This document shows, in pieces, positions 1 through 64,000 of a stretch of 64,000 nt of DNA (the first letter of the stretch is position 1; each line of letters begins with the position of its first letter). The stretch is taken from assembly GCA_963733455.1 (NCBI GenBank), contig CAVTDE010000010.1, positions 9,024-73,023 on the forward strand. The letters are read 5' to 3'. A model generated the notes under the pieces. That model made no database searches. It saw only the letters and a list, made by a program, of their open reading frames with translations, and was not told the origin of the DNA. Position numbers and translations under genes: made by a program. Source of the stretch: an uncultured Bacteroidales bacterium (GTDB lineage Bacteria > Bacteroidota > Bacteroidia > Bacteroidales > VadinHA17).

Positions 1-283
1 CTTTGTATTGCAATGCTTCTTCTTTTAGTTTTTCAAATACTGTTTCAAACGAATTATTTAAATCTAAATACTGTTTGGCATTTTCTGTTAATGAAAATAT
101 GATATTCTCGTCATTGAAATATTGAAATGTTTTTATAAAAAGTTGTTTACTTAATAATGCTTGGTACTGGTTTAATAAGGCTGGATAATAATTCCAAAAA
201 AGCAATTGACTTATAACAACACTTTCAAGTGTTTGATCTGTATCAATTATAATTATTTGTCGATTTTGAATATCAACGGTCAT
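1..283 (-). CDS. hypothetical protein, N-terminal 94 codons only (gene runs off the left edge); last visible gene of the PNP/ParB-like operon
   Basis: Hand translation of the reverse strand from ATG (283-281) gives an uninterrupted frame, MTVDIQNRQIIIIDTDQTLESVVISQLLFWNYYPALLNQYQALLSKQLF..., down to position 1. The start lies 1 nt after the TAA (287-285) of the upstream ORF. It is absent from the supplied track, presumably because no stop falls in the window. No domain recognised. Confidence 0.5.
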   Translation of the reverse strand, partial: MTVDIQNRQIIIIDTDQTLESVVISQLLFWNYYPALLNQYQALLSKQLFIKTFQYFNDENIIFSLTENAKQYLDLNNSFETVFEKLKEEALQYK

Positions 284-284
284 C

Positions 285-1690
285 TTAGTTTCTTTTAAAT
301 TTACTAGGTAATTCGTCCTTAGTCTTCTTTGCCTCATACAATAAATGTTCAATCTCATTAGCACGAGCTTGAATATCCCGACAAGTTTTCATTGCTTCAG
401 AAATCCTTTCATGTTCAATATTTGAGACAATCATATTATCGTGGTTCAATTTATCAAAAGCTTGATTTAATAATTCAATTGGTGTATCTCGTTCTTTCTT
501 CTGTCCCCATATTTCATAAGCTTTTCTTACATGATGAATAATTTCACTAGCATTTATATTGCTCCAAATGATATCTTTAGTTTTTTCTTCAATTTGGTCC
601 CCATTTTCACTAAATGTGTCTTTTAGTGGTATTTCAAAACCAATCTTATTTAATTCAAATAATTCCTTCTTAGCTCTGGGGTTTGATAACAACTTCGGAA
701 GTTCGCGCATTATAAGGTGAGCTTTTTTATCAATCCCTTTTATTTCTCTTTGTCTAATAATTCTAAAAGCTATATTTTCAATTTTCCCAATCTCATCTTC
801 CTGGATTCCCAAACTAATTCTTTGTTTGTCGTCTTTTATTTTTTTAAATACAATATTATAGTAATCAAGAAAAGCTTGCCACCTTCCTTCAGGATCACTC
901 TTTCCTTCAGAAATGGTATTATAATGTCCGGGTCTTTTTAAAAATCCCAGATACCTATCAATACATTCCAGGGGTTTAAGATAATTATCCTCAATGTTTT
1001 TTAATTCTTTTTTAAAATCACTTTTACTTAAAAACGCATAATTTGGATCATCAAGTAGTTGTTCTTCGAGTGTCATTCCTAATTCTAGTTTTCTTCTTAT
1101 TGACAAAGCTTTATCAAAATTATAATATTCGGCCTTACCAGTTCTTTGTAACTGACACCTATTCTCAACTTTCTCAATTTCTATATTTGTAGGTAAGGGT
1201 TCTTTATCGAGAGGTCCTGGTAGAATTACTACCTCCAAATACTTATATTTTTCGTCCCCAGGAACAATTCTAATAACTTTTCCATTACCATCTTCCTTCT
1301 GTTTCCATTAATTAAAAAACCATCTGCAGTAATGATCGCTTCGTCAAGTTGTTTATTCTTTCTAATGTCATTGATTAATTCTTCTGTGGGCTCTTTGTCC
1401 TTCAATTCCAAAAATCTTTTAATAATAGATTGACCAAAATCCGTTACTTCGTCAAGACTTCCTTTATTTCTTTCATATGTTAAAATATCTGAAGCTATTC
1501 TACCATTATCCTTTCGAAATTTTAATAATTCTATAGGGACCTTATATTTATCTCTTATTCTATTGGTAACTATATCATCCCTAAATGGAATAGGCTTGTT
1601 ATTTGAAATTAGCATTTTATGCAAGTTAATTTCATTAACAAATTCATTAATTATAACCCTACACTGATTTTTGTAATCCTTTGTGCTCAT
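285..1690 (-). pseudogene. ParB/Srx-fold (ParB N-terminal domain-like) protein, about 470 aa if repaired; split into track ORFs 1229..1690 and 285..1238 by a 1-nt frame disruption
   Basis: The N-terminal ORF has ParB-box-like motifs: VPIELLKFRKDNGRI and ITADGFLINGNRRKMVMEKL (the DGxxR/GxRR arginine motif). Both reading frames are open between 1229 and 1307. Joining them near 1260-1264 gives ...NRRKMVMEKLLELF/PGDEKYKYLEVVILPGPLD, a natural continuation. The C-terminal roughly 300 aa look all-helical with no domain I recognise. Confidence 0.6.
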
Positions 1691-1692
1691 AA

Positions 1693-2469
1693 CTAAATAA
1701 TTTTATATTTACTTAAGACTTCAAAAGCAAAAGCACTTGCATTTTTTGCAGCTATTATTTGATAGCCTTTCTTATCAGATTGACTTTTGTTTGACAATAA
1801 ATCTGAAATCCCTCTGACTATCAGGAACTGCAATCCTTCATTTGCTTGACATGCAGCATAAAAGCCAGAGCCTTCCATTTCAACTGCAACTGAATCATTA
1901 TAATGACTTAGAATAAGTTGGTATAATTTATTTCTTCTTGACGTTATCAGTTTCTCACCCGAAGCAATAGGCTTAACAATGACTTTTGGATTATTCCCAA
2001 CTTTATTATCAATAATTCTTTTTTTCCAATCATCTTTTCTAGCTTCGGCTTTAGCTCTATTTAATATTGAGTATGATGACTTCCCTATTTCTGGTCTTGT
2101 AATAAATCCATTTTTTGCTATTTTACCAAATTCATAGCCATACGCCTTCTCAACAGCAACGACATCACCCAATTCCAAATCTTTAATTCCTCCAGCAATA
2201 CCGACAAATATGATTATCTGTGGCTCAAAAAATTGGATAGCACGTTCGACTTCCATTCCGCATGTGAAATTTCCGGGTCCGATTTCTGCAATTCCAATAT
2301 TCCACTTATGATAAAATCCATTTAAAAGGCCTTTTTCATAGACATTACCTCTACTATTACACACTTCTTCAATATCCCTCAAATGTCCTCTTACAGCCAT
2401 ATATTCAATAGGTATGGCTGTTAAAATTACTGCACAAGGTATTGAAGTTGTTTTTTGATTTAAGGGCAT
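1693..2469 (-). CDS. PNP_UDP_1 / MTA-SAH-nucleosidase-fold (phosphorylase superfamily) protein, stand-alone 258 aa
   Basis: Family motifs appear in the right order: N-terminal beta-strand plus Glu (AVILTAIPIEY), FVGIAGGI, VEMEGSGF (EME motif) and VRGISD (catalytic Asp motif). The stop lies 2 nt before the start of the ParB-like gene. Much more AT-rich than the rest of the window. Confidence 0.75.
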   Translation of the reverse strand: MPLNQKTTSIPCAVILTAIPIEYMAVRGHLRDIEEVCNSRGNVYEKGLLNGFYHKWNIGIAEIGPGNFTCGMEVERAIQFFEPQIIIFVGIAGGIKDLELGDVVAVEKAYGYEFGKIAKNGFITRPEIGKSSYSILNRAKAEARKDDWKKRIIDNKVGNNPKVIVKPIASGEKLITSRRNKLYQLILSHYNDSVAVEMEGSGFYAACQANEGLQFLIVRGISDLLSNKSQSDKKGYQIIAAKNASAFAFEVLSKYKII

Positions 2470-3548
2470 TCAAAGAAATTAATTAGGATATCTTCCAATG
2501 AGTACAAACATTCTATAAATCAGCAATTGAAGTTTTTATTATTTCAAATATATTCATTATTTGACATATTTCGGTAAGTAGGACTGTATACTATTGGCTC
2601 GTTTGATTTTGCAAATGTACTGGCTAGTGGGAGGGGCAAAAGCAAATGTGCCAATAATAATCTAGAATTTTGAATTTTAATATTTTTGTTCGAGGGCAAA
2701 GTCCCAGTAGGATGTACAGAGTTTTTATGTAACGATAAGACTTTATTAGAGGCAGGAATTAGTCTTATTATCACCAGTAGAAAAGCTGTCTAGGTATTAA
2801 TCGGCTTGCCAATAACGGTTGGCGATATGTGTTGTTGCCAGCAGCTTCGGGAGGCGGGTGTTTTTTGCAGGCCTGATAGAAAGCAGAAATTTGTCGTGTC
2901 AGCAATGGTGTTCTTATCGTGCAAAAAACATGACGCCTCGAAGCGAGGGCGGGCCAACCACATGATACTGCTAAATAATCTAAGTTTTCTTTTGGCCGCC
3001 TGGCAATAACATATACCGACTTGTTAGGGCGGCGTTGATAGCTCGGGCAGCTCGGGCAGGCACTTGCAGATCGCACTCATGAGCCGGTTCTGTATATTTT
3101 TTCCCCTACAAAACCGCGAATGCTATATGCAGGTGCCAGTGGGCGCAGGCCGCGGGTGCCCTTTTCTTTGTTTTCTGTCAGTCCGAAATAAACCAATATC
3201 ATAGGCTAGATTACAATAATCATAAAAAAATAAGGGCAGACAATGCGTCCTTAACTAATTATAAATCATCATCAGGTCCCTTTACTTTTGCCAGGTTTTA
3301 TACTTTATCCACTTGAGTTCAGGAGCATAATCTCCATTACTCCGCTTCTCCTGAAACCCCCATAAATTCTTTGCCGGATTATAAGTATTGTTATAACACA
3401 GTCCCGTCAGTCACAAAAGCGACATCCTTCCCCTCCATGTATTTCGCCACCGGTATTTTCGCCTGCCTGACTTTCAATCTATAAAATCAATACAAGTTAG
3501 CAATACCCTGGAAAATGGATAGCAAAAATCCAATAAAATTGTAAATAG

Positions 3549-3989
3549 CTATTTTACTTTTGTCACCACGATCCTGGCCTTATAATCCCCTCTTTGTGGC
3601 GGATGGTTAAAGGATGGGTATGGAGCCAGATCGATAAGGGTGTATTTGTATCCGTCAATGGTGATCCCGTTCGGGAACCTTAAATGCGTGTTCAGGTTGA
3701 AGTATACCGGCTCCCCGGCTGCTTTCAGATATCTGAACTTCACTTCGGCATTCCCTTCCCAGAAGCAATATACTCCGGTCGGACAGCGTGAATCGCCAAC
3801 AACTGAATCGAAACAGATATAAAAATGATCGTTGGGTTCGTAAAGACAACTTCCAAATGACAGATCAACAGTATCGTTTAAAACCAGAGTGCCTGAATTT
3901 TCCGGATCAGGTATAAATATTTTATCCTGCCTCTCGCCACAGGCGAAGATAAACAGGGTCACCATTGTGAATAATATTATCTTTTTCAT
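3549..3989 (-). CDS. hypothetical lipoprotein
   Basis: Internal ATG at 3989 gives MKKIILFTMVTLFIFACGERQ, a signal peptide with a lipobox Cys. The longer track ORF to 4040 is probably an over-extension. No domain recognised. Confidence 0.55.
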   Translation of the reverse strand: MKKIILFTMVTLFIFACGERQDKIFIPDPENSGTLVLNDTVDLSFGSCLYEPNDHFYICFDSVVGDSRCPTGVYCFWEGNAEVKFRYLKAAGEPVYFNLNTHLRFPNGITIDGYKYTLIDLAPYPSFNHPPQRGDYKARIVVTKVK

Positions 3990-4175
3990 ATGTTTCGGTA
4001 ATAGGTTTTTCTTTACTAATTGCAGGTTTAAATACCACAAAAATTATTCCATAAATTTTATCCTGCTGATAATAAATCCAAATAAAGAAAATATTTATAG
4101 TTTATTTACAATAATGTAAGGGCTAAAGGATGAGATTCTTCGGTTCGCTACTGATGAGCATATAGCCCTGATATT

Positions 4176-4290
4176 AAGCTCCTTCAGAGCTTACAATCAG
4201 AGGAGATTTCTACCCCGGTTTCACCGGGGGTTATTCACATTTGTCTCTTTCAGAGACAGTTATCGGGACAAAGACCTCTTTCAGAGGTAG
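4176..4290. repeat. Rep-E copy 1: cluster of CTCTTTCAGAG-type hairpins
   Basis: Contains agctccttcagagct, ccccggtttcaccgggg, gttattcacatttgtctctttcagagac and acctctttcagaggt. Related copies lie at 11000-11045 and 43134-43232. Confidence 0.7.
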
Positions 4291-4364
4291 GTGATAAAAC
4301 AACTGTCACTTTACATGATCGAGCTTGTCATTATGTCAGGAGTGCAAAAAATTTTGAGTTGACC

Positions 4365-4570
4365 CTCAGGATGACAGTCTGCCAGGTGGAGTGGGAGTAA
4401 GAAGCGGCGATTCGCACCGGGATGCCCTGCATTGTCAAAATGCTGTTTGCGAATCGCCGCTTCTTCCCAAAACCACCACAATTGCGGTGTCATCCCGAAT
4501 CCTGCGGTAGCGGGATGAGGGATCCCTTAATGCAGAGATGAATACTGTAAATATTTCTAAAGTAATTACC
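4365..4570 (+). repeat. Rep-B copy 1: roughly 200-bp long-hairpin element with GGATGACA/TGTCATCC terminal inverted repeats
   Basis: By eye about 90 percent identical over about 200 bp to 43678-43880. Internal arms gaagaagcggcgattcgca / tgcgaatcgccgcttcttc. Ends in cgggatgagggatccc. Confidence 0.8.
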
Positions 4571-4646
4571 GAACGAATGCTATTCCCTTAACCATAGTAC
4601 AAAGCAGTAATTATTATACTATTTTAGTATATTAATATAAAAAACG

Positions 4647-4654
4647 TATATTTG
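4647..4654 (+). promoter_or_regulatory. candidate Bacteroidota -7 promoter box (TATATTTG matches TAnnTTTG) for the TetR/ABC operon
   Basis: Exact match to the TAnnTTTG consensus, 22 nt upstream of the ATG at 4676. It overlaps the TTG at 4652 used by the ORF track, which favours 4676 as the true start. Confidence 0.3.
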
Positions 4655-4675
4655 TCCCGGATTTATAAGCTATTT

Positions 4676-5260
4676 ATGGAAGCTTTTGTAAACAACAAAA
4701 AATACAGGGCGATTCTTGATTCATCCCGCAAACTATTCTGGAAACATGGCATCAGGAGAGTCTCCGTCGAAGAGATCTGCAGGGAAGCAAAAACGAGCAA
4801 AATGACTTTCTACAGGTTCTTTCCCAATAAGACAGAGCTTGCCAAGGCTGTCCTGGAGCGGTTCTATGAGGAAAGCATGACGAACTTCAGAAAGATTATA
4901 CGGGAGGATACTCCTGCCCCGGTGAAAATGCAGAAAATGATCCGGATGAAGCTTGAAGGAACCTATGATATCAGCAATGAGTTTATCCAGGATTTTTTAA
5001 TTAATAAGAACCTCGGCCTGACATCGTATTTCGAAGAAAAGCTGAAGGATATATGGGCGGAGGGTATAAGGGAATTCAAACTTGGACAGGAGGAGGGATG
5101 GATCAGAAAGGATCTAAATGTTGAGTTCCTGTTCTGGTTCAGCCGGAAGATAATCCCGGTACTGGATGATAAGGAGCTTTTGAAGCTTTTCAAATCACCT
5201 CATGAAATGATCCGGGAAGTGGCAAATCTTATCGTTTATGGCATCGCACCGGTGCATTAG
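4676..5260 (+). CDS. TetR/AcrR family transcriptional regulator
   Basis: N-terminal HTH signature RVSVEEICREAKTSKMTFYRFFPNKTELA. About 195 aa, helical C-terminal domain. First gene of the exporter cluster. Confidence 0.85.
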   Translation: MEAFVNNKKYRAILDSSRKLFWKHGIRRVSVEEICREAKTSKMTFYRFFPNKTELAKAVLERFYEESMTNFRKIIREDTPAPVKMQKMIRMKLEGTYDISNEFIQDFLINKNLGLTSYFEEKLKDIWAEGIREFKLGQEEGWIRKDLNVEFLFWFSRKIIPVLDDKELLKLFKSPHEMIREVANLIVYGIAPVH

Positions 5261-5263
5261 ACT

Positions 5264-6406
5264 ATGAACAGGGCGCTTTATATAATATTTATATTGTTTC
5301 TTTTCGCTTTGCCGGAGACCACTCCCGCACAGGACTCTCTTAATATAAAAGGCCAGGTCTCAGCATGGTTGCTGTATCACTCCGATAGTGACCTGCCTGT
5401 TTATGCGGGAGCCCGTTACATCCCCCAGCTGAATTACAGCCTGCCTTTCAGGAATGATCGTATGCTGGATTTTGAAGCATCGGTAAACATTAACGGAAGC
5501 GCCGGTTTTCATCCTTTTGACTCCCTCCGTTATAACGGGCAGATAAAACCCTACAGGTTATGGGCGCGCTATTCAACAAAGCAATTTGAGATCCGGGCAG
5601 GTTTGCAGAAGATCAACTTCGGCTCAGCGTCACTGCTCAGGCCGCTTATGTGGTTCGACCAGGTTGATCCGCGCGATCCACTTAAGCTTACTGACGGGGT
5701 CTGGGGTCTCCTGGGCAGATATTACTTCCTTAATAATGCAAATATCTGGCTCTGGGGACTTTTTGGAAATAAGGATCCAAGAGGGTGGGAGCCTGCAGCT
5801 ACCAACATAAGTTTCCCGGAAGCTGGCGGGAGGATCCAGCTGCCGGTTCCCAGGGGTGAAGTTGCAGTTTCCTATCATCACAGGACTGCCGATACAAGGA
5901 ACATGGGTGATCCGGTTACTCATTACAGTGAGGTCCCTGAAAACAGATTTGGTTTTGATATGAAACTGGACCTTGTGGTGGGGTTCTGGATCGAAGGTTC
6001 GTGGGTAAATAAGGGTAAAGACCTCGGATTATTTTCGAATCAGGAGATACTTAATGCCGGTGTGGATTACACTTTTAGCATAGGAAACGGGCTTTATGTG
6101 ATCTATGAGCAGTTACTGGCTGCCAGTGATGAAAAGCCGTTCAGATTTCAAAACACTTCCTCATTTTCCCTGTTTTCCCTTTCCTATCCGATTGGACTGG
6201 TTGACAATCTGAGCACAATAGTCTATTATGACTGGAAGAATAATAAAAGCTATAATTTCGTGAACTGGCAAAAGCAATTTAACAATATATCATTGTATCT
6301 CATCGGATTCTGGAACCCTGTAATTTACAACATCCCTGCGCAGGGTAGCGGACAAAACCTTTTTGCCGGTAAGGGTGTTCAGATAATGTTTGTTTTGAAT
6401 CATTAA
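5264..6406 (+). CDS. hypothetical outer-membrane (beta-barrel-like) protein with signal peptide
   Basis: Signal peptide MNRALYIIFILFLFALPETTPAQ. Alternating aromatic/Gly-rich beta-strand-like composition with a C-terminal aromatic-rich end. Sits between TetR and the ABC genes. The fold assignment is inference only. Confidence 0.45.
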   Translation: MNRALYIIFILFLFALPETTPAQDSLNIKGQVSAWLLYHSDSDLPVYAGARYIPQLNYSLPFRNDRMLDFEASVNINGSAGFHPFDSLRYNGQIKPYRLWARYSTKQFEIRAGLQKINFGSASLLRPLMWFDQVDPRDPLKLTDGVWGLLGRYYFLNNANIWLWGLFGNKDPRGWEPAATNISFPEAGGRIQLPVPRGEVAVSYHHRTADTRNMGDPVTHYSEVPENRFGFDMKLDLVVGFWIEGSWVNKGKDLGLFSNQEILNAGVDYTFSIGNGLYVIYEQLLAASDEKPFRFQNTSSFSLFSLSYPIGLVDNLSTIVYYDWKNNKSYNFVNWQKQFNNISLYLIGFWNPVIYNIPAQGSGQNLFAGKGVQIMFVLNH

Positions 6407-6416
6407 ATTAATTCAA

Positions 6417-7124
6417 ATGGAAAATTCTTCAATTGTTAAGATTGAAAGGCTTATTAAACGGTTCCCTGTAGGAAAATCTGAATTTACGGCGCTTAAAGAT
6501 ATAAGCGCCAGTTTTGGAACGGGTGAGTTTGCAGGTCTCGTCGGTCCGAGCGGATCGGGGAAAACGACATTGCTTAATATAATGGGTTCCCTTGATACTC
6601 CATCAGAAGGAGAGGTAACTGTTCTTGGCAAGTCAGTTTCAAAATTGAGTCCCAGGGAATCGGCAATACTCAGGAACCGGCATATCGGTTTCATCTTCCA
6701 GACCTTTAACCTTTTGCCGGTTTACACTGTTTATGAAAATGTAGAATTTGCCCTTTTATTGCAAAAAATGTCTGCTTCGGAGAGGAGAAAAGCGGTAATG
6801 GCCGCTCTTGAATGGGTCGGGCTGACAGAAAAGGTGAAATCGCGCCCTTCAATGTTATCGGGAGGTGAATGTCAGCGTGTTGCAATTGCCAGATCAATGG
6901 TAAAAAAGCCTGAAATTGTACTGGCTGACGAACCTACGGCAAACCTCGACTCCGCAAATTCAAATAATATCTTGCAGACAATGAAGAAACTGAACCGGGA
7001 ACTAAGGACGACATTTATTTTCGCCACTCACGACGAGAAGGTCATGAAATATCTGAACCGTATAATCTCACTTGAAGACGGGAAAATTGTAAAGGATATG
7101 ATTGTCACAGATTCTAAAAACTAA
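6417..7124 (+). CDS. ABC transporter ATP-binding protein (LolD/MacB-type)
   Basis: Walker A GPSGSGKTT, signature LSGGECQRVAIARS, Walker B IVLADEPT. Confidence 0.9.
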   Translation: MENSSIVKIERLIKRFPVGKSEFTALKDISASFGTGEFAGLVGPSGSGKTTLLNIMGSLDTPSEGEVTVLGKSVSKLSPRESAILRNRHIGFIFQTFNLLPVYTVYENVEFALLLQKMSASERRKAVMAALEWVGLTEKVKSRPSMLSGGECQRVAIARSMVKKPEIVLADEPTANLDSANSNNILQTMKKLNRELRTTFIFATHDEKVMKYLNRIISLEDGKIVKDMIVTDSKN

Positions 7125-7128
7125 GATC

Positions 7129-8295
7129 ATGCTTGCACTGAAATTGGCATTTAAAAACCTGATGGGTGCAGGTTTACGAACCTGGCTGAATGTCTCGGTC
7201 CTTTCGTTTGCATTTGTTATTATAGTATTCTATAACGGCCTTATCGATGGCTGGAACAGGCAGGCCAGGCTCGACACCAGTGAATGGGAGACAGGTTACG
7301 GACAATACTGGCACCCGGCATACGACAGATACGACGTGTTTACAATTCAGGATTCACACCAGCCTTTATCCAACGAAATAGCTTCGGAGGTTAAAGATAA
7401 ACTGCTTGTACCGGTATTGATCGCGCAGGCAACAGCTTTTCCCCAGGGACGCATGCAGGCTGTTATCCTTAAAGGCGTCGATCCGGGACAAACTATTCTT
7501 AAACTGCCGACCGGTAAACTGTTACCTTCTGATGAAGTTGATTATGGCATAATCGGGAAAAGGATGGCCGAATCATCCAAACTTAAGGTTGGGGACAGGT
7601 TGCTTATCAGGTGGCGTGATAAAAACGGCACTTTTGATGCCCGTGAGATACAGATTGCCTCAATATTCAGGTGTGATGTTCCTGCCGTGGATAAGGGTCA
7701 GATCTATCTTCGACTGGATGTGCTTCAGAAAATGATGGGTATGGGTAACGAAGCGACACTTCTGGTGGCAGGAAAAGGTCAGAGTCAGAAGAATTTTAAA
7801 GACTGGGAATTCAGGGATCAGAAATTCCTTCTTGCCGATATGGATAAGATCATTCAGGCTAAAAAAGCCGGCGGATCAATTATGGAAGGCCTCTTACTTA
7901 TAATAGCCCTGATTGCAATATTTGACACACAGGTATTGTCGATCTTCCGGCGGCAAAAGGAAATAGGCACCTATATCGCCCTTGGAATGACAAGGTCGCA
8001 GGTGGTAGGAATTTTTACCGTCGAAGGCGGCGCCCACAGCATTCTGGCTACACTTATGGGGGCGGCATATGGTATCCCCTTATTTCTATTGCTCGGGAAA
8101 GCAGGCATCCCGATGAAAGCCGCGCAATCGACCGATCTTGCAGTTGCGGAAAAGATATTTCCATATTATAGTTTAGGCCTGATAATTATTACGATTATCC
8201 TTGTCGTCATAACATCAACGATAGTCAGCTACCTGCCTGCCCGCAAAATTTCGAAAATGAAACCAACAGATGCACTGAAAGGGAAACTGGTATGA
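7129..8295 (+). CDS. ABC transporter permease, FtsX/MacB-like
   Basis: ATG at 7129, just after the ATPase stop. N-terminal TM, large periplasmic domain, C-terminal 3-TM FtsX-type block ending ...YLPARKISKMKPTDALKG. Confidence 0.85.
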   Translation: MLALKLAFKNLMGAGLRTWLNVSVLSFAFVIIVFYNGLIDGWNRQARLDTSEWETGYGQYWHPAYDRYDVFTIQDSHQPLSNEIASEVKDKLLVPVLIAQATAFPQGRMQAVILKGVDPGQTILKLPTGKLLPSDEVDYGIIGKRMAESSKLKVGDRLLIRWRDKNGTFDAREIQIASIFRCDVPAVDKGQIYLRLDVLQKMMGMGNEATLLVAGKGQSQKNFKDWEFRDQKFLLADMDKIIQAKKAGGSIMEGLLLIIALIAIFDTQVLSIFRRQKEIGTYIALGMTRSQVVGIFTVEGGAHSILATLMGAAYGIPLFLLLGKAGIPMKAAQSTDLAVAEKIFPYYSLGLIIITIILVVITSTIVSYLPARKISKMKPTDALKGKLV

Positions 8296-9566
8296 TAAAA
8301 TTTTTATTTAAAGGGATAATAAGGGATAAAAGCCGGAGTCTGCTTCCCGTAATTGTGGTGGCTCTGGGTGTTTTCCTGACCGTTTTTATGAGCGGCTTTC
8401 TGAAAGGTGTTTTCAGTGATGTAACGGATCTTAATGCAAAATTCACGACAGGACATGTAAAAATCCTTACCCGTGCTTATTCTGAAAATGCTGATCAGCA
8501 GCCTAACGATCTGGCCTTGCTGGGAGTAAAGGAACTTATCCGGAAACTGCAGACTGATTACCCGGATATGGAATGGGTAGAACGGATCCACACGGGAGGT
8601 TTGCTTGATGTCCCTGATTCACTGGGTGAAACACGGGGTCAGGGTCAGGCAGTCGGCACCGGAATCGATCTGCTTTCTCCCGGTTCCGGAGAAGTGGAAA
8701 GGATGAATATCAGGAAGTCCCTTGTGAAAGGCTCAATGCCATCACAGAGCGGGGAAGCCCTGATAAGCGATAATTTTGCCGGACGGTTCGGCGTATCTCC
8801 GGGTGACAAAATAACCTTGTTTGGTTCCACGATGAACGGAAGCATGATGTTCCACACATTTGTTGTCAGCGGTACACTAAGTTTTGGCAGCACAATCCTT
8901 GATCGCGGAGCAATATTCATGGACATTAGGGATGCACAACAGGCTCTTGACATGGATGATGCTGCAAGTGAGATACTTGGCTATTTCAGGGACGGGAAAT
9001 ACGACGATCTGAAAGCTCAGCAGGTGGAAACCTCTTTCAATTCAAAATACAGTAATGTCAATGATGAATTTTCACCAGTGATGTCGCGGCTTGTTGAGCA
9101 GGAGGGTCTGGGAGATTATCTGAAACTTGCCGAAAGCTCCAGCTCGATAATGAGTTTTATTTTCATAATCGCAATGTCGATCGTGTTATGGAATACGGGT
9201 TTGCTTGGTGGTTTACGAAGGTACAGCGAGTTTGGGGTAAGGCTTGCCCTTGGGGAAGAGAAGAAACATATTTATATAACCACAATTTATGAAGCGCTCC
9301 TCATCGGAGTAATCGGTACCGTTATCGGAACGGCCATGGGCCTGGGGGCGGCATACTACCTTCAAAATCACGGACTTGACATGTCGGCCGTTACGAAAAA
9401 TGTCGGGATGATGTTCCCTACAGTTTACAGAGCTGAGGTTACTCCTTCATTGTTCTATATCGGCTTCTTCCCGGGATTGATAGCAACTGCATTGGGAAGC
9501 TCCCTTGCGGGATTTGCAATTTATAAGAGAAGAACATCACAACTCTTTCATGAACTTGAAGTGTAG
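8292..9566 (+). CDS. ABC transporter permease, FtsX/MacB-like (second paralogue)
   Basis: Same architecture as 7129..8295. A 4-nt ATGA start/stop overlap indicates translational coupling. Confidence 0.85.
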   Translation: MIKFLFKGIIRDKSRSLLPVIVVALGVFLTVFMSGFLKGVFSDVTDLNAKFTTGHVKILTRAYSENADQQPNDLALLGVKELIRKLQTDYPDMEWVERIHTGGLLDVPDSLGETRGQGQAVGTGIDLLSPGSGEVERMNIRKSLVKGSMPSQSGEALISDNFAGRFGVSPGDKITLFGSTMNGSMMFHTFVVSGTLSFGSTILDRGAIFMDIRDAQQALDMDDAASEILGYFRDGKYDDLKAQQVETSFNSKYSNVNDEFSPVMSRLVEQEGLGDYLKLAESSSSIMSFIFIIAMSIVLWNTGLLGGLRRYSEFGVRLALGEEKKHIYITTIYEALLIGVIGTVIGTAMGLGAAYYLQNHGLDMSAVTKNVGMMFPTVYRAEVTPSLFYIGFFPGLIATALGSSLAGFAIYKRRTSQLFHELEV

Positions 9567-9581
9567 AAACGGAAGGCTCGA

Positions 9582-9690
9582 CCTCACCCCCTAAATCCCC
9601 CTCTCCCGGGGGGAGAAAGGGATTTAAGAAACGGGAGGCACACCTACACCCCCTAAATCCCCCTCTCCCGGGGTGAGAGGGGGACTTTTA
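9582..9690 (+). repeat. two tandem G/C-clamped hairpin units (ccctaaatccccctctcccgggg.gaga..ggg); the second is followed by a T-run and could act as a terminator
   Basis: Unit 1 about 9582-9640, unit 2 about 9643-9685, then ttttaaaaa. Related ccccctctc...gagaggggg motifs at 10822-10840 and 29900-29930. Confidence 0.6.
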
Positions 9691-9712
9691 AAAATGTTTT
9701 AAAAATTGTAAA

Positions 9713-10447
9713 ATGAAAAAGATGTTAGTTCTGGTTGTATCAACCATATTTTTAATGAGTTTCACAGGTCCTGACGCAAATGAGATACTCAATAAGGTTG
9801 ACAAAAACATGTCATCGAAGAACAGGGTTTTTGAATCGGAGATGATAATCCATGGCCGCCGTACAAGCCGTACGATTACTTCGAAATCATATTCGGCGGG
9901 TACAAAACAGTCATTCACGGAGTACCTTTCCCCTGCCAGGGAACAGGGCACTAAAATGCTTAAGCTTGAGAATCAGCTGTGGATTTATTCACCTTCAACC
10001 GACCGCATCATTCAGATCTCAGGTCATATGCTCCGGCAATCTGTAATGGGCTCTGACCTGTCATATGAAGATATGATGGATGACCGGAAGCTTACTGATA
10101 TTTATTCTGCCGAAGTAGCCGGTACTGAGACTATTGACGGGAGAAATACTTATGTACTCAGCCTTAAGGCAAAAGTTGATGATGCTGCTTATTTCTCTCA
10201 GAAGATATGGGTAGATACCGAGCGCTTTGTTCCATTGAAGCAGGAGATGTTTGCCAAAAGCGGTCAGCTTCTCAAACGGACAATACTTACCAACGTTAAG
10301 CAGGTTCAGGGCCGGTGGTTTCCGATGACCGTCAATTATAAAGATGTACTTAAAGAAGGGGATGGGACTGATTTCAGAATTACAAGTGTGAAATTTGACC
10401 AGGTAATTCCGGATTATATCTTTACAAAGGCAGCTTTGAAGAAATAA
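9713..10447 (+). CDS. LolA-like outer membrane lipoprotein-sorting protein
   Basis: Signal peptide, about 240 aa, beta-rich. Typical position after paired FtsX permeases. Family call comes from recollection of LolA_like proteins in such clusters. Confidence 0.65.
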   Translation: MKKMLVLVVSTIFLMSFTGPDANEILNKVDKNMSSKNRVFESEMIIHGRRTSRTITSKSYSAGTKQSFTEYLSPAREQGTKMLKLENQLWIYSPSTDRIIQISGHMLRQSVMGSDLSYEDMMDDRKLTDIYSAEVAGTETIDGRNTYVLSLKAKVDDAAYFSQKIWVDTERFVPLKQEMFAKSGQLLKRTILTNVKQVQGRWFPMTVNYKDVLKEGDGTDFRITSVKFDQVIPDYIFTKAALKK

Positions 10448-10534
10448 TTAAGGTCAGACACTCCTCCAGGGGCATAGCCGTCAACCTAAGAGTTATTTTC
10501 GTAAAAAGAGATCTGCTATTCTATAATAAAATTG

Positions 10535-10684
10535 GAGTTGTTGAAAAAGTCATTTTTAACCGCAAAGCACTCTAAGAAGCGCAAAGAACGCAAAGCTAAA
10601 TCACATAAATTCATCTCTTTGCGAACTTTGCGTAAATTCTTTGCGTCCTCTGCGGTTAATGGATTTGGACTTTTTCAACAACCC
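10535..10684 (+). repeat. Rep-A copy 1: roughly 150-bp imperfect palindrome built from CGCAAAG / CTTTGCG motifs (MITE-like)
   Basis: gttgttgaaaaagtc...aaccgcaaag..gcgcaaag..cgcaaag | ctttgcg..ctttgcg..ctttgcg..ctgcggtt...gactttttcaacaac. Four copies in the window, all intergenic. Confidence 0.85.
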
Positions 10685-10865
10685 CAAAGTTATTTTCTTG
10701 CTACTTAAGACATTGAGCCTAGGGGCAAAAGCAATCTGTTCAACTTTTTCCCTAGTTGAATAAGCCTCTATATTATATGCATTTACTTAAATATCTATCG
10801 TTAGGTTGACGGCTATGGATTGAGGGGGAGAGGCCGCACATTTAATATGTCTTTTATTTAATTAA

Positions 10866-10933
10866 AATACTGCTTTTATTTGAAAGAAATACTGCTTTTA
10901 ATACTGCTTTTATTTGAAAGAAATACTGCTTTT
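10866..10933 (+). repeat. direct tandem repeat, 2 x 34 bp (aatactgcttttatttgaaagaaatactgctttt)
   Basis: Read directly. Units at 10866-10899 and 10900-10933 are identical, and each contains atactgctttt twice. Confidence 0.9.
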
Positions 10934-10999
10934 AATACGTATTTCTTTTTTGTAATCAATTTTTCAATGAATTGACAGGCAGGCATTGATTTAAAGGTT

Positions 11000-11045
11000 T
11001 GGCGTCTTCGGGGGTTATTCAAATTTGTCTCTTTCAGAGACGGCT
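11000..11045. repeat. Rep-E copy 2 (partial)
   Basis: ggcgtcttcgggggttattcaaatttgtctctttcagagacgg matches the core of 4176-4290. Confidence 0.65.
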
Positions 11046-11172
11046 AAAGGCAGTAGACGAAAATTGAAATCCGTTAAAGAGACTTAAAATTTCCCATAAA
11101 TCACACAGATTTAGCGGGATTTTAAATACTAAAACCAAACTCAAAGCCCCCCATTTGGGGGGTTGGGGGGTT

Positions 11173-11236
11173 GAGGGGTGGCCGGGACTATTGACTTTTA
11201 GACGTTTACAAATTTGCTTTCCAGGCCAGGGTGGTT
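11173..11236 (+). repeat. Rep-F copy 1 (GAGGGGTGGCC ... GGCC.GGGTGGTT)
   Basis: gaggggtggccgggactattgacttttagacgtttacaaatttgctttccaggccagggtggtt is nearly identical to 29396-29458. Confidence 0.8.
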
Positions 11237-11384
11237 GCCAGCAGAAAAAAGTTAGTCAATGGCTTTCTCACCCACAATTGTTTTTGTTAAGCTGAAAACA
11301 AAAGGAGGAGCATGAGTGTTGTAATATATTGAAACGTTGTCGGCTTGCGATCCATGTTGTTCTTTAACTCTCACTTGATATAAG

Positions 11385-14300
11385 ATGAAAACAGGCTGTC
11401 GGATTAAATTGCTGGTTCTGCTCTTTTTTTCATCACTCTGGTTTTTGCAATTAAATGCCCAGCAACCAGTTACAGGAATAGTTACTGACGATAAAAACTC
11501 TCCCCTTCCGGGAGTCTCTGTTCAGGTTAAAAACACACTCAGGGGAACCTTTTCAGGAGCAGATGGTGAATATTCAATTGTAGCCTCACCAAATGATACC
11601 CTTATATTCTCGATGGTCGGCATGGCCCAGCAAATAATACCTGTTGGCAACAGGACCAAAATCGACGTTAAGCTTCTCATCGAAGCATCACTCCTTAACG
11701 AAGTTGTTGTCGTCGGATATGGGTCACAAAAGTACAGGGATCTTACTGCTCCCATTGTTACGATGAAAGGAGAGGACCTGAATAAGCAGATTACCTCAAA
11801 TCCTGTTCAGGCCCTTCAGGGAAAGATCTCGGGAGTTCAGGTAATTAACAGCGGCATCCCGGGTAGCGGGTCGCTTGTCAAGATCCGGGGAGTGGGTTCC
11901 ATCGGGGATTATGCCAATCCTCTCTATGTTGTCGACGGTGTTTTTGTCGATAATATTAATTTCCTTAGTTCAGGTGATATTGAGGACCTTACGGTTCTTA
12001 AAGATGCTTCCTCCGCAGCAATTTACGGTGTGAGGGCTGCTAACGGGGTCATACTTATCACAACGAAAAAAGGTACGACCGAAAAGCCTGTTATAAACTA
12101 CGACGGATATTTCGGATACCAGCTTCCGGTAAATATCCTGCCAATGGCTTCCCGCGATCAATATGTCACCCTTATAAATGAGGCGAACATGAATTCTCCG
12201 GGCTATGTCCCGAAGTCACCTTCCGATTACCCTGCTTCCACTGACTGGTATCAGCAGCTTGTCAGACCGGCGAGTACAACCAACCACAGCCTTGACATAT
12301 CGGGTTCGAATAATAAAACTTCATATTCCCTGGGTGGAAGCTATTTTTATCAGCAGGGGATCATGGACATAAAGAATGATTACAACCGATTCAATTTCAG
12401 GGGCAGGCTCGATCAGACCGTAAATAAAGTTCTGAAGATCGGGCTGAACAGCCTTTTATCAAAGTACGGAAAGACAATTCCTAACGACGGTGCATTCTTC
12501 GGAGCATATGTTAACCCCCCGGTTTACCCGGTTTACGATCCCGGGAATGCTGATGCCTATCCTGTAAAGTTCACATCACCGCAGGAGTTCGGGTTCGGTA
12601 ACCAGTATGGCAATCCGGTTGCGGCAGCTTATTATAATGACAATGTTGAAAAAGGGATAGAACTGGTTTTCAGCAGTTATGCTGAATTTAACATCATAAG
12701 CAACAAACTTGTTTATAAGGTATCATACAACACCGATCTGAATTACTATAATTCACGCAATTATACTCCTCAGTTCAATGTCGGAGGATCACAGGGGGTC
12801 CTGAAATCAAATCTCTCAAAAACTTCGGGAAATTCTTCAAAGCAGATAATTGATAACCTCCTGACCTATACTGGTAAATCGGGGAACAACAATATCTCGG
12901 TAATGCTTGGGCAGTCGACCCGGCTTGAGCGTTCCGGGTTTCTGACAGGTTCTGCCGTTGATGTTCCGGGATATGACGAACAGTCCAAATACATAGTTAC
13001 CGGCTCGTTCAGCGACCGAAATGCAACAGATGGAGCCGCAGCCTACAACGGGTTGTCATTTTTTACCCGCGGAACCTACAACTACAATGACAAATACCTT
13101 TTGACATTTACGTTCAGGGCAGATGCAAGCTCGAAATACCAGCAAAAATGGGGCTATTTCCCATCTGTAGGATTTGGCTGGATCCTGTCGGATGAAACAT
13201 TTATGAAGAAATTGAAAAACTTCAATTTTCTCAAGCTGAGGGCAAGCTGGGGCCTTTTGGGCAACGATAACGTTCCGGCCAATTCAGCGGTAACCCTCGG
13301 TCAGACCGGCGCCGGTGCCTCAGCCGTATTTGACGACAGGCTGGTAACAGGAGTCGGAGCCCAGACAGTAGTTCAGAATTACCTCAAGTGGGAGGTTGTG
13401 AATGAATATGATATCGGAACCGATTTTACCTTATTCGGGAACAAGTTGTCCGGAAGCCTTGATTATTATCACCGTCTTACAAGCAATGTTGTATTTTTTG
13501 CCCCGATTGCCACAGGAGGAGGTGTTGCAGAGCTTCTTGGCAATAATGGGAGCGTTCTGAATAACGGTATAGAACTTAACATCACCTTGAGAAAAAAGAT
13601 CTCAGATCTTTTTACATACAATCTCGGTGTGAATGTCACGACAATACATAACAAAGTAACAAAGCTCCAGGGCCGCGATTACATACCCGGTGCACTTGTC
13701 AGGGGTAATTATGCAACCAGGACTCAGGTAGGGCATCCGATAGGATCTTTTTATGGTTATGAAATCGATCACGTGTACCAGAGTGCGGCTGATGCCTTAC
13801 TGGACCCTGTAAGTCAAGCCGTTAAAAGTGCAGGCTTCTTCAGGTATAAAGATCAGAACGGGGATAATGTCATAAATGAAAGTGATAAGGTTTTTTTGGG
13901 TAGTGCGGTCCCGTGGCTTATTGGAGGGGTCGAATTTGGTTTTAGTTACAGAAAGATTGATTTAAGTCTGTCGCTGCAGGGCCAGTACGGAAATAAAATT
14001 CTCAACGCAAAGAGGATGAACAGGGATGTATTTGTTGATGGAAATTACGACAGGGATTTTTATAATAACAGGTGGACTCCCGATAAAAAATCATCAAAAT
14101 ACCCTTCGGCTGAAGCTTATAATTATTCATTCATCCAGCAGCCAAATGACTTTTTTGTTGAGAATGGCGCTTACATACGCATTCAGAATTTGCAGGTCGG
14201 ATATAATATAGATGGCATAAGCTTTATCCCCAACCTGAGGATTTACATTTCCGCACAGAGGCCGTATACCTTTTTTACCTATAAAGGATTTACTCCCGAG

Positions 14301-14390
14301 GTGGGAGGATCACCGATCAGCAGTGGCATTGACAATTCAGTCTATCCGTTGCAGGCGATCTATTCTCTTGGAGTTAAAATGAGCTTTTAG
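11385..14390 (+). CDS. susC: SusC/RagA family TonB-dependent outer membrane receptor
   Basis: 1001 aa. Signal peptide, carboxypeptidase-regulatory-like N-domain (VTGIVTDDKNSPLPGVSVQVKNT), plug (VVVVGYGSQK) and a C-terminal barrel ending in F. Followed at 18 nt by SusD. No STN-type N-terminal extension visible. Confidence 0.9.
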   Translation: MKTGCRIKLLVLLFFSSLWFLQLNAQQPVTGIVTDDKNSPLPGVSVQVKNTLRGTFSGADGEYSIVASPNDTLIFSMVGMAQQIIPVGNRTKIDVKLLIEASLLNEVVVVGYGSQKYRDLTAPIVTMKGEDLNKQITSNPVQALQGKISGVQVINSGIPGSGSLVKIRGVGSIGDYANPLYVVDGVFVDNINFLSSGDIEDLTVLKDASSAAIYGVRAANGVILITTKKGTTEKPVINYDGYFGYQLPVNILPMASRDQYVTLINEANMNSPGYVPKSPSDYPASTDWYQQLVRPASTTNHSLDISGSNNKTSYSLGGSYFYQQGIMDIKNDYNRFNFRGRLDQTVNKVLKIGLNSLLSKYGKTIPNDGAFFGAYVNPPVYPVYDPGNADAYPVKFTSPQEFGFGNQYGNPVAAAYYNDNVEKGIELVFSSYAEFNIISNKLVYKVSYNTDLNYYNSRNYTPQFNVGGSQGVLKSNLSKTSGNSSKQIIDNLLTYTGKSGNNNISVMLGQSTRLERSGFLTGSAVDVPGYDEQSKYIVTGSFSDRNATDGAAAYNGLSFFTRGTYNYNDKYLLTFTFRADASSKYQQKWGYFPSVGFGWILSDETFMKKLKNFNFLKLRASWGLLGNDNVPANSAVTLGQTGAGASAVFDDRLVTGVGAQTVVQNYLKWEVVNEYDIGTDFTLFGNKLSGSLDYYHRLTSNVVFFAPIATGGGVAELLGNNGSVLNNGIELNITLRKKISDLFTYNLGVNVTTIHNKVTKLQGRDYIPGALVRGNYATRTQVGHPIGSFYGYEIDHVYQSAADALLDPVSQAVKSAGFFRYKDQNGDNVINESDKVFLGSAVPWLIGGVEFGFSYRKIDLSLSLQGQYGNKILNAKRMNRDVFVDGNYDRDFYNNRWTPDKKSSKYPSAEAYNYSFIQQPNDFFVENGAYIRIQNLQVGYNIDGISFIPNLRIYISAQRPYTFFTYKGFTPEVGGSPISSGIDNSVYPLQAIYSLGVKMSF

Positions 14391-14408
14391 CAATAAACAG
14401 TTCAGTCT

Positions 14409-15899
14409 ATGAAGAACGCAAGAAATATATTAATTTGTTTAATAGGGGTTTTGGCTTTAACGCACTGTAAGAAATTTCTGGATATACGTCCTGAAGCCAC
14501 AGTTCCCTCGGCAGGTATGGATTATACCAAATCCGAAAATATATTTCTCCCCATAAGTGCAGCCTATGCAAAATTACGTGATTACGGCGCTCATGTTTTC
14601 CCATATATCGGGGCATTTGAAATTACATCTGATAATGCGGATAAGGGAAGTACCCCGGAGGATAATCCTCCGATGGCTGAGCTGGATAATTTCACATTCC
14701 AGTCGACCAGCAGTCTTATGAATGATCTGTGGACAGGTTACTTTGACATAGTCAGCGGCGCTAATTATGCCATTCACCAGATGCCCCTGTTTGAGGATGC
14801 ATTACCTAACAGCGGTGACAAACTATATGCCCGTCAATGTCAGGCTGAAGTCAAGACCATCAGAGCATATGCTTATTTCAACCTCACAAGGCTATTCGGC
14901 AGAGTCCCGATTATTGACACGATCCTGACCTCACAGCAACTTTCTTCCGTTCACCAGGCAACAACGCAGGAGCTTTATACCTTTATCGAAAAAGACCTGG
15001 GAGAGGCAATTCCGGTTCTGCCCGGGTCGTACACCAAAGAGTGGGCCGGCAGGATCAACAGGTATACAGCGATGGCCCTGAAAGCAAAGGTACACCTGTA
15101 TGCGCAGGAATGGGATTCAGTTGCAAGCTTAACCGGCCGGATAATTGCCTCGGGCAGGTTCGGACTCCTTCCGACTTTCAGGGATGAATTCAGTATTGAC
15201 GGAGAAAACAGCCGTGAATCGCTATTTGAAATACAGAGCTCAACACTTGGAAAAACAACCGGGGATCAGACCTACCTTGAGTATGCCTATGTTCAGGGTC
15301 CCAGGGGAAATAGTCCGGCAGGAATGCAGGGCTGGGGATTCTGCACTCCAAGCCAGAACCTTATTGACTTCTTTAATTCACGGGGCGAATTGATCAGGCC
15401 TGCGACAACCTTACTTTACCGGGGAACCAAAACTCCTGAAGGAGACAGTATTAAAACCATCTGTTCAAACCCGGTTTATAATGGTAAAGTATATACTCCA
15501 TTGATCTTTAATAAATGGAACTTCAATGGTTACGGATTCGACTACAATATACGCATCCTTAGATACTCCGACGTTCTCCTGATGTATGCAGAAGCTAAAC
15601 TCAGGGGTGCGACCGTACTGGATGCCGCGGGTCTGACCGCTGACCAGGCAATTAACCTGGTCAGAAGCCGGGCAGGACTGACTGATCTTACAGGTGCAAC
15701 TCTCCAGCAGGTCCTGGATGAGCGAAGGGCGGAGCTGGCTCTGGAGGAAGACAGGTTCATGGACCTTGTACGGACAGGGCAGGCAGCAACAGCGCTTGGG
15801 GTGAAAGGATTCAGGTCTCAGAAAAATGAACTCTTCCCTATACCTGCTGCACAAATGCAACTCAATACGAATTTAACACAGAATCAGGGTTATAACTGA
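14409..15899 (+). CDS. susD: SusD/RagB family nutrient-binding outer membrane lipoprotein
   Basis: Lipoprotein signal (LALTHC), about 500 aa, TPR-like helical composition. C-terminal ERRxELxxEExRFxDL(V)R motif (ERRAELALEEDRFMDLVR). Confidence 0.9.
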   Translation: MKNARNILICLIGVLALTHCKKFLDIRPEATVPSAGMDYTKSENIFLPISAAYAKLRDYGAHVFPYIGAFEITSDNADKGSTPEDNPPMAELDNFTFQSTSSLMNDLWTGYFDIVSGANYAIHQMPLFEDALPNSGDKLYARQCQAEVKTIRAYAYFNLTRLFGRVPIIDTILTSQQLSSVHQATTQELYTFIEKDLGEAIPVLPGSYTKEWAGRINRYTAMALKAKVHLYAQEWDSVASLTGRIIASGRFGLLPTFRDEFSIDGENSRESLFEIQSSTLGKTTGDQTYLEYAYVQGPRGNSPAGMQGWGFCTPSQNLIDFFNSRGELIRPATTLLYRGTKTPEGDSIKTICSNPVYNGKVYTPLIFNKWNFNGYGFDYNIRILRYSDVLLMYAEAKLRGATVLDAAGLTADQAINLVRSRAGLTDLTGATLQQVLDERRAELALEEDRFMDLVRTGQAATALGVKGFRSQKNELFPIPAAQMQLNTNLTQNQGYN

Positions 15900-15931
15900 T
15901 AGAAGAAAAGGAATTTCTTTAATTAATTAAA

Positions 15932-16819
15932 ATGAAAATGAAAAAATCTGGTAACATCAGCAGTGCATTATTATTTATAATGCTCTTTGCAGGACTGGTG
16001 ATTTCATCCTGCAGCAAAAGTAGTAACAATAACAACGGAGGGAAGATTGATCCCAGTACTATTGCAACCTCGAATCTGATTGCATATTTTCCCTTTGAAA
16101 ACAATGGCAATGATGCTATTTCATTGATGGCCCCCACGCAATCTCCCAATGTGACCTATGTCACAGGACAAAGAGGAAAAGCCTACCAGGGCGCTAATGG
16201 AGCTTTCTTCCTTTACGATCTTCCTGCTGCCAGTAAGCTCAAGACTTTAAAAGCCTTTACTGTTGCTATGTGGTTTTATGGTGCCCCGGCGCCTCAGGAG
16301 GTAGTTCCGGTACCGGGTATCCTGCAGATAAACGGTACAACCGATCCTGTCTGGGGAAATATGGTACTTACCCAGGACAGAATGCCGGCTACGGCCGATA
16401 CTCTTAATCTTAAAATGGTGTTCCACAAGGAAGGTGTGGCATGGAACAACCAGTTTGTCGGATTTGCAAATAAAGCATTTGTTCAGAACATCTGGCTTCA
16501 TCTGGCATTTACTTATGACAATGCCACTTCTAAATACATGGTCTATGTGAACGGGAACCCCCTCGTGCTGGCCGATGATATCACCATCAGATGGGCAGAT
16601 GCACCTGAAGTTTCTCCACGTCCGCCACTGGGTGATCTGGCATTTGTTGATGCAACTCAGTTTGCCATAGGGGGCTGGATAAAAAAGATATTAGGCGGGA
16701 CCGACGATTTTATGGGGAATTTCATGGGCAAAATGGATGAGCTCAGGATTTACGATAAAGGTCTGACGGCTGCTGATGTTAAAGCATTGTTCGAAGCTGA
16801 AGTGACCCAGCTCCCCTGA
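15932..16819 (+). CDS. LamG/concanavalin-A-like domain lipoprotein (candidate surface glycan-binding protein of the PUL)
   Basis: Lipobox VISSCSKSS. C-terminal MDELRIYDKGLTAADVKALFEAE is the characteristic LamG_3 ending. Positioned directly after SusD. Confidence 0.6.
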   Translation: MKMKKSGNISSALLFIMLFAGLVISSCSKSSNNNNGGKIDPSTIATSNLIAYFPFENNGNDAISLMAPTQSPNVTYVTGQRGKAYQGANGAFFLYDLPAASKLKTLKAFTVAMWFYGAPAPQEVVPVPGILQINGTTDPVWGNMVLTQDRMPATADTLNLKMVFHKEGVAWNNQFVGFANKAFVQNIWLHLAFTYDNATSKYMVYVNGNPLVLADDITIRWADAPEVSPRPPLGDLAFVDATQFAIGGWIKKILGGTDDFMGNFMGKMDELRIYDKGLTAADVKALFEAEVTQLP

Positions 16820-16871
16820 TTAACCTAAGTTGCTGGTTACTGGTTGCTGGTTGGTCAATCGCGATTGGGGA

Positions 16872-17019
16872 TGTATAACAAGTCTAAATCCATTAACCGC
16901 AAAGAGCGCGAAGGATTTTCGCAAAGGTCGCAAAGAAGAACTAATTAATAACGTTTTAACTTTGCGTCCTTGGCGCCTTCTTAGCGTACTTTGCGGTTAA
17001 GAAAGGCTTTTTCACCAAC
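16872..17019 (-). repeat. Rep-A copy 2 (inverted relative to copy 1)
   Basis: agtctaaatccattaaccgcaaagagcgcgaagg...cgcaaaggtcgcaaag | ctttgcgtcc..ttagcgtactttgcggttaag. Lies between the LamG gene and the first glucoamylase-like gene. Confidence 0.8.
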
Positions 17020-17052
17020 TCTGTAAGTTTTTTTATTTATAACTTCACTGAA

Positions 17053-18699
17053 ATGAAGAGGGTTATCTTATTACTTCTTGTTACCATTTATGTCAGTGAA
17101 TGCAGAAAATCTCCTGTCACCGGAGTGCCCGACCTTTTTGTCGATTCAATCTTCGTAAACAATGTTTTTGCCCCGAACAATGCGGTGTTGAAAAGCATTG
17201 ATTATAATGATGTTGTAATAACGATCAGACTGCAGGGAACAATTGATACTACCAGGTTCAATAAAGACAGAGTCCTTCTGACCGGTAATTCTGTTACCGG
17301 TTATTCATTTCATTTTAAGTCAGATCGCAATGAACTGTTAATTTTTCCCGAAACGCCACTGACACCTCTTTCTCTTTACCGGATAATTGTCAATGTCGGA
17401 AATAATCTGGGAGGGATATTTTATGAAAGTTATACCGCATCGTTCAGGACCAGTCTCGATTCAACGCCAAAATTTCCGTTAATCTCTGATGATTCACTTC
17501 TGACCCTCGTACAAAAGAAAACTTTCGGCTATTTCTGGGATTATGCCCATCCTGTATCCGGACTGGCACGTGAGCGTTACGGTTCGGGAGATATCGTGAC
17601 GTCCGGGGGAAGCGGATTTGGTCTGATGGCAATAATTACAGGGATTAAAAGAGGATTTATTTCACGTAACAATGCATTTGAGAGAATAAAAAAAATCGTA
17701 AATTTCTTATCTGATCCGGCAACTGACAGGTTCCATGGCGCCTATCCACACTGGTTGAATGGCGCTACAGGTAAAGTTGTCCCATTCAGCGCCAACGATA
17801 ATGGCGGCGATCTTGTTGAAACAGCATTTCTAATGGAAGGTCTGCTGACCGTACGTGCCTATTTTAAAGATGGAAACAGTGAAGAAAAGGTAATGTGTGA
17901 TTCGATTACAGAGATGTGGAAAGACGTCGACTGGAACTGGTACCGGCACGATAACCAGGATATCCTTTACTGGCATTGGTCACCAAACCTGGGATGGATA
18001 ATCAATATGGGAATAAGAGGCTGGAACGAGGCCCTTATGGTTTATGTACTGGCTGCTGCCTCTCCAACCCATTCCATACCGGCGTCCGTTTATAATAACG
18101 GATGGGCCCGTAACGGAGGATATCCGATGAGGAACAATAAGACTTTCTATGGCATCACTCTGCCTCTTGGAGAAGATTACGGCGGACCTCTCTTTTTTGC
18201 ACATTACTCGTTTCTGGGTCTCGATCCGCGTAACCTTACCGATCAATATGCATCCTACTGGACTCAGAATGTTGCACATACAAGGATTAATCATTCATAT
18301 TGCGCAGCCGACCCCAAAGGATATGCAGGTTATAGTGAAGATTGCTGGGGTCTGACAGCCAGCGATATTCAAAACGGTTACAGTGCCAGCTCGCCTGCTA
18401 ACGATCTCGGGGTCATTGCGCCCACAGCCGCATTGTCGAGCATGCCTTACACACCTGTCGAAAGTATGAATGCTCTGCATTTCTTTTACTATATTATAGG
18501 TGACAGGTTATGGGGTGATTTTGGATTTCATGATGCATTTAATCTGACATCAGGATGGTTCGCAAATTCGTATATCTCAATCGATCAGGGGCCAATTGTA
18601 TGCATGATTGAAAATTACAGATCGGGTTACCTCTGGACCCTTTTTATGTCGGATCAGGATGTACGTAACGGGCTCTCAAAACTTGGCTTTACATTTTAA
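17053..18699 (+). CDS. glucoamylase-like (alpha/alpha)6 family protein with N-terminal Ig-like domain; probable GH144 beta-1,2-glucanase family
   Basis: Paralogue of 18705..20081, sharing LLTLVQ..TF.YFWD.A.PVSG.ARER, TSGGSGFGLMAIITG, FHGA.PHW, YWHWSP, DQGP.V.MIENYR. Family assignment is from memory of 'glucoamylase family protein' annotations plus the GH3/SusCD context, and is not verified by search. Confidence 0.6.
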   Translation: MKRVILLLLVTIYVSECRKSPVTGVPDLFVDSIFVNNVFAPNNAVLKSIDYNDVVITIRLQGTIDTTRFNKDRVLLTGNSVTGYSFHFKSDRNELLIFPETPLTPLSLYRIIVNVGNNLGGIFYESYTASFRTSLDSTPKFPLISDDSLLTLVQKKTFGYFWDYAHPVSGLARERYGSGDIVTSGGSGFGLMAIITGIKRGFISRNNAFERIKKIVNFLSDPATDRFHGAYPHWLNGATGKVVPFSANDNGGDLVETAFLMEGLLTVRAYFKDGNSEEKVMCDSITEMWKDVDWNWYRHDNQDILYWHWSPNLGWIINMGIRGWNEALMVYVLAAASPTHSIPASVYNNGWARNGGYPMRNNKTFYGITLPLGEDYGGPLFFAHYSFLGLDPRNLTDQYASYWTQNVAHTRINHSYCAADPKGYAGYSEDCWGLTASDIQNGYSASSPANDLGVIAPTAALSSMPYTPVESMNALHFFYYIIGDRLWGDFGFHDAFNLTSGWFANSYISIDQGPIVCMIENYRSGYLWTLFMSDQDVRNGLSKLGFTF

Positions 18700-18704
18700 G
18701 GCAT

Positions 18705-20081
18705 ATGAAAAAAATTATATATCCGGTTGTTGTCTTTCTGATTACGGCAGGTTTGTCATGTCCGGCCGGTAAAACAGGTAAGCTTTTAAATAATAGTGAA
18801 AAGATTCCGGGTGACAGCTTAAGCGAAGATTCGCTTCTGACTCTCGTTCAATACCGGACATTTCAGTATTTCTGGGACGGGGCTGAACCTGTATCAGGGA
18901 TGGCACGGGAACGCTTTCATGTCGACGGCGTTTACCCTGAAAATGATATGAATGTGGTTACCTCGGGCGGATCAGGATTTGGGTTAATGGCAATTATTAC
19001 AGGGATCGACAGGGGATTTATTACAAGAGATGAAGGAGTGGTCAGATTAAGGAAAATTGTTGACTTCCTTGGAAAAGCTGACAGGTTTCATGGTGCCTGG
19101 CCGCACTGGATGTATGGTGAAACAGGCAAAGTAAAACCCTTTTCACCCAAAGACAATGGTGCAGACATTGTCGAAACCGCTTATCTGGTCCAGGGACTGA
19201 TCACTGTAATGGAATATTTCAGGAACGGCAGTGAGCCGGAGATAAAACTTTCGGATGATATAGAGAAGCTGTGGCATGAGGTTGAATGGAGCTGGTTCAC
19301 GAAAGGAGGGGAGCACGTAATTTACTGGCACTGGTCTCCCGATTTTGCCTGGGAGATGAACTTTCCGGTACAGGGATATAACGAATGTCTGATACTCTAT
19401 GTTCTGGCAGCTTCATCTCCGACCTACCCTGTTCCGCCTGAAGCCTATCATGAAGGATGGGCAAGGTCGGGCGGAATAGCCGGACAGGGCGGGAAATATG
19501 GGTATCAACTGGCTCTGAGGCACAATGGTGCAGAAGAATACGGAGGACCATTATTCTGGGCACACTATTCTTATCTTGGCCTCGATCCTGAAAACCTTAA
19601 AGATAAATATGCCGATTACTGGCAGGAAAACAGGAATCAGACCCTTATTAACTGGAAGTGGTGCTCCGAAAATCCAAATAAATTTAAAGGATATTCTGAT
19701 AAACGCTGGGGACTTACGGCGAGTTATTCCGTTAATGGCTATGCTGCTCACGCCCCGGGTGAAAAGAATGATCTTGGAGTTATTTCGCCGACTGCAGCTC
19801 TTTCTTCATTTCCTTACACTCCGGAACAATCGATGGCAGCCCTTAAAGACTTTTATTACAACCTTGGATCCGGAATATTTGGAAAATACGGATTTTACGA
19901 TGCTTTCAGCGAACAGTATAACTGGTTTCCTGAGCGATATCTCGCTATTGACCAGGGACCGGTGGTTGTTATGATAGAAAATTACCGCACTCATCTTTTA
20001 TGGGATCTGTTCATGAAATGCCGGGATGTAATGAGTGGACTTGACAAACTGGGATTTACTTATTCTCGGGCAGGAAATTAA
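18705..20081 (+). CDS. glucoamylase-like (alpha/alpha)6 family protein; probable GH144 family, second paralogue
   Basis: Same motif set as 17053..18699, with a lipoprotein-type signal (LITAGLSC) and no Ig-like N-domain. Confidence 0.6.
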   Translation: MKKIIYPVVVFLITAGLSCPAGKTGKLLNNSEKIPGDSLSEDSLLTLVQYRTFQYFWDGAEPVSGMARERFHVDGVYPENDMNVVTSGGSGFGLMAIITGIDRGFITRDEGVVRLRKIVDFLGKADRFHGAWPHWMYGETGKVKPFSPKDNGADIVETAYLVQGLITVMEYFRNGSEPEIKLSDDIEKLWHEVEWSWFTKGGEHVIYWHWSPDFAWEMNFPVQGYNECLILYVLAASSPTYPVPPEAYHEGWARSGGIAGQGGKYGYQLALRHNGAEEYGGPLFWAHYSYLGLDPENLKDKYADYWQENRNQTLINWKWCSENPNKFKGYSDKRWGLTASYSVNGYAAHAPGEKNDLGVISPTAALSSFPYTPEQSMAALKDFYYNLGSGIFGKYGFYDAFSEQYNWFPERYLAIDQGPVVVMIENYRTHLLWDLFMKCRDVMSGLDKLGFTYSRAGN

Positions 20082-20163
20082 TAAGAAGTTATAATTGACG
20101 TTGGAGAAATGGACACAGTTTTAACATCGGAATAGGAATAATCTAAATACTGACAATAAATAT

Positions 20164-22404
20164 ATGAAACAATTAAAAATTTTTCTGCTTGTTATTTCTG
20201 TTGCATTCCTTTTATCCTGCAAACAGGAAGTAAAATCCGGTACTGATCAGAAAATGGATGTTTTTGTGGCGGATCTGATTAAAAAGATGACCCTTGAAGA
20301 AAAAGTAGGACAACTTTCATTGTTCACGAGCGACTGGTCATCAACCGGCCCTTCGATCCGGAACGATTATACCGATCTTATAAAACAGGGTAAGGCCGGC
20401 GCCATCTTCAATGCATATACTGTTGATTTTGTGAAGAGTCTTCAGAAGACCGCTGTCGAAGAGACCAGGCTCCATATTCCGCTGATATTCGGTTTTGACG
20501 TTATTCACGGACACAGGACCATATTCCCGGTTCCGCTTGGCACGGCCTCTACGTGGGATACCGCCATGATCCGGAAGGCAGAACGCATAGCCGCTATTGA
20601 GGCCACTGCCGAAGGACTTAACTGGACCTTTGCCCCGATGGTTGACATTGCGCGCGATCCAAGATGGGGGAGGGTAACGGAAGGAGGCGGTGAGGATACA
20701 TGGCTTGGAAGCCTTATCTCAGCCGCAAGAGTCAGGGGATTCCAGGGAGCCTCACTCTCCGACAGTACCTCTGTTCTGGCATGTGTCAAGCATTTTGCAG
20801 CTTATGGCGCGCCACAGGGTGGCCGTGATTATAATACTGTGGATATGTCACAACGATCGCTTTATGAATGGTATCTTCCCGTCTACAAAGCTGCAGTAGA
20901 TGCCGGGGTGGCATCAGTCATGACTTCATTCAATGAAATAGCCGGGGTTCCGTCCACCTCCAACAAATGGCTCCTTACCGACCTGCTCCGCAGGGAGTGG
21001 AAATTTGGAGGTTTTGTTGTAACTGATTATGGATCAATAAATGAGCTTATACCTCACGGAGTTGCAGAAAATCAGGAGAAGGCTGCTGAACTTTCGATAA
21101 ATGCAGGTGTCGACATGGATATGCAGGGAAGCGCCTTCCTGAACCATCTTCCCGCCCTTGTCAAAGCGCAAAGGGTAAGTGAGGAAACGATCAACACGGC
21201 TGTCAGGAGGATCCTCGAAGCAAAATATAAGCTCGGACTTTTTGATGATCCTTATAAGCGCTGCGATAAGAAACGTGAGGCTGAGCAGATTATGCGTCCG
21301 GAGTTCCTTGCTTTTGCCCGGGAAGTTGCCGCGAAGTCGTGCGTCCTCCTGAAAAATGAGAACAAAACTCTTCCTGTCGGAAAATCTGTCAGAACTATTG
21401 CGGTTATTGGTCCCTTATCCGATTCAAAAGCTGACATGCTTGGATCGTGGTCCGCAGCAGGCCAGGCCGAGAAATGCGTTACCCTGCTTGAAGGTATAAA
21501 AAGCAAGGTTGGTAGTTCTGTTAATATTTTAACAGAAAAAGGCTGCAATATAAATGACGACAATACAACCGGCATCGAAAAAGCAGTGGCAGCTGCCCGG
21601 CGTTCTGATTTCGTAATTCTTGCTCTTGGAGAGAGCAGCAATATGAGCGGTGAGGCAGCAAGCCGCTCCGATATCTCCCTGCCTGGCGTTCAGATGACCC
21701 TGGCCGAGGCGGTGATAAAGACCGGAAAGCAGGTGGCAGTAGTTTTATTCAATGGTCGTCCGCTCGCAATACCCGTACTCGATAAAATTGCACCGGCTAT
21801 CCTGGAAACATGGTTTGGAGGCACTGAAGCCGGAAACGGGATAGCCGATGTCCTGTTTGGCGATGTAAATCCTTCCGGTAAGCTCACAATGACCTTTCCG
21901 TTAAATGCAGGTCAGATACCTGTGTTTTACAATCATAAAAATACGGGGAGGCCGATCAGTCCCGAAAATCCATATGAAAAGTACAAATCCAATTATCTCG
22001 ATACACCCAATACGCCCCTGTACCCATTTGGTTACGGATTAAGCTATACCACATTTAAGTATTCTGAAATTAAGCTGAATAAGGAATCCTTCCGGAAAGA
22101 TGAGAACATAGTTGTTTCGGTCGATATCACAAATACCGGGGAATATGACGGTGAAGAAATTGTGCAATTATATATACATGATGTGGTGGGGGATGTCACA
22201 CGTCCTGTAAAAGAACTTAAGGGCTTTAAGAAAGTCCTGATTAAAAAAAGTCAGACAATTACTGTAGCCTTTACTATTTCTCCTTCTGAACTCTCCTATT
22301 ACCACCAGGACATGAGCTATAGATTTGATCCCGGCGACTTCGAACTCTTTATCGGAACAAGTTCTGAGAATACAAATAAGGCAACGTTTGCGATAATTCA
22401 ATAG
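20164..22404 (+). CDS. bglX: glycoside hydrolase family 3 beta-glucosidase (BglX-like)
   Basis: 746 aa. GH3 motifs: KHFAAYG and GFVVTDYG (nucleophile Asp region). C-terminal GH3 domain and FnIII-like tail (EIVQLYIHD...RPVKELKGFKKV). Confidence 0.9.
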   Translation: MKQLKIFLLVISVAFLLSCKQEVKSGTDQKMDVFVADLIKKMTLEEKVGQLSLFTSDWSSTGPSIRNDYTDLIKQGKAGAIFNAYTVDFVKSLQKTAVEETRLHIPLIFGFDVIHGHRTIFPVPLGTASTWDTAMIRKAERIAAIEATAEGLNWTFAPMVDIARDPRWGRVTEGGGEDTWLGSLISAARVRGFQGASLSDSTSVLACVKHFAAYGAPQGGRDYNTVDMSQRSLYEWYLPVYKAAVDAGVASVMTSFNEIAGVPSTSNKWLLTDLLRREWKFGGFVVTDYGSINELIPHGVAENQEKAAELSINAGVDMDMQGSAFLNHLPALVKAQRVSEETINTAVRRILEAKYKLGLFDDPYKRCDKKREAEQIMRPEFLAFAREVAAKSCVLLKNENKTLPVGKSVRTIAVIGPLSDSKADMLGSWSAAGQAEKCVTLLEGIKSKVGSSVNILTEKGCNINDDNTTGIEKAVAAARRSDFVILALGESSNMSGEAASRSDISLPGVQMTLAEAVIKTGKQVAVVLFNGRPLAIPVLDKIAPAILETWFGGTEAGNGIADVLFGDVNPSGKLTMTFPLNAGQIPVFYNHKNTGRPISPENPYEKYKSNYLDTPNTPLYPFGYGLSYTTFKYSEIKLNKESFRKDENIVVSVDITNTGEYDGEEIVQLYIHDVVGDVTRPVKELKGFKKVLIKKSQTITVAFTISPSELSYYHQDMSYRFDPGDFELFIGTSSENTNKATFAIIQ

Positions 22405-22633
22405 GTGGAATTAAGAGATGAAAGTCCATCCTTTGAATTTTCAGATGGTTACCGGAATATTCAGTGGCGCAGATTTGTTTAAGGAATTTGTTAAAATTAA
22501 TTAAATTATTTTTTAATTTTATCTAATTATATTCTGAAAATAGTTTATCTTCGCACGGATTTTTTCAAAGTGAAACGGTTAAAATTTATATAATCGGAAA
22601 TTTAACAAATCAAAGTATTTAAAAAGGAAAAAA

Positions 22634-23230
22634 ATGAAGAACAAAATCTTAATGGGATTAGCAGCTGTTGCAATGGTTGCAGTCCTTTCAAGTTGCGGAA
22701 AAAAACCTCAGGCTGAAATCGACGCCGCCAATGCTGCTATCGAAGCTGCTAAAACCGCTGAAGCCCCTGTTTATTTATCAGCTGAATTTACAGCATTACA
22801 GGATTCACTGAATACTGTTATGGCTGCAATTACTGCTAAGGAATCAAAATTATTCAAGAATTTTGGTGCTGAAAAAACAAAATTAGCCTCTGTTGTTACC
22901 CTTGCAAATCAGGTTACTGCCAATGCTGCTACCAGGAAAGAAGAAGTTAAAGCTGAAGTTGCTAACATGTTGACAGCTATCAAAACTGTTATTGAAGAGA
23001 ACGGCAAGCTGATCCCGAAACTTCCGAGAGGAAAAGAAGGCGCTGCTGTTATTGAACAGATCAAGGCTGACCTTGCAACTGTTGATGCATCAGTTGTTGA
23101 AGCTCAGGGTCTGTTTGACAAAGGCTCATACATGGATGCAATGAACAAAATCAAAGCTGCAAAAGAAAAAGCTGATAGCCTTAATGCAGAAGTTAAAGAA
23201 GTCCTGACCAAAGCAAAAATTAAGTTTTAA
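22634..23230 (+). CDS. Ala/Lys/Glu-rich alpha-helical lipoprotein, function unknown
   Basis: Lipoprotein signal MVAVLSSCGKK. Low-complexity helical sequence, followed by a terminator-like hairpin. Confidence 0.5.
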   Translation: MKNKILMGLAAVAMVAVLSSCGKKPQAEIDAANAAIEAAKTAEAPVYLSAEFTALQDSLNTVMAAITAKESKLFKNFGAEKTKLASVVTLANQVTANAATRKEEVKAEVANMLTAIKTVIEENGKLIPKLPRGKEGAAVIEQIKADLATVDASVVEAQGLFDKGSYMDAMNKIKAAKEKADSLNAEVKEVLTKAKIKF

Positions 23231-23257
23231 TTCTGCTGACGTGTTAAAATATAAAGA

Positions 23258-23288
23258 ATCCCGGTGGTTTCCTCCGGGGTTTTTTTTA
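23258..23288 (+). terminator. candidate rho-independent terminator
   Basis: cccgg(tggtttcct)ccggg followed by an 8-nt T-run. It lies inside the 5' extension of track ORF 23241.., which argues for the ATG at 23298 as the true start. Confidence 0.45.
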
Positions 23289-23297
23289 AGATTGAGA

Positions 23298-24416
23298 ATG
23301 AAGAGACTTAAGAAAGTATGGAAATATACCTTCGCCGGGATTTTATTTATGGTTTTAGTCCCTTTGATTATTTTGGTTTTAACACGATTGGTTCCCAAAC
23401 CACCGGTTAACGAAGTTGAATATGCAAGGCTGACCCTTTCACAGGCAGCATCAACCAATGCAGCAACCTATTCGAAGAGGTTGTATAATGAAGCCAGGGC
23501 GTTATACGATTCTGCAATGACGAACTGGCAAAGGGAGAACGGAAGATTTCTATATTTCAGGGACTATAGCAAAGTAGCCACATTCGCAAAGCTTTCTGAA
23601 AAAAAAGCAGAGCAAGCCATGGAGTTTTCCAAAAGCAACGCTTCTTCCCTGAAAGTTAATATAAGGCAAAAAATAGATTCATTGCATAATATTGCCAGCC
23701 AGATCAATAAGATATTCAACGCATATCCGTTATCATCCGACCTCTGGAACAGGATTTCAAAAGGCCAGCTGCTGCTCAGGGAAGCAGAGATAGCATATAA
23801 TAAGGAACAATATATTCAGGCAAATAAGAAGATAACCGATTCTGAATACCTTCTTGCCGTTGCTTACGAAAAAGCTACGGAACATCTGAAAGAATATTTC
23901 AGTGCATACCCTGTCTGGCAGAATTGGGTTAAAAAAACAATTAAAGAATCGAAGGACAATCAAAGCTGCTCAATTATAATCGATAAATACTCAAGAAAAT
24001 GTATCGTTTATGTGAGCGGTGTCAGGAAATACGAATACAGGGTTGAACTTGGCAAAAACTGGGCTGGTGACAAGAGAGTTAAGGGGGATAAGGCAACTCC
24101 TGAAGGAATGTACAGGATCACAAAAAAATTTGGAAGCAATAAGACAAAATACCATAAAGCTTTGTTGATAGATTATCCCAATGATGCTGACAGAGCCGAA
24201 TTTAAAAAAGAAGTTGCGAGGGGTACTTTGCCAAATTCCGCAAAGATCGGCAGCCTTATCGAAATACACGGAAATGGCGGCAAAGGAGTTGACTGGACCG
24301 AAGGCTGTGTTGCACTGGCTGATTCTGAAATTGATGTGCTTTATAAAATGGCAAAAGAGGGGACACCTGTGACAATTGTCGGTTCACTGGTCGATGTCAG
24401 GGAAGTTCTTGATTGA
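23298..24416 (+). CDS. L,D-transpeptidase (YkuD) domain protein with helical N-terminal region
   Basis: C-terminal YkuD active-site block IEIHGNGGKGVDWTEGCVALADSEIDVLY (His ... Gly-Cys). N-terminal TM. Confidence 0.8.
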   Translation: MKRLKKVWKYTFAGILFMVLVPLIILVLTRLVPKPPVNEVEYARLTLSQAASTNAATYSKRLYNEARALYDSAMTNWQRENGRFLYFRDYSKVATFAKLSEKKAEQAMEFSKSNASSLKVNIRQKIDSLHNIASQINKIFNAYPLSSDLWNRISKGQLLLREAEIAYNKEQYIQANKKITDSEYLLAVAYEKATEHLKEYFSAYPVWQNWVKKTIKESKDNQSCSIIIDKYSRKCIVYVSGVRKYEYRVELGKNWAGDKRVKGDKATPEGMYRITKKFGSNKTKYHKALLIDYPNDADRAEFKKEVARGTLPNSAKIGSLIEIHGNGGKGVDWTEGCVALADSEIDVLYKMAKEGTPVTIVGSLVDVREVLD

Positions 24417-24429
24417 AAAAATTTATTAT

Positions 24430-25134
24430 ATGAGTAACGAAGAGATTAAAAACATCAGACTTGCCAACGCTCTGCGGATTGCGCTTTGGACAACCGGGAC
24501 AATTGCGGCTGTGCTGATAGTTTTCGTGTTTTTTGTTAGCATGGTTCCGGGATTACAGGAGATGTCGTCAGGAGAGAAAGCAAAGCTTACATCTGACCAG
24601 GAGCTGGTTAAGAATAAAGACTATAAAAAACAGTTGGCACTTTTGCAAAAGGACGTACAAAAGCTTTCAAAAAAATATAATTCCTATACGTCGGGTCTGT
24701 CATATGTAATAATCAACACTACCGATAACAGGTTTTTCCTGTACCAGAGTAAAAAGCTGATAAGAGAAGGATTTTGCAGCTCAGGCAGTTATACAATGTT
24801 AAAGACCCAGGGTGAAAAGAAATGGATCTTTAAAACACCTAAGGGAAAATACTGGATCCAGGGAAAAATCACTTCCCCTGTCTGGAGAAGACCTGACTGG
24901 GCATTTGTTGAGGAAGGATTGCCTATACCTTCAAAGGACGATCCTTCGAGGTGGGAATACGGAGTACTTGGGGATTACGCCCTCAGCATAGGCGATGGTT
25001 ATCTGATCCACGGAACCCTCTATAAGAGGTTTCTCGGAATGCCGGTAACTCATGGTTGTGTCAGGCTTAATGATGAGGACCTTAAAGCAATTTATAATAC
25101 ATTAAGTATCGGATCGAAAGTTTATATTTTCTGA
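24430..25134 (+). CDS. L,D-transpeptidase (YkuD) domain protein
   Basis: YLIHGT....THGCVRLNDEDLKAIY active-site block. N-terminal TM. The ATG at 24430 is preferred to the overlapping alternative start at 24376. Confidence 0.8.
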   Translation: MSNEEIKNIRLANALRIALWTTGTIAAVLIVFVFFVSMVPGLQEMSSGEKAKLTSDQELVKNKDYKKQLALLQKDVQKLSKKYNSYTSGLSYVIINTTDNRFFLYQSKKLIREGFCSSGSYTMLKTQGEKKWIFKTPKGKYWIQGKITSPVWRRPDWAFVEEGLPIPSKDDPSRWEYGVLGDYALSIGDGYLIHGTLYKRFLGMPVTHGCVRLNDEDLKAIYNTLSIGSKVYIF

Positions 25135-25156
25135 TCATTAAGAAATTACATTTTAA

Positions 25157-25957
25157 ATGGATACCGAACCAAAAAAAGAACTTTCCGGAAATAAGACTGC
25201 CTTGATAGTTTGTGCTGCTGTTGTTATCGCCTTTATGGTATATTTCGGCATCATGTCGGTTATAGCGCCGGGTAAGGAACTGTCCGTGCTTAAGGCCAGG
25301 TACGGCATTAAATCTTCCGAAGAAAATAAATTGAATGAAGACCTGTTCACAGATTCAGCATATGTGAGTCTGCTGAAGGACAAGGTTTTCCTGCAGTCGA
25401 AAGTTGCCATGGCCGAAACTGATTCGATCTCGCTGGCACTGAATCTGGCCGACAGTTCTGTCAGTCTTGAAATAAGCGGAGTAAACGTTCATATGGCAAA
25501 GATCAGGAAACTTAAGATCAGCAAAATCCTCTACTCAGGAGAGCCCGGATTAATTACATCGATGCTGGCAACTCCCCTTAATATTGTAATGGACTATGCT
25601 ACAATACGAAAAGAACCGCTGATGATAAAAATGGCTCCGAAGGACACTTCCGAATACAAGCCTGATATCATTCCCGATACATCCGATTATGAACCGGTTA
25701 ACTATATCCTTGAAACCGACAGCGGGTTAAGGGTCTATATATTTCAGGACGAGGAAAACACTCCCCTGGAAAGGAAAAACCGGTTCTTCTTTGACCTTAA
25801 TTACAGGCTGAGGAATCTCAAGAGCTCATTAAAGAGCGTTGTGAGCTTTAAAGTACCTGAATATCATCCATATATAAAGATATGGCTTCCAAAAACCGAT
25901 GCCAAAATTGTCTACAGGGCTATGCCGAGGTACGGACAGATTGCGGTGTACCTGTAA
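25157..25957 (+). CDS. hypothetical membrane-anchored protein
   Basis: Single N-terminal TM (ALIVCAAVVIAFMVYFGIMSVIA). Same strand and tight spacing with the two YkuD genes. No catalytic motif seen. Confidence 0.45.
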   Translation: MDTEPKKELSGNKTALIVCAAVVIAFMVYFGIMSVIAPGKELSVLKARYGIKSSEENKLNEDLFTDSAYVSLLKDKVFLQSKVAMAETDSISLALNLADSSVSLEISGVNVHMAKIRKLKISKILYSGEPGLITSMLATPLNIVMDYATIRKEPLMIKMAPKDTSEYKPDIIPDTSDYEPVNYILETDSGLRVYIFQDEENTPLERKNRFFFDLNYRLRNLKSSLKSVVSFKVPEYHPYIKIWLPKTDAKIVYRAMPRYGQIAVYL

Positions 25958-26035
25958 CATCTTTTTCAGAATATCATTCTTTTGAATCAAAAAATAGTGT
26001 AGGTTTGAATCGACTCTAAACTAATTCATAGTTGC

Positions 26036-27313
26036 ATGGGACGGTTTACCGGAATAATCGGAATTTTAGTAATCCTGGGTCTTGCTTTTTTATGGTCGAA
26101 TAACAGGAAAGCTATAAACTACAGACTTGTCTTTACAGGACTTGGACTCCAGCTTGTTCTTGCAATATTCATTCTCAAGGTTCCCATCGGACAGGATATT
26201 TTTTACTGGCTGGGTAAGGCAATAAACAAATTACTCGATTTTTCGAAGGAGGGCGGGTTGTTTGTTTTTGGTGACCTTACAAGGATCTCCGAAATTCTTC
26301 CTGCCCGGATTGTCAGCACAGGCGTCTTCCTGTTCATACTTCTTCCAACAATAATATTTGTTTGCGTACTGGTGGCCATGGCATATCACGTGGGCCTTAT
26401 GCAAAGGATTGTTGCCGTTCTTGCACGATTTGTACACTGGGCTATGAGAGTAAGCGGGAGCGAGGCGCTTTCGAACGTTGCCAGCGCCTTTGTCGGCCAG
26501 GTGGAAGCACAGATCATGATACGCCCTTATCTTTCAGGAATGACAATGTCGGAGCTGCTTGCTTCCATGACAGGCAGCATGGCGTGTATTGCCGGCGGTG
26601 TGATGGCTGTTTATATTTCAATGGGGGTGCCGGCATCCTATCTTCTTGCTGCCAGTCTCATGGCAGCACCGGGTGCACTGGTCATCTCAAAAATTGTATT
26701 TCCTGAAACACAGGAATCAGAAACCAAGGGTAAGGTAAAGCTTGAAGTGAAGAGCGAGCATGTAAATATTATGGACGCAATTTCGCATGGAGCTTCCGAT
26801 GGAATGAAAATTTCGATCAACGTCATTGCGATGCTTATAGGGGTTATTGCGCTGGTGGCACTTATTGACGCACTTCTTGGTTATTTCGGACATTTCCTTT
26901 CATGGACAGGGGTATCACTCGATTTTATCGGGATGAATGTTGATAACCTGCGGCTTAAAGATGTTTTCGGAGCTTTCTTTTCATTATTTGCAATAGTGAT
27001 GGGTGTTACCCCTTCGGAATCGTTTACAGTCGGATCACTCATGGGTACTAAAATGGTTATTAATGAGTTCGTTGCATATAGTGACCTGTCACCGATGATT
27101 CACCAGGGTTTACTGAGTGCCAAGTCGGTTGTAATAGCAAGCTTTGCACTCTGTGGTTTTGCAAATTTCAGCTCAATTGCCATCCAGCTCGGTGGAATAG
27201 GAACAATGGTCCCAAACAGAAAAGCTGATCTTGCCCGTCTTGGATTCAAAGCCATGCTTTGCGGAACAATGGCTTCCTATATCTCAGCTTCATTGGCGGG
27301 GATATTGCTCTGA
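26036..27313 (+). CDS. nupC: NupC/NupG-type concentrative nucleoside transporter
   Basis: 425 aa polytopic. The CNT-family layout is recognisable (N-terminal Gate domain, central SEALSNVASAFVGQVEAQIMIRPYL, C-terminal NEFVAY). Confidence 0.8.
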   Translation: MGRFTGIIGILVILGLAFLWSNNRKAINYRLVFTGLGLQLVLAIFILKVPIGQDIFYWLGKAINKLLDFSKEGGLFVFGDLTRISEILPARIVSTGVFLFILLPTIIFVCVLVAMAYHVGLMQRIVAVLARFVHWAMRVSGSEALSNVASAFVGQVEAQIMIRPYLSGMTMSELLASMTGSMACIAGGVMAVYISMGVPASYLLAASLMAAPGALVISKIVFPETQESETKGKVKLEVKSEHVNIMDAISHGASDGMKISINVIAMLIGVIALVALIDALLGYFGHFLSWTGVSLDFIGMNVDNLRLKDVFGAFFSLFAIVMGVTPSESFTVGSLMGTKMVINEFVAYSDLSPMIHQGLLSAKSVVIASFALCGFANFSSIAIQLGGIGTMVPNRKADLARLGFKAMLCGTMASYISASLAGILL

Positions 27314-27384
27314 AAGATTAGCCTCTGAGGGCTTCTCCCGAAAGATCGGGACAAGTTGTGTAAGTTCTTAATTAACAGTGTTAA

Positions 27385-28365
27385 ATGCTCCAGTCCGCGG
27401 TCAATATTAATGACCCTCCTTTGATAAGAAAATCACTTTTTGTTATTGGATTATTGTTAATACTGACAACAAATTATCCTTCATATGCTTGTGCAAAGGA
27501 ATTTTCTGATGGTGCAGGAAAGCCTGTTATGGAAGACACCTCATCAATAAAGAAAGGGAGGCTGGCAGGTGTTGCCACGACAGCCTCAGCCCTTTATGTC
27601 GGATCCATGGCATATTTACAGTATATCTGGTATAAAGATCACGACCGGGTCCCGTTTGAGTTTTATGATGATCTTGGTGGTTACAATCAAATTGACAAAT
27701 TTGGTCATATATATGGCTCCTATCTCGAAAGCTATATCGGATTTCATTCTTTCCTTTGGGCCGGTGTTTCCAGAAAAAAAGCTATTATTTATGGCGGGAG
27801 CCTGGGATTTATCATGCAGCTGCCTATTGAAATCTGGGATGGGATGTATGAAGGATGGGGATTTTCATGGAGTGACGTCGGGGCCAATACCCTGGGTTCG
27901 CTGCTTGTCATCGGACAGGAACTTGCATTTCATGAACAGGTTGTGAAGTACAAGTTTACATTCAGTCATTCTCCTTACGCACCCCAGGCTAATGGGTACC
28001 TTGGAAATGGGTTTGATGAATTATTTTACGACTACAACGGACACACCTACTGGTTCAGCACAGGCATTAACAGGTTGATTAAAAACGATATAATCCCTGA
28101 TTGGGCCAATTTTGCCGTTGGTTACAGCGCCGGAGGAATGTTTGGCGAATTTGAGAACGAAACCCGATATGGAGGGGTGACAATACCTGTAACCGAACGT
28201 TACCGGCAATTCCTGTTTTCCTTTGATATTGACTTCTGCAAAATACCTGTGAGGAACAAGACTCTGAAAAGACTTTTTAACAGTATGTTTATGATAAAAG
28301 TCCCTTTCCCGGCCATTGAGATAAATACAAAAGGCCAGTTCAAATTTCATCCGCTTTACTACTAA
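27385..28365 (+). CDS. hypothetical exported protein (DUF2279-like)
   Basis: Signal/lipobox-like YPSYAC. YNQIDKFGHIYGSY motif is reminiscent of DUF2279 lipoproteins. Weak call. Confidence 0.4.
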   Translation: MLQSAVNINDPPLIRKSLFVIGLLLILTTNYPSYACAKEFSDGAGKPVMEDTSSIKKGRLAGVATTASALYVGSMAYLQYIWYKDHDRVPFEFYDDLGGYNQIDKFGHIYGSYLESYIGFHSFLWAGVSRKKAIIYGGSLGFIMQLPIEIWDGMYEGWGFSWSDVGANTLGSLLVIGQELAFHEQVVKYKFTFSHSPYAPQANGYLGNGFDELFYDYNGHTYWFSTGINRLIKNDIIPDWANFAVGYSAGGMFGEFENETRYGGVTIPVTERYRQFLFSFDIDFCKIPVRNKTLKRLFNSMFMIKVPFPAIEINTKGQFKFHPLYY

Positions 28366-28447
28366 AGATCGTACTTAACGATCAGTACATCTGATTTGGA
28401 CAATTTCCTTAGAAAAGTTAGATTATTTACTATTTTTGTCTGCCGGT

Positions 28448-28514
28448 AGAAGAAGAGAGGGAGAGATGGGAGAAGGGGAGAGGGGGAGATTGGGAGAAGG
28501 AAAAGAAGAATAAA
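28448..28514 (+). repeat. 67-nt polypurine tract abutting the tRNA 5' end
   Basis: No C and only four T on the + strand. Contains gggagagatgg (28459-28469), identical to the first 11 nt around the tRNA 5' end (28514-28524), and the related gggagattggg. Confidence 0.85.
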
Positions 28515-28607
28515 GGGAGAGATGGCAGAGTGGTCGAATGCGGCGGTCTCGAAAACCGTTGTCCCGCTATCGCAGGACCGGGGGTTCGAATCCCCCTCTC
28601 TCCGCCA
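28515..28607 (+). tRNA. tRNA-Ser (anticodon CGA), class II with long variable arm, CCA encoded
   Basis: Folded by hand. Acceptor GGAGAGA/TCTCTCC; D-arm GCA..TGC; anticodon stem GCGGT/ACCGT with loop CT-CGA-AA; variable arm TGTCCCGCTATCGCAGGACC; T-arm GGGGG-TTCGAAT-CCCCC; discriminator G plus CCA. Confidence 0.9.
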
Positions 28608-28723
28608 AAGACAATATATTCCCTCAACGAAGTTGGGGGATTTTTATTTTCAGAAGGCCGAGTCATGCTTGCATGAGCGAGGCCATCTGAAAATAAAAAG
28701 ACCCTGCGAGTGAAACGAGCAAG

Positions 28724-28956
28724 GGAATATTTTGGCTTTGAAGCTCCCCCCTGGGGATCGCCGAAGGCAACCCCCCTCTCTCCGCCAAAGAGATCTGCTT
28801 TTCCAATTTATTTATGAGTCAAACTGTATACAACTGAATAGCAATAATATACATTTCCCCTCCACCACATTCCGCCCCTGCAGGCTGGCTCCTTCGCTAA
28901 AATCAGCCACTGGCTGATTTCTTAACGCTCGGCCCCCTTTTCAAGGAGGGGTGGCC
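28724..28956 (-). repeat. duplicated module 1 (about 233 bp): tRNA-Ser 3'-end copy plus an inverted Rep-C unit
   Basis: ggaatattttggctttgaagctcc..ctggggatcgccgaaggcaacccccctctctccgccaaag ... ttcccctccaccacattccgcccctgcaggctggctccttcgctaaaatcagccactggctgatttcttaacgctcggcccc. Nearly identical to 29171-29406. Confidence 0.85.
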
Positions 28957-29093
28957 AGACGGTGAAATCATGTCACAGACAGAAACTAAATTCGTCTGGC
29001 CGGGGTGGTTGATTCATTTTTTTCTTACTTGTATTTTCATGAATAACAATCACCTTTTCAACAGAAACGATCTGAAGCCGGTCAGATCTTACC
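28946..29093 (+). repeat. Rep-F copy 2, with a roughly 100-bp tail shared with 40516-40611
   Basis: ggccggggtggttgattcatttttttcttacttgtattttcatgaataacaatcaccttttcaacagaaacgatctgaagccggtcagatcttacc, versus 40516-40611 with a handful of substitutions. Confidence 0.8.
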
Positions 29094-29170
29094 TTATAAG
29101 CGAAGCCACCTCTCCCCAACCCCTCCCCCGGAGTGGGAGGGGCTAAAACCCTGTAATTGAAACAAGTAAT

Positions 29171-29406
29171 GGAATATTTTGGCTTTGAAGCTCCTCCCTG
29201 GGGATCGCCGAAGGCAACCCCCCTCTCTCCGCCAAAGTAAGGAATAGCTATTCCAGTTTATTTATGAGTCAAACTGTATGCAACTGAATAGCAATAATAT
29301 ACATTTCCCCTCCACCACATTCCGCCCCTGCAGGCTGGCTCCTTCGCTAAAATCAGCCACTGGCTGATTTCTTAACGCTCGGCCCCCTTTTCAAGGAGGG
29401 GTGGCC
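29171..29406 (-). repeat. duplicated module 2 (about 236 bp), second copy of 28724-28956
   Basis: Read directly. The only differences I see are a short block just after the tRNA-end copy and a few point changes. Confidence 0.85.
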
Positions 29407-29458
29407 GGGACTATTGACTTTTAGACATTTACAATTTCCTTTCCCGGCCGGGGTGGTT
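29396..29458 (+). repeat. Rep-F copy 3
   Basis: gaggggtggccgggactattgacttttagacatttacaatttcctttcccggccggggtggtt matches 11173-11236. Confidence 0.8.
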
Positions 29459-30072
29459 AACTTTAACTTACTTCATAGAAAAGCTTCTGCAGAGGTGGAG
29501 TTATTTCTCAGACCATCTTGTTTTAGTCGCTATAAACAGGTTCAGTTAAAGGTCTCAGAAACTTACATTTCTGTTATAAATATATGTATTTCAATTGCTA
29601 ATGTCAAAATTTTAAGGAATCAAAATAGCTTATTATGGCATAATCTGATTTCATTTTGCCATTAGGAATTGTATTTTTACCTATAAAAAGGGCATATTTA
29701 TCTATGAATAATTATCATTTATCAAAAGCTCAAAAAAAATAAAAATTAGATTTTAGCCGGGAACGTAAATCCATGAAAGCATACCTGATTGGACATATAA
29801 CTGATTCTGTTGAAAGCTGTGTTAACGAAACAAGGTGATTTTCTTTAGGTCCCTTCAGGACTTTATATAATTTAATTTTCAAGCTGACGGTTATGGGCTT
29901 CCCCCTCTCTCCTGGGAGAGGGGGATAAGAGGGGGTGAGGTAGTTAGGCCGGCATGCCTTGAAGCTTCCTCTCATTACAAAAATTTAACTCACATTTTTT
30001 TTGATTCCGGCTTTTATAAACTTACTTTGCATAATCATCAGTAAATAAGTTATTAATCTAAAAAACTTAAGA

Positions 30073-32188
30073 GTGAAAAAATTTTATAAAACAATTTTGC
30101 TTTGCGGAGCGTCAGTTTTGATGATGACATCCTGCAAAAATCAACCTGAAACCGATATGAGCAATCCCTTCTTCTCAGATTTCAACACCCCTTTTGGCGT
30201 TCCCCCTTTTGAAAAAATAATGGCTAAACATTATATGCCCGCTTTCGAAAAAGGCATAACCGACGGAAGAAATGAGATCCGCGAACTGACAAACAACAAA
30301 CAGGAACCTACATTCGAAAATACTTTTGAAGCTCTTGACAAAGCCGGCCAGCTGCTGACAAAAGTCTCTCTTGTATTCTTTGCCCAGACATCAGCCAATA
30401 CAAATGACTCGCTTCAGAATATTGAAGTGGAGATCTCACCGAAACTTGCAGCGTTCAGCGATGAGATCAGCCTGAATCCCGACCTGTTTAAAAGGGTAAA
30501 ATCTGTTTATGATAATAAGGCTTCCTTTAACCTGAATCCCGAGCAGCAATTCCTTCTTGAAAACCTTTACAGGAAATTTGTAAGGGCAGGCGCTAATTTA
30601 AACAAGCAGGACCAGGATACTCTTAAGAAGATAAACCAGGAGCTCTCCGTTCTGGGTGTGAAGTTCAATCAGAATGTGCTCGAGGAAACCAACTCTTACA
30701 AATTATTTGTTGATAAAGAGGATCTGGCAGGATTGCCGGAATCGCTTGTTGCTTCGGCAGCAGAGGTAGCAAAAGCTGCAGGACAGGAGGGCAAGTGGGC
30801 ATTCACAACGCAACGCCCAAGTATATTTCCGTTCCTTCAGTATTCTGAAAACCGCGATCTCCGGCAGGGAGCTGTTTCACGCATATACAAACCGCGGCAA
30901 CAACGGGAACGAATATGACAATAACAAGATTCTTGCAGACATTGTACGACTTCGGGCCCAAAGAGCTAAATTACTGGGATATAAAACTCATGCCGACTAT
31001 ATGCTTGAGCCACGCATGGCTAAAAAGCCTGAAAATGTTTTCAATCTGCTTAACAGCCTTTGGGAAAAAGCCATCCCGGTTGCACAGAATGAAGTCAGCG
31101 AGATGCAGAAGATAATCAATAAAGAAGGAGGTAACTTTAAACTTGAACCATCCGACTGGTGGTACTATGCTGAGAAACTCAGAAAACAGAAATATGACCT
31201 TAATGATACCGAACTCAGACCTTACTTTAAGCTTGATAATGTACGTGAAGGCGTCTTTGCGTGTGCCAATAAACTTTTCGGAATTACTTTTACGCCAATA
31301 CCAGATTGTCCGCTTCCTCATCCTGAAGCTACCGGATTTGAGGTCAAGGATTCTGACGGAACTCATCTGGGTGTGCTTTATATGGATTTCCATCCGCGCG
31401 ACAGCAAGCGGCAGGGAGCCTGGTGTACCGCATACAGGAGCCGTCATATTGTTGATGGAAAGGTAATCACACCTGTGATAACGGTTGTGGGCAATTTTAC
31501 CCGTCCCACAGGCGACAAACCTGCACTTCTTGAAATGGATGAAGTGTCGACACTCTTTCATGAGTTCGGACATGCACTTGATGCCCTCTTTAACAGGAAC
31601 ACATATAACCAGACCTTTATCGCATGGGACTTTGTTGAGCTTCCTTCCCAGTTAAATGAGCATTGGGCAACTGAACCCGAAGTACTGAATATGTATGCAA
31701 AAAACTATGAGACAGGCGAAACCATGCCTCCGGCTCTTGTAAAGAAAATTAAGAACAGCAGTTATTTCAACCAGGGTTTTGTGAATGTTGAACTTCTTGC
31801 CGCCTCTTTGCTTGATATGGCATATTATACTCTTGAGGCCCCGGTAAATATTGATATTCAGAGTTTCGAAAAGGACTATTTTAAAAAGATAGGACTGATC
31901 CCTGAAATCGTTTCACGTTACAGAAGCACATACTTCCTTCACATCATAGATGGTTACGATGCAGGCTATTACTGCTATACCTGGGCTGCAGTGCTCGATA
32001 ACGATGCCTTTGAAGCATTTAAGGAAAAAGGAATTTTCGACAAATCAGTTGCAGAATCATACAGGAAGAATATCCTTGAGAAAAACGGTATCATGGATGC
32101 GATGCAAATGTATGTCAACTTCCGCGGACGTGAACCTAAGATCGAGCCATTGCTCAAAAACCGTGGCTTAATTCCTCAGAAGAATTAA
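30073..32188 (+). pseudogene. dcp: M3 family peptidyl-dipeptidase (Dcp-like), interrupted by one +1 frame disruption near 30867-30869
   Basis: The N-terminal ORF 30073..30918 has a lipoprotein signal (MMTSC). The C-terminal ORF (track 31001..32188) has the zinc motif HEFGHAL. Shifting frame at the ggg run (cggcagGGGagctg) gives ...SENRDLRQ/ELFHAYTNRGNNGNEYDNNKILADIVRLRAQRAKLLGYKTHADYMLEPRMAKKPENV, contiguous with the downstream ORF. Could be an assembly indel. Confidence 0.85.
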
Positions 32189-33430
32189 TTAAACACGTTT
32201 TTAATTTCCTCAAGGTTTACGCCAAGTACAGAACGTGCGATAGTATTCAGGACTTGCGGATCTCCGGTTATGTGCATTGTGTACTGAATATGACTGAGAC
32301 TTTCTCCCGGCTTTAGCGAAGCTGCCGGTGAGGAGGTCTCAAGTTCATAAAAGGGACCCATCTGCGACCCGTCGGCAAGCGGACCGTCGTTATATGAATT
32401 AAGAGCATCACCCGAATAGGGATTTTCCTGTATCTGCCAGGCGGAGTTAACATACTCTTTCCTGCCTTCAGGTAATTTGCAAACAAGAAGCGTAAGTATT
32501 TTATTTTCAAAATCATAACTGCCCATTGTACCCGTTGCCCTCAGCGGAGATAGTCCAATCTTACCCCTGCTTTTACCATCTGCCCTGAAGTATATATTAT
32601 TACCTGATATTTTGAGCCTGTCAGCTGCGATCTTCCCGAAATAATTGTCATTCACAGGAATGCCAGGTTCCTTTTCAGTACCCTGACGGAATGGAATTAT
32701 GACTGTAACAGCAGGGGAGGGGTTAAACATCCCAAGCATCCAGACGGAAAGCAGACCGGTCTCTTTCTTCCATTCATTCATGCCTGTGTTGAATAATTTA
32801 TTTTCTGATCTGTATGCCACCGATGACACCCCTTTAACATCAATACCGGTCTGTTTAAAGACCTGTTCAGGCGAAAGAAGTGTAACCTCCCTCTCGATCT
32901 TAAGTTTAAGCTGAGTCCCACTGTAATTTTCAATCCCGGCCTCGCAAATGAATTTCACTGATGAATCGGATTGGGCTGTTACTTCAAAAGGAAGCGTATC
33001 AAGAAAATCCGGAGTCTGCCAGTTATCATAGACAAATTCAGCGCCTTTTTTGAAGAATATTGAGAACTGCCCCCCTTCAGGACCAAGCCATATCCTCTCT
33101 TCTCCTCCGAAACGGATTAATATGCATTACTGTTTTTTCTGATGAAATAAGATCGTGGTTGATCCATCCAAAGCTGAATCCCTGATTTCCTTCGGAAGTG
33201 CTTGTCATTACCCTTCCCTGCCATGAAGGCACGATGGCTACCGAAGATTTACCGTTTTTCAGTTCAATAACCTTTACATATTTTTTCAGGAAATTAAGGT
33301 TATAGCCATATTGTTTTGTACTGTCTGTTGTCATGACGTTAATTTTATTTTTGTTGCTTTTTACATTCCCGGAATTATTGCATGACGTTATTAACAGCAT
33401 GCAAATTGCTGCGATAAGGATTTTTTTCAT
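32185..33430 (-). pseudogene. hypothetical lipoprotein, interrupted by a 1-nt frame disruption near 33108-33112
   Basis: N-terminal ORF 33077..33430 (MKKILIAAICMLLITSC...MHINPF) continues in another frame as GGEERIWLGPEGGQFSIFFKKGAEFVYDNWQTPDFLDTLPFEVTAQSDSSVKFICEAG. This frame is open across 32959-33107 and runs into track ORF 32185..32958. Confidence 0.6.
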
Positions 33431-33476
33431 TTTGATTTTTGTTTTTCAAACATTATTGAATGTATTAAATAGCTTT

Positions 33477-33640
33477 GGTTGTTGAAAAAGTCTAAATCCA
33501 TTAACCCTGCCTACCGGCAGGCAGGCGCAAAGGTCGCAAAGGATTTACGCAAAGTTCGCAAAGAGCTGAATATATGTGATTTAGCTTTGCGACCTTTGCT
33601 CTTCTTAGCGTGCTTTGCGGTTAAATAAGGCTTTTTCATA
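33477..33640 (-). repeat. Rep-A copy 3 (carries an extra ctgcctaccggcaggcagg mini-hairpin)
   Basis: ggttgttgaaaaagtctaaatccattaacc[ctgcctaccggcaggcagg]cgcaaaggtcgcaaagg...ctttgcgacctttgctcttcttagcgtgctttgcggttaaataaggctttttca. Confidence 0.8.
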
Positions 33641-33698
33641 GCCTATAATTACTACTAAGATATTGATAATCGGATTATTTTTGCAAATATCTTTTATT

Positions 33699-34770
33699 AT
33701 GACAGGTGTTAGTCTCTGTGGATTGGATGTTGAAGAAATCCTGACACTTATTCAGGGTGCCGGATTTAATATACAGCATGCAGTTTCAATATCCAATTCC
33801 CTTTATAAGAAGAATATACATGACATTTCGGGATTCCCACAGATCTCAAACAAGCTGAAAGATGAGCTTGCGAAGGTCGCTTATCCCGGTTTGTTCATGC
33901 CGTCTGCTTCCCGGACATCGGCCGACGGAACAATAAAATTCCTTTTCAGAAATGCGGAAGGACTTTATTTTGAAACGGTTTACCTTCCTGAAAAGAAAAG
34001 GAATACAGTATGCGTTTCCACACAGTCGGGTTGCAGGATGGGATGTCCGTTTTGTATTTCCGGGAGATACGGATTCCACGGTAATTTATCTGTAAGGGAT
34101 ATTGTCAACCAGATAATCAGCCTTCCGGTGACCGGAAAAATAACACATGTCGTCTTTATGGGAATGGGGGAACCAATGGACAACCTTGAGAATGTTCTGA
34201 AAGCCTGTAAAATAATTACCTCCCAATGGGGACTTGCGTTCAGCCCCGCTAATGTGACAGTTTCAAGTGTAGGGATCACACCGGGAATTAAGAGATTTCT
34301 TGATGAATCGAACTGCAACCTGACAGTCAGTCTCCACTCCCCTTATCCTGAAGAAAGGAACAAAATTATCCCAGTCGAAAAGAAATATCCTGTTCATGAA
34401 ATAATTGAATTGATGAAAAATTCGGTGATACCGAAGAAAAGGAGGATGAGTCTGGCTTATGTTATGATAAGGGATGCAAATGATAGCGGAAAACACCTCG
34501 AAGAGCTGAAAAATCTCCTGAAGGGGTCGAAAATCAGGGTAAATCTGCTTCCATACCATTCCGTCGGGATGGATGGACAGAGTTTCTTCTTCACCTGAAA
34601 CAATGCAACATTTTAAACATGAGCTTGTTATTTCAGGAATTTCAGCATCTGTCCGCAGATCAAGGGGACTTGATATCTCCGCTGCCTGCGGTCTCCTGGC
34701 TTCCGGTCTGTTTAAAAAGCCTTCTTTAACCGCCGGTCTCCTGGCTTCCGGTCTGCTTCCCGTTAATTAG
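33699..34770 (+). pseudogene. rlmN: RlmN/Cfr-family radical SAM RNA methyltransferase, frame-disrupted near 34566-34580
   Basis: CxxxCxxC cluster CRMGCPFC. The GMGEP motif is present. The family C-terminus VRRSRGLDISAACG sits in a different frame (track ORF 34573..34770). The junction lies in gggatggatggac; removing one gatg (or 1 nt) gives LLPYHSVGMDRVSSSPETMQHFKHEL... Confidence 0.7.
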
Positions 34771-35274
34771 TTGAAACAGGTATTCATCAATATAGCCATC
34801 GGAAGTCTTAACCCAGTCTTTCTTCAGGCCGGCCTGCACAAATCCCTGTTTTTTAAAAAGATCGATACTTTCCCCGTTAGTTGCAAGGATATTGCAGAAG
34901 AGCTGATGCATCTGCAAAGTACTGAAGCAGTATCCGATCAGGCATTTGAGCGATTTTGTGGCCAGACCTTTCTTACGGTACTCCTCTAAGGCTATCAAAA
35001 TGCCTATTCCGGCCCTTTTATGAAAGGGATCAAAGTCAAAAATATCAATTGTCCCAATTGTTTTACCTTCGGGAAGATGGTCGATCATAAGCCTTAGCTG
35101 ACCGGTTTCATAAATGTTCTTGTGAGAATTTTCGAGGTACCGTTTCAGTGTAAATTTTGAAAAGGGTACCACTGTGTTGCTAAGAGCCCAGTTAGATTCA
35201 TTATTCTCCCAGTCATACAGGAGTTCAAGGTCCTCCGGCTCAAGGGCCCTGAGTCTGATATCTTCATATTTCAT
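34726..35274 (-). CDS. GNAT family N-acetyltransferase (RimJ/RimL-like)
   Basis: MKYEDIRLRALEPEDLELLYDWENN... plus the acetyl-CoA motif region RAGIGILIALEEYRKKGLATKSL. The C-terminal tail runs through a 22-bp direct repeat shared with the rlmN-like 3' end. Confidence 0.8.
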   Translation of the reverse strand: MKYEDIRLRALEPEDLELLYDWENNESNWALSNTVVPFSKFTLKRYLENSHKNIYETGQLRLMIDHLPEGKTIGTIDIFDFDPFHKRAGIGILIALEEYRKKGLATKSLKCLIGYCFSTLQMHQLFCNILATNGESIDLFKKQGFVQAGLKKDWVKTSDGYIDEYLFQLINGKQTGSQETGG

Positions 35275-35293
35275 TGAGCAGATTTCAGTCTTG

Positions 35294-43619: not shown

Positions 43620-43880
43620 AGAAGAGATCCCTCATTCGCCTTTTCCCTTCGCGTAAGCCCGCCCTCAGGCTCATTCGGGATGACAGTTTGCCAGGAGGAG
43701 TGGGGGGAAGAAGCGGCGATTCGCACCAGGATGCCCTGCATTGACAAAAATGCTGTTTGCGAATCGCCGCTTCTTCCCAAAACCACCACAATAGCGGTGT
43801 CATCCCGAATCCCGCAGCAGCGGGATGAGGGATCCCTTGATACAGAGATGAATACCGTCAAGATTTCTAAGGTAATTACC
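43620..43880 (+). repeat. Rep-B copy 2 (with outer inverted repeat gatccctcat / atgagggatc)
   Basis: 43678-43880 aligns with 4365-4570. The outer arms lie within 43626-43636 and 43826-43836. Confidence 0.8.
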
Positions 43881-43939
43881 ATTGGCATCCCGAATATGTC
43901 CCGGAAGAGGATATGTGAACAACCAGATCCGTCAATCTG

Positions 43940-45352
43940 TCAGGAAATGTCGGGAGAATAGTTCTCAAGGATATTCTTTACTTTATGCAGGAACCTGCCT
44001 GCCAGGGCACCGTCAATAACTCTGTGGTCGTAGCTGAGCGAGAGTATCATTATATGGCGGATTGCAATAACATCACCTTCAGGTGTTTCAATCACGGCAG
44101 GTACTTTTCGGACGGCTCCGGTGCCCAGAATGGCCACCTGAGGCTGATATATGATCGGAGTGCCAGCCAGGTTATCGTAGCTGCCGAAATTGGTTAGCGA
44201 AAATGTACCGCCCGTTATTTCATCTGGTTTAAGCTTATTGTTCCTTGCCCGTTCAGCAAGATCATTTACCGCCCTTGCGATACCCGTAAGGCTCTTTTCG
44301 TTTGCGTTCCTGATCACGGGCACAATGAGATTTCCGTTGGGGAGGGCTGTTGCCATTCCGATATTTATATTTTTCTTCCTGATTATTGTGGTTCCCTCAA
44401 CTGAGACATTTATCATCGGGAATTCATAGAGTGCACGGGCTGCAGCATCAATAAAGATGGGTGTAAGCGTAAGTTTCTGGCCCTCGGCTGCAAAGAACTT
44501 CTCCTTGACGCTGTTTCTCCACGTCACCAGCCGGGTAACATCCGCATCGATGAAAGAGGTCACATGCGCAGAGGTTCTTTTTGACATCACCATGTGCTCG
44601 GCAATCAGCTTTCGCACCCTGTCCATTTCAATAATCTCATCCCCCGCAGACGTTTTAGTTTTGACTTCTTTTATCTCTTCAGCCCTGACCTCAGGTTTTG
44701 GTTTGGTTTCGGTTGCAGGTTCCTCTTGTTTTATTTCAGCCTTTTCTTCTATATTTTCTTCAGTTGCGGCCTCCTGTTCATTAGTTATATTTTCTTCAGT
44801 TTCAGCTGCCGGTTCTTTAGTTTTTGCAGTACCTTTTTTCTTTTCCTCAATGTAGTGCAGAACGTCGTCTCTCGTTATTCTTCCGTCCATACCTGTCCCG
44901 GTTATTGTATCAAGTTCAGAGTAGGCGATACCTTCCTGCGCAACAATACTTCTAACAAGCGGAGACAAAAACTTGCCACCCGGTGTCCGGCTCTTCATCT
45001 CCTTTGAAGTCCTGTCTTCCTCCTTTTTCTCCTGTTTAATCTCTTCGACAGTTTCCTGGATCCTTGCTACCTCTTTTTCGACTTTTTTTGCCTCCTCGGG
45101 TCCAACTTTAACATCGACTTCGAGTACTGCAAGAGTCCCTCCAACTTTAATAACTGAACCAACCTGCGCTTTTATTTCGACTATTTTGCCGGCTGAAGGA
45201 GCCGGTACTTCAGTGTCAACTTTATCGGTTGCAATTTCAACAAGCGGATCATCCTCCCTGACGGTAGCACCAACTTCGACAAGCCATTTATTGATTGTTG
45301 CTTCAATTACTCCTTCTCCCATTGCGGGAAGAGCTATATTCATTCTTGCCAT
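43940..45352 (-). CDS. 2-oxo acid dehydrogenase E2 component (dihydrolipoamide acyltransferase)
   Basis: N-terminal lipoyl domain (EIATDKVDTEVPAP), E/K/T-rich linkers, E3-binding segment (LSPLVRSIVAQEGI) and catalytic SLSYDHRVIDGA motif. Confidence 0.88.
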   Translation of the reverse strand: MARMNIALPAMGEGVIEATINKWLVEVGATVREDDPLVEIATDKVDTEVPAPSAGKIVEIKAQVGSVIKVGGTLAVLEVDVKVGPEEAKKVEKEVARIQETVEEIKQEKKEEDRTSKEMKSRTPGGKFLSPLVRSIVAQEGIAYSELDTITGTGMDGRITRDDVLHYIEEKKKGTAKTKEPAAETEENITNEQEAATEENIEEKAEIKQEEPATETKPKPEVRAEEIKEVKTKTSAGDEIIEMDRVRKLIAEHMVMSKRTSAHVTSFIDADVTRLVTWRNSVKEKFFAAEGQKLTLTPIFIDAAARALYEFPMINVSVEGTTIIRKKNINIGMATALPNGNLIVPVIRNANEKSLTGIARAVNDLAERARNNKLKPDEITGGTFSLTNFGSYDNLAGTPIIYQPQVAILGTGAVRKVPAVIETPEGDVIAIRHIMILSLSYDHRVIDGALAGRFLHKVKNILENYSPDIS

Positions 45353-45548
45353 TTTCTGAGTTTTTGTTGTTAATCAGGACCCTTACCCTTTTGCCTGTCC
45401 CTCATCCAAAGGGTGAACACAGGTCTCAGGCAAACCTCCCGGTATATAGGCTGTTCCATACTTTTATAACAACCAGAGTTTAAATATGTTTGAAAATTAA
45501 CTGTAAATCTGAAACAGATTGCTGGCGCCTGTAAGTCTTACATTCCCT

Positions 45549-46163
45549 TTACTGATGATAGGGATTCCGGTTGCTAATTGCCCGCCCGAGCGTTATTTCA
45601 TCAGTGTATTCGAGCTCATCGCCGATGGCCACTCCCCTGGCGAGGGTGGTAAGCATTATGTTGTACTTGTTTAACCTTTTGTAGAGGTAGAAATTTGTTG
45701 TGTCGCCTTCCATGGTTGTGCTTAATGCCAGGATAATTTCATTGATGTTCCCTGCTTTAACCTTTTCTTCAAGGCTGTCAATCTTAAGGTCGGCAGGACC
45801 CACTCCGTCAACCGGTGAAATGATACCTCCGAGAACGTGGTAAACACCCCTGTATTGCCGGGTGTTCTCAATTGCCATCACATCCTGAATGCTCTCAACT
45901 ACGCAAATCACCGACTTTTCCCTTTTATTGTCGCTGCAGATTGCACATACCTCAGAGTCGGCAATATTATGGCAGATCTTGCAGTAGTGGATCTCTTTAT
46001 GAAGCCTTATTATGCTTTCTCCGAACCGTTGTACGTCGTCACTATTTCTCTTCAGCAGGCTCATAACGAGTCTGAAAGCAGTTTTTCTGCCGATGCCTGG
46101 TAATGATGCAAACTCATTTACTGCATTTTCGAGCAACTTTGACGGATATTCGGAGTAACTCAT
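45549..46163 (-). CDS. recR: recombination protein RecR
   Basis: [12 protein letters not shown] helix-hairpin-helix, C4 zinc finger [18 protein letters not shown], and Toprim region. ATG at 46163 preferred. Confidence 0.92.
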
Positions 46164-46273
46164 TCTGTAGATTTCAGGCAAAATTAATTCATTATTGGAG
46201 TTAAAACTTAACCGGCGGTTAATTTTTTAGCCTGCCAACTTTTTCTTATCCTTGCAGATTATTTTTCCATAAT

Positions 46274-47728
46274 ATGACCCCAACGCTGATCCTGAGCATA
46301 TTCCTTGTATATACAGCAGTTCTGTTTACAGTTACCTGGATTACCTCCCGCAAAGCCGATAACCAGTCATTTTACATAGGGAACAGAGCTTCACCATGGT
46401 TTGTTGTGGCTTACGGTATGATAGGCGCATCACTCTCAGGTGTAACCTTCATGTCGGTCCCGGGGTGGGTGAAGGATACCCAGTTCAGTTATATGGTGGT
46501 CGTACTTGGCTATCTGGTAGGGTACCTGGTTATTGCACTGGTGTTGCTGCCGTTATATTACAAGCTGAAACTCACCTCGATATACAGCTATCTCGACCAG
46601 CGTTTTGGATTCTGGTCCTACAAGACAGGTGCAGGTTTTTTTATCCTTTCGAGGGTTCTCGGAGCCTCATTGCGTATGTTCCTTGTTATCAACGTACTCC
46701 AGGTTTTTGTCTTTGATGCCTGGAACGTTCCGTTCTGGGTCAATGTAATGATCTTTATTTTCCTTATAATTCTTTACACACTTAAGGGTGGGATAAAGAC
46801 GATAATATGGACAGACACACTTCAGACCACCTTTATGCTTTTAGCGTTGGTGCTTTCCGTAGTCTTTATAAGCAGGGAGCTCGACGTTCCGCTGTTTAAA
46901 CTGGCCAGACAAGTGACCGACAGTCCAATTTCGAGGATATTCATAACCGACTGGCATCATGAAAGGTTCTTTCTTAAACAATTTTTCAGCGGTATGTTCA
47001 TTACAATTGTGATGACCGGGCTCGACCAGGAGATGATGCAAAAGAACCTGAGTTGCAGGAACTTAAGAGATGCCCAGAAGAATATGTTCACTTTTAGCGG
47101 CATCAACTTCTTCGTGGTTTTTCTCTTTCTTTTCCTCGGTGCCTTCCTGCTAATCTTTGCTGAAACCAAAGGAGTTACAGTAGCTCTCACGGATGACCTC
47201 TTTCCCACAGTTGCATTGAATTATCTCGGGCCTGTTGCCGGTGTGGTTTTCCTGATAGGGCTTATCTCGGCAGCATTCCCCAGCGCCGACGGAGCTCTTA
47301 CCTCACTGACCACTTCTGTCACCCTTGATTTTCTGGGACTCGAAAGGCGAAAAAGCCTTACTGAGGCCGGAAGGAGGAAGATCCGCTATGTGGTGCATAT
47401 TACAATCGCAATTGTTTTCTTTGTGTGCATATTGATCTTCAGGGCCTTGAACGACAAGGCGGTTATTGATAAGTTATTTACAATAGCCGGATACACCTAT
47501 GGTCCTTTGCTGGGGTTATATTCTTTCGGGCTCTTTACCAGGAGGCAGGTGAAGGACAAAATGACTCCTGTGATTGCGATACTTTCGCCTGTTGTGTGTT
47601 TCATTATCGGGACGAATTCGCAGGCTTGGTTTAACGGTTACAAGTTCGGGTTTGAGATGCTGCTTGTAAATGGTTTTCTGACATTCATGGGATTATTGGC
47701 TTTCAGCTCCGGAAGAAAGGCTGAATAG
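46274..47728 (+). CDS. sodium:solute symporter (SSF) family transporter
   Basis: 484 aa, about 13 TM. N-terminal FYIGNRASPWFVVAYGMIGASLSGVTFMSVPG is typical of SSF. Confidence 0.8.
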   Translation: MTPTLILSIFLVYTAVLFTVTWITSRKADNQSFYIGNRASPWFVVAYGMIGASLSGVTFMSVPGWVKDTQFSYMVVVLGYLVGYLVIALVLLPLYYKLKLTSIYSYLDQRFGFWSYKTGAGFFILSRVLGASLRMFLVINVLQVFVFDAWNVPFWVNVMIFIFLIILYTLKGGIKTIIWTDTLQTTFMLLALVLSVVFISRELDVPLFKLARQVTDSPISRIFITDWHHERFFLKQFFSGMFITIVMTGLDQEMMQKNLSCRNLRDAQKNMFTFSGINFFVVFLFLFLGAFLLIFAETKGVTVALTDDLFPTVALNYLGPVAGVVFLIGLISAAFPSADGALTSLTTSVTLDFLGLERRKSLTEAGRRKIRYVVHITIAIVFFVCILIFRALNDKAVIDKLFTIAGYTYGPLLGLYSFGLFTRRQVKDKMTPVIAILSPVVCFIIGTNSQAWFNGYKFGFEMLLVNGFLTFMGLLAFSSGRKAE

Positions 47729-47877
47729 CAATTCAACCACCCCAGGGGGGCACGAAGAAATCGAAGTCCCCAAAGGGATGGGGTTAAACAGGGGCTAGAT
47801 GGATCCGGGTTGACCCCACAAATAGGGGGCTAAAAACTGCCTGATAAATCAACCCCCCAACCCCCCAAATGGGGGGC

Positions 47878-48612
47878 TTAAAATGTTTGCTGGGCGCCGG
47901 TTTTAGTTTCAGGTTCTTCAGGTTCTTCGGGGGGTTCCGGTTTAATTATCAATCTTTTCGTTTTGAAACGGAAATTCCAGATCAGATAATAATTAAATCC
48001 GGCATTAGTCCTCTTTCCTCCAGTCCCAAAACCCGGGAAATAAATCGGAGGCAGATCTTTCCCTCCTCCTCCTGAGATAAGCAACCTTAATCTTATTGTC
48101 CATCCGATGCTGACATTCCGGAATAGCTCTGCCCTTACCTGAGGAGTCAATTCCAGAAAGTGACCAATACTCATTTTTTTATTAATGGAAGAAGTAACAT
48201 CACCCCAGTAATTGGTGTGGTCGAAAAACGGGGTCTCAGAGCTGAAAAAGCTCAGACCGTAACGCAATCCTACCCCGGCCTGATATTTACCTTTTGAGAT
48301 TCCGGGTTTAAGAAGATTGAAATCGACGCCAGCACGCATGAATATACCATTACTACGGTAATCATAGTTATACTGCGAATATTTATAGTTCAGATAACCT
48401 CCCTCAGCAATGAAGGCCATTTTCTCACTTTTGTCGAAAGAGATAAAGCCTTCAAGACTCATGTTATTCTTATCTGTAAAGTGGATGACAGGTCCGGAAA
48501 CATCAAAACCAGCCCTTATCTTAAGAGGGAACATTATCGTGTCCTGTGCCCTGACAGCGAAGTTTGAAATAAGTAGCAGGAGACTAATAAAATATGCGTA
48601 TGTTCTCCTCAT
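47878..48612 (-). CDS. hypothetical outer-membrane beta-barrel-like protein
   Basis: Signal peptide ...NFAVRAQD, alternating beta-strand pattern, C-terminal PE-rich tail. No family recognised. Confidence 0.4.
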   Translation of the reverse strand: MRRTYAYFISLLLLISNFAVRAQDTIMFPLKIRAGFDVSGPVIHFTDKNNMSLEGFISFDKSEKMAFIAEGGYLNYKYSQYNYDYRSNGIFMRAGVDFNLLKPGISKGKYQAGVGLRYGLSFFSSETPFFDHTNYWGDVTSSINKKMSIGHFLELTPQVRAELFRNVSIGWTIRLRLLISGGGGKDLPPIYFPGFGTGGKRTNAGFNYYLIWNFRFKTKRLIIKPEPPEEPEEPETKTGAQQTF

Positions 48613-49060
48613 TTGAAGTTGTTATATTTTTTGAACCTGTATAAATGTAATCAATCATATTTCTGGTATAATCTATGCTGTCGATATTTTCAATGTTGTG
48701 ATAAAAGGTGTACCCGCATTCTTTGGAGACAAGATGAGGATAACTGCTGTAACGAAATGTGATCGTGTCGTTTACTCCGTTTATTCTTACAATAAAGGTG
48801 CAGTTTTCTGTTGAATCATTAAGCGGGAAAAGTGCCGGCTGAATGCCTCTTTCCTTATTGTATAATCTGAGAGTATCCTTACCCAATCCGTAAACTGTAA
48901 GGCTGTCAGGCGCCTTTGGGTTCTTTTTAATATTATCGTAAAACGATGCTTTAACAAAGGCATTTGTCTCTTCAAAACAGGCCTGAGGCGAGCAGGCCTG
49001 AGTCATAAACAAATACCCCATGGTCGCCAGAGAAAGTATTGCAGTAAGGAATTTACTCAT
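48584..49060 (-). CDS. hypothetical lipoprotein
   Basis: ATG at 49060 gives MSKFLTAILSLATMGYLFMTQAC (lipobox). The track start at 49144 would overlap the alaS 3' end. The stop overlaps the start of 47878..48612. Confidence 0.45.
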   Translation of the reverse strand: MSKFLTAILSLATMGYLFMTQACSPQACFEETNAFVKASFYDNIKKNPKAPDSLTVYGLGKDTLRLYNKERGIQPALFPLNDSTENCTFIVRINGVNDTITFRYSSYPHLVSKECGYTFYHNIENIDSIDYTRNMIDYIYTGSKNITTSNEENIRIFY

Positions 49061-49085
49061 TCTGTATTGAAAGTTCAATAAGTTC

Positions 49086-51740
49086 TTAAAGTGATTGATC
49101 AAGTTTCTTAATATACTCTTCTGCTTTTTTGAGCGCTGTCGCAATTCCCGCAGGATTCTTTCCTCCTGCAGTTGCCAGAAACGGCTGGCCGCCGCCGCCG
49201 CCGCTTATCTCACCTGCTATTTCTTTTATGATTGCAGCGGCGCTGATGTTTTTCTCTTTTACAAGATTGTCGCTTACCATAACCAGGACATTTGCCTTTC
49301 CGCTTATTGCAGAGCCGATGACAAGCACGAAATTATCAAGCGAACTGCGTATCTGATACGCGATTGTCTTCATGGCATCAGCTGATCCGGCTTCAACGGA
49401 TCCGGAGAGGAATTCTATGTGATTTATCAGTACTGCCTTTTCTTTAAGTTCCTTCACGACGGCTGCTGCCGATAGCGACTCGTATTTTTCAATTTCCTTC
49501 CTGAGGAGTGAATTTTCGGCAAGAAGTTTTTCAACGCTCTCTTTTATGTTGCCGGTACTTTTAAGCGTTAAAGCGATCTCTTCAACAGAATCGATCTTTC
49601 CGCTGATATATTCTTCTGCCTTTTCAGCGGTAACAGCTTCCAGTCTTCTGACACCTGCAGCGATTGCTCCTTCAGCTATTATTTTGATAATACCAATACT
49701 TCCTGTATTATGTACATGAGTTCCTCCGCACAGTTCTATGGATTTTCCAAACCTGACCACGCGTACCGTCTCCCCGTATTTTTCACCAAAAAGTGCCATG
49801 GCTCCCATGGCCTGTGCTTCATTTAATGTAACTCCTTCGGTGATATTAATATTATTGCTTTCCCTTACCATGCTGTTTGCAAGGGTTTCCACTTTTCGCA
49901 GTTCTTCCTTTGTCAGCTTTGTGAAATGGCTGAAATCGAACCTGAGGCGGTCGGGGGTCACAAGGGATCCTTTCTGTTCCACATGTTTTCCGAGAACCGA
50001 CCTTAACGCATAATGGAGGAGGTGAGTGGCAGTATGATTATTAGCCGTCATCCGGCGTTTCTTACTGTCAACTTCAGCATGGAACAAGGCAAGGGGGTCA
50101 GATAATTTGCCATGACTTAAATGGATTATCAGGTTGTTTTCTTTAACTGTGTCGGTTATCACAAGTTTTTCTTTTCCGGAAGTTATGAAACCCGTATCAC
50201 CCACTTGTCCGCCCGACTCAGCGTAGAAAGGGGTCTTATTAAATACAAGCTGCAGGATTTCCTTTCCCTTGTTTTTTATTTTGCGGTACTTTGTGATAAG
50301 CACGTCATCTTCAGTCCTGTCGTAACCGGTAAATTCAGTTCCTTCAATCTCACTGAGGATCGTCCAGTCCCCGGCCTCTACCGTGGCGTCTTCCCTCGAT
50401 CGTTCCTTCTGGTTTTTCATTTCCTTTTCAAATCCGGCAATGTCAACAACTATGTCGTGTTCTTTAAGTATCAGCTGTGTAAGATCGACAGGGAAGCCAA
50501 AAGTATCATAGAGTTCAAAAGCTACCCTGCCGGGTAATATATTCCTTTTTTCTTTACGGAGATCCCCGATCATCCGGTCAATCATTTTTAATCCTTTCTC
50601 AAGGGTCTTAAGGAAAGCGGTTTCCTCCTCAAAAATTATTTTTGAGATCTGATCCTCACCGGCTTTCAGTTCGGGATAAGGTGTACCCATTGTCTCAATG
50701 AGCACAGGAACCAGCCTGTAGATGAAAGGCTCCGTAATCTCCAGGTAGTTATAGCCATATCGTACAGCCCGGCGGAGTATCCTTCTTATAACATAGCCTG
50801 CTTTATTGTTTGATGGCAGCTGTCCGTCGGCAATTGAAAAAGCGACGGCTCTCAGGTGGTCGGCAACAACGCGCAATGCAATATCGGTATTCTCATTTTC
50901 TCCGTAACTCTTACCCGTCAAAGCGGAGATTGTTTTAATAATTGACTGAAAGATGTCAGTATCGTAGTTCGATTTTTTACCCTGCACCACCATGCAGAGC
51001 CTTTCAAATCCCATCCCGGTATCCACATGTTTTGAAGGAAGCGGTTCAAGCTGGCCGTCCGACCTGCGATTGTACTGAATAAAGACGAGGTTCCAGATCT
51101 CAATGACCTGAGGATGTCCCCTGTTTACAAGGTCCCTGCCGGGAATAAGCCGGCGTTCTTCTTCATCCCTTATATCAATATGGATTTCGGAGCAGGGGCC
51201 GCAGGGTCCGGTTTCGCCCATTTCCCAGAAATTATCTTTTTTTGAACCTTCAAGAATTTTCCCCTCAGGATTTGAAAAACATTTTTCCCAGCAATTAAAA
51301 GCTTCGTCGTCACGCGGAACATTTTCTTCCCTGCTTCCCCGGAAGATAGTTGTGTAAAGCCTTTCCTCGGGTATTCCAAGCTTTTCGACAAGGAACTCCC
51401 ATGCCCATGATATTGCTTCCTTTTTAAAATAATCACCGAACGACCAGTTTCCAAGCATCTCGAACATAGTGTGATGATAGGTATCGTGACCAACTTCTTC
51501 AAGGTCGTTATGTTTCCCCGACACCCTGAGGCATTTTTGCGAATTTGCCACCCTCCGGTTTACAGGCTGCTGATTCCCGAGAAAAATATCCTTGAACTGG
51601 TTCATGCCTGCATTTGTAAACATCAGCGTTGGATCATTTTTAATGACCATGGGAGCTGAAGGCACAATTTCATGCTCTTTTGACCTGAAAAAATCGAAGA
51701 ACAACTGCCTTATCTCGTAGTCTTTTAGTGGAATTAGCAT
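49086..51740 (-). CDS. alaS: alanine--tRNA ligase
   Basis: Full-length AlaRS. Class II core (FTNAGMNQFK), editing-domain HxxxH (HTATHLLH) with CGGTH, and a C-terminal DHHA1-like GGGGGQ. ATG at 51740 (MLIPLKDYEIRQLFFDFF). Confidence 0.95.
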   Translation of the reverse strand: MLIPLKDYEIRQLFFDFFRSKEHEIVPSAPMVIKNDPTLMFTNAGMNQFKDIFLGNQQPVNRRVANSQKCLRVSGKHNDLEEVGHDTYHHTMFEMLGNWSFGDYFKKEAISWAWEFLVEKLGIPEERLYTTIFRGSREENVPRDDEAFNCWEKCFSNPEGKILEGSKKDNFWEMGETGPCGPCSEIHIDIRDEEERRLIPGRDLVNRGHPQVIEIWNLVFIQYNRRSDGQLEPLPSKHVDTGMGFERLCMVVQGKKSNYDTDIFQSIIKTISALTGKSYGENENTDIALRVVADHLRAVAFSIADGQLPSNNKAGYVIRRILRRAVRYGYNYLEITEPFIYRLVPVLIETMGTPYPELKAGEDQISKIIFEEETAFLKTLEKGLKMIDRMIGDLRKEKRNILPGRVAFELYDTFGFPVDLTQLILKEHDIVVDIAGFEKEMKNQKERSREDATVEAGDWTILSEIEGTEFTGYDRTEDDVLITKYRKIKNKGKEILQLVFNKTPFYAESGGQVGDTGFITSGKEKLVITDTVKENNLIIHLSHGKLSDPLALFHAEVDSKKRRMTANNHTATHLLHYALRSVLGKHVEQKGSLVTPDRLRFDFSHFTKLTKEELRKVETLANSMVRESNNINITEGVTLNEAQAMGAMALFGEKYGETVRVVRFGKSIELCGGTHVHNTGSIGIIKIIAEGAIAAGVRRLEAVTAEKAEEYISGKIDSVEEIALTLKSTGNIKESVEKLLAENSLLRKEIEKYESLSAAAVVKELKEKAVLINHIEFLSGSVEAGSADAMKTIAYQIRSSLDNFVLVIGSAISGKANVLVMVSDNLVKEKNISAAAIIKEIAGEISGGGGGQPFLATAGGKNPAGIATALKKAEEYIKKLDQSL

Positions 51741-51841
51741 ATTAAAACACAATAACTGGATAAAATTTGAGTTTGTAAAATTAATTTAATTGTTTTAGAT
51801 TTGTTGAAGACTCTAAAAATTTCCAAAAACCTGAACTGCTG

Positions 51842-52804
51842 ATGCCTCATCATAAGTATTTCCTTGATCTGTCCGATTTGCAATTCAAAAAGATCAGACT
51901 TCCCTGGAAAAGCAAGCTCATACGTTTTTCATTATGGTTCCTTGTTTCAATAGTTGTCTCTCTGTTTTATGGTTTTGTCTTTGATAACTATTTTGGTTCT
52001 CCCGAAGAACAGGTGCTGACCCAGGAGCTTGATAACCTCAAGCTTAAATACTCTCTTATCAGCAGGGAAATTGAACATTCTGAAAAGGTTATGGAAAACC
52101 TCAGGCAGTCAGATGAAAACACCTACCGTCCGGTGCTTGATATGGAACCAGTGCCTGAGTCGTACTGGAATATGGGTACAGGTGGTGTAATCAAATTTGA
52201 AGAGCTTGAAGGTTATACTAATTCCGATCTGATGATCTCATTCAGGAAGAAAGTCGAAGTTCTGAAGAACTGGACGACGCTTCAGTACGAATCATTTAAA
52301 GTTGTTGAGGAGAGAAAGGATGAATGGAAGCGCGAGATGGAATACCTTCCGATGATAAGCCCTGTAAATGTTAAATTCCGCCTTGGCGACGGTATGAAAT
52401 TCAGGGAAAAACATCCCGTTCTGGGAACGCCTCAGTGGCACCACGGGCAGGATATCAGCACTCCTTATGGTACCGAAGTTTACGCCACAGGCTCAGGTAA
52501 AGTAATAGAGGCAGGATGGAGCGGAGGTTTCGGGAACTGTATAGTGATTGACCACGGATATGGCTACCGTTCAACCTATGGACATCTCAGCAATATAAAG
52601 GTAACGAAGGGTTTGAATGTTAAACGCGGCGATAAGATCGGGCTGACAGGCAGCACAGGAACATCCTCAGGACCTCATCTGCATTACCAGATCGACCTTT
52701 TCGGGCAATACAAAAATCCACTTTATTTCTTTAGCAATGACCTGACCGAGGATGAGTATTTTGAGATGATCCAGACTCTGTCGGCACAAACCAAGCTCAG
52801 GTAA
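51842..52804 (+). CDS. M23 family metallopeptidase with N-terminal membrane anchor and coiled coil
   Basis: HHGQDIS...GHLS...GSTGTSSGPHLHYQI (HxxxD ... HxH). Confidence 0.85.
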   Translation: MPHHKYFLDLSDLQFKKIRLPWKSKLIRFSLWFLVSIVVSLFYGFVFDNYFGSPEEQVLTQELDNLKLKYSLISREIEHSEKVMENLRQSDENTYRPVLDMEPVPESYWNMGTGGVIKFEELEGYTNSDLMISFRKKVEVLKNWTTLQYESFKVVEERKDEWKREMEYLPMISPVNVKFRLGDGMKFREKHPVLGTPQWHHGQDISTPYGTEVYATGSGKVIEAGWSGGFGNCIVIDHGYGYRSTYGHLSNIKVTKGLNVKRGDKIGLTGSTGTSSGPHLHYQIDLFGQYKNPLYFFSNDLTEDEYFEMIQTLSAQTKLR

Positions 52805-52888
52805 CCCTGATAAGGTTAAGCAAAAGTTACTATTCCCGGATTTTAGTATTTTTCATTTATGCAATGAATTATTTATATTTGTGGCATA

Positions 52889-53860
52889 ATGGCACATACC
52901 AAATACAAGTTTAACCCTGAATCACTAAGCTTTGACAGAATTCGTCTTGGGGTAAAATCGGTTCTTCTCCGGTTGCTGGCGTTTCTAATTGGTTCAATGA
53001 TAATTGCAGTCATTTATGGCTTTATCTTCGCCATGTTCATCGATTCACCAAAAGAAAAAGCGCTCAAGCGCGAGATTGCGCAGATGACCCTCCAATATGA
53101 AATTATTCACAGGGAGATGGGTAATCTTGAAAAGGTAATAGAACATCTTCAGGAGACTGATGATAATCTCTACAGGACAATTTTCGGAGCTGAGCCTATT
53201 CCTGCTACCTTACGTCAGGGCGGGGTCGGAGGAGTCAACAGGTATAATGAGCTTGAAGGTTTCAATAATTCGAGGCTTGTCATTGAAACTGCCAAAAGGC
53301 TTGATGTCATCAGGAAAAGGGTTTATATCCAGTCCAAATCGTTCGACGATCTTATCAGACTGGCAAGTGAAAAGGAAGATATGCTCAGATCAATCCCCGC
53401 AATAATTCCGATCTCAACAAAAGATCTCACACGGATAGCTTCAGGATTCGGCTTGAGAATACATCCCGTTTACAAAATAACCAAATTTCATGCAGGGATG
53501 GATTTCACCGCGCCACTGGGAACAGAAGTATACGCATCGGGCGACGGGACAATATCAGGTGTTTTTTCGAACAGAAGGGGGATGGGGAACTATATCGTGA
53601 TAAATCATGGTTACGGATACTCATCTACATATGCACATCTCGACAGTTTCGCGGTTAAATCGGGACAAAAAGTACGGAGAGGGGATGTAATAGGATTTGT
53701 GGGAAATACCGGCCTTTCAGTAGCTCCCCATTTGCATTATGAGATCATGCTGAACAATGCGACCGTTGATCCCGTAAATTACTTTTTCAACGATCTCACA
53801 GCAGCAGAATATGAGAGCATGATCGAGATAGCAGCAAAAACCGGCCAGTCGTTCGATTAA
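52889..53860 (+). CDS. M23 family metallopeptidase (paralogue)
   Basis: FHAGMDFT...AHLD...GNTGLSVAPHLHYEI. Same architecture as 51842..52804. Confidence 0.85.
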   Translation: MAHTKYKFNPESLSFDRIRLGVKSVLLRLLAFLIGSMIIAVIYGFIFAMFIDSPKEKALKREIAQMTLQYEIIHREMGNLEKVIEHLQETDDNLYRTIFGAEPIPATLRQGGVGGVNRYNELEGFNNSRLVIETAKRLDVIRKRVYIQSKSFDDLIRLASEKEDMLRSIPAIIPISTKDLTRIASGFGLRIHPVYKITKFHAGMDFTAPLGTEVYASGDGTISGVFSNRRGMGNYIVINHGYGYSSTYAHLDSFAVKSGQKVRRGDVIGFVGNTGLSVAPHLHYEIMLNNATVDPVNYFFNDLTAAEYESMIEIAAKTGQSFD

Positions 53861-53910
53861 TTAATTCATTAAACTACTGCCGCTGTTGACAATCCCTTAC
53901 AAAACGTTAT

Positions 53911-54246
53911 ATGCCATATAAGGAAAAAAAGATCGAAAAGCTTTATTATTCAATAGGTGAGGTATCAAGGATGCTCGATGTACCTGTTTCAACTGTCAGG
54001 TTCTGGGAAAACGAATTTGACATCCTGAAGCCGATGAAGAATAAGAAGGGCAACAGGATGTTTACCGCACTTGATATCAAAAACCTGATGATAATACATC
54101 GTCTTCTAAAAGAAGAGGGAATGACACTCTCGGGTGTGAAGCGTAAACTCAACGGAAATTTTGAGGAGGCCGACAAGGTTTATGGGATCAATGAGTCGCT
54201 TCAAAGAATAAAGAGTATTCTACTCGATCTGCGGGACAACATTTAA
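53911..54246 (+). CDS. MerR family transcriptional regulator (short)
   Basis: YSIGEVSRMLDVPVSTVRFWENEFDILKP HTH signature. Confidence 0.8.
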   Translation: MPYKEKKIEKLYYSIGEVSRMLDVPVSTVRFWENEFDILKPMKNKKGNRMFTALDIKNLMIIHRLLKEEGMTLSGVKRKLNGNFEEADKVYGINESLQRIKSILLDLRDNI

Positions 54247-54463
54247 TACTCCTCTGTGTTATTTTAGTATCAAAAGTACCTCAATTGTTTTTTGCCCCTA
54301 TCCCGATAGCTATCGGGACCCCTAAAGGGGATCTATTGATTAACAAAAACTTATAGAACCCCCTTTAGGGGGCAGGGGGTAAAAAAACGAGAATAATAAA
54401 AATCCGTACTTTTGATACAACCTCTTGGAAGTGAAACCTTACAGAGGGAAATCTACTCCGGTT

Positions 54464-64000: not shown

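Follow-up and report, generated by a model that had tools for sequence, protein, structure and literature searches.

At the left-hand edge of a 64,000-nucleotide stretch of DNA from an uncultured Bacteroidales bacterium (hereafter the window), a stand-alone nucleosidase gene of the PNP/MTAN fold is followed by a ParB-like gene and by a third gene that is cut by the window edge, raising the question of what kind of system these genes form and what a nucleosidase would contribute to it. The original prediction was a two-part unit, in which a ParB/Srx-type sensor is coupled to a nucleotide-depleting nucleosidase. Our analysis retains the defence-like coupling of the two proteins but replaces the two-part unit with a four-gene, restriction-modification-like module, of which the window holds the right-hand three quarters, cut by the window edge. 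Judged from sequence comparisons, the locus is probably a horizontally acquired defence module of this type with a nucleosidase in place of the nuclease. The module apparently belongs to a widespread, unnamed restriction-modification-like family and, as the original prediction had supposed, we found no named system with such a gene combination in PADLOC v2 or in the literature searched.

The three genes lie on the minus strand with the coordinates and tight spacing first described. The PNP-fold gene (1693..2469, minus strand, 258 aa) is separated by 2 nt from the ParB-like gene (285..1690, minus strand, 468 aa when intact, its product here called P468), which is separated by 1 nt from the first 94 codons of a SNF2-family helicase gene (1..283, minus strand). 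While this order and spacing stood, the second gene is not the single open frame it had been taken for, being split by a 1-nt loss. The block had also been called compositionally foreign on the basis of hand counts of G+C, and a recount returned exactly the same values (19 in 301-360 and 25 in 5281-5340). GC content is 30.8% over 1-2469, compared to 44.8% in the ABC cluster and 42.4% in the whole window; an ABC exporter forms the visible flank of the module. As noted earlier, about 1.1 kb beside the operon (2470-3548, 1079 nt) contains no credible ORF, with repeat elements beyond it at 4171-4570 and further copies at 43126-43880 and 11009-11041. Scans of positions 1-6000 detected neither a tRNA nor an Rfam match approaching the gathering score of its family. 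The non-coding stretch 5' of the operon (2470..3322) presumably includes the operon promoter and the point at which the acquired segment ends on the right.

A comparison contig, L001, which is 99.4% identical to the window, completes the operon together with gene tables in which the identical PNP protein occurs, giving the order PNP (258 aa), P468 (468 aa), SNF2 helicase (624 aa) and D12 methyltransferase (MethyltransfD12, 301 aa). Window positions 1-3322, including the non-coding stretch, match L001 with zero mismatches and a single indel at approximately 1262; over 3323-9700 there are 51 mismatches (0.8% divergence). The low GC content and the near-identity of this block to L001 suggest that the module is foreign in origin and was horizontally acquired. 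P468 is uninterrupted in L001 (L001:10780-12186) but broken in the window into 1690 to 1229 (153 aa) and 1238 to 285 (317 aa), because one C has been lost from a CCC run at approximately 1262. This frameshift is either a homopolymer assembly error or an inactivating mutation. Both single-base indels relative to L001 contract homopolymers (CCC to CC at 1262 and GGGGG to GGGG at 4216), which is the usual mark of read or assembly error, and the 3.3 kb that contain the first of them show no other difference to L001. These features argue against a real frameshift that would make the window copy a dead remnant, inactive in this strain. We consider such a remnant somewhat unlikely, even though, in contrast to the 1-nt deletion seen here relative to L001, the gene tables list an intact 468-aa gene in three further assemblies encoding the identical PNP, and the 317-aa fragment has been called as a protein (P0001) on a contig of 545 kb.

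The third gene had been described as lacking a recognisable domain, which is correct for the part in the window because only 94 codons are visible there. In L001, however, the full gene starts at ATG 12185 (MTVDIQNRQ...) and encodes a 624-aa protein with SNF2-rel_dom (7.5e-17), ResIII and Helicase_C matches, in which the GSGKT and DEAH motifs are readable. Its PADLOC match to HmaA was partial and weak (1.5e-7), with no nuclease domain in the 624 aa, and matches to DrmD-type models were weak and generic only. The fourth gene encodes an N6-adenine DNA methyltransferase of the D12 class. In keeping with the original prediction, the leftward DNA thus holds helicase and methyltransferase genes, not partition or conjugation genes. 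The methyltransferase is of the adenine type in the gene tables of the window system and in 13/13 PNP loci with one in view. Across loci its class and position vary, so its coupling to the other components may be loose.

P468 is laid out as an N-terminal ParB/Srx-type domain and helical region (residues ~44-266) followed by a helical C-terminal part. When its AF2 model (pLDDT 87) was compared to the PDB using Foldseek, the top nine matches were ParB N-domains (5k5d, 1vz0), with probabilities of 0.87-1.0, E values of 0.01-0.07 and TM to target of 0.36-0.46. In addition, hhalign (98.9%) paired P468 with a plasmid gene annotated as ParB/RepB/Spo0J, aligning the arginine motif of P468 with its DGNRR. 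These comparisons agree with the ParB-type assignment made earlier and predict a ParB-type fold for the N-terminal half. The INGNRR motif reported at the outset lies within the stretch D123-G-F-L-I-N-G-N-R-R-K133, which is invariant in 22 sequences, and a second invariant box is formed by E173..E176-N-R178..Q180. Window P468 did not match any Pfam or PADLOC model, ParBc, DUF262, DUF1524 and DndB included, and the ddrB-ParB Pfam model matched 4/22 relatives weakly (best E 3.3e-5). The P468 family, which comprises 1465 clusters at 50% identity, is likewise without a Pfam or PADLOC model. With GmrSD/BrxU/SspE, DndB and DpdB, P468 shares a ParB/Srx-type N-terminal domain, a D-G-x-x-R-R-like motif and a DNA-modification-linked defence context, and some family members carry a fused HNH as GmrSD/BrxU/SspE do. 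However, the HNH (DUF1524) is C-terminal in the latter and N-terminal in the P468 family, P468 is an obligate partner of a SNF2 helicase, and none of the Dnd, Ssp or Dpd modification genes occurs in its conserved four-gene block. The comparison with DUF262 proteins and DndB drawn at the outset thus survives at the level of the fold and not at that of model matches, and the kinship is best read as a fold-level analogy only.

The nucleosidase matched Pfam PNP_UDP_1 (E 3.5e-21) and two PADLOC models ('Effector, PN-superfamily', 3e-18; PDC-M60C, 4e-17), and carries all of the motifs first listed for it: PIEY, GIAGG90-94, VEMEG196-200 and RGISD219-223. E22, E197-M-E199 and D223 align with the MTAN active site, and E22, VEMEG and RGISD are conserved at ≥95% in 67 clade sequences; since these MTAN catalytic residues are common to immune PNPs, they do not discriminate MtnN from an immune PNP. 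We therefore used the curated NCBIfam equivalog cut-offs as the membership criterion, and the protein scored far below those for housekeeping MtnN (NF004079, 69 bits vs 169; TIGR01704, 31.7 vs 73.8) and for the futalosine hydrolase MqnB (TIGR03664, 52.3 bits vs 124.7). A salvage or menaquinone context was likewise rejected, the conserved neighbours in the PNP loci being P468, SNF2 and D12 methyltransferase genes instead; the view of a stand-alone, non-housekeeping enzyme outside a salvage context is thus upheld. Outside the clade, its closest relatives (50-55% identity) are not housekeeping MtnN enzymes but PNP domains in immune-type fusions with EAD1 (PF19955), PF19960, TIR or GUN4. An HMM of the 120 nearest relatives gave 64 bits for Vibrio cholerae MTAN and 38 bits for DtcC over the full length; over the N-terminal half alone, it scored Cap17, the sequence of which was partial, at 42.5, MTAN at 32.9 and DtcC at 25.1. 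As these scores do not favour DtcC over MTAN, the PNP substrate could differ from ATP. The N-terminal half of the Cap17 PNP is 28% identical to the window PNP. The PNP is the predicted effector of the module.

We surveyed the neighbourhoods of 81 genomic loci from >15 phyla. The SNF2 gene follows the ParB-like gene in 79/81 loci, which speaks against a ParABS partition system, and no ParA family is among the conserved clusters or the 25 flanking families listed as commonest. PNP-P468-SNF2-D12 loci account for 14/81, of which L011 is without SNF2 and the L001 contig ends before the methyltransferase. The order PNP, ParB-like, SNF2 recurs in 13 independent genomes, and the PNP loci, that of the window included, form one Bacteroidota/Ignavibacteria clade, monophyletic in the P468 tree, throughout which the nucleosidase and ParB-like genes are conserved neighbours, as predicted. 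The majority form is P468-SNF2-NOV_C (60/81), NOV_C/DUF3883 being a PD-(D/E)xK nuclease whose catalytic residues D223..E243-V-K245 are invariant in 55 sequences. A methyltransferase (D12 or N6_N4) is in view in 56/60 NOV_C loci; in the other four, the contig end was reached or no methyltransferase was shown. PNP and NOV_C occur together in 0/81 loci, and of the seven loci that have neither, at least four run into a contig end. Three lineages carry HNH-P468 fusion/SNF2/D12 operons without NOV_C or PNP, and the fused HNH sits N-terminal on P468, in the same 5' position as PNP. The conserved core is therefore a ParB-like protein, a SNF2 helicase and a DNA methyltransferase, with PNP as a minority option, and the effector role is filled alternatively by a NOV_C nuclease, a fused HNH or a PNP, which are mutually exclusive. 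In all parts of the system the catalytic motifs are intact.

In our preferred reading of the module, the methyltransferase would mark host DNA, while the ParB-like protein, whose GNRR motif and E-N-R..Q box are laid out like ParB boxes II/III, would act as an NTP-gated DNA-binding module and recognise unmodified foreign DNA together with the SNF2 translocase inspecting the DNA. In most family members, recognition would license nuclease cutting of the foreign DNA. In the clade of the window, the stand-alone nucleosidase that replaces the nuclease would become active only once the ParB-like/SNF2 complex has been triggered; it would then split an adenine nucleotide at its N-glycosidic bond, with ATP/dATP as the likeliest substrate by comparison with Cap17 and DtcC, halting invader replication at a cost borne by the cell. 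We infer ATP depletion and abortive infection by analogy with CBASS and Detocs, whose PNP effectors break down ATP, and with DRT8, in which a PNP can stand in for the customary nuclease effector (doi 10.1101/2023.01.24.525353), a substitution that follows the same evolutionary logic as in the P468 family. The window PNP shares with Cap17 and DtcC the PNP_UDP_1 fold, the catalytic Asp (RGISD here, D472 in Cap17, D353 in DtcC) and a match to the PADLOC effector model. Unlike them, it is stand-alone, without a SAVED/TPALS, receiver, NLR or EAD domain, and is coupled to a ParB-like/SNF2/methyltransferase module. Detocs itself was rejected since the 258-aa protein consists of PNP only, with no receiver domain, and the operon has no kinase (DtcA).

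The nearest named system is Hma, which consists of HmaA (SNF2-NOV_C), the methyltransferase HmaB and the DUF499 ATPase HmaC (Payne 2021, Liu 2024, PMC11232893); some HmaB proteins are of the D12 class, and HmaA, in which NOV_C is joined to the SNF2 helicase, is enough by itself to protect against T4 (PMC11232893). The majority form of the P468 family shares the SNF2 helicase, NOV_C nuclease and DNA methyltransferase with Hma. In contrast to the fused HmaA (~1150 aa), however, its helicase (~630 aa) and nuclease (~318 aa) are separate, its partner is ParB-like rather than a DUF499 ATPase, and its methyltransferase is small and type-II-like (D12 or N6_N4). HmaC and the DUF1156 HmaB are absent from the conserved block, and the clade of the window is without NOV_C altogether, having the PNP nucleosidase instead. 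Type III restriction-modification and DISARM class 1 resemble the family in that a single operon combines an SF2/SNF2 motor and a nuclease with a methyltransferase of the N6-adenine or N4/N6 type, self presumably being told apart by methylation. Neither has a ParB-like component, and their own parts are absent from the P468 conserved block; the type III helicase and nuclease form one Res polypeptide bound to Mod, and DISARM class 1, which needs the DrmA helicase and DrmB (DUF1998) in addition to DrmD and DrmMI, was rejected since no DrmA or DrmB cluster is among the conserved neighbours.

Three other readings of the module's function were weighed. The PNP might be an accessory SAH/MTA nucleosidase clearing the S-adenosylhomocysteine produced by the methyltransferase, with restriction carried out by a ParB-like nickase or absent; some ParB/Srx domains are reported to have nuclease activity (PMC5512222). 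The SAM-dependent methyltransferase in the same operon, the full MTAN catalytic set, the higher score of genuine MTAN over DtcC with the clade HMM, and the NCBI name of clade members ('5'-methylthioadenosine/S-adenosylhomocysteine nucleosidase') all fit this role. We nevertheless judge it improbable, as the MtnN cut-offs are missed by a wide margin, the nearest outside relatives are fused to EAD1, TIR and GUN4, the 60 sister systems with NOV_C have no PNP although 56 show a methyltransferase, and PNP occurs exactly where the nuclease is lost, in the 5' position taken by HNH elsewhere. That DNA cutters (NOV_C, HNH, PLD, MutH-like) hold the effector role in relatives would also suit a restriction glycosylase, which would strip unmethylated adenine, or some other base, from the invader DNA that the ParB-like/SNF2 complex presents to it, as would the adenine specificity of the partner methyltransferase (13/13) and the many basic residues conserved in the PNP clade (K96, K108, K116, R125, R138, R151, K173, K228). 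Such an activity is very improbable, since the immune PNPs that have been characterised use free ATP/dATP as substrate, a Pfam search detected no DNA-binding domain in the 258-aa protein and, to our knowledge, no PNP/MTAN-fold enzyme acts on polymeric DNA. Finally, ParB proteins and SNF2 ATPases also have non-defence roles, and many flanking genes are housekeeping, the window flank being an ABC exporter. The module could thus have an epigenetic or chromatin-handling function, or serve as an addiction module, its spread reflecting selfish mobility. This reading is quite improbable given that essentially every complete locus carries a nuclease or toxic-type effector, that effectors of unrelated folds are swapped, that the spread over >15 phyla and into an Asgard archaeon is patchy, that ParA is missing from the neighbourhoods listed above, and that Hma has anti-phage activity (PMC11232893).

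Mobility of the module is further suggested by the absence of any flanking gene conserved across the surveyed loci and by the scattered occurrence of AbiEii, SoFic, MADS, Mrr, Cas4 and recombinases among the neighbours, although many other neighbours are housekeeping genes. A search of 72,556 plasmids and 50,697 phage records did not turn up the full-length P468 family, which weighs against our preferred reading. A distant cousin, in which a ParB-like protein is accompanied by PLD-SNF2 and MutH-like proteins, resides on a Lactiplantibacillus conjugative plasmid, where it adjoins vsr and dcm.

The left end of the window carries three minus-strand genes, encoding a PNP/MTAN-fold nucleosidase (PNP; an ORF of 258 aa, 2469->1693), a ParB-like protein (P468; 1690->285) and the start of an SNF2 helicase (94 codons, 283->1) that is cut by the window edge. 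The spacers of 2 nt and 1 nt agree with the tight spacing of the original prediction, and its hand counts of 19 and 25 G+C for single lines of the operon block and the adjoining ABC-transporter cluster were exact; overall, GC content is 30.8% in the block, 44.8% in the ABC cluster and 42.4% in the whole window. Upstream of gene 1, positions 2470-3548 contain no credible ORF. Scans of window positions 1-6000 detected neither a tRNA nor an Rfam match close to any gathering score, only sub-threshold noise, and a sigma-70 promoter scan, the wrong model for Bacteroidota, performed no better than on shuffled sequence.

An exact-match query with the 258-aa protein retrieved a near-identical ENA contig, L001, that matches the window at 99.4% identity over 9.7 kb. 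In the window, gene 2 is not the single open frame that had been predicted, and is frameshifted into two ORFs of 153 aa (1690->1229) and 317 aa (1238->285). In L001 the same gene is an intact 468-aa ORF, and the product of gene 3 is 624 aa long, combines the domains SNF2-rel_dom, ResIII and Helicase_C, and shows the motifs GSGKT and DEAH. According to their gene tables, three more assemblies encoding an identical PNP have the same first three genes, and the longest of these places a 301-aa D12-class N6-adenine DNA methyltransferase 18 nt downstream of the SNF2 gene, followed by one further gene of at least 91 aa. An exact 50-mer taken at the window edge matched none of the genome contigs searched, L001 ends 100 nt past the SNF2 gene, and there is no DNA behind the gene tables; the methyltransferase of the window's exact strain is therefore known from the gene table only. 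L001 and the gene tables therefore define a unit of PNP, ParB-like protein, SNF2 helicase and Dam-like methyltransferase, of which the window covers the first two genes and the beginning of the third.

Base-by-base alignment with L001 showed zero mismatches across window positions 1-3322 and a single difference, the shortening of a CCC run to CC at ~1262, which breaks gene 2; the following 6.4 kb contained 51 mismatches (0.8% divergence). The sole other single-base indel, at position 4216, likewise shortens a homopolymer, which makes it quite possible that the frameshift arose in assembly; it may alternatively be a real inactivating mutation, in which case the window's own copy would be inactive. 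The identity of the AT-rich block beside a 0.8%-diverged flank marks it as a segment with its own history, and indicates that positions 1-3322, comprising the block and 850 nt upstream, have been recently and separately acquired or exchanged, by transfer or recombination between strains.

Homologues of intact P468 number more than 1200, with lengths of about 467 aa, and all those with a source name are called 'hypothetical protein'. Searched against 1.84 billion cluster representatives, the P468 profile recovered 1465 clusters with an E-value limit of 1e-3, and 649 when the limit was tightened to 1e-10. Among the matches listed, only one of 120 homologues had a Pfam domain already assigned to it (PF18763 on P0093). 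P468 matched no PADLOC v2 model and gave no NCBIfam hit, its Pfam search returned only a chance match to DUF7658 (E about 0.06-0.1), and its profile had one chance match among PDB sequences, to a neopullulanase; our searches turned up neither a family model nor a name for it, nor any publication on the system. For the AlphaFold model of P468 (pLDDT 87), the top nine Foldseek matches in the PDB were ParB N-domains, including pNOB8 ParB-N (5k5d) and Spo0J (1vz0), with probabilities of 0.87-1.0 and E values of 0.01-0.07. In addition, Pfam ddrB-ParB weakly matched four of 22 relatives, and tblastn aligned residues 44-266 to a Lactiplantibacillus plasmid gene annotated ParB/RepB/Spo0J, to which hhalign matched P468 at 98.9% with GNRR aligned. 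ParB boxes II (GERRxR) and III (ENLQR) bind and hydrolyse CTP. The invariant residues of P468 include R59-K-x-N-G-R-I65, D123-G-F-L-I-N-G-N-R-R-K133 and E173..E176-N-R178..Q180, and its GNRR and E-N-R..Q motifs appear to be laid out like these two boxes. Past the ParB-like region, the C-terminal part (~200 residues) is helical and matched nothing. A function in plasmid partition was rejected because neither the conserved neighbours nor the 25 most frequent flanking families listed include a ParA family.

Gene 1 matched Pfam PNP_UDP_1 (3.5e-21) and the PADLOC models 'Effector, PN-superfamily' and PDC-M60C, and scored far under the equivalog cut-offs of housekeeping enzymes (MtnN, 69 bits against 169; futalosine hydrolase, 52 bits against 124.7). 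Solved MTANs aligned weakly (E about 1e-9) with the catalytic Glu, the E-M-E motif and the Asp in register. Across 67 members of the protein's own clade, these residues reach at least 95% conservation; the clade members show 56-69% identity and are uniformly about 255 aa long. Many of the next relatives (50-55% identity) are longer, and in several, mostly cyanobacterial, the PNP is fused to EAD1, PF19960, TIR or GUN4; these are conflict-system architectures and not salvage enzymes. Gene 1 is 28% identical to the N-terminal half of the Cap17 PNP and 22% identical to DtcC. With an HMM built from the 120 relatives closest to it, Vibrio cholerae MTAN scored 64 bits and DtcC 38 bits; over the N-terminal half, Cap17 scored 42.5 and MTAN 32.9. 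These scores gave no clear assignment to the Cap17 clade of Rousset et al. NCBI names clade members such as P0129, P0132, P0140, P0144, P0166 and P0181 '5'-methylthioadenosine/S-adenosylhomocysteine nucleosidase', which is probably a systematic mis-annotation.

To place the operon in its family we fetched 80 genomic loci with the P468 profile, and component counts below include L001 as the 81st. Record titles assign the loci to Bacteroidota, Ignavibacteriota, Nitrospirota, Omnitrophota, Chloroflexota, Planctomycetota, Verrucomicrobiota, Acidobacteriota, Gemmatimonadota, Latescibacterota, Patescibacteria, Pseudomonadota, Desulfobacterota and others, and the family also occurs in an Asgard archaeon (a Helarchaeota MAG protein). 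In the common layout an SNF2 gene (about 630 aa) comes after P468, as in 79 of the 81 loci, and almost all loci that do not run into a contig end also have a DNA methyltransferase of the D12 or N6_N4 class. What differs is the fourth component. In 60 loci it is a NOV_C/DUF3883 protein of about 318 aa, with an invariant D..E-V-K motif, directly after SNF2; in 14, L001 included, it is a PNP gene directly before P468, without NOV_C; the remaining seven have neither, at least four of them being cut by a contig end. PNP and NOV_C were never found together in one locus. A neighbour-joining tree of P468 placed the PNP loci in one clade, hosted by Chitinophagaceae, Cyclobacteriaceae, Pedobacter, Poritiphilus, Winogradskyella, Bacteroidales and Ignavibacteria.

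The distant profile hits included a further variant, with P468 proteins of 576-630 aa whose N-terminal extension of ~160 aa has an HNH-type Cys/His/Asn pattern and a weak Pfam HNH_2 match in four of six. Three separate lineages, which group apart from the PNP clade, carry this protein with SNF2 and a D12 methyltransferase as three-gene operons lacking NOV_C or PNP, the operon genes being fragmented in the third (L089). These members (loci L082-L089; proteins P0263, P0264 and P0271) include one beside a HipA/HTH toxin-antitoxin pair. A more distant cousin module lies at 4938-11715 of L091, a Lactiplantibacillus plantarum conjugative plasmid (CP096858.1), where a 400-aa ParB-like protein accompanies an 861-aa SNF2 protein with an N-terminal PLD nuclease domain and a 246-aa MutH-like protein; the ParB-like protein is annotated as a partition protein, yet its context, flanked by vsr and dcm, is restriction-like. 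Locus L011 (about 9217-12269) has PNP, P468 and D12 without an SNF2 gene, and L047 (about 5638-9952) has P468, SNF2 and D12 with no effector visible before the contig end; both may be decayed or minimal forms. An apparent 900-nt non-coding gap between SNF2 and the methyltransferase in ~9 loci had raised the idea of an ncRNA, which we rejected because stop-to-stop frames showed the gap to hold NOV_C genes overlapping the end of the SNF2 gene.

No flanking gene was conserved across the loci, and a qualitative look revealed genes of defence and of mobile elements scattered nearby (AbiEii, SoFic, MADS, Mrr, Cas4, HipA and recombinases). The PNP gene of an Agriterribacter locus is immediately preceded by an Mrr_cat (type IV restriction) gene (L002:8299-9048). 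Taken together, the constant chassis of ParB-like protein, SNF2 and methyltransferase, its mutually exclusive effectors of unrelated folds, the patchy spread, the absence of a conserved flank and the scattered defence and mobile neighbours are characteristic of restriction-modification-like defence, and we predict that the module is a system of this type. Directly upstream of P468, the PNP gene sits where other lineages have the fused HNH domain, and PNP is the putative effector taking the nuclease's role in the window's clade. There is precedent for a PNP replacing a nuclease in DRT8, and the PNP effectors Cap17 and DtcC destroy ATP/dATP (doi 10.1101/2023.01.24.525353).

The most likely mechanism, in which the comparisons supply the anatomy and we infer every functional step, would begin with the methyltransferase marking self DNA and with P468 and SNF2 inspecting DNA; on unmodified DNA these two would activate the nucleosidase, which would then deplete adenine nucleotides. 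The original prediction had envisaged a ParB/Srx-type sensor coupled to a nucleotide-depleting nucleosidase in an abortive-infection system. The coupling of PNP to a ParB-like protein stands, with a nucleosidase that is not a housekeeping enzyme, while the pair proved not to be the whole unit and instead forms one variant of a larger restriction-like family containing SNF2 and a methyltransferase. Tentatively, and with the odds somewhat against it, a widespread, unnamed immune family that combines a ParB-like NTP switch with an SNF2 motor would in this clade wire methylation-based discrimination of self from non-self to a nucleosidase in place of a nuclease, so that unmethylated DNA leads not to DNA cutting but to adenine-nucleotide depletion and abortive infection or, in a radical version, to bases being removed directly from DNA.

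PNP could instead be an SAH/MTA nucleosidase that serves the methyltransferase, as its MTAN-like residues and the higher clade HMM score for MTAN than for DtcC would fit, but the 60 sister systems do without a PNP and such a role does not fit the exchange of effectors. The protein could also act on DNA itself; this would match the nuclease role taken over, although no precedent for it is known in the PNP fold. The whole module could, moreover, be a non-immune or purely selfish element. We favour the restriction-like defence reading, for which the support is comparative-genomic throughout.

In kind, the module rates as one of the helicase-containing restriction-modification-like systems with swappable effectors, its putative hallmark protein being unnamed. 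The nearest named system is Hma, whose HmaA joins an SNF2 helicase to a NOV_C nickase domain in one protein and by itself gives protection against T4 (PMC11232893). In contrast to HmaA, the present family splits helicase and nuclease activities between proteins, has a ParB-like protein in place of the DUF499 ATPase of Hma, and uses small type-II-like methyltransferases. Membership in Hma, DISARM, type III R-M, GmrSD or Detocs was in each case rejected on defining features. P468 marks a module present in more than 1000 sequence clusters across bacterial phyla and one Asgard archaeon, on whose constant chassis effectors of unrelated folds (NOV_C, HNH, PLD/MutH-like and PNP) are exchanged. If confirmed, it would add one more defence family, give ParB/Srx NTP switches a defined role beside a DNA motor, and make the PNP clade an experimental handle on whether methylation-based discrimination drives metabolic (abortive) immunity. 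Pedobacter sp. BMA, Mucilaginibacter sp. cycad4 and Poritiphilus flavus R33 are cultured carriers in which the reading is directly testable.

The repeat elements that had been noted beside the operon are real and unrelated to it, the sequence at 4171-4570 recurring at 43126-43880 and 11009-11041. This intergenic family (4366-4570 is 91% identical to 43675-43880, with shorter pieces at two more sites) includes an 18-nt perfect inverted repeat at 4399-4416 / 4448-4465, and may be IS-associated, since the copy at 43126-43880 lies ~640 nt from an IS110 copy. The IS110-family transposase (DEDD_Tnp_IS110 / Transposase_20) occurs at window 41188-42486 (minus strand) and at L001:522-1820 with 100% protein identity, and these identical proteins at different chromosomal positions suggest an active insertion sequence in this population. 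Elsewhere, positions 11385-22404 form a polysaccharide-utilisation locus (SusC-like TonB receptor, SusD, putative glucoamylase and GH3 enzyme) ordinary for Bacteroidales, and a C25 peptidase is also present. In a scan of GTDB species representatives, the AlaRS encoded in the window, from an uncultured Bacteroidales, was 74% identical to that of the nearest genome found, a Bacteroidales MAG.
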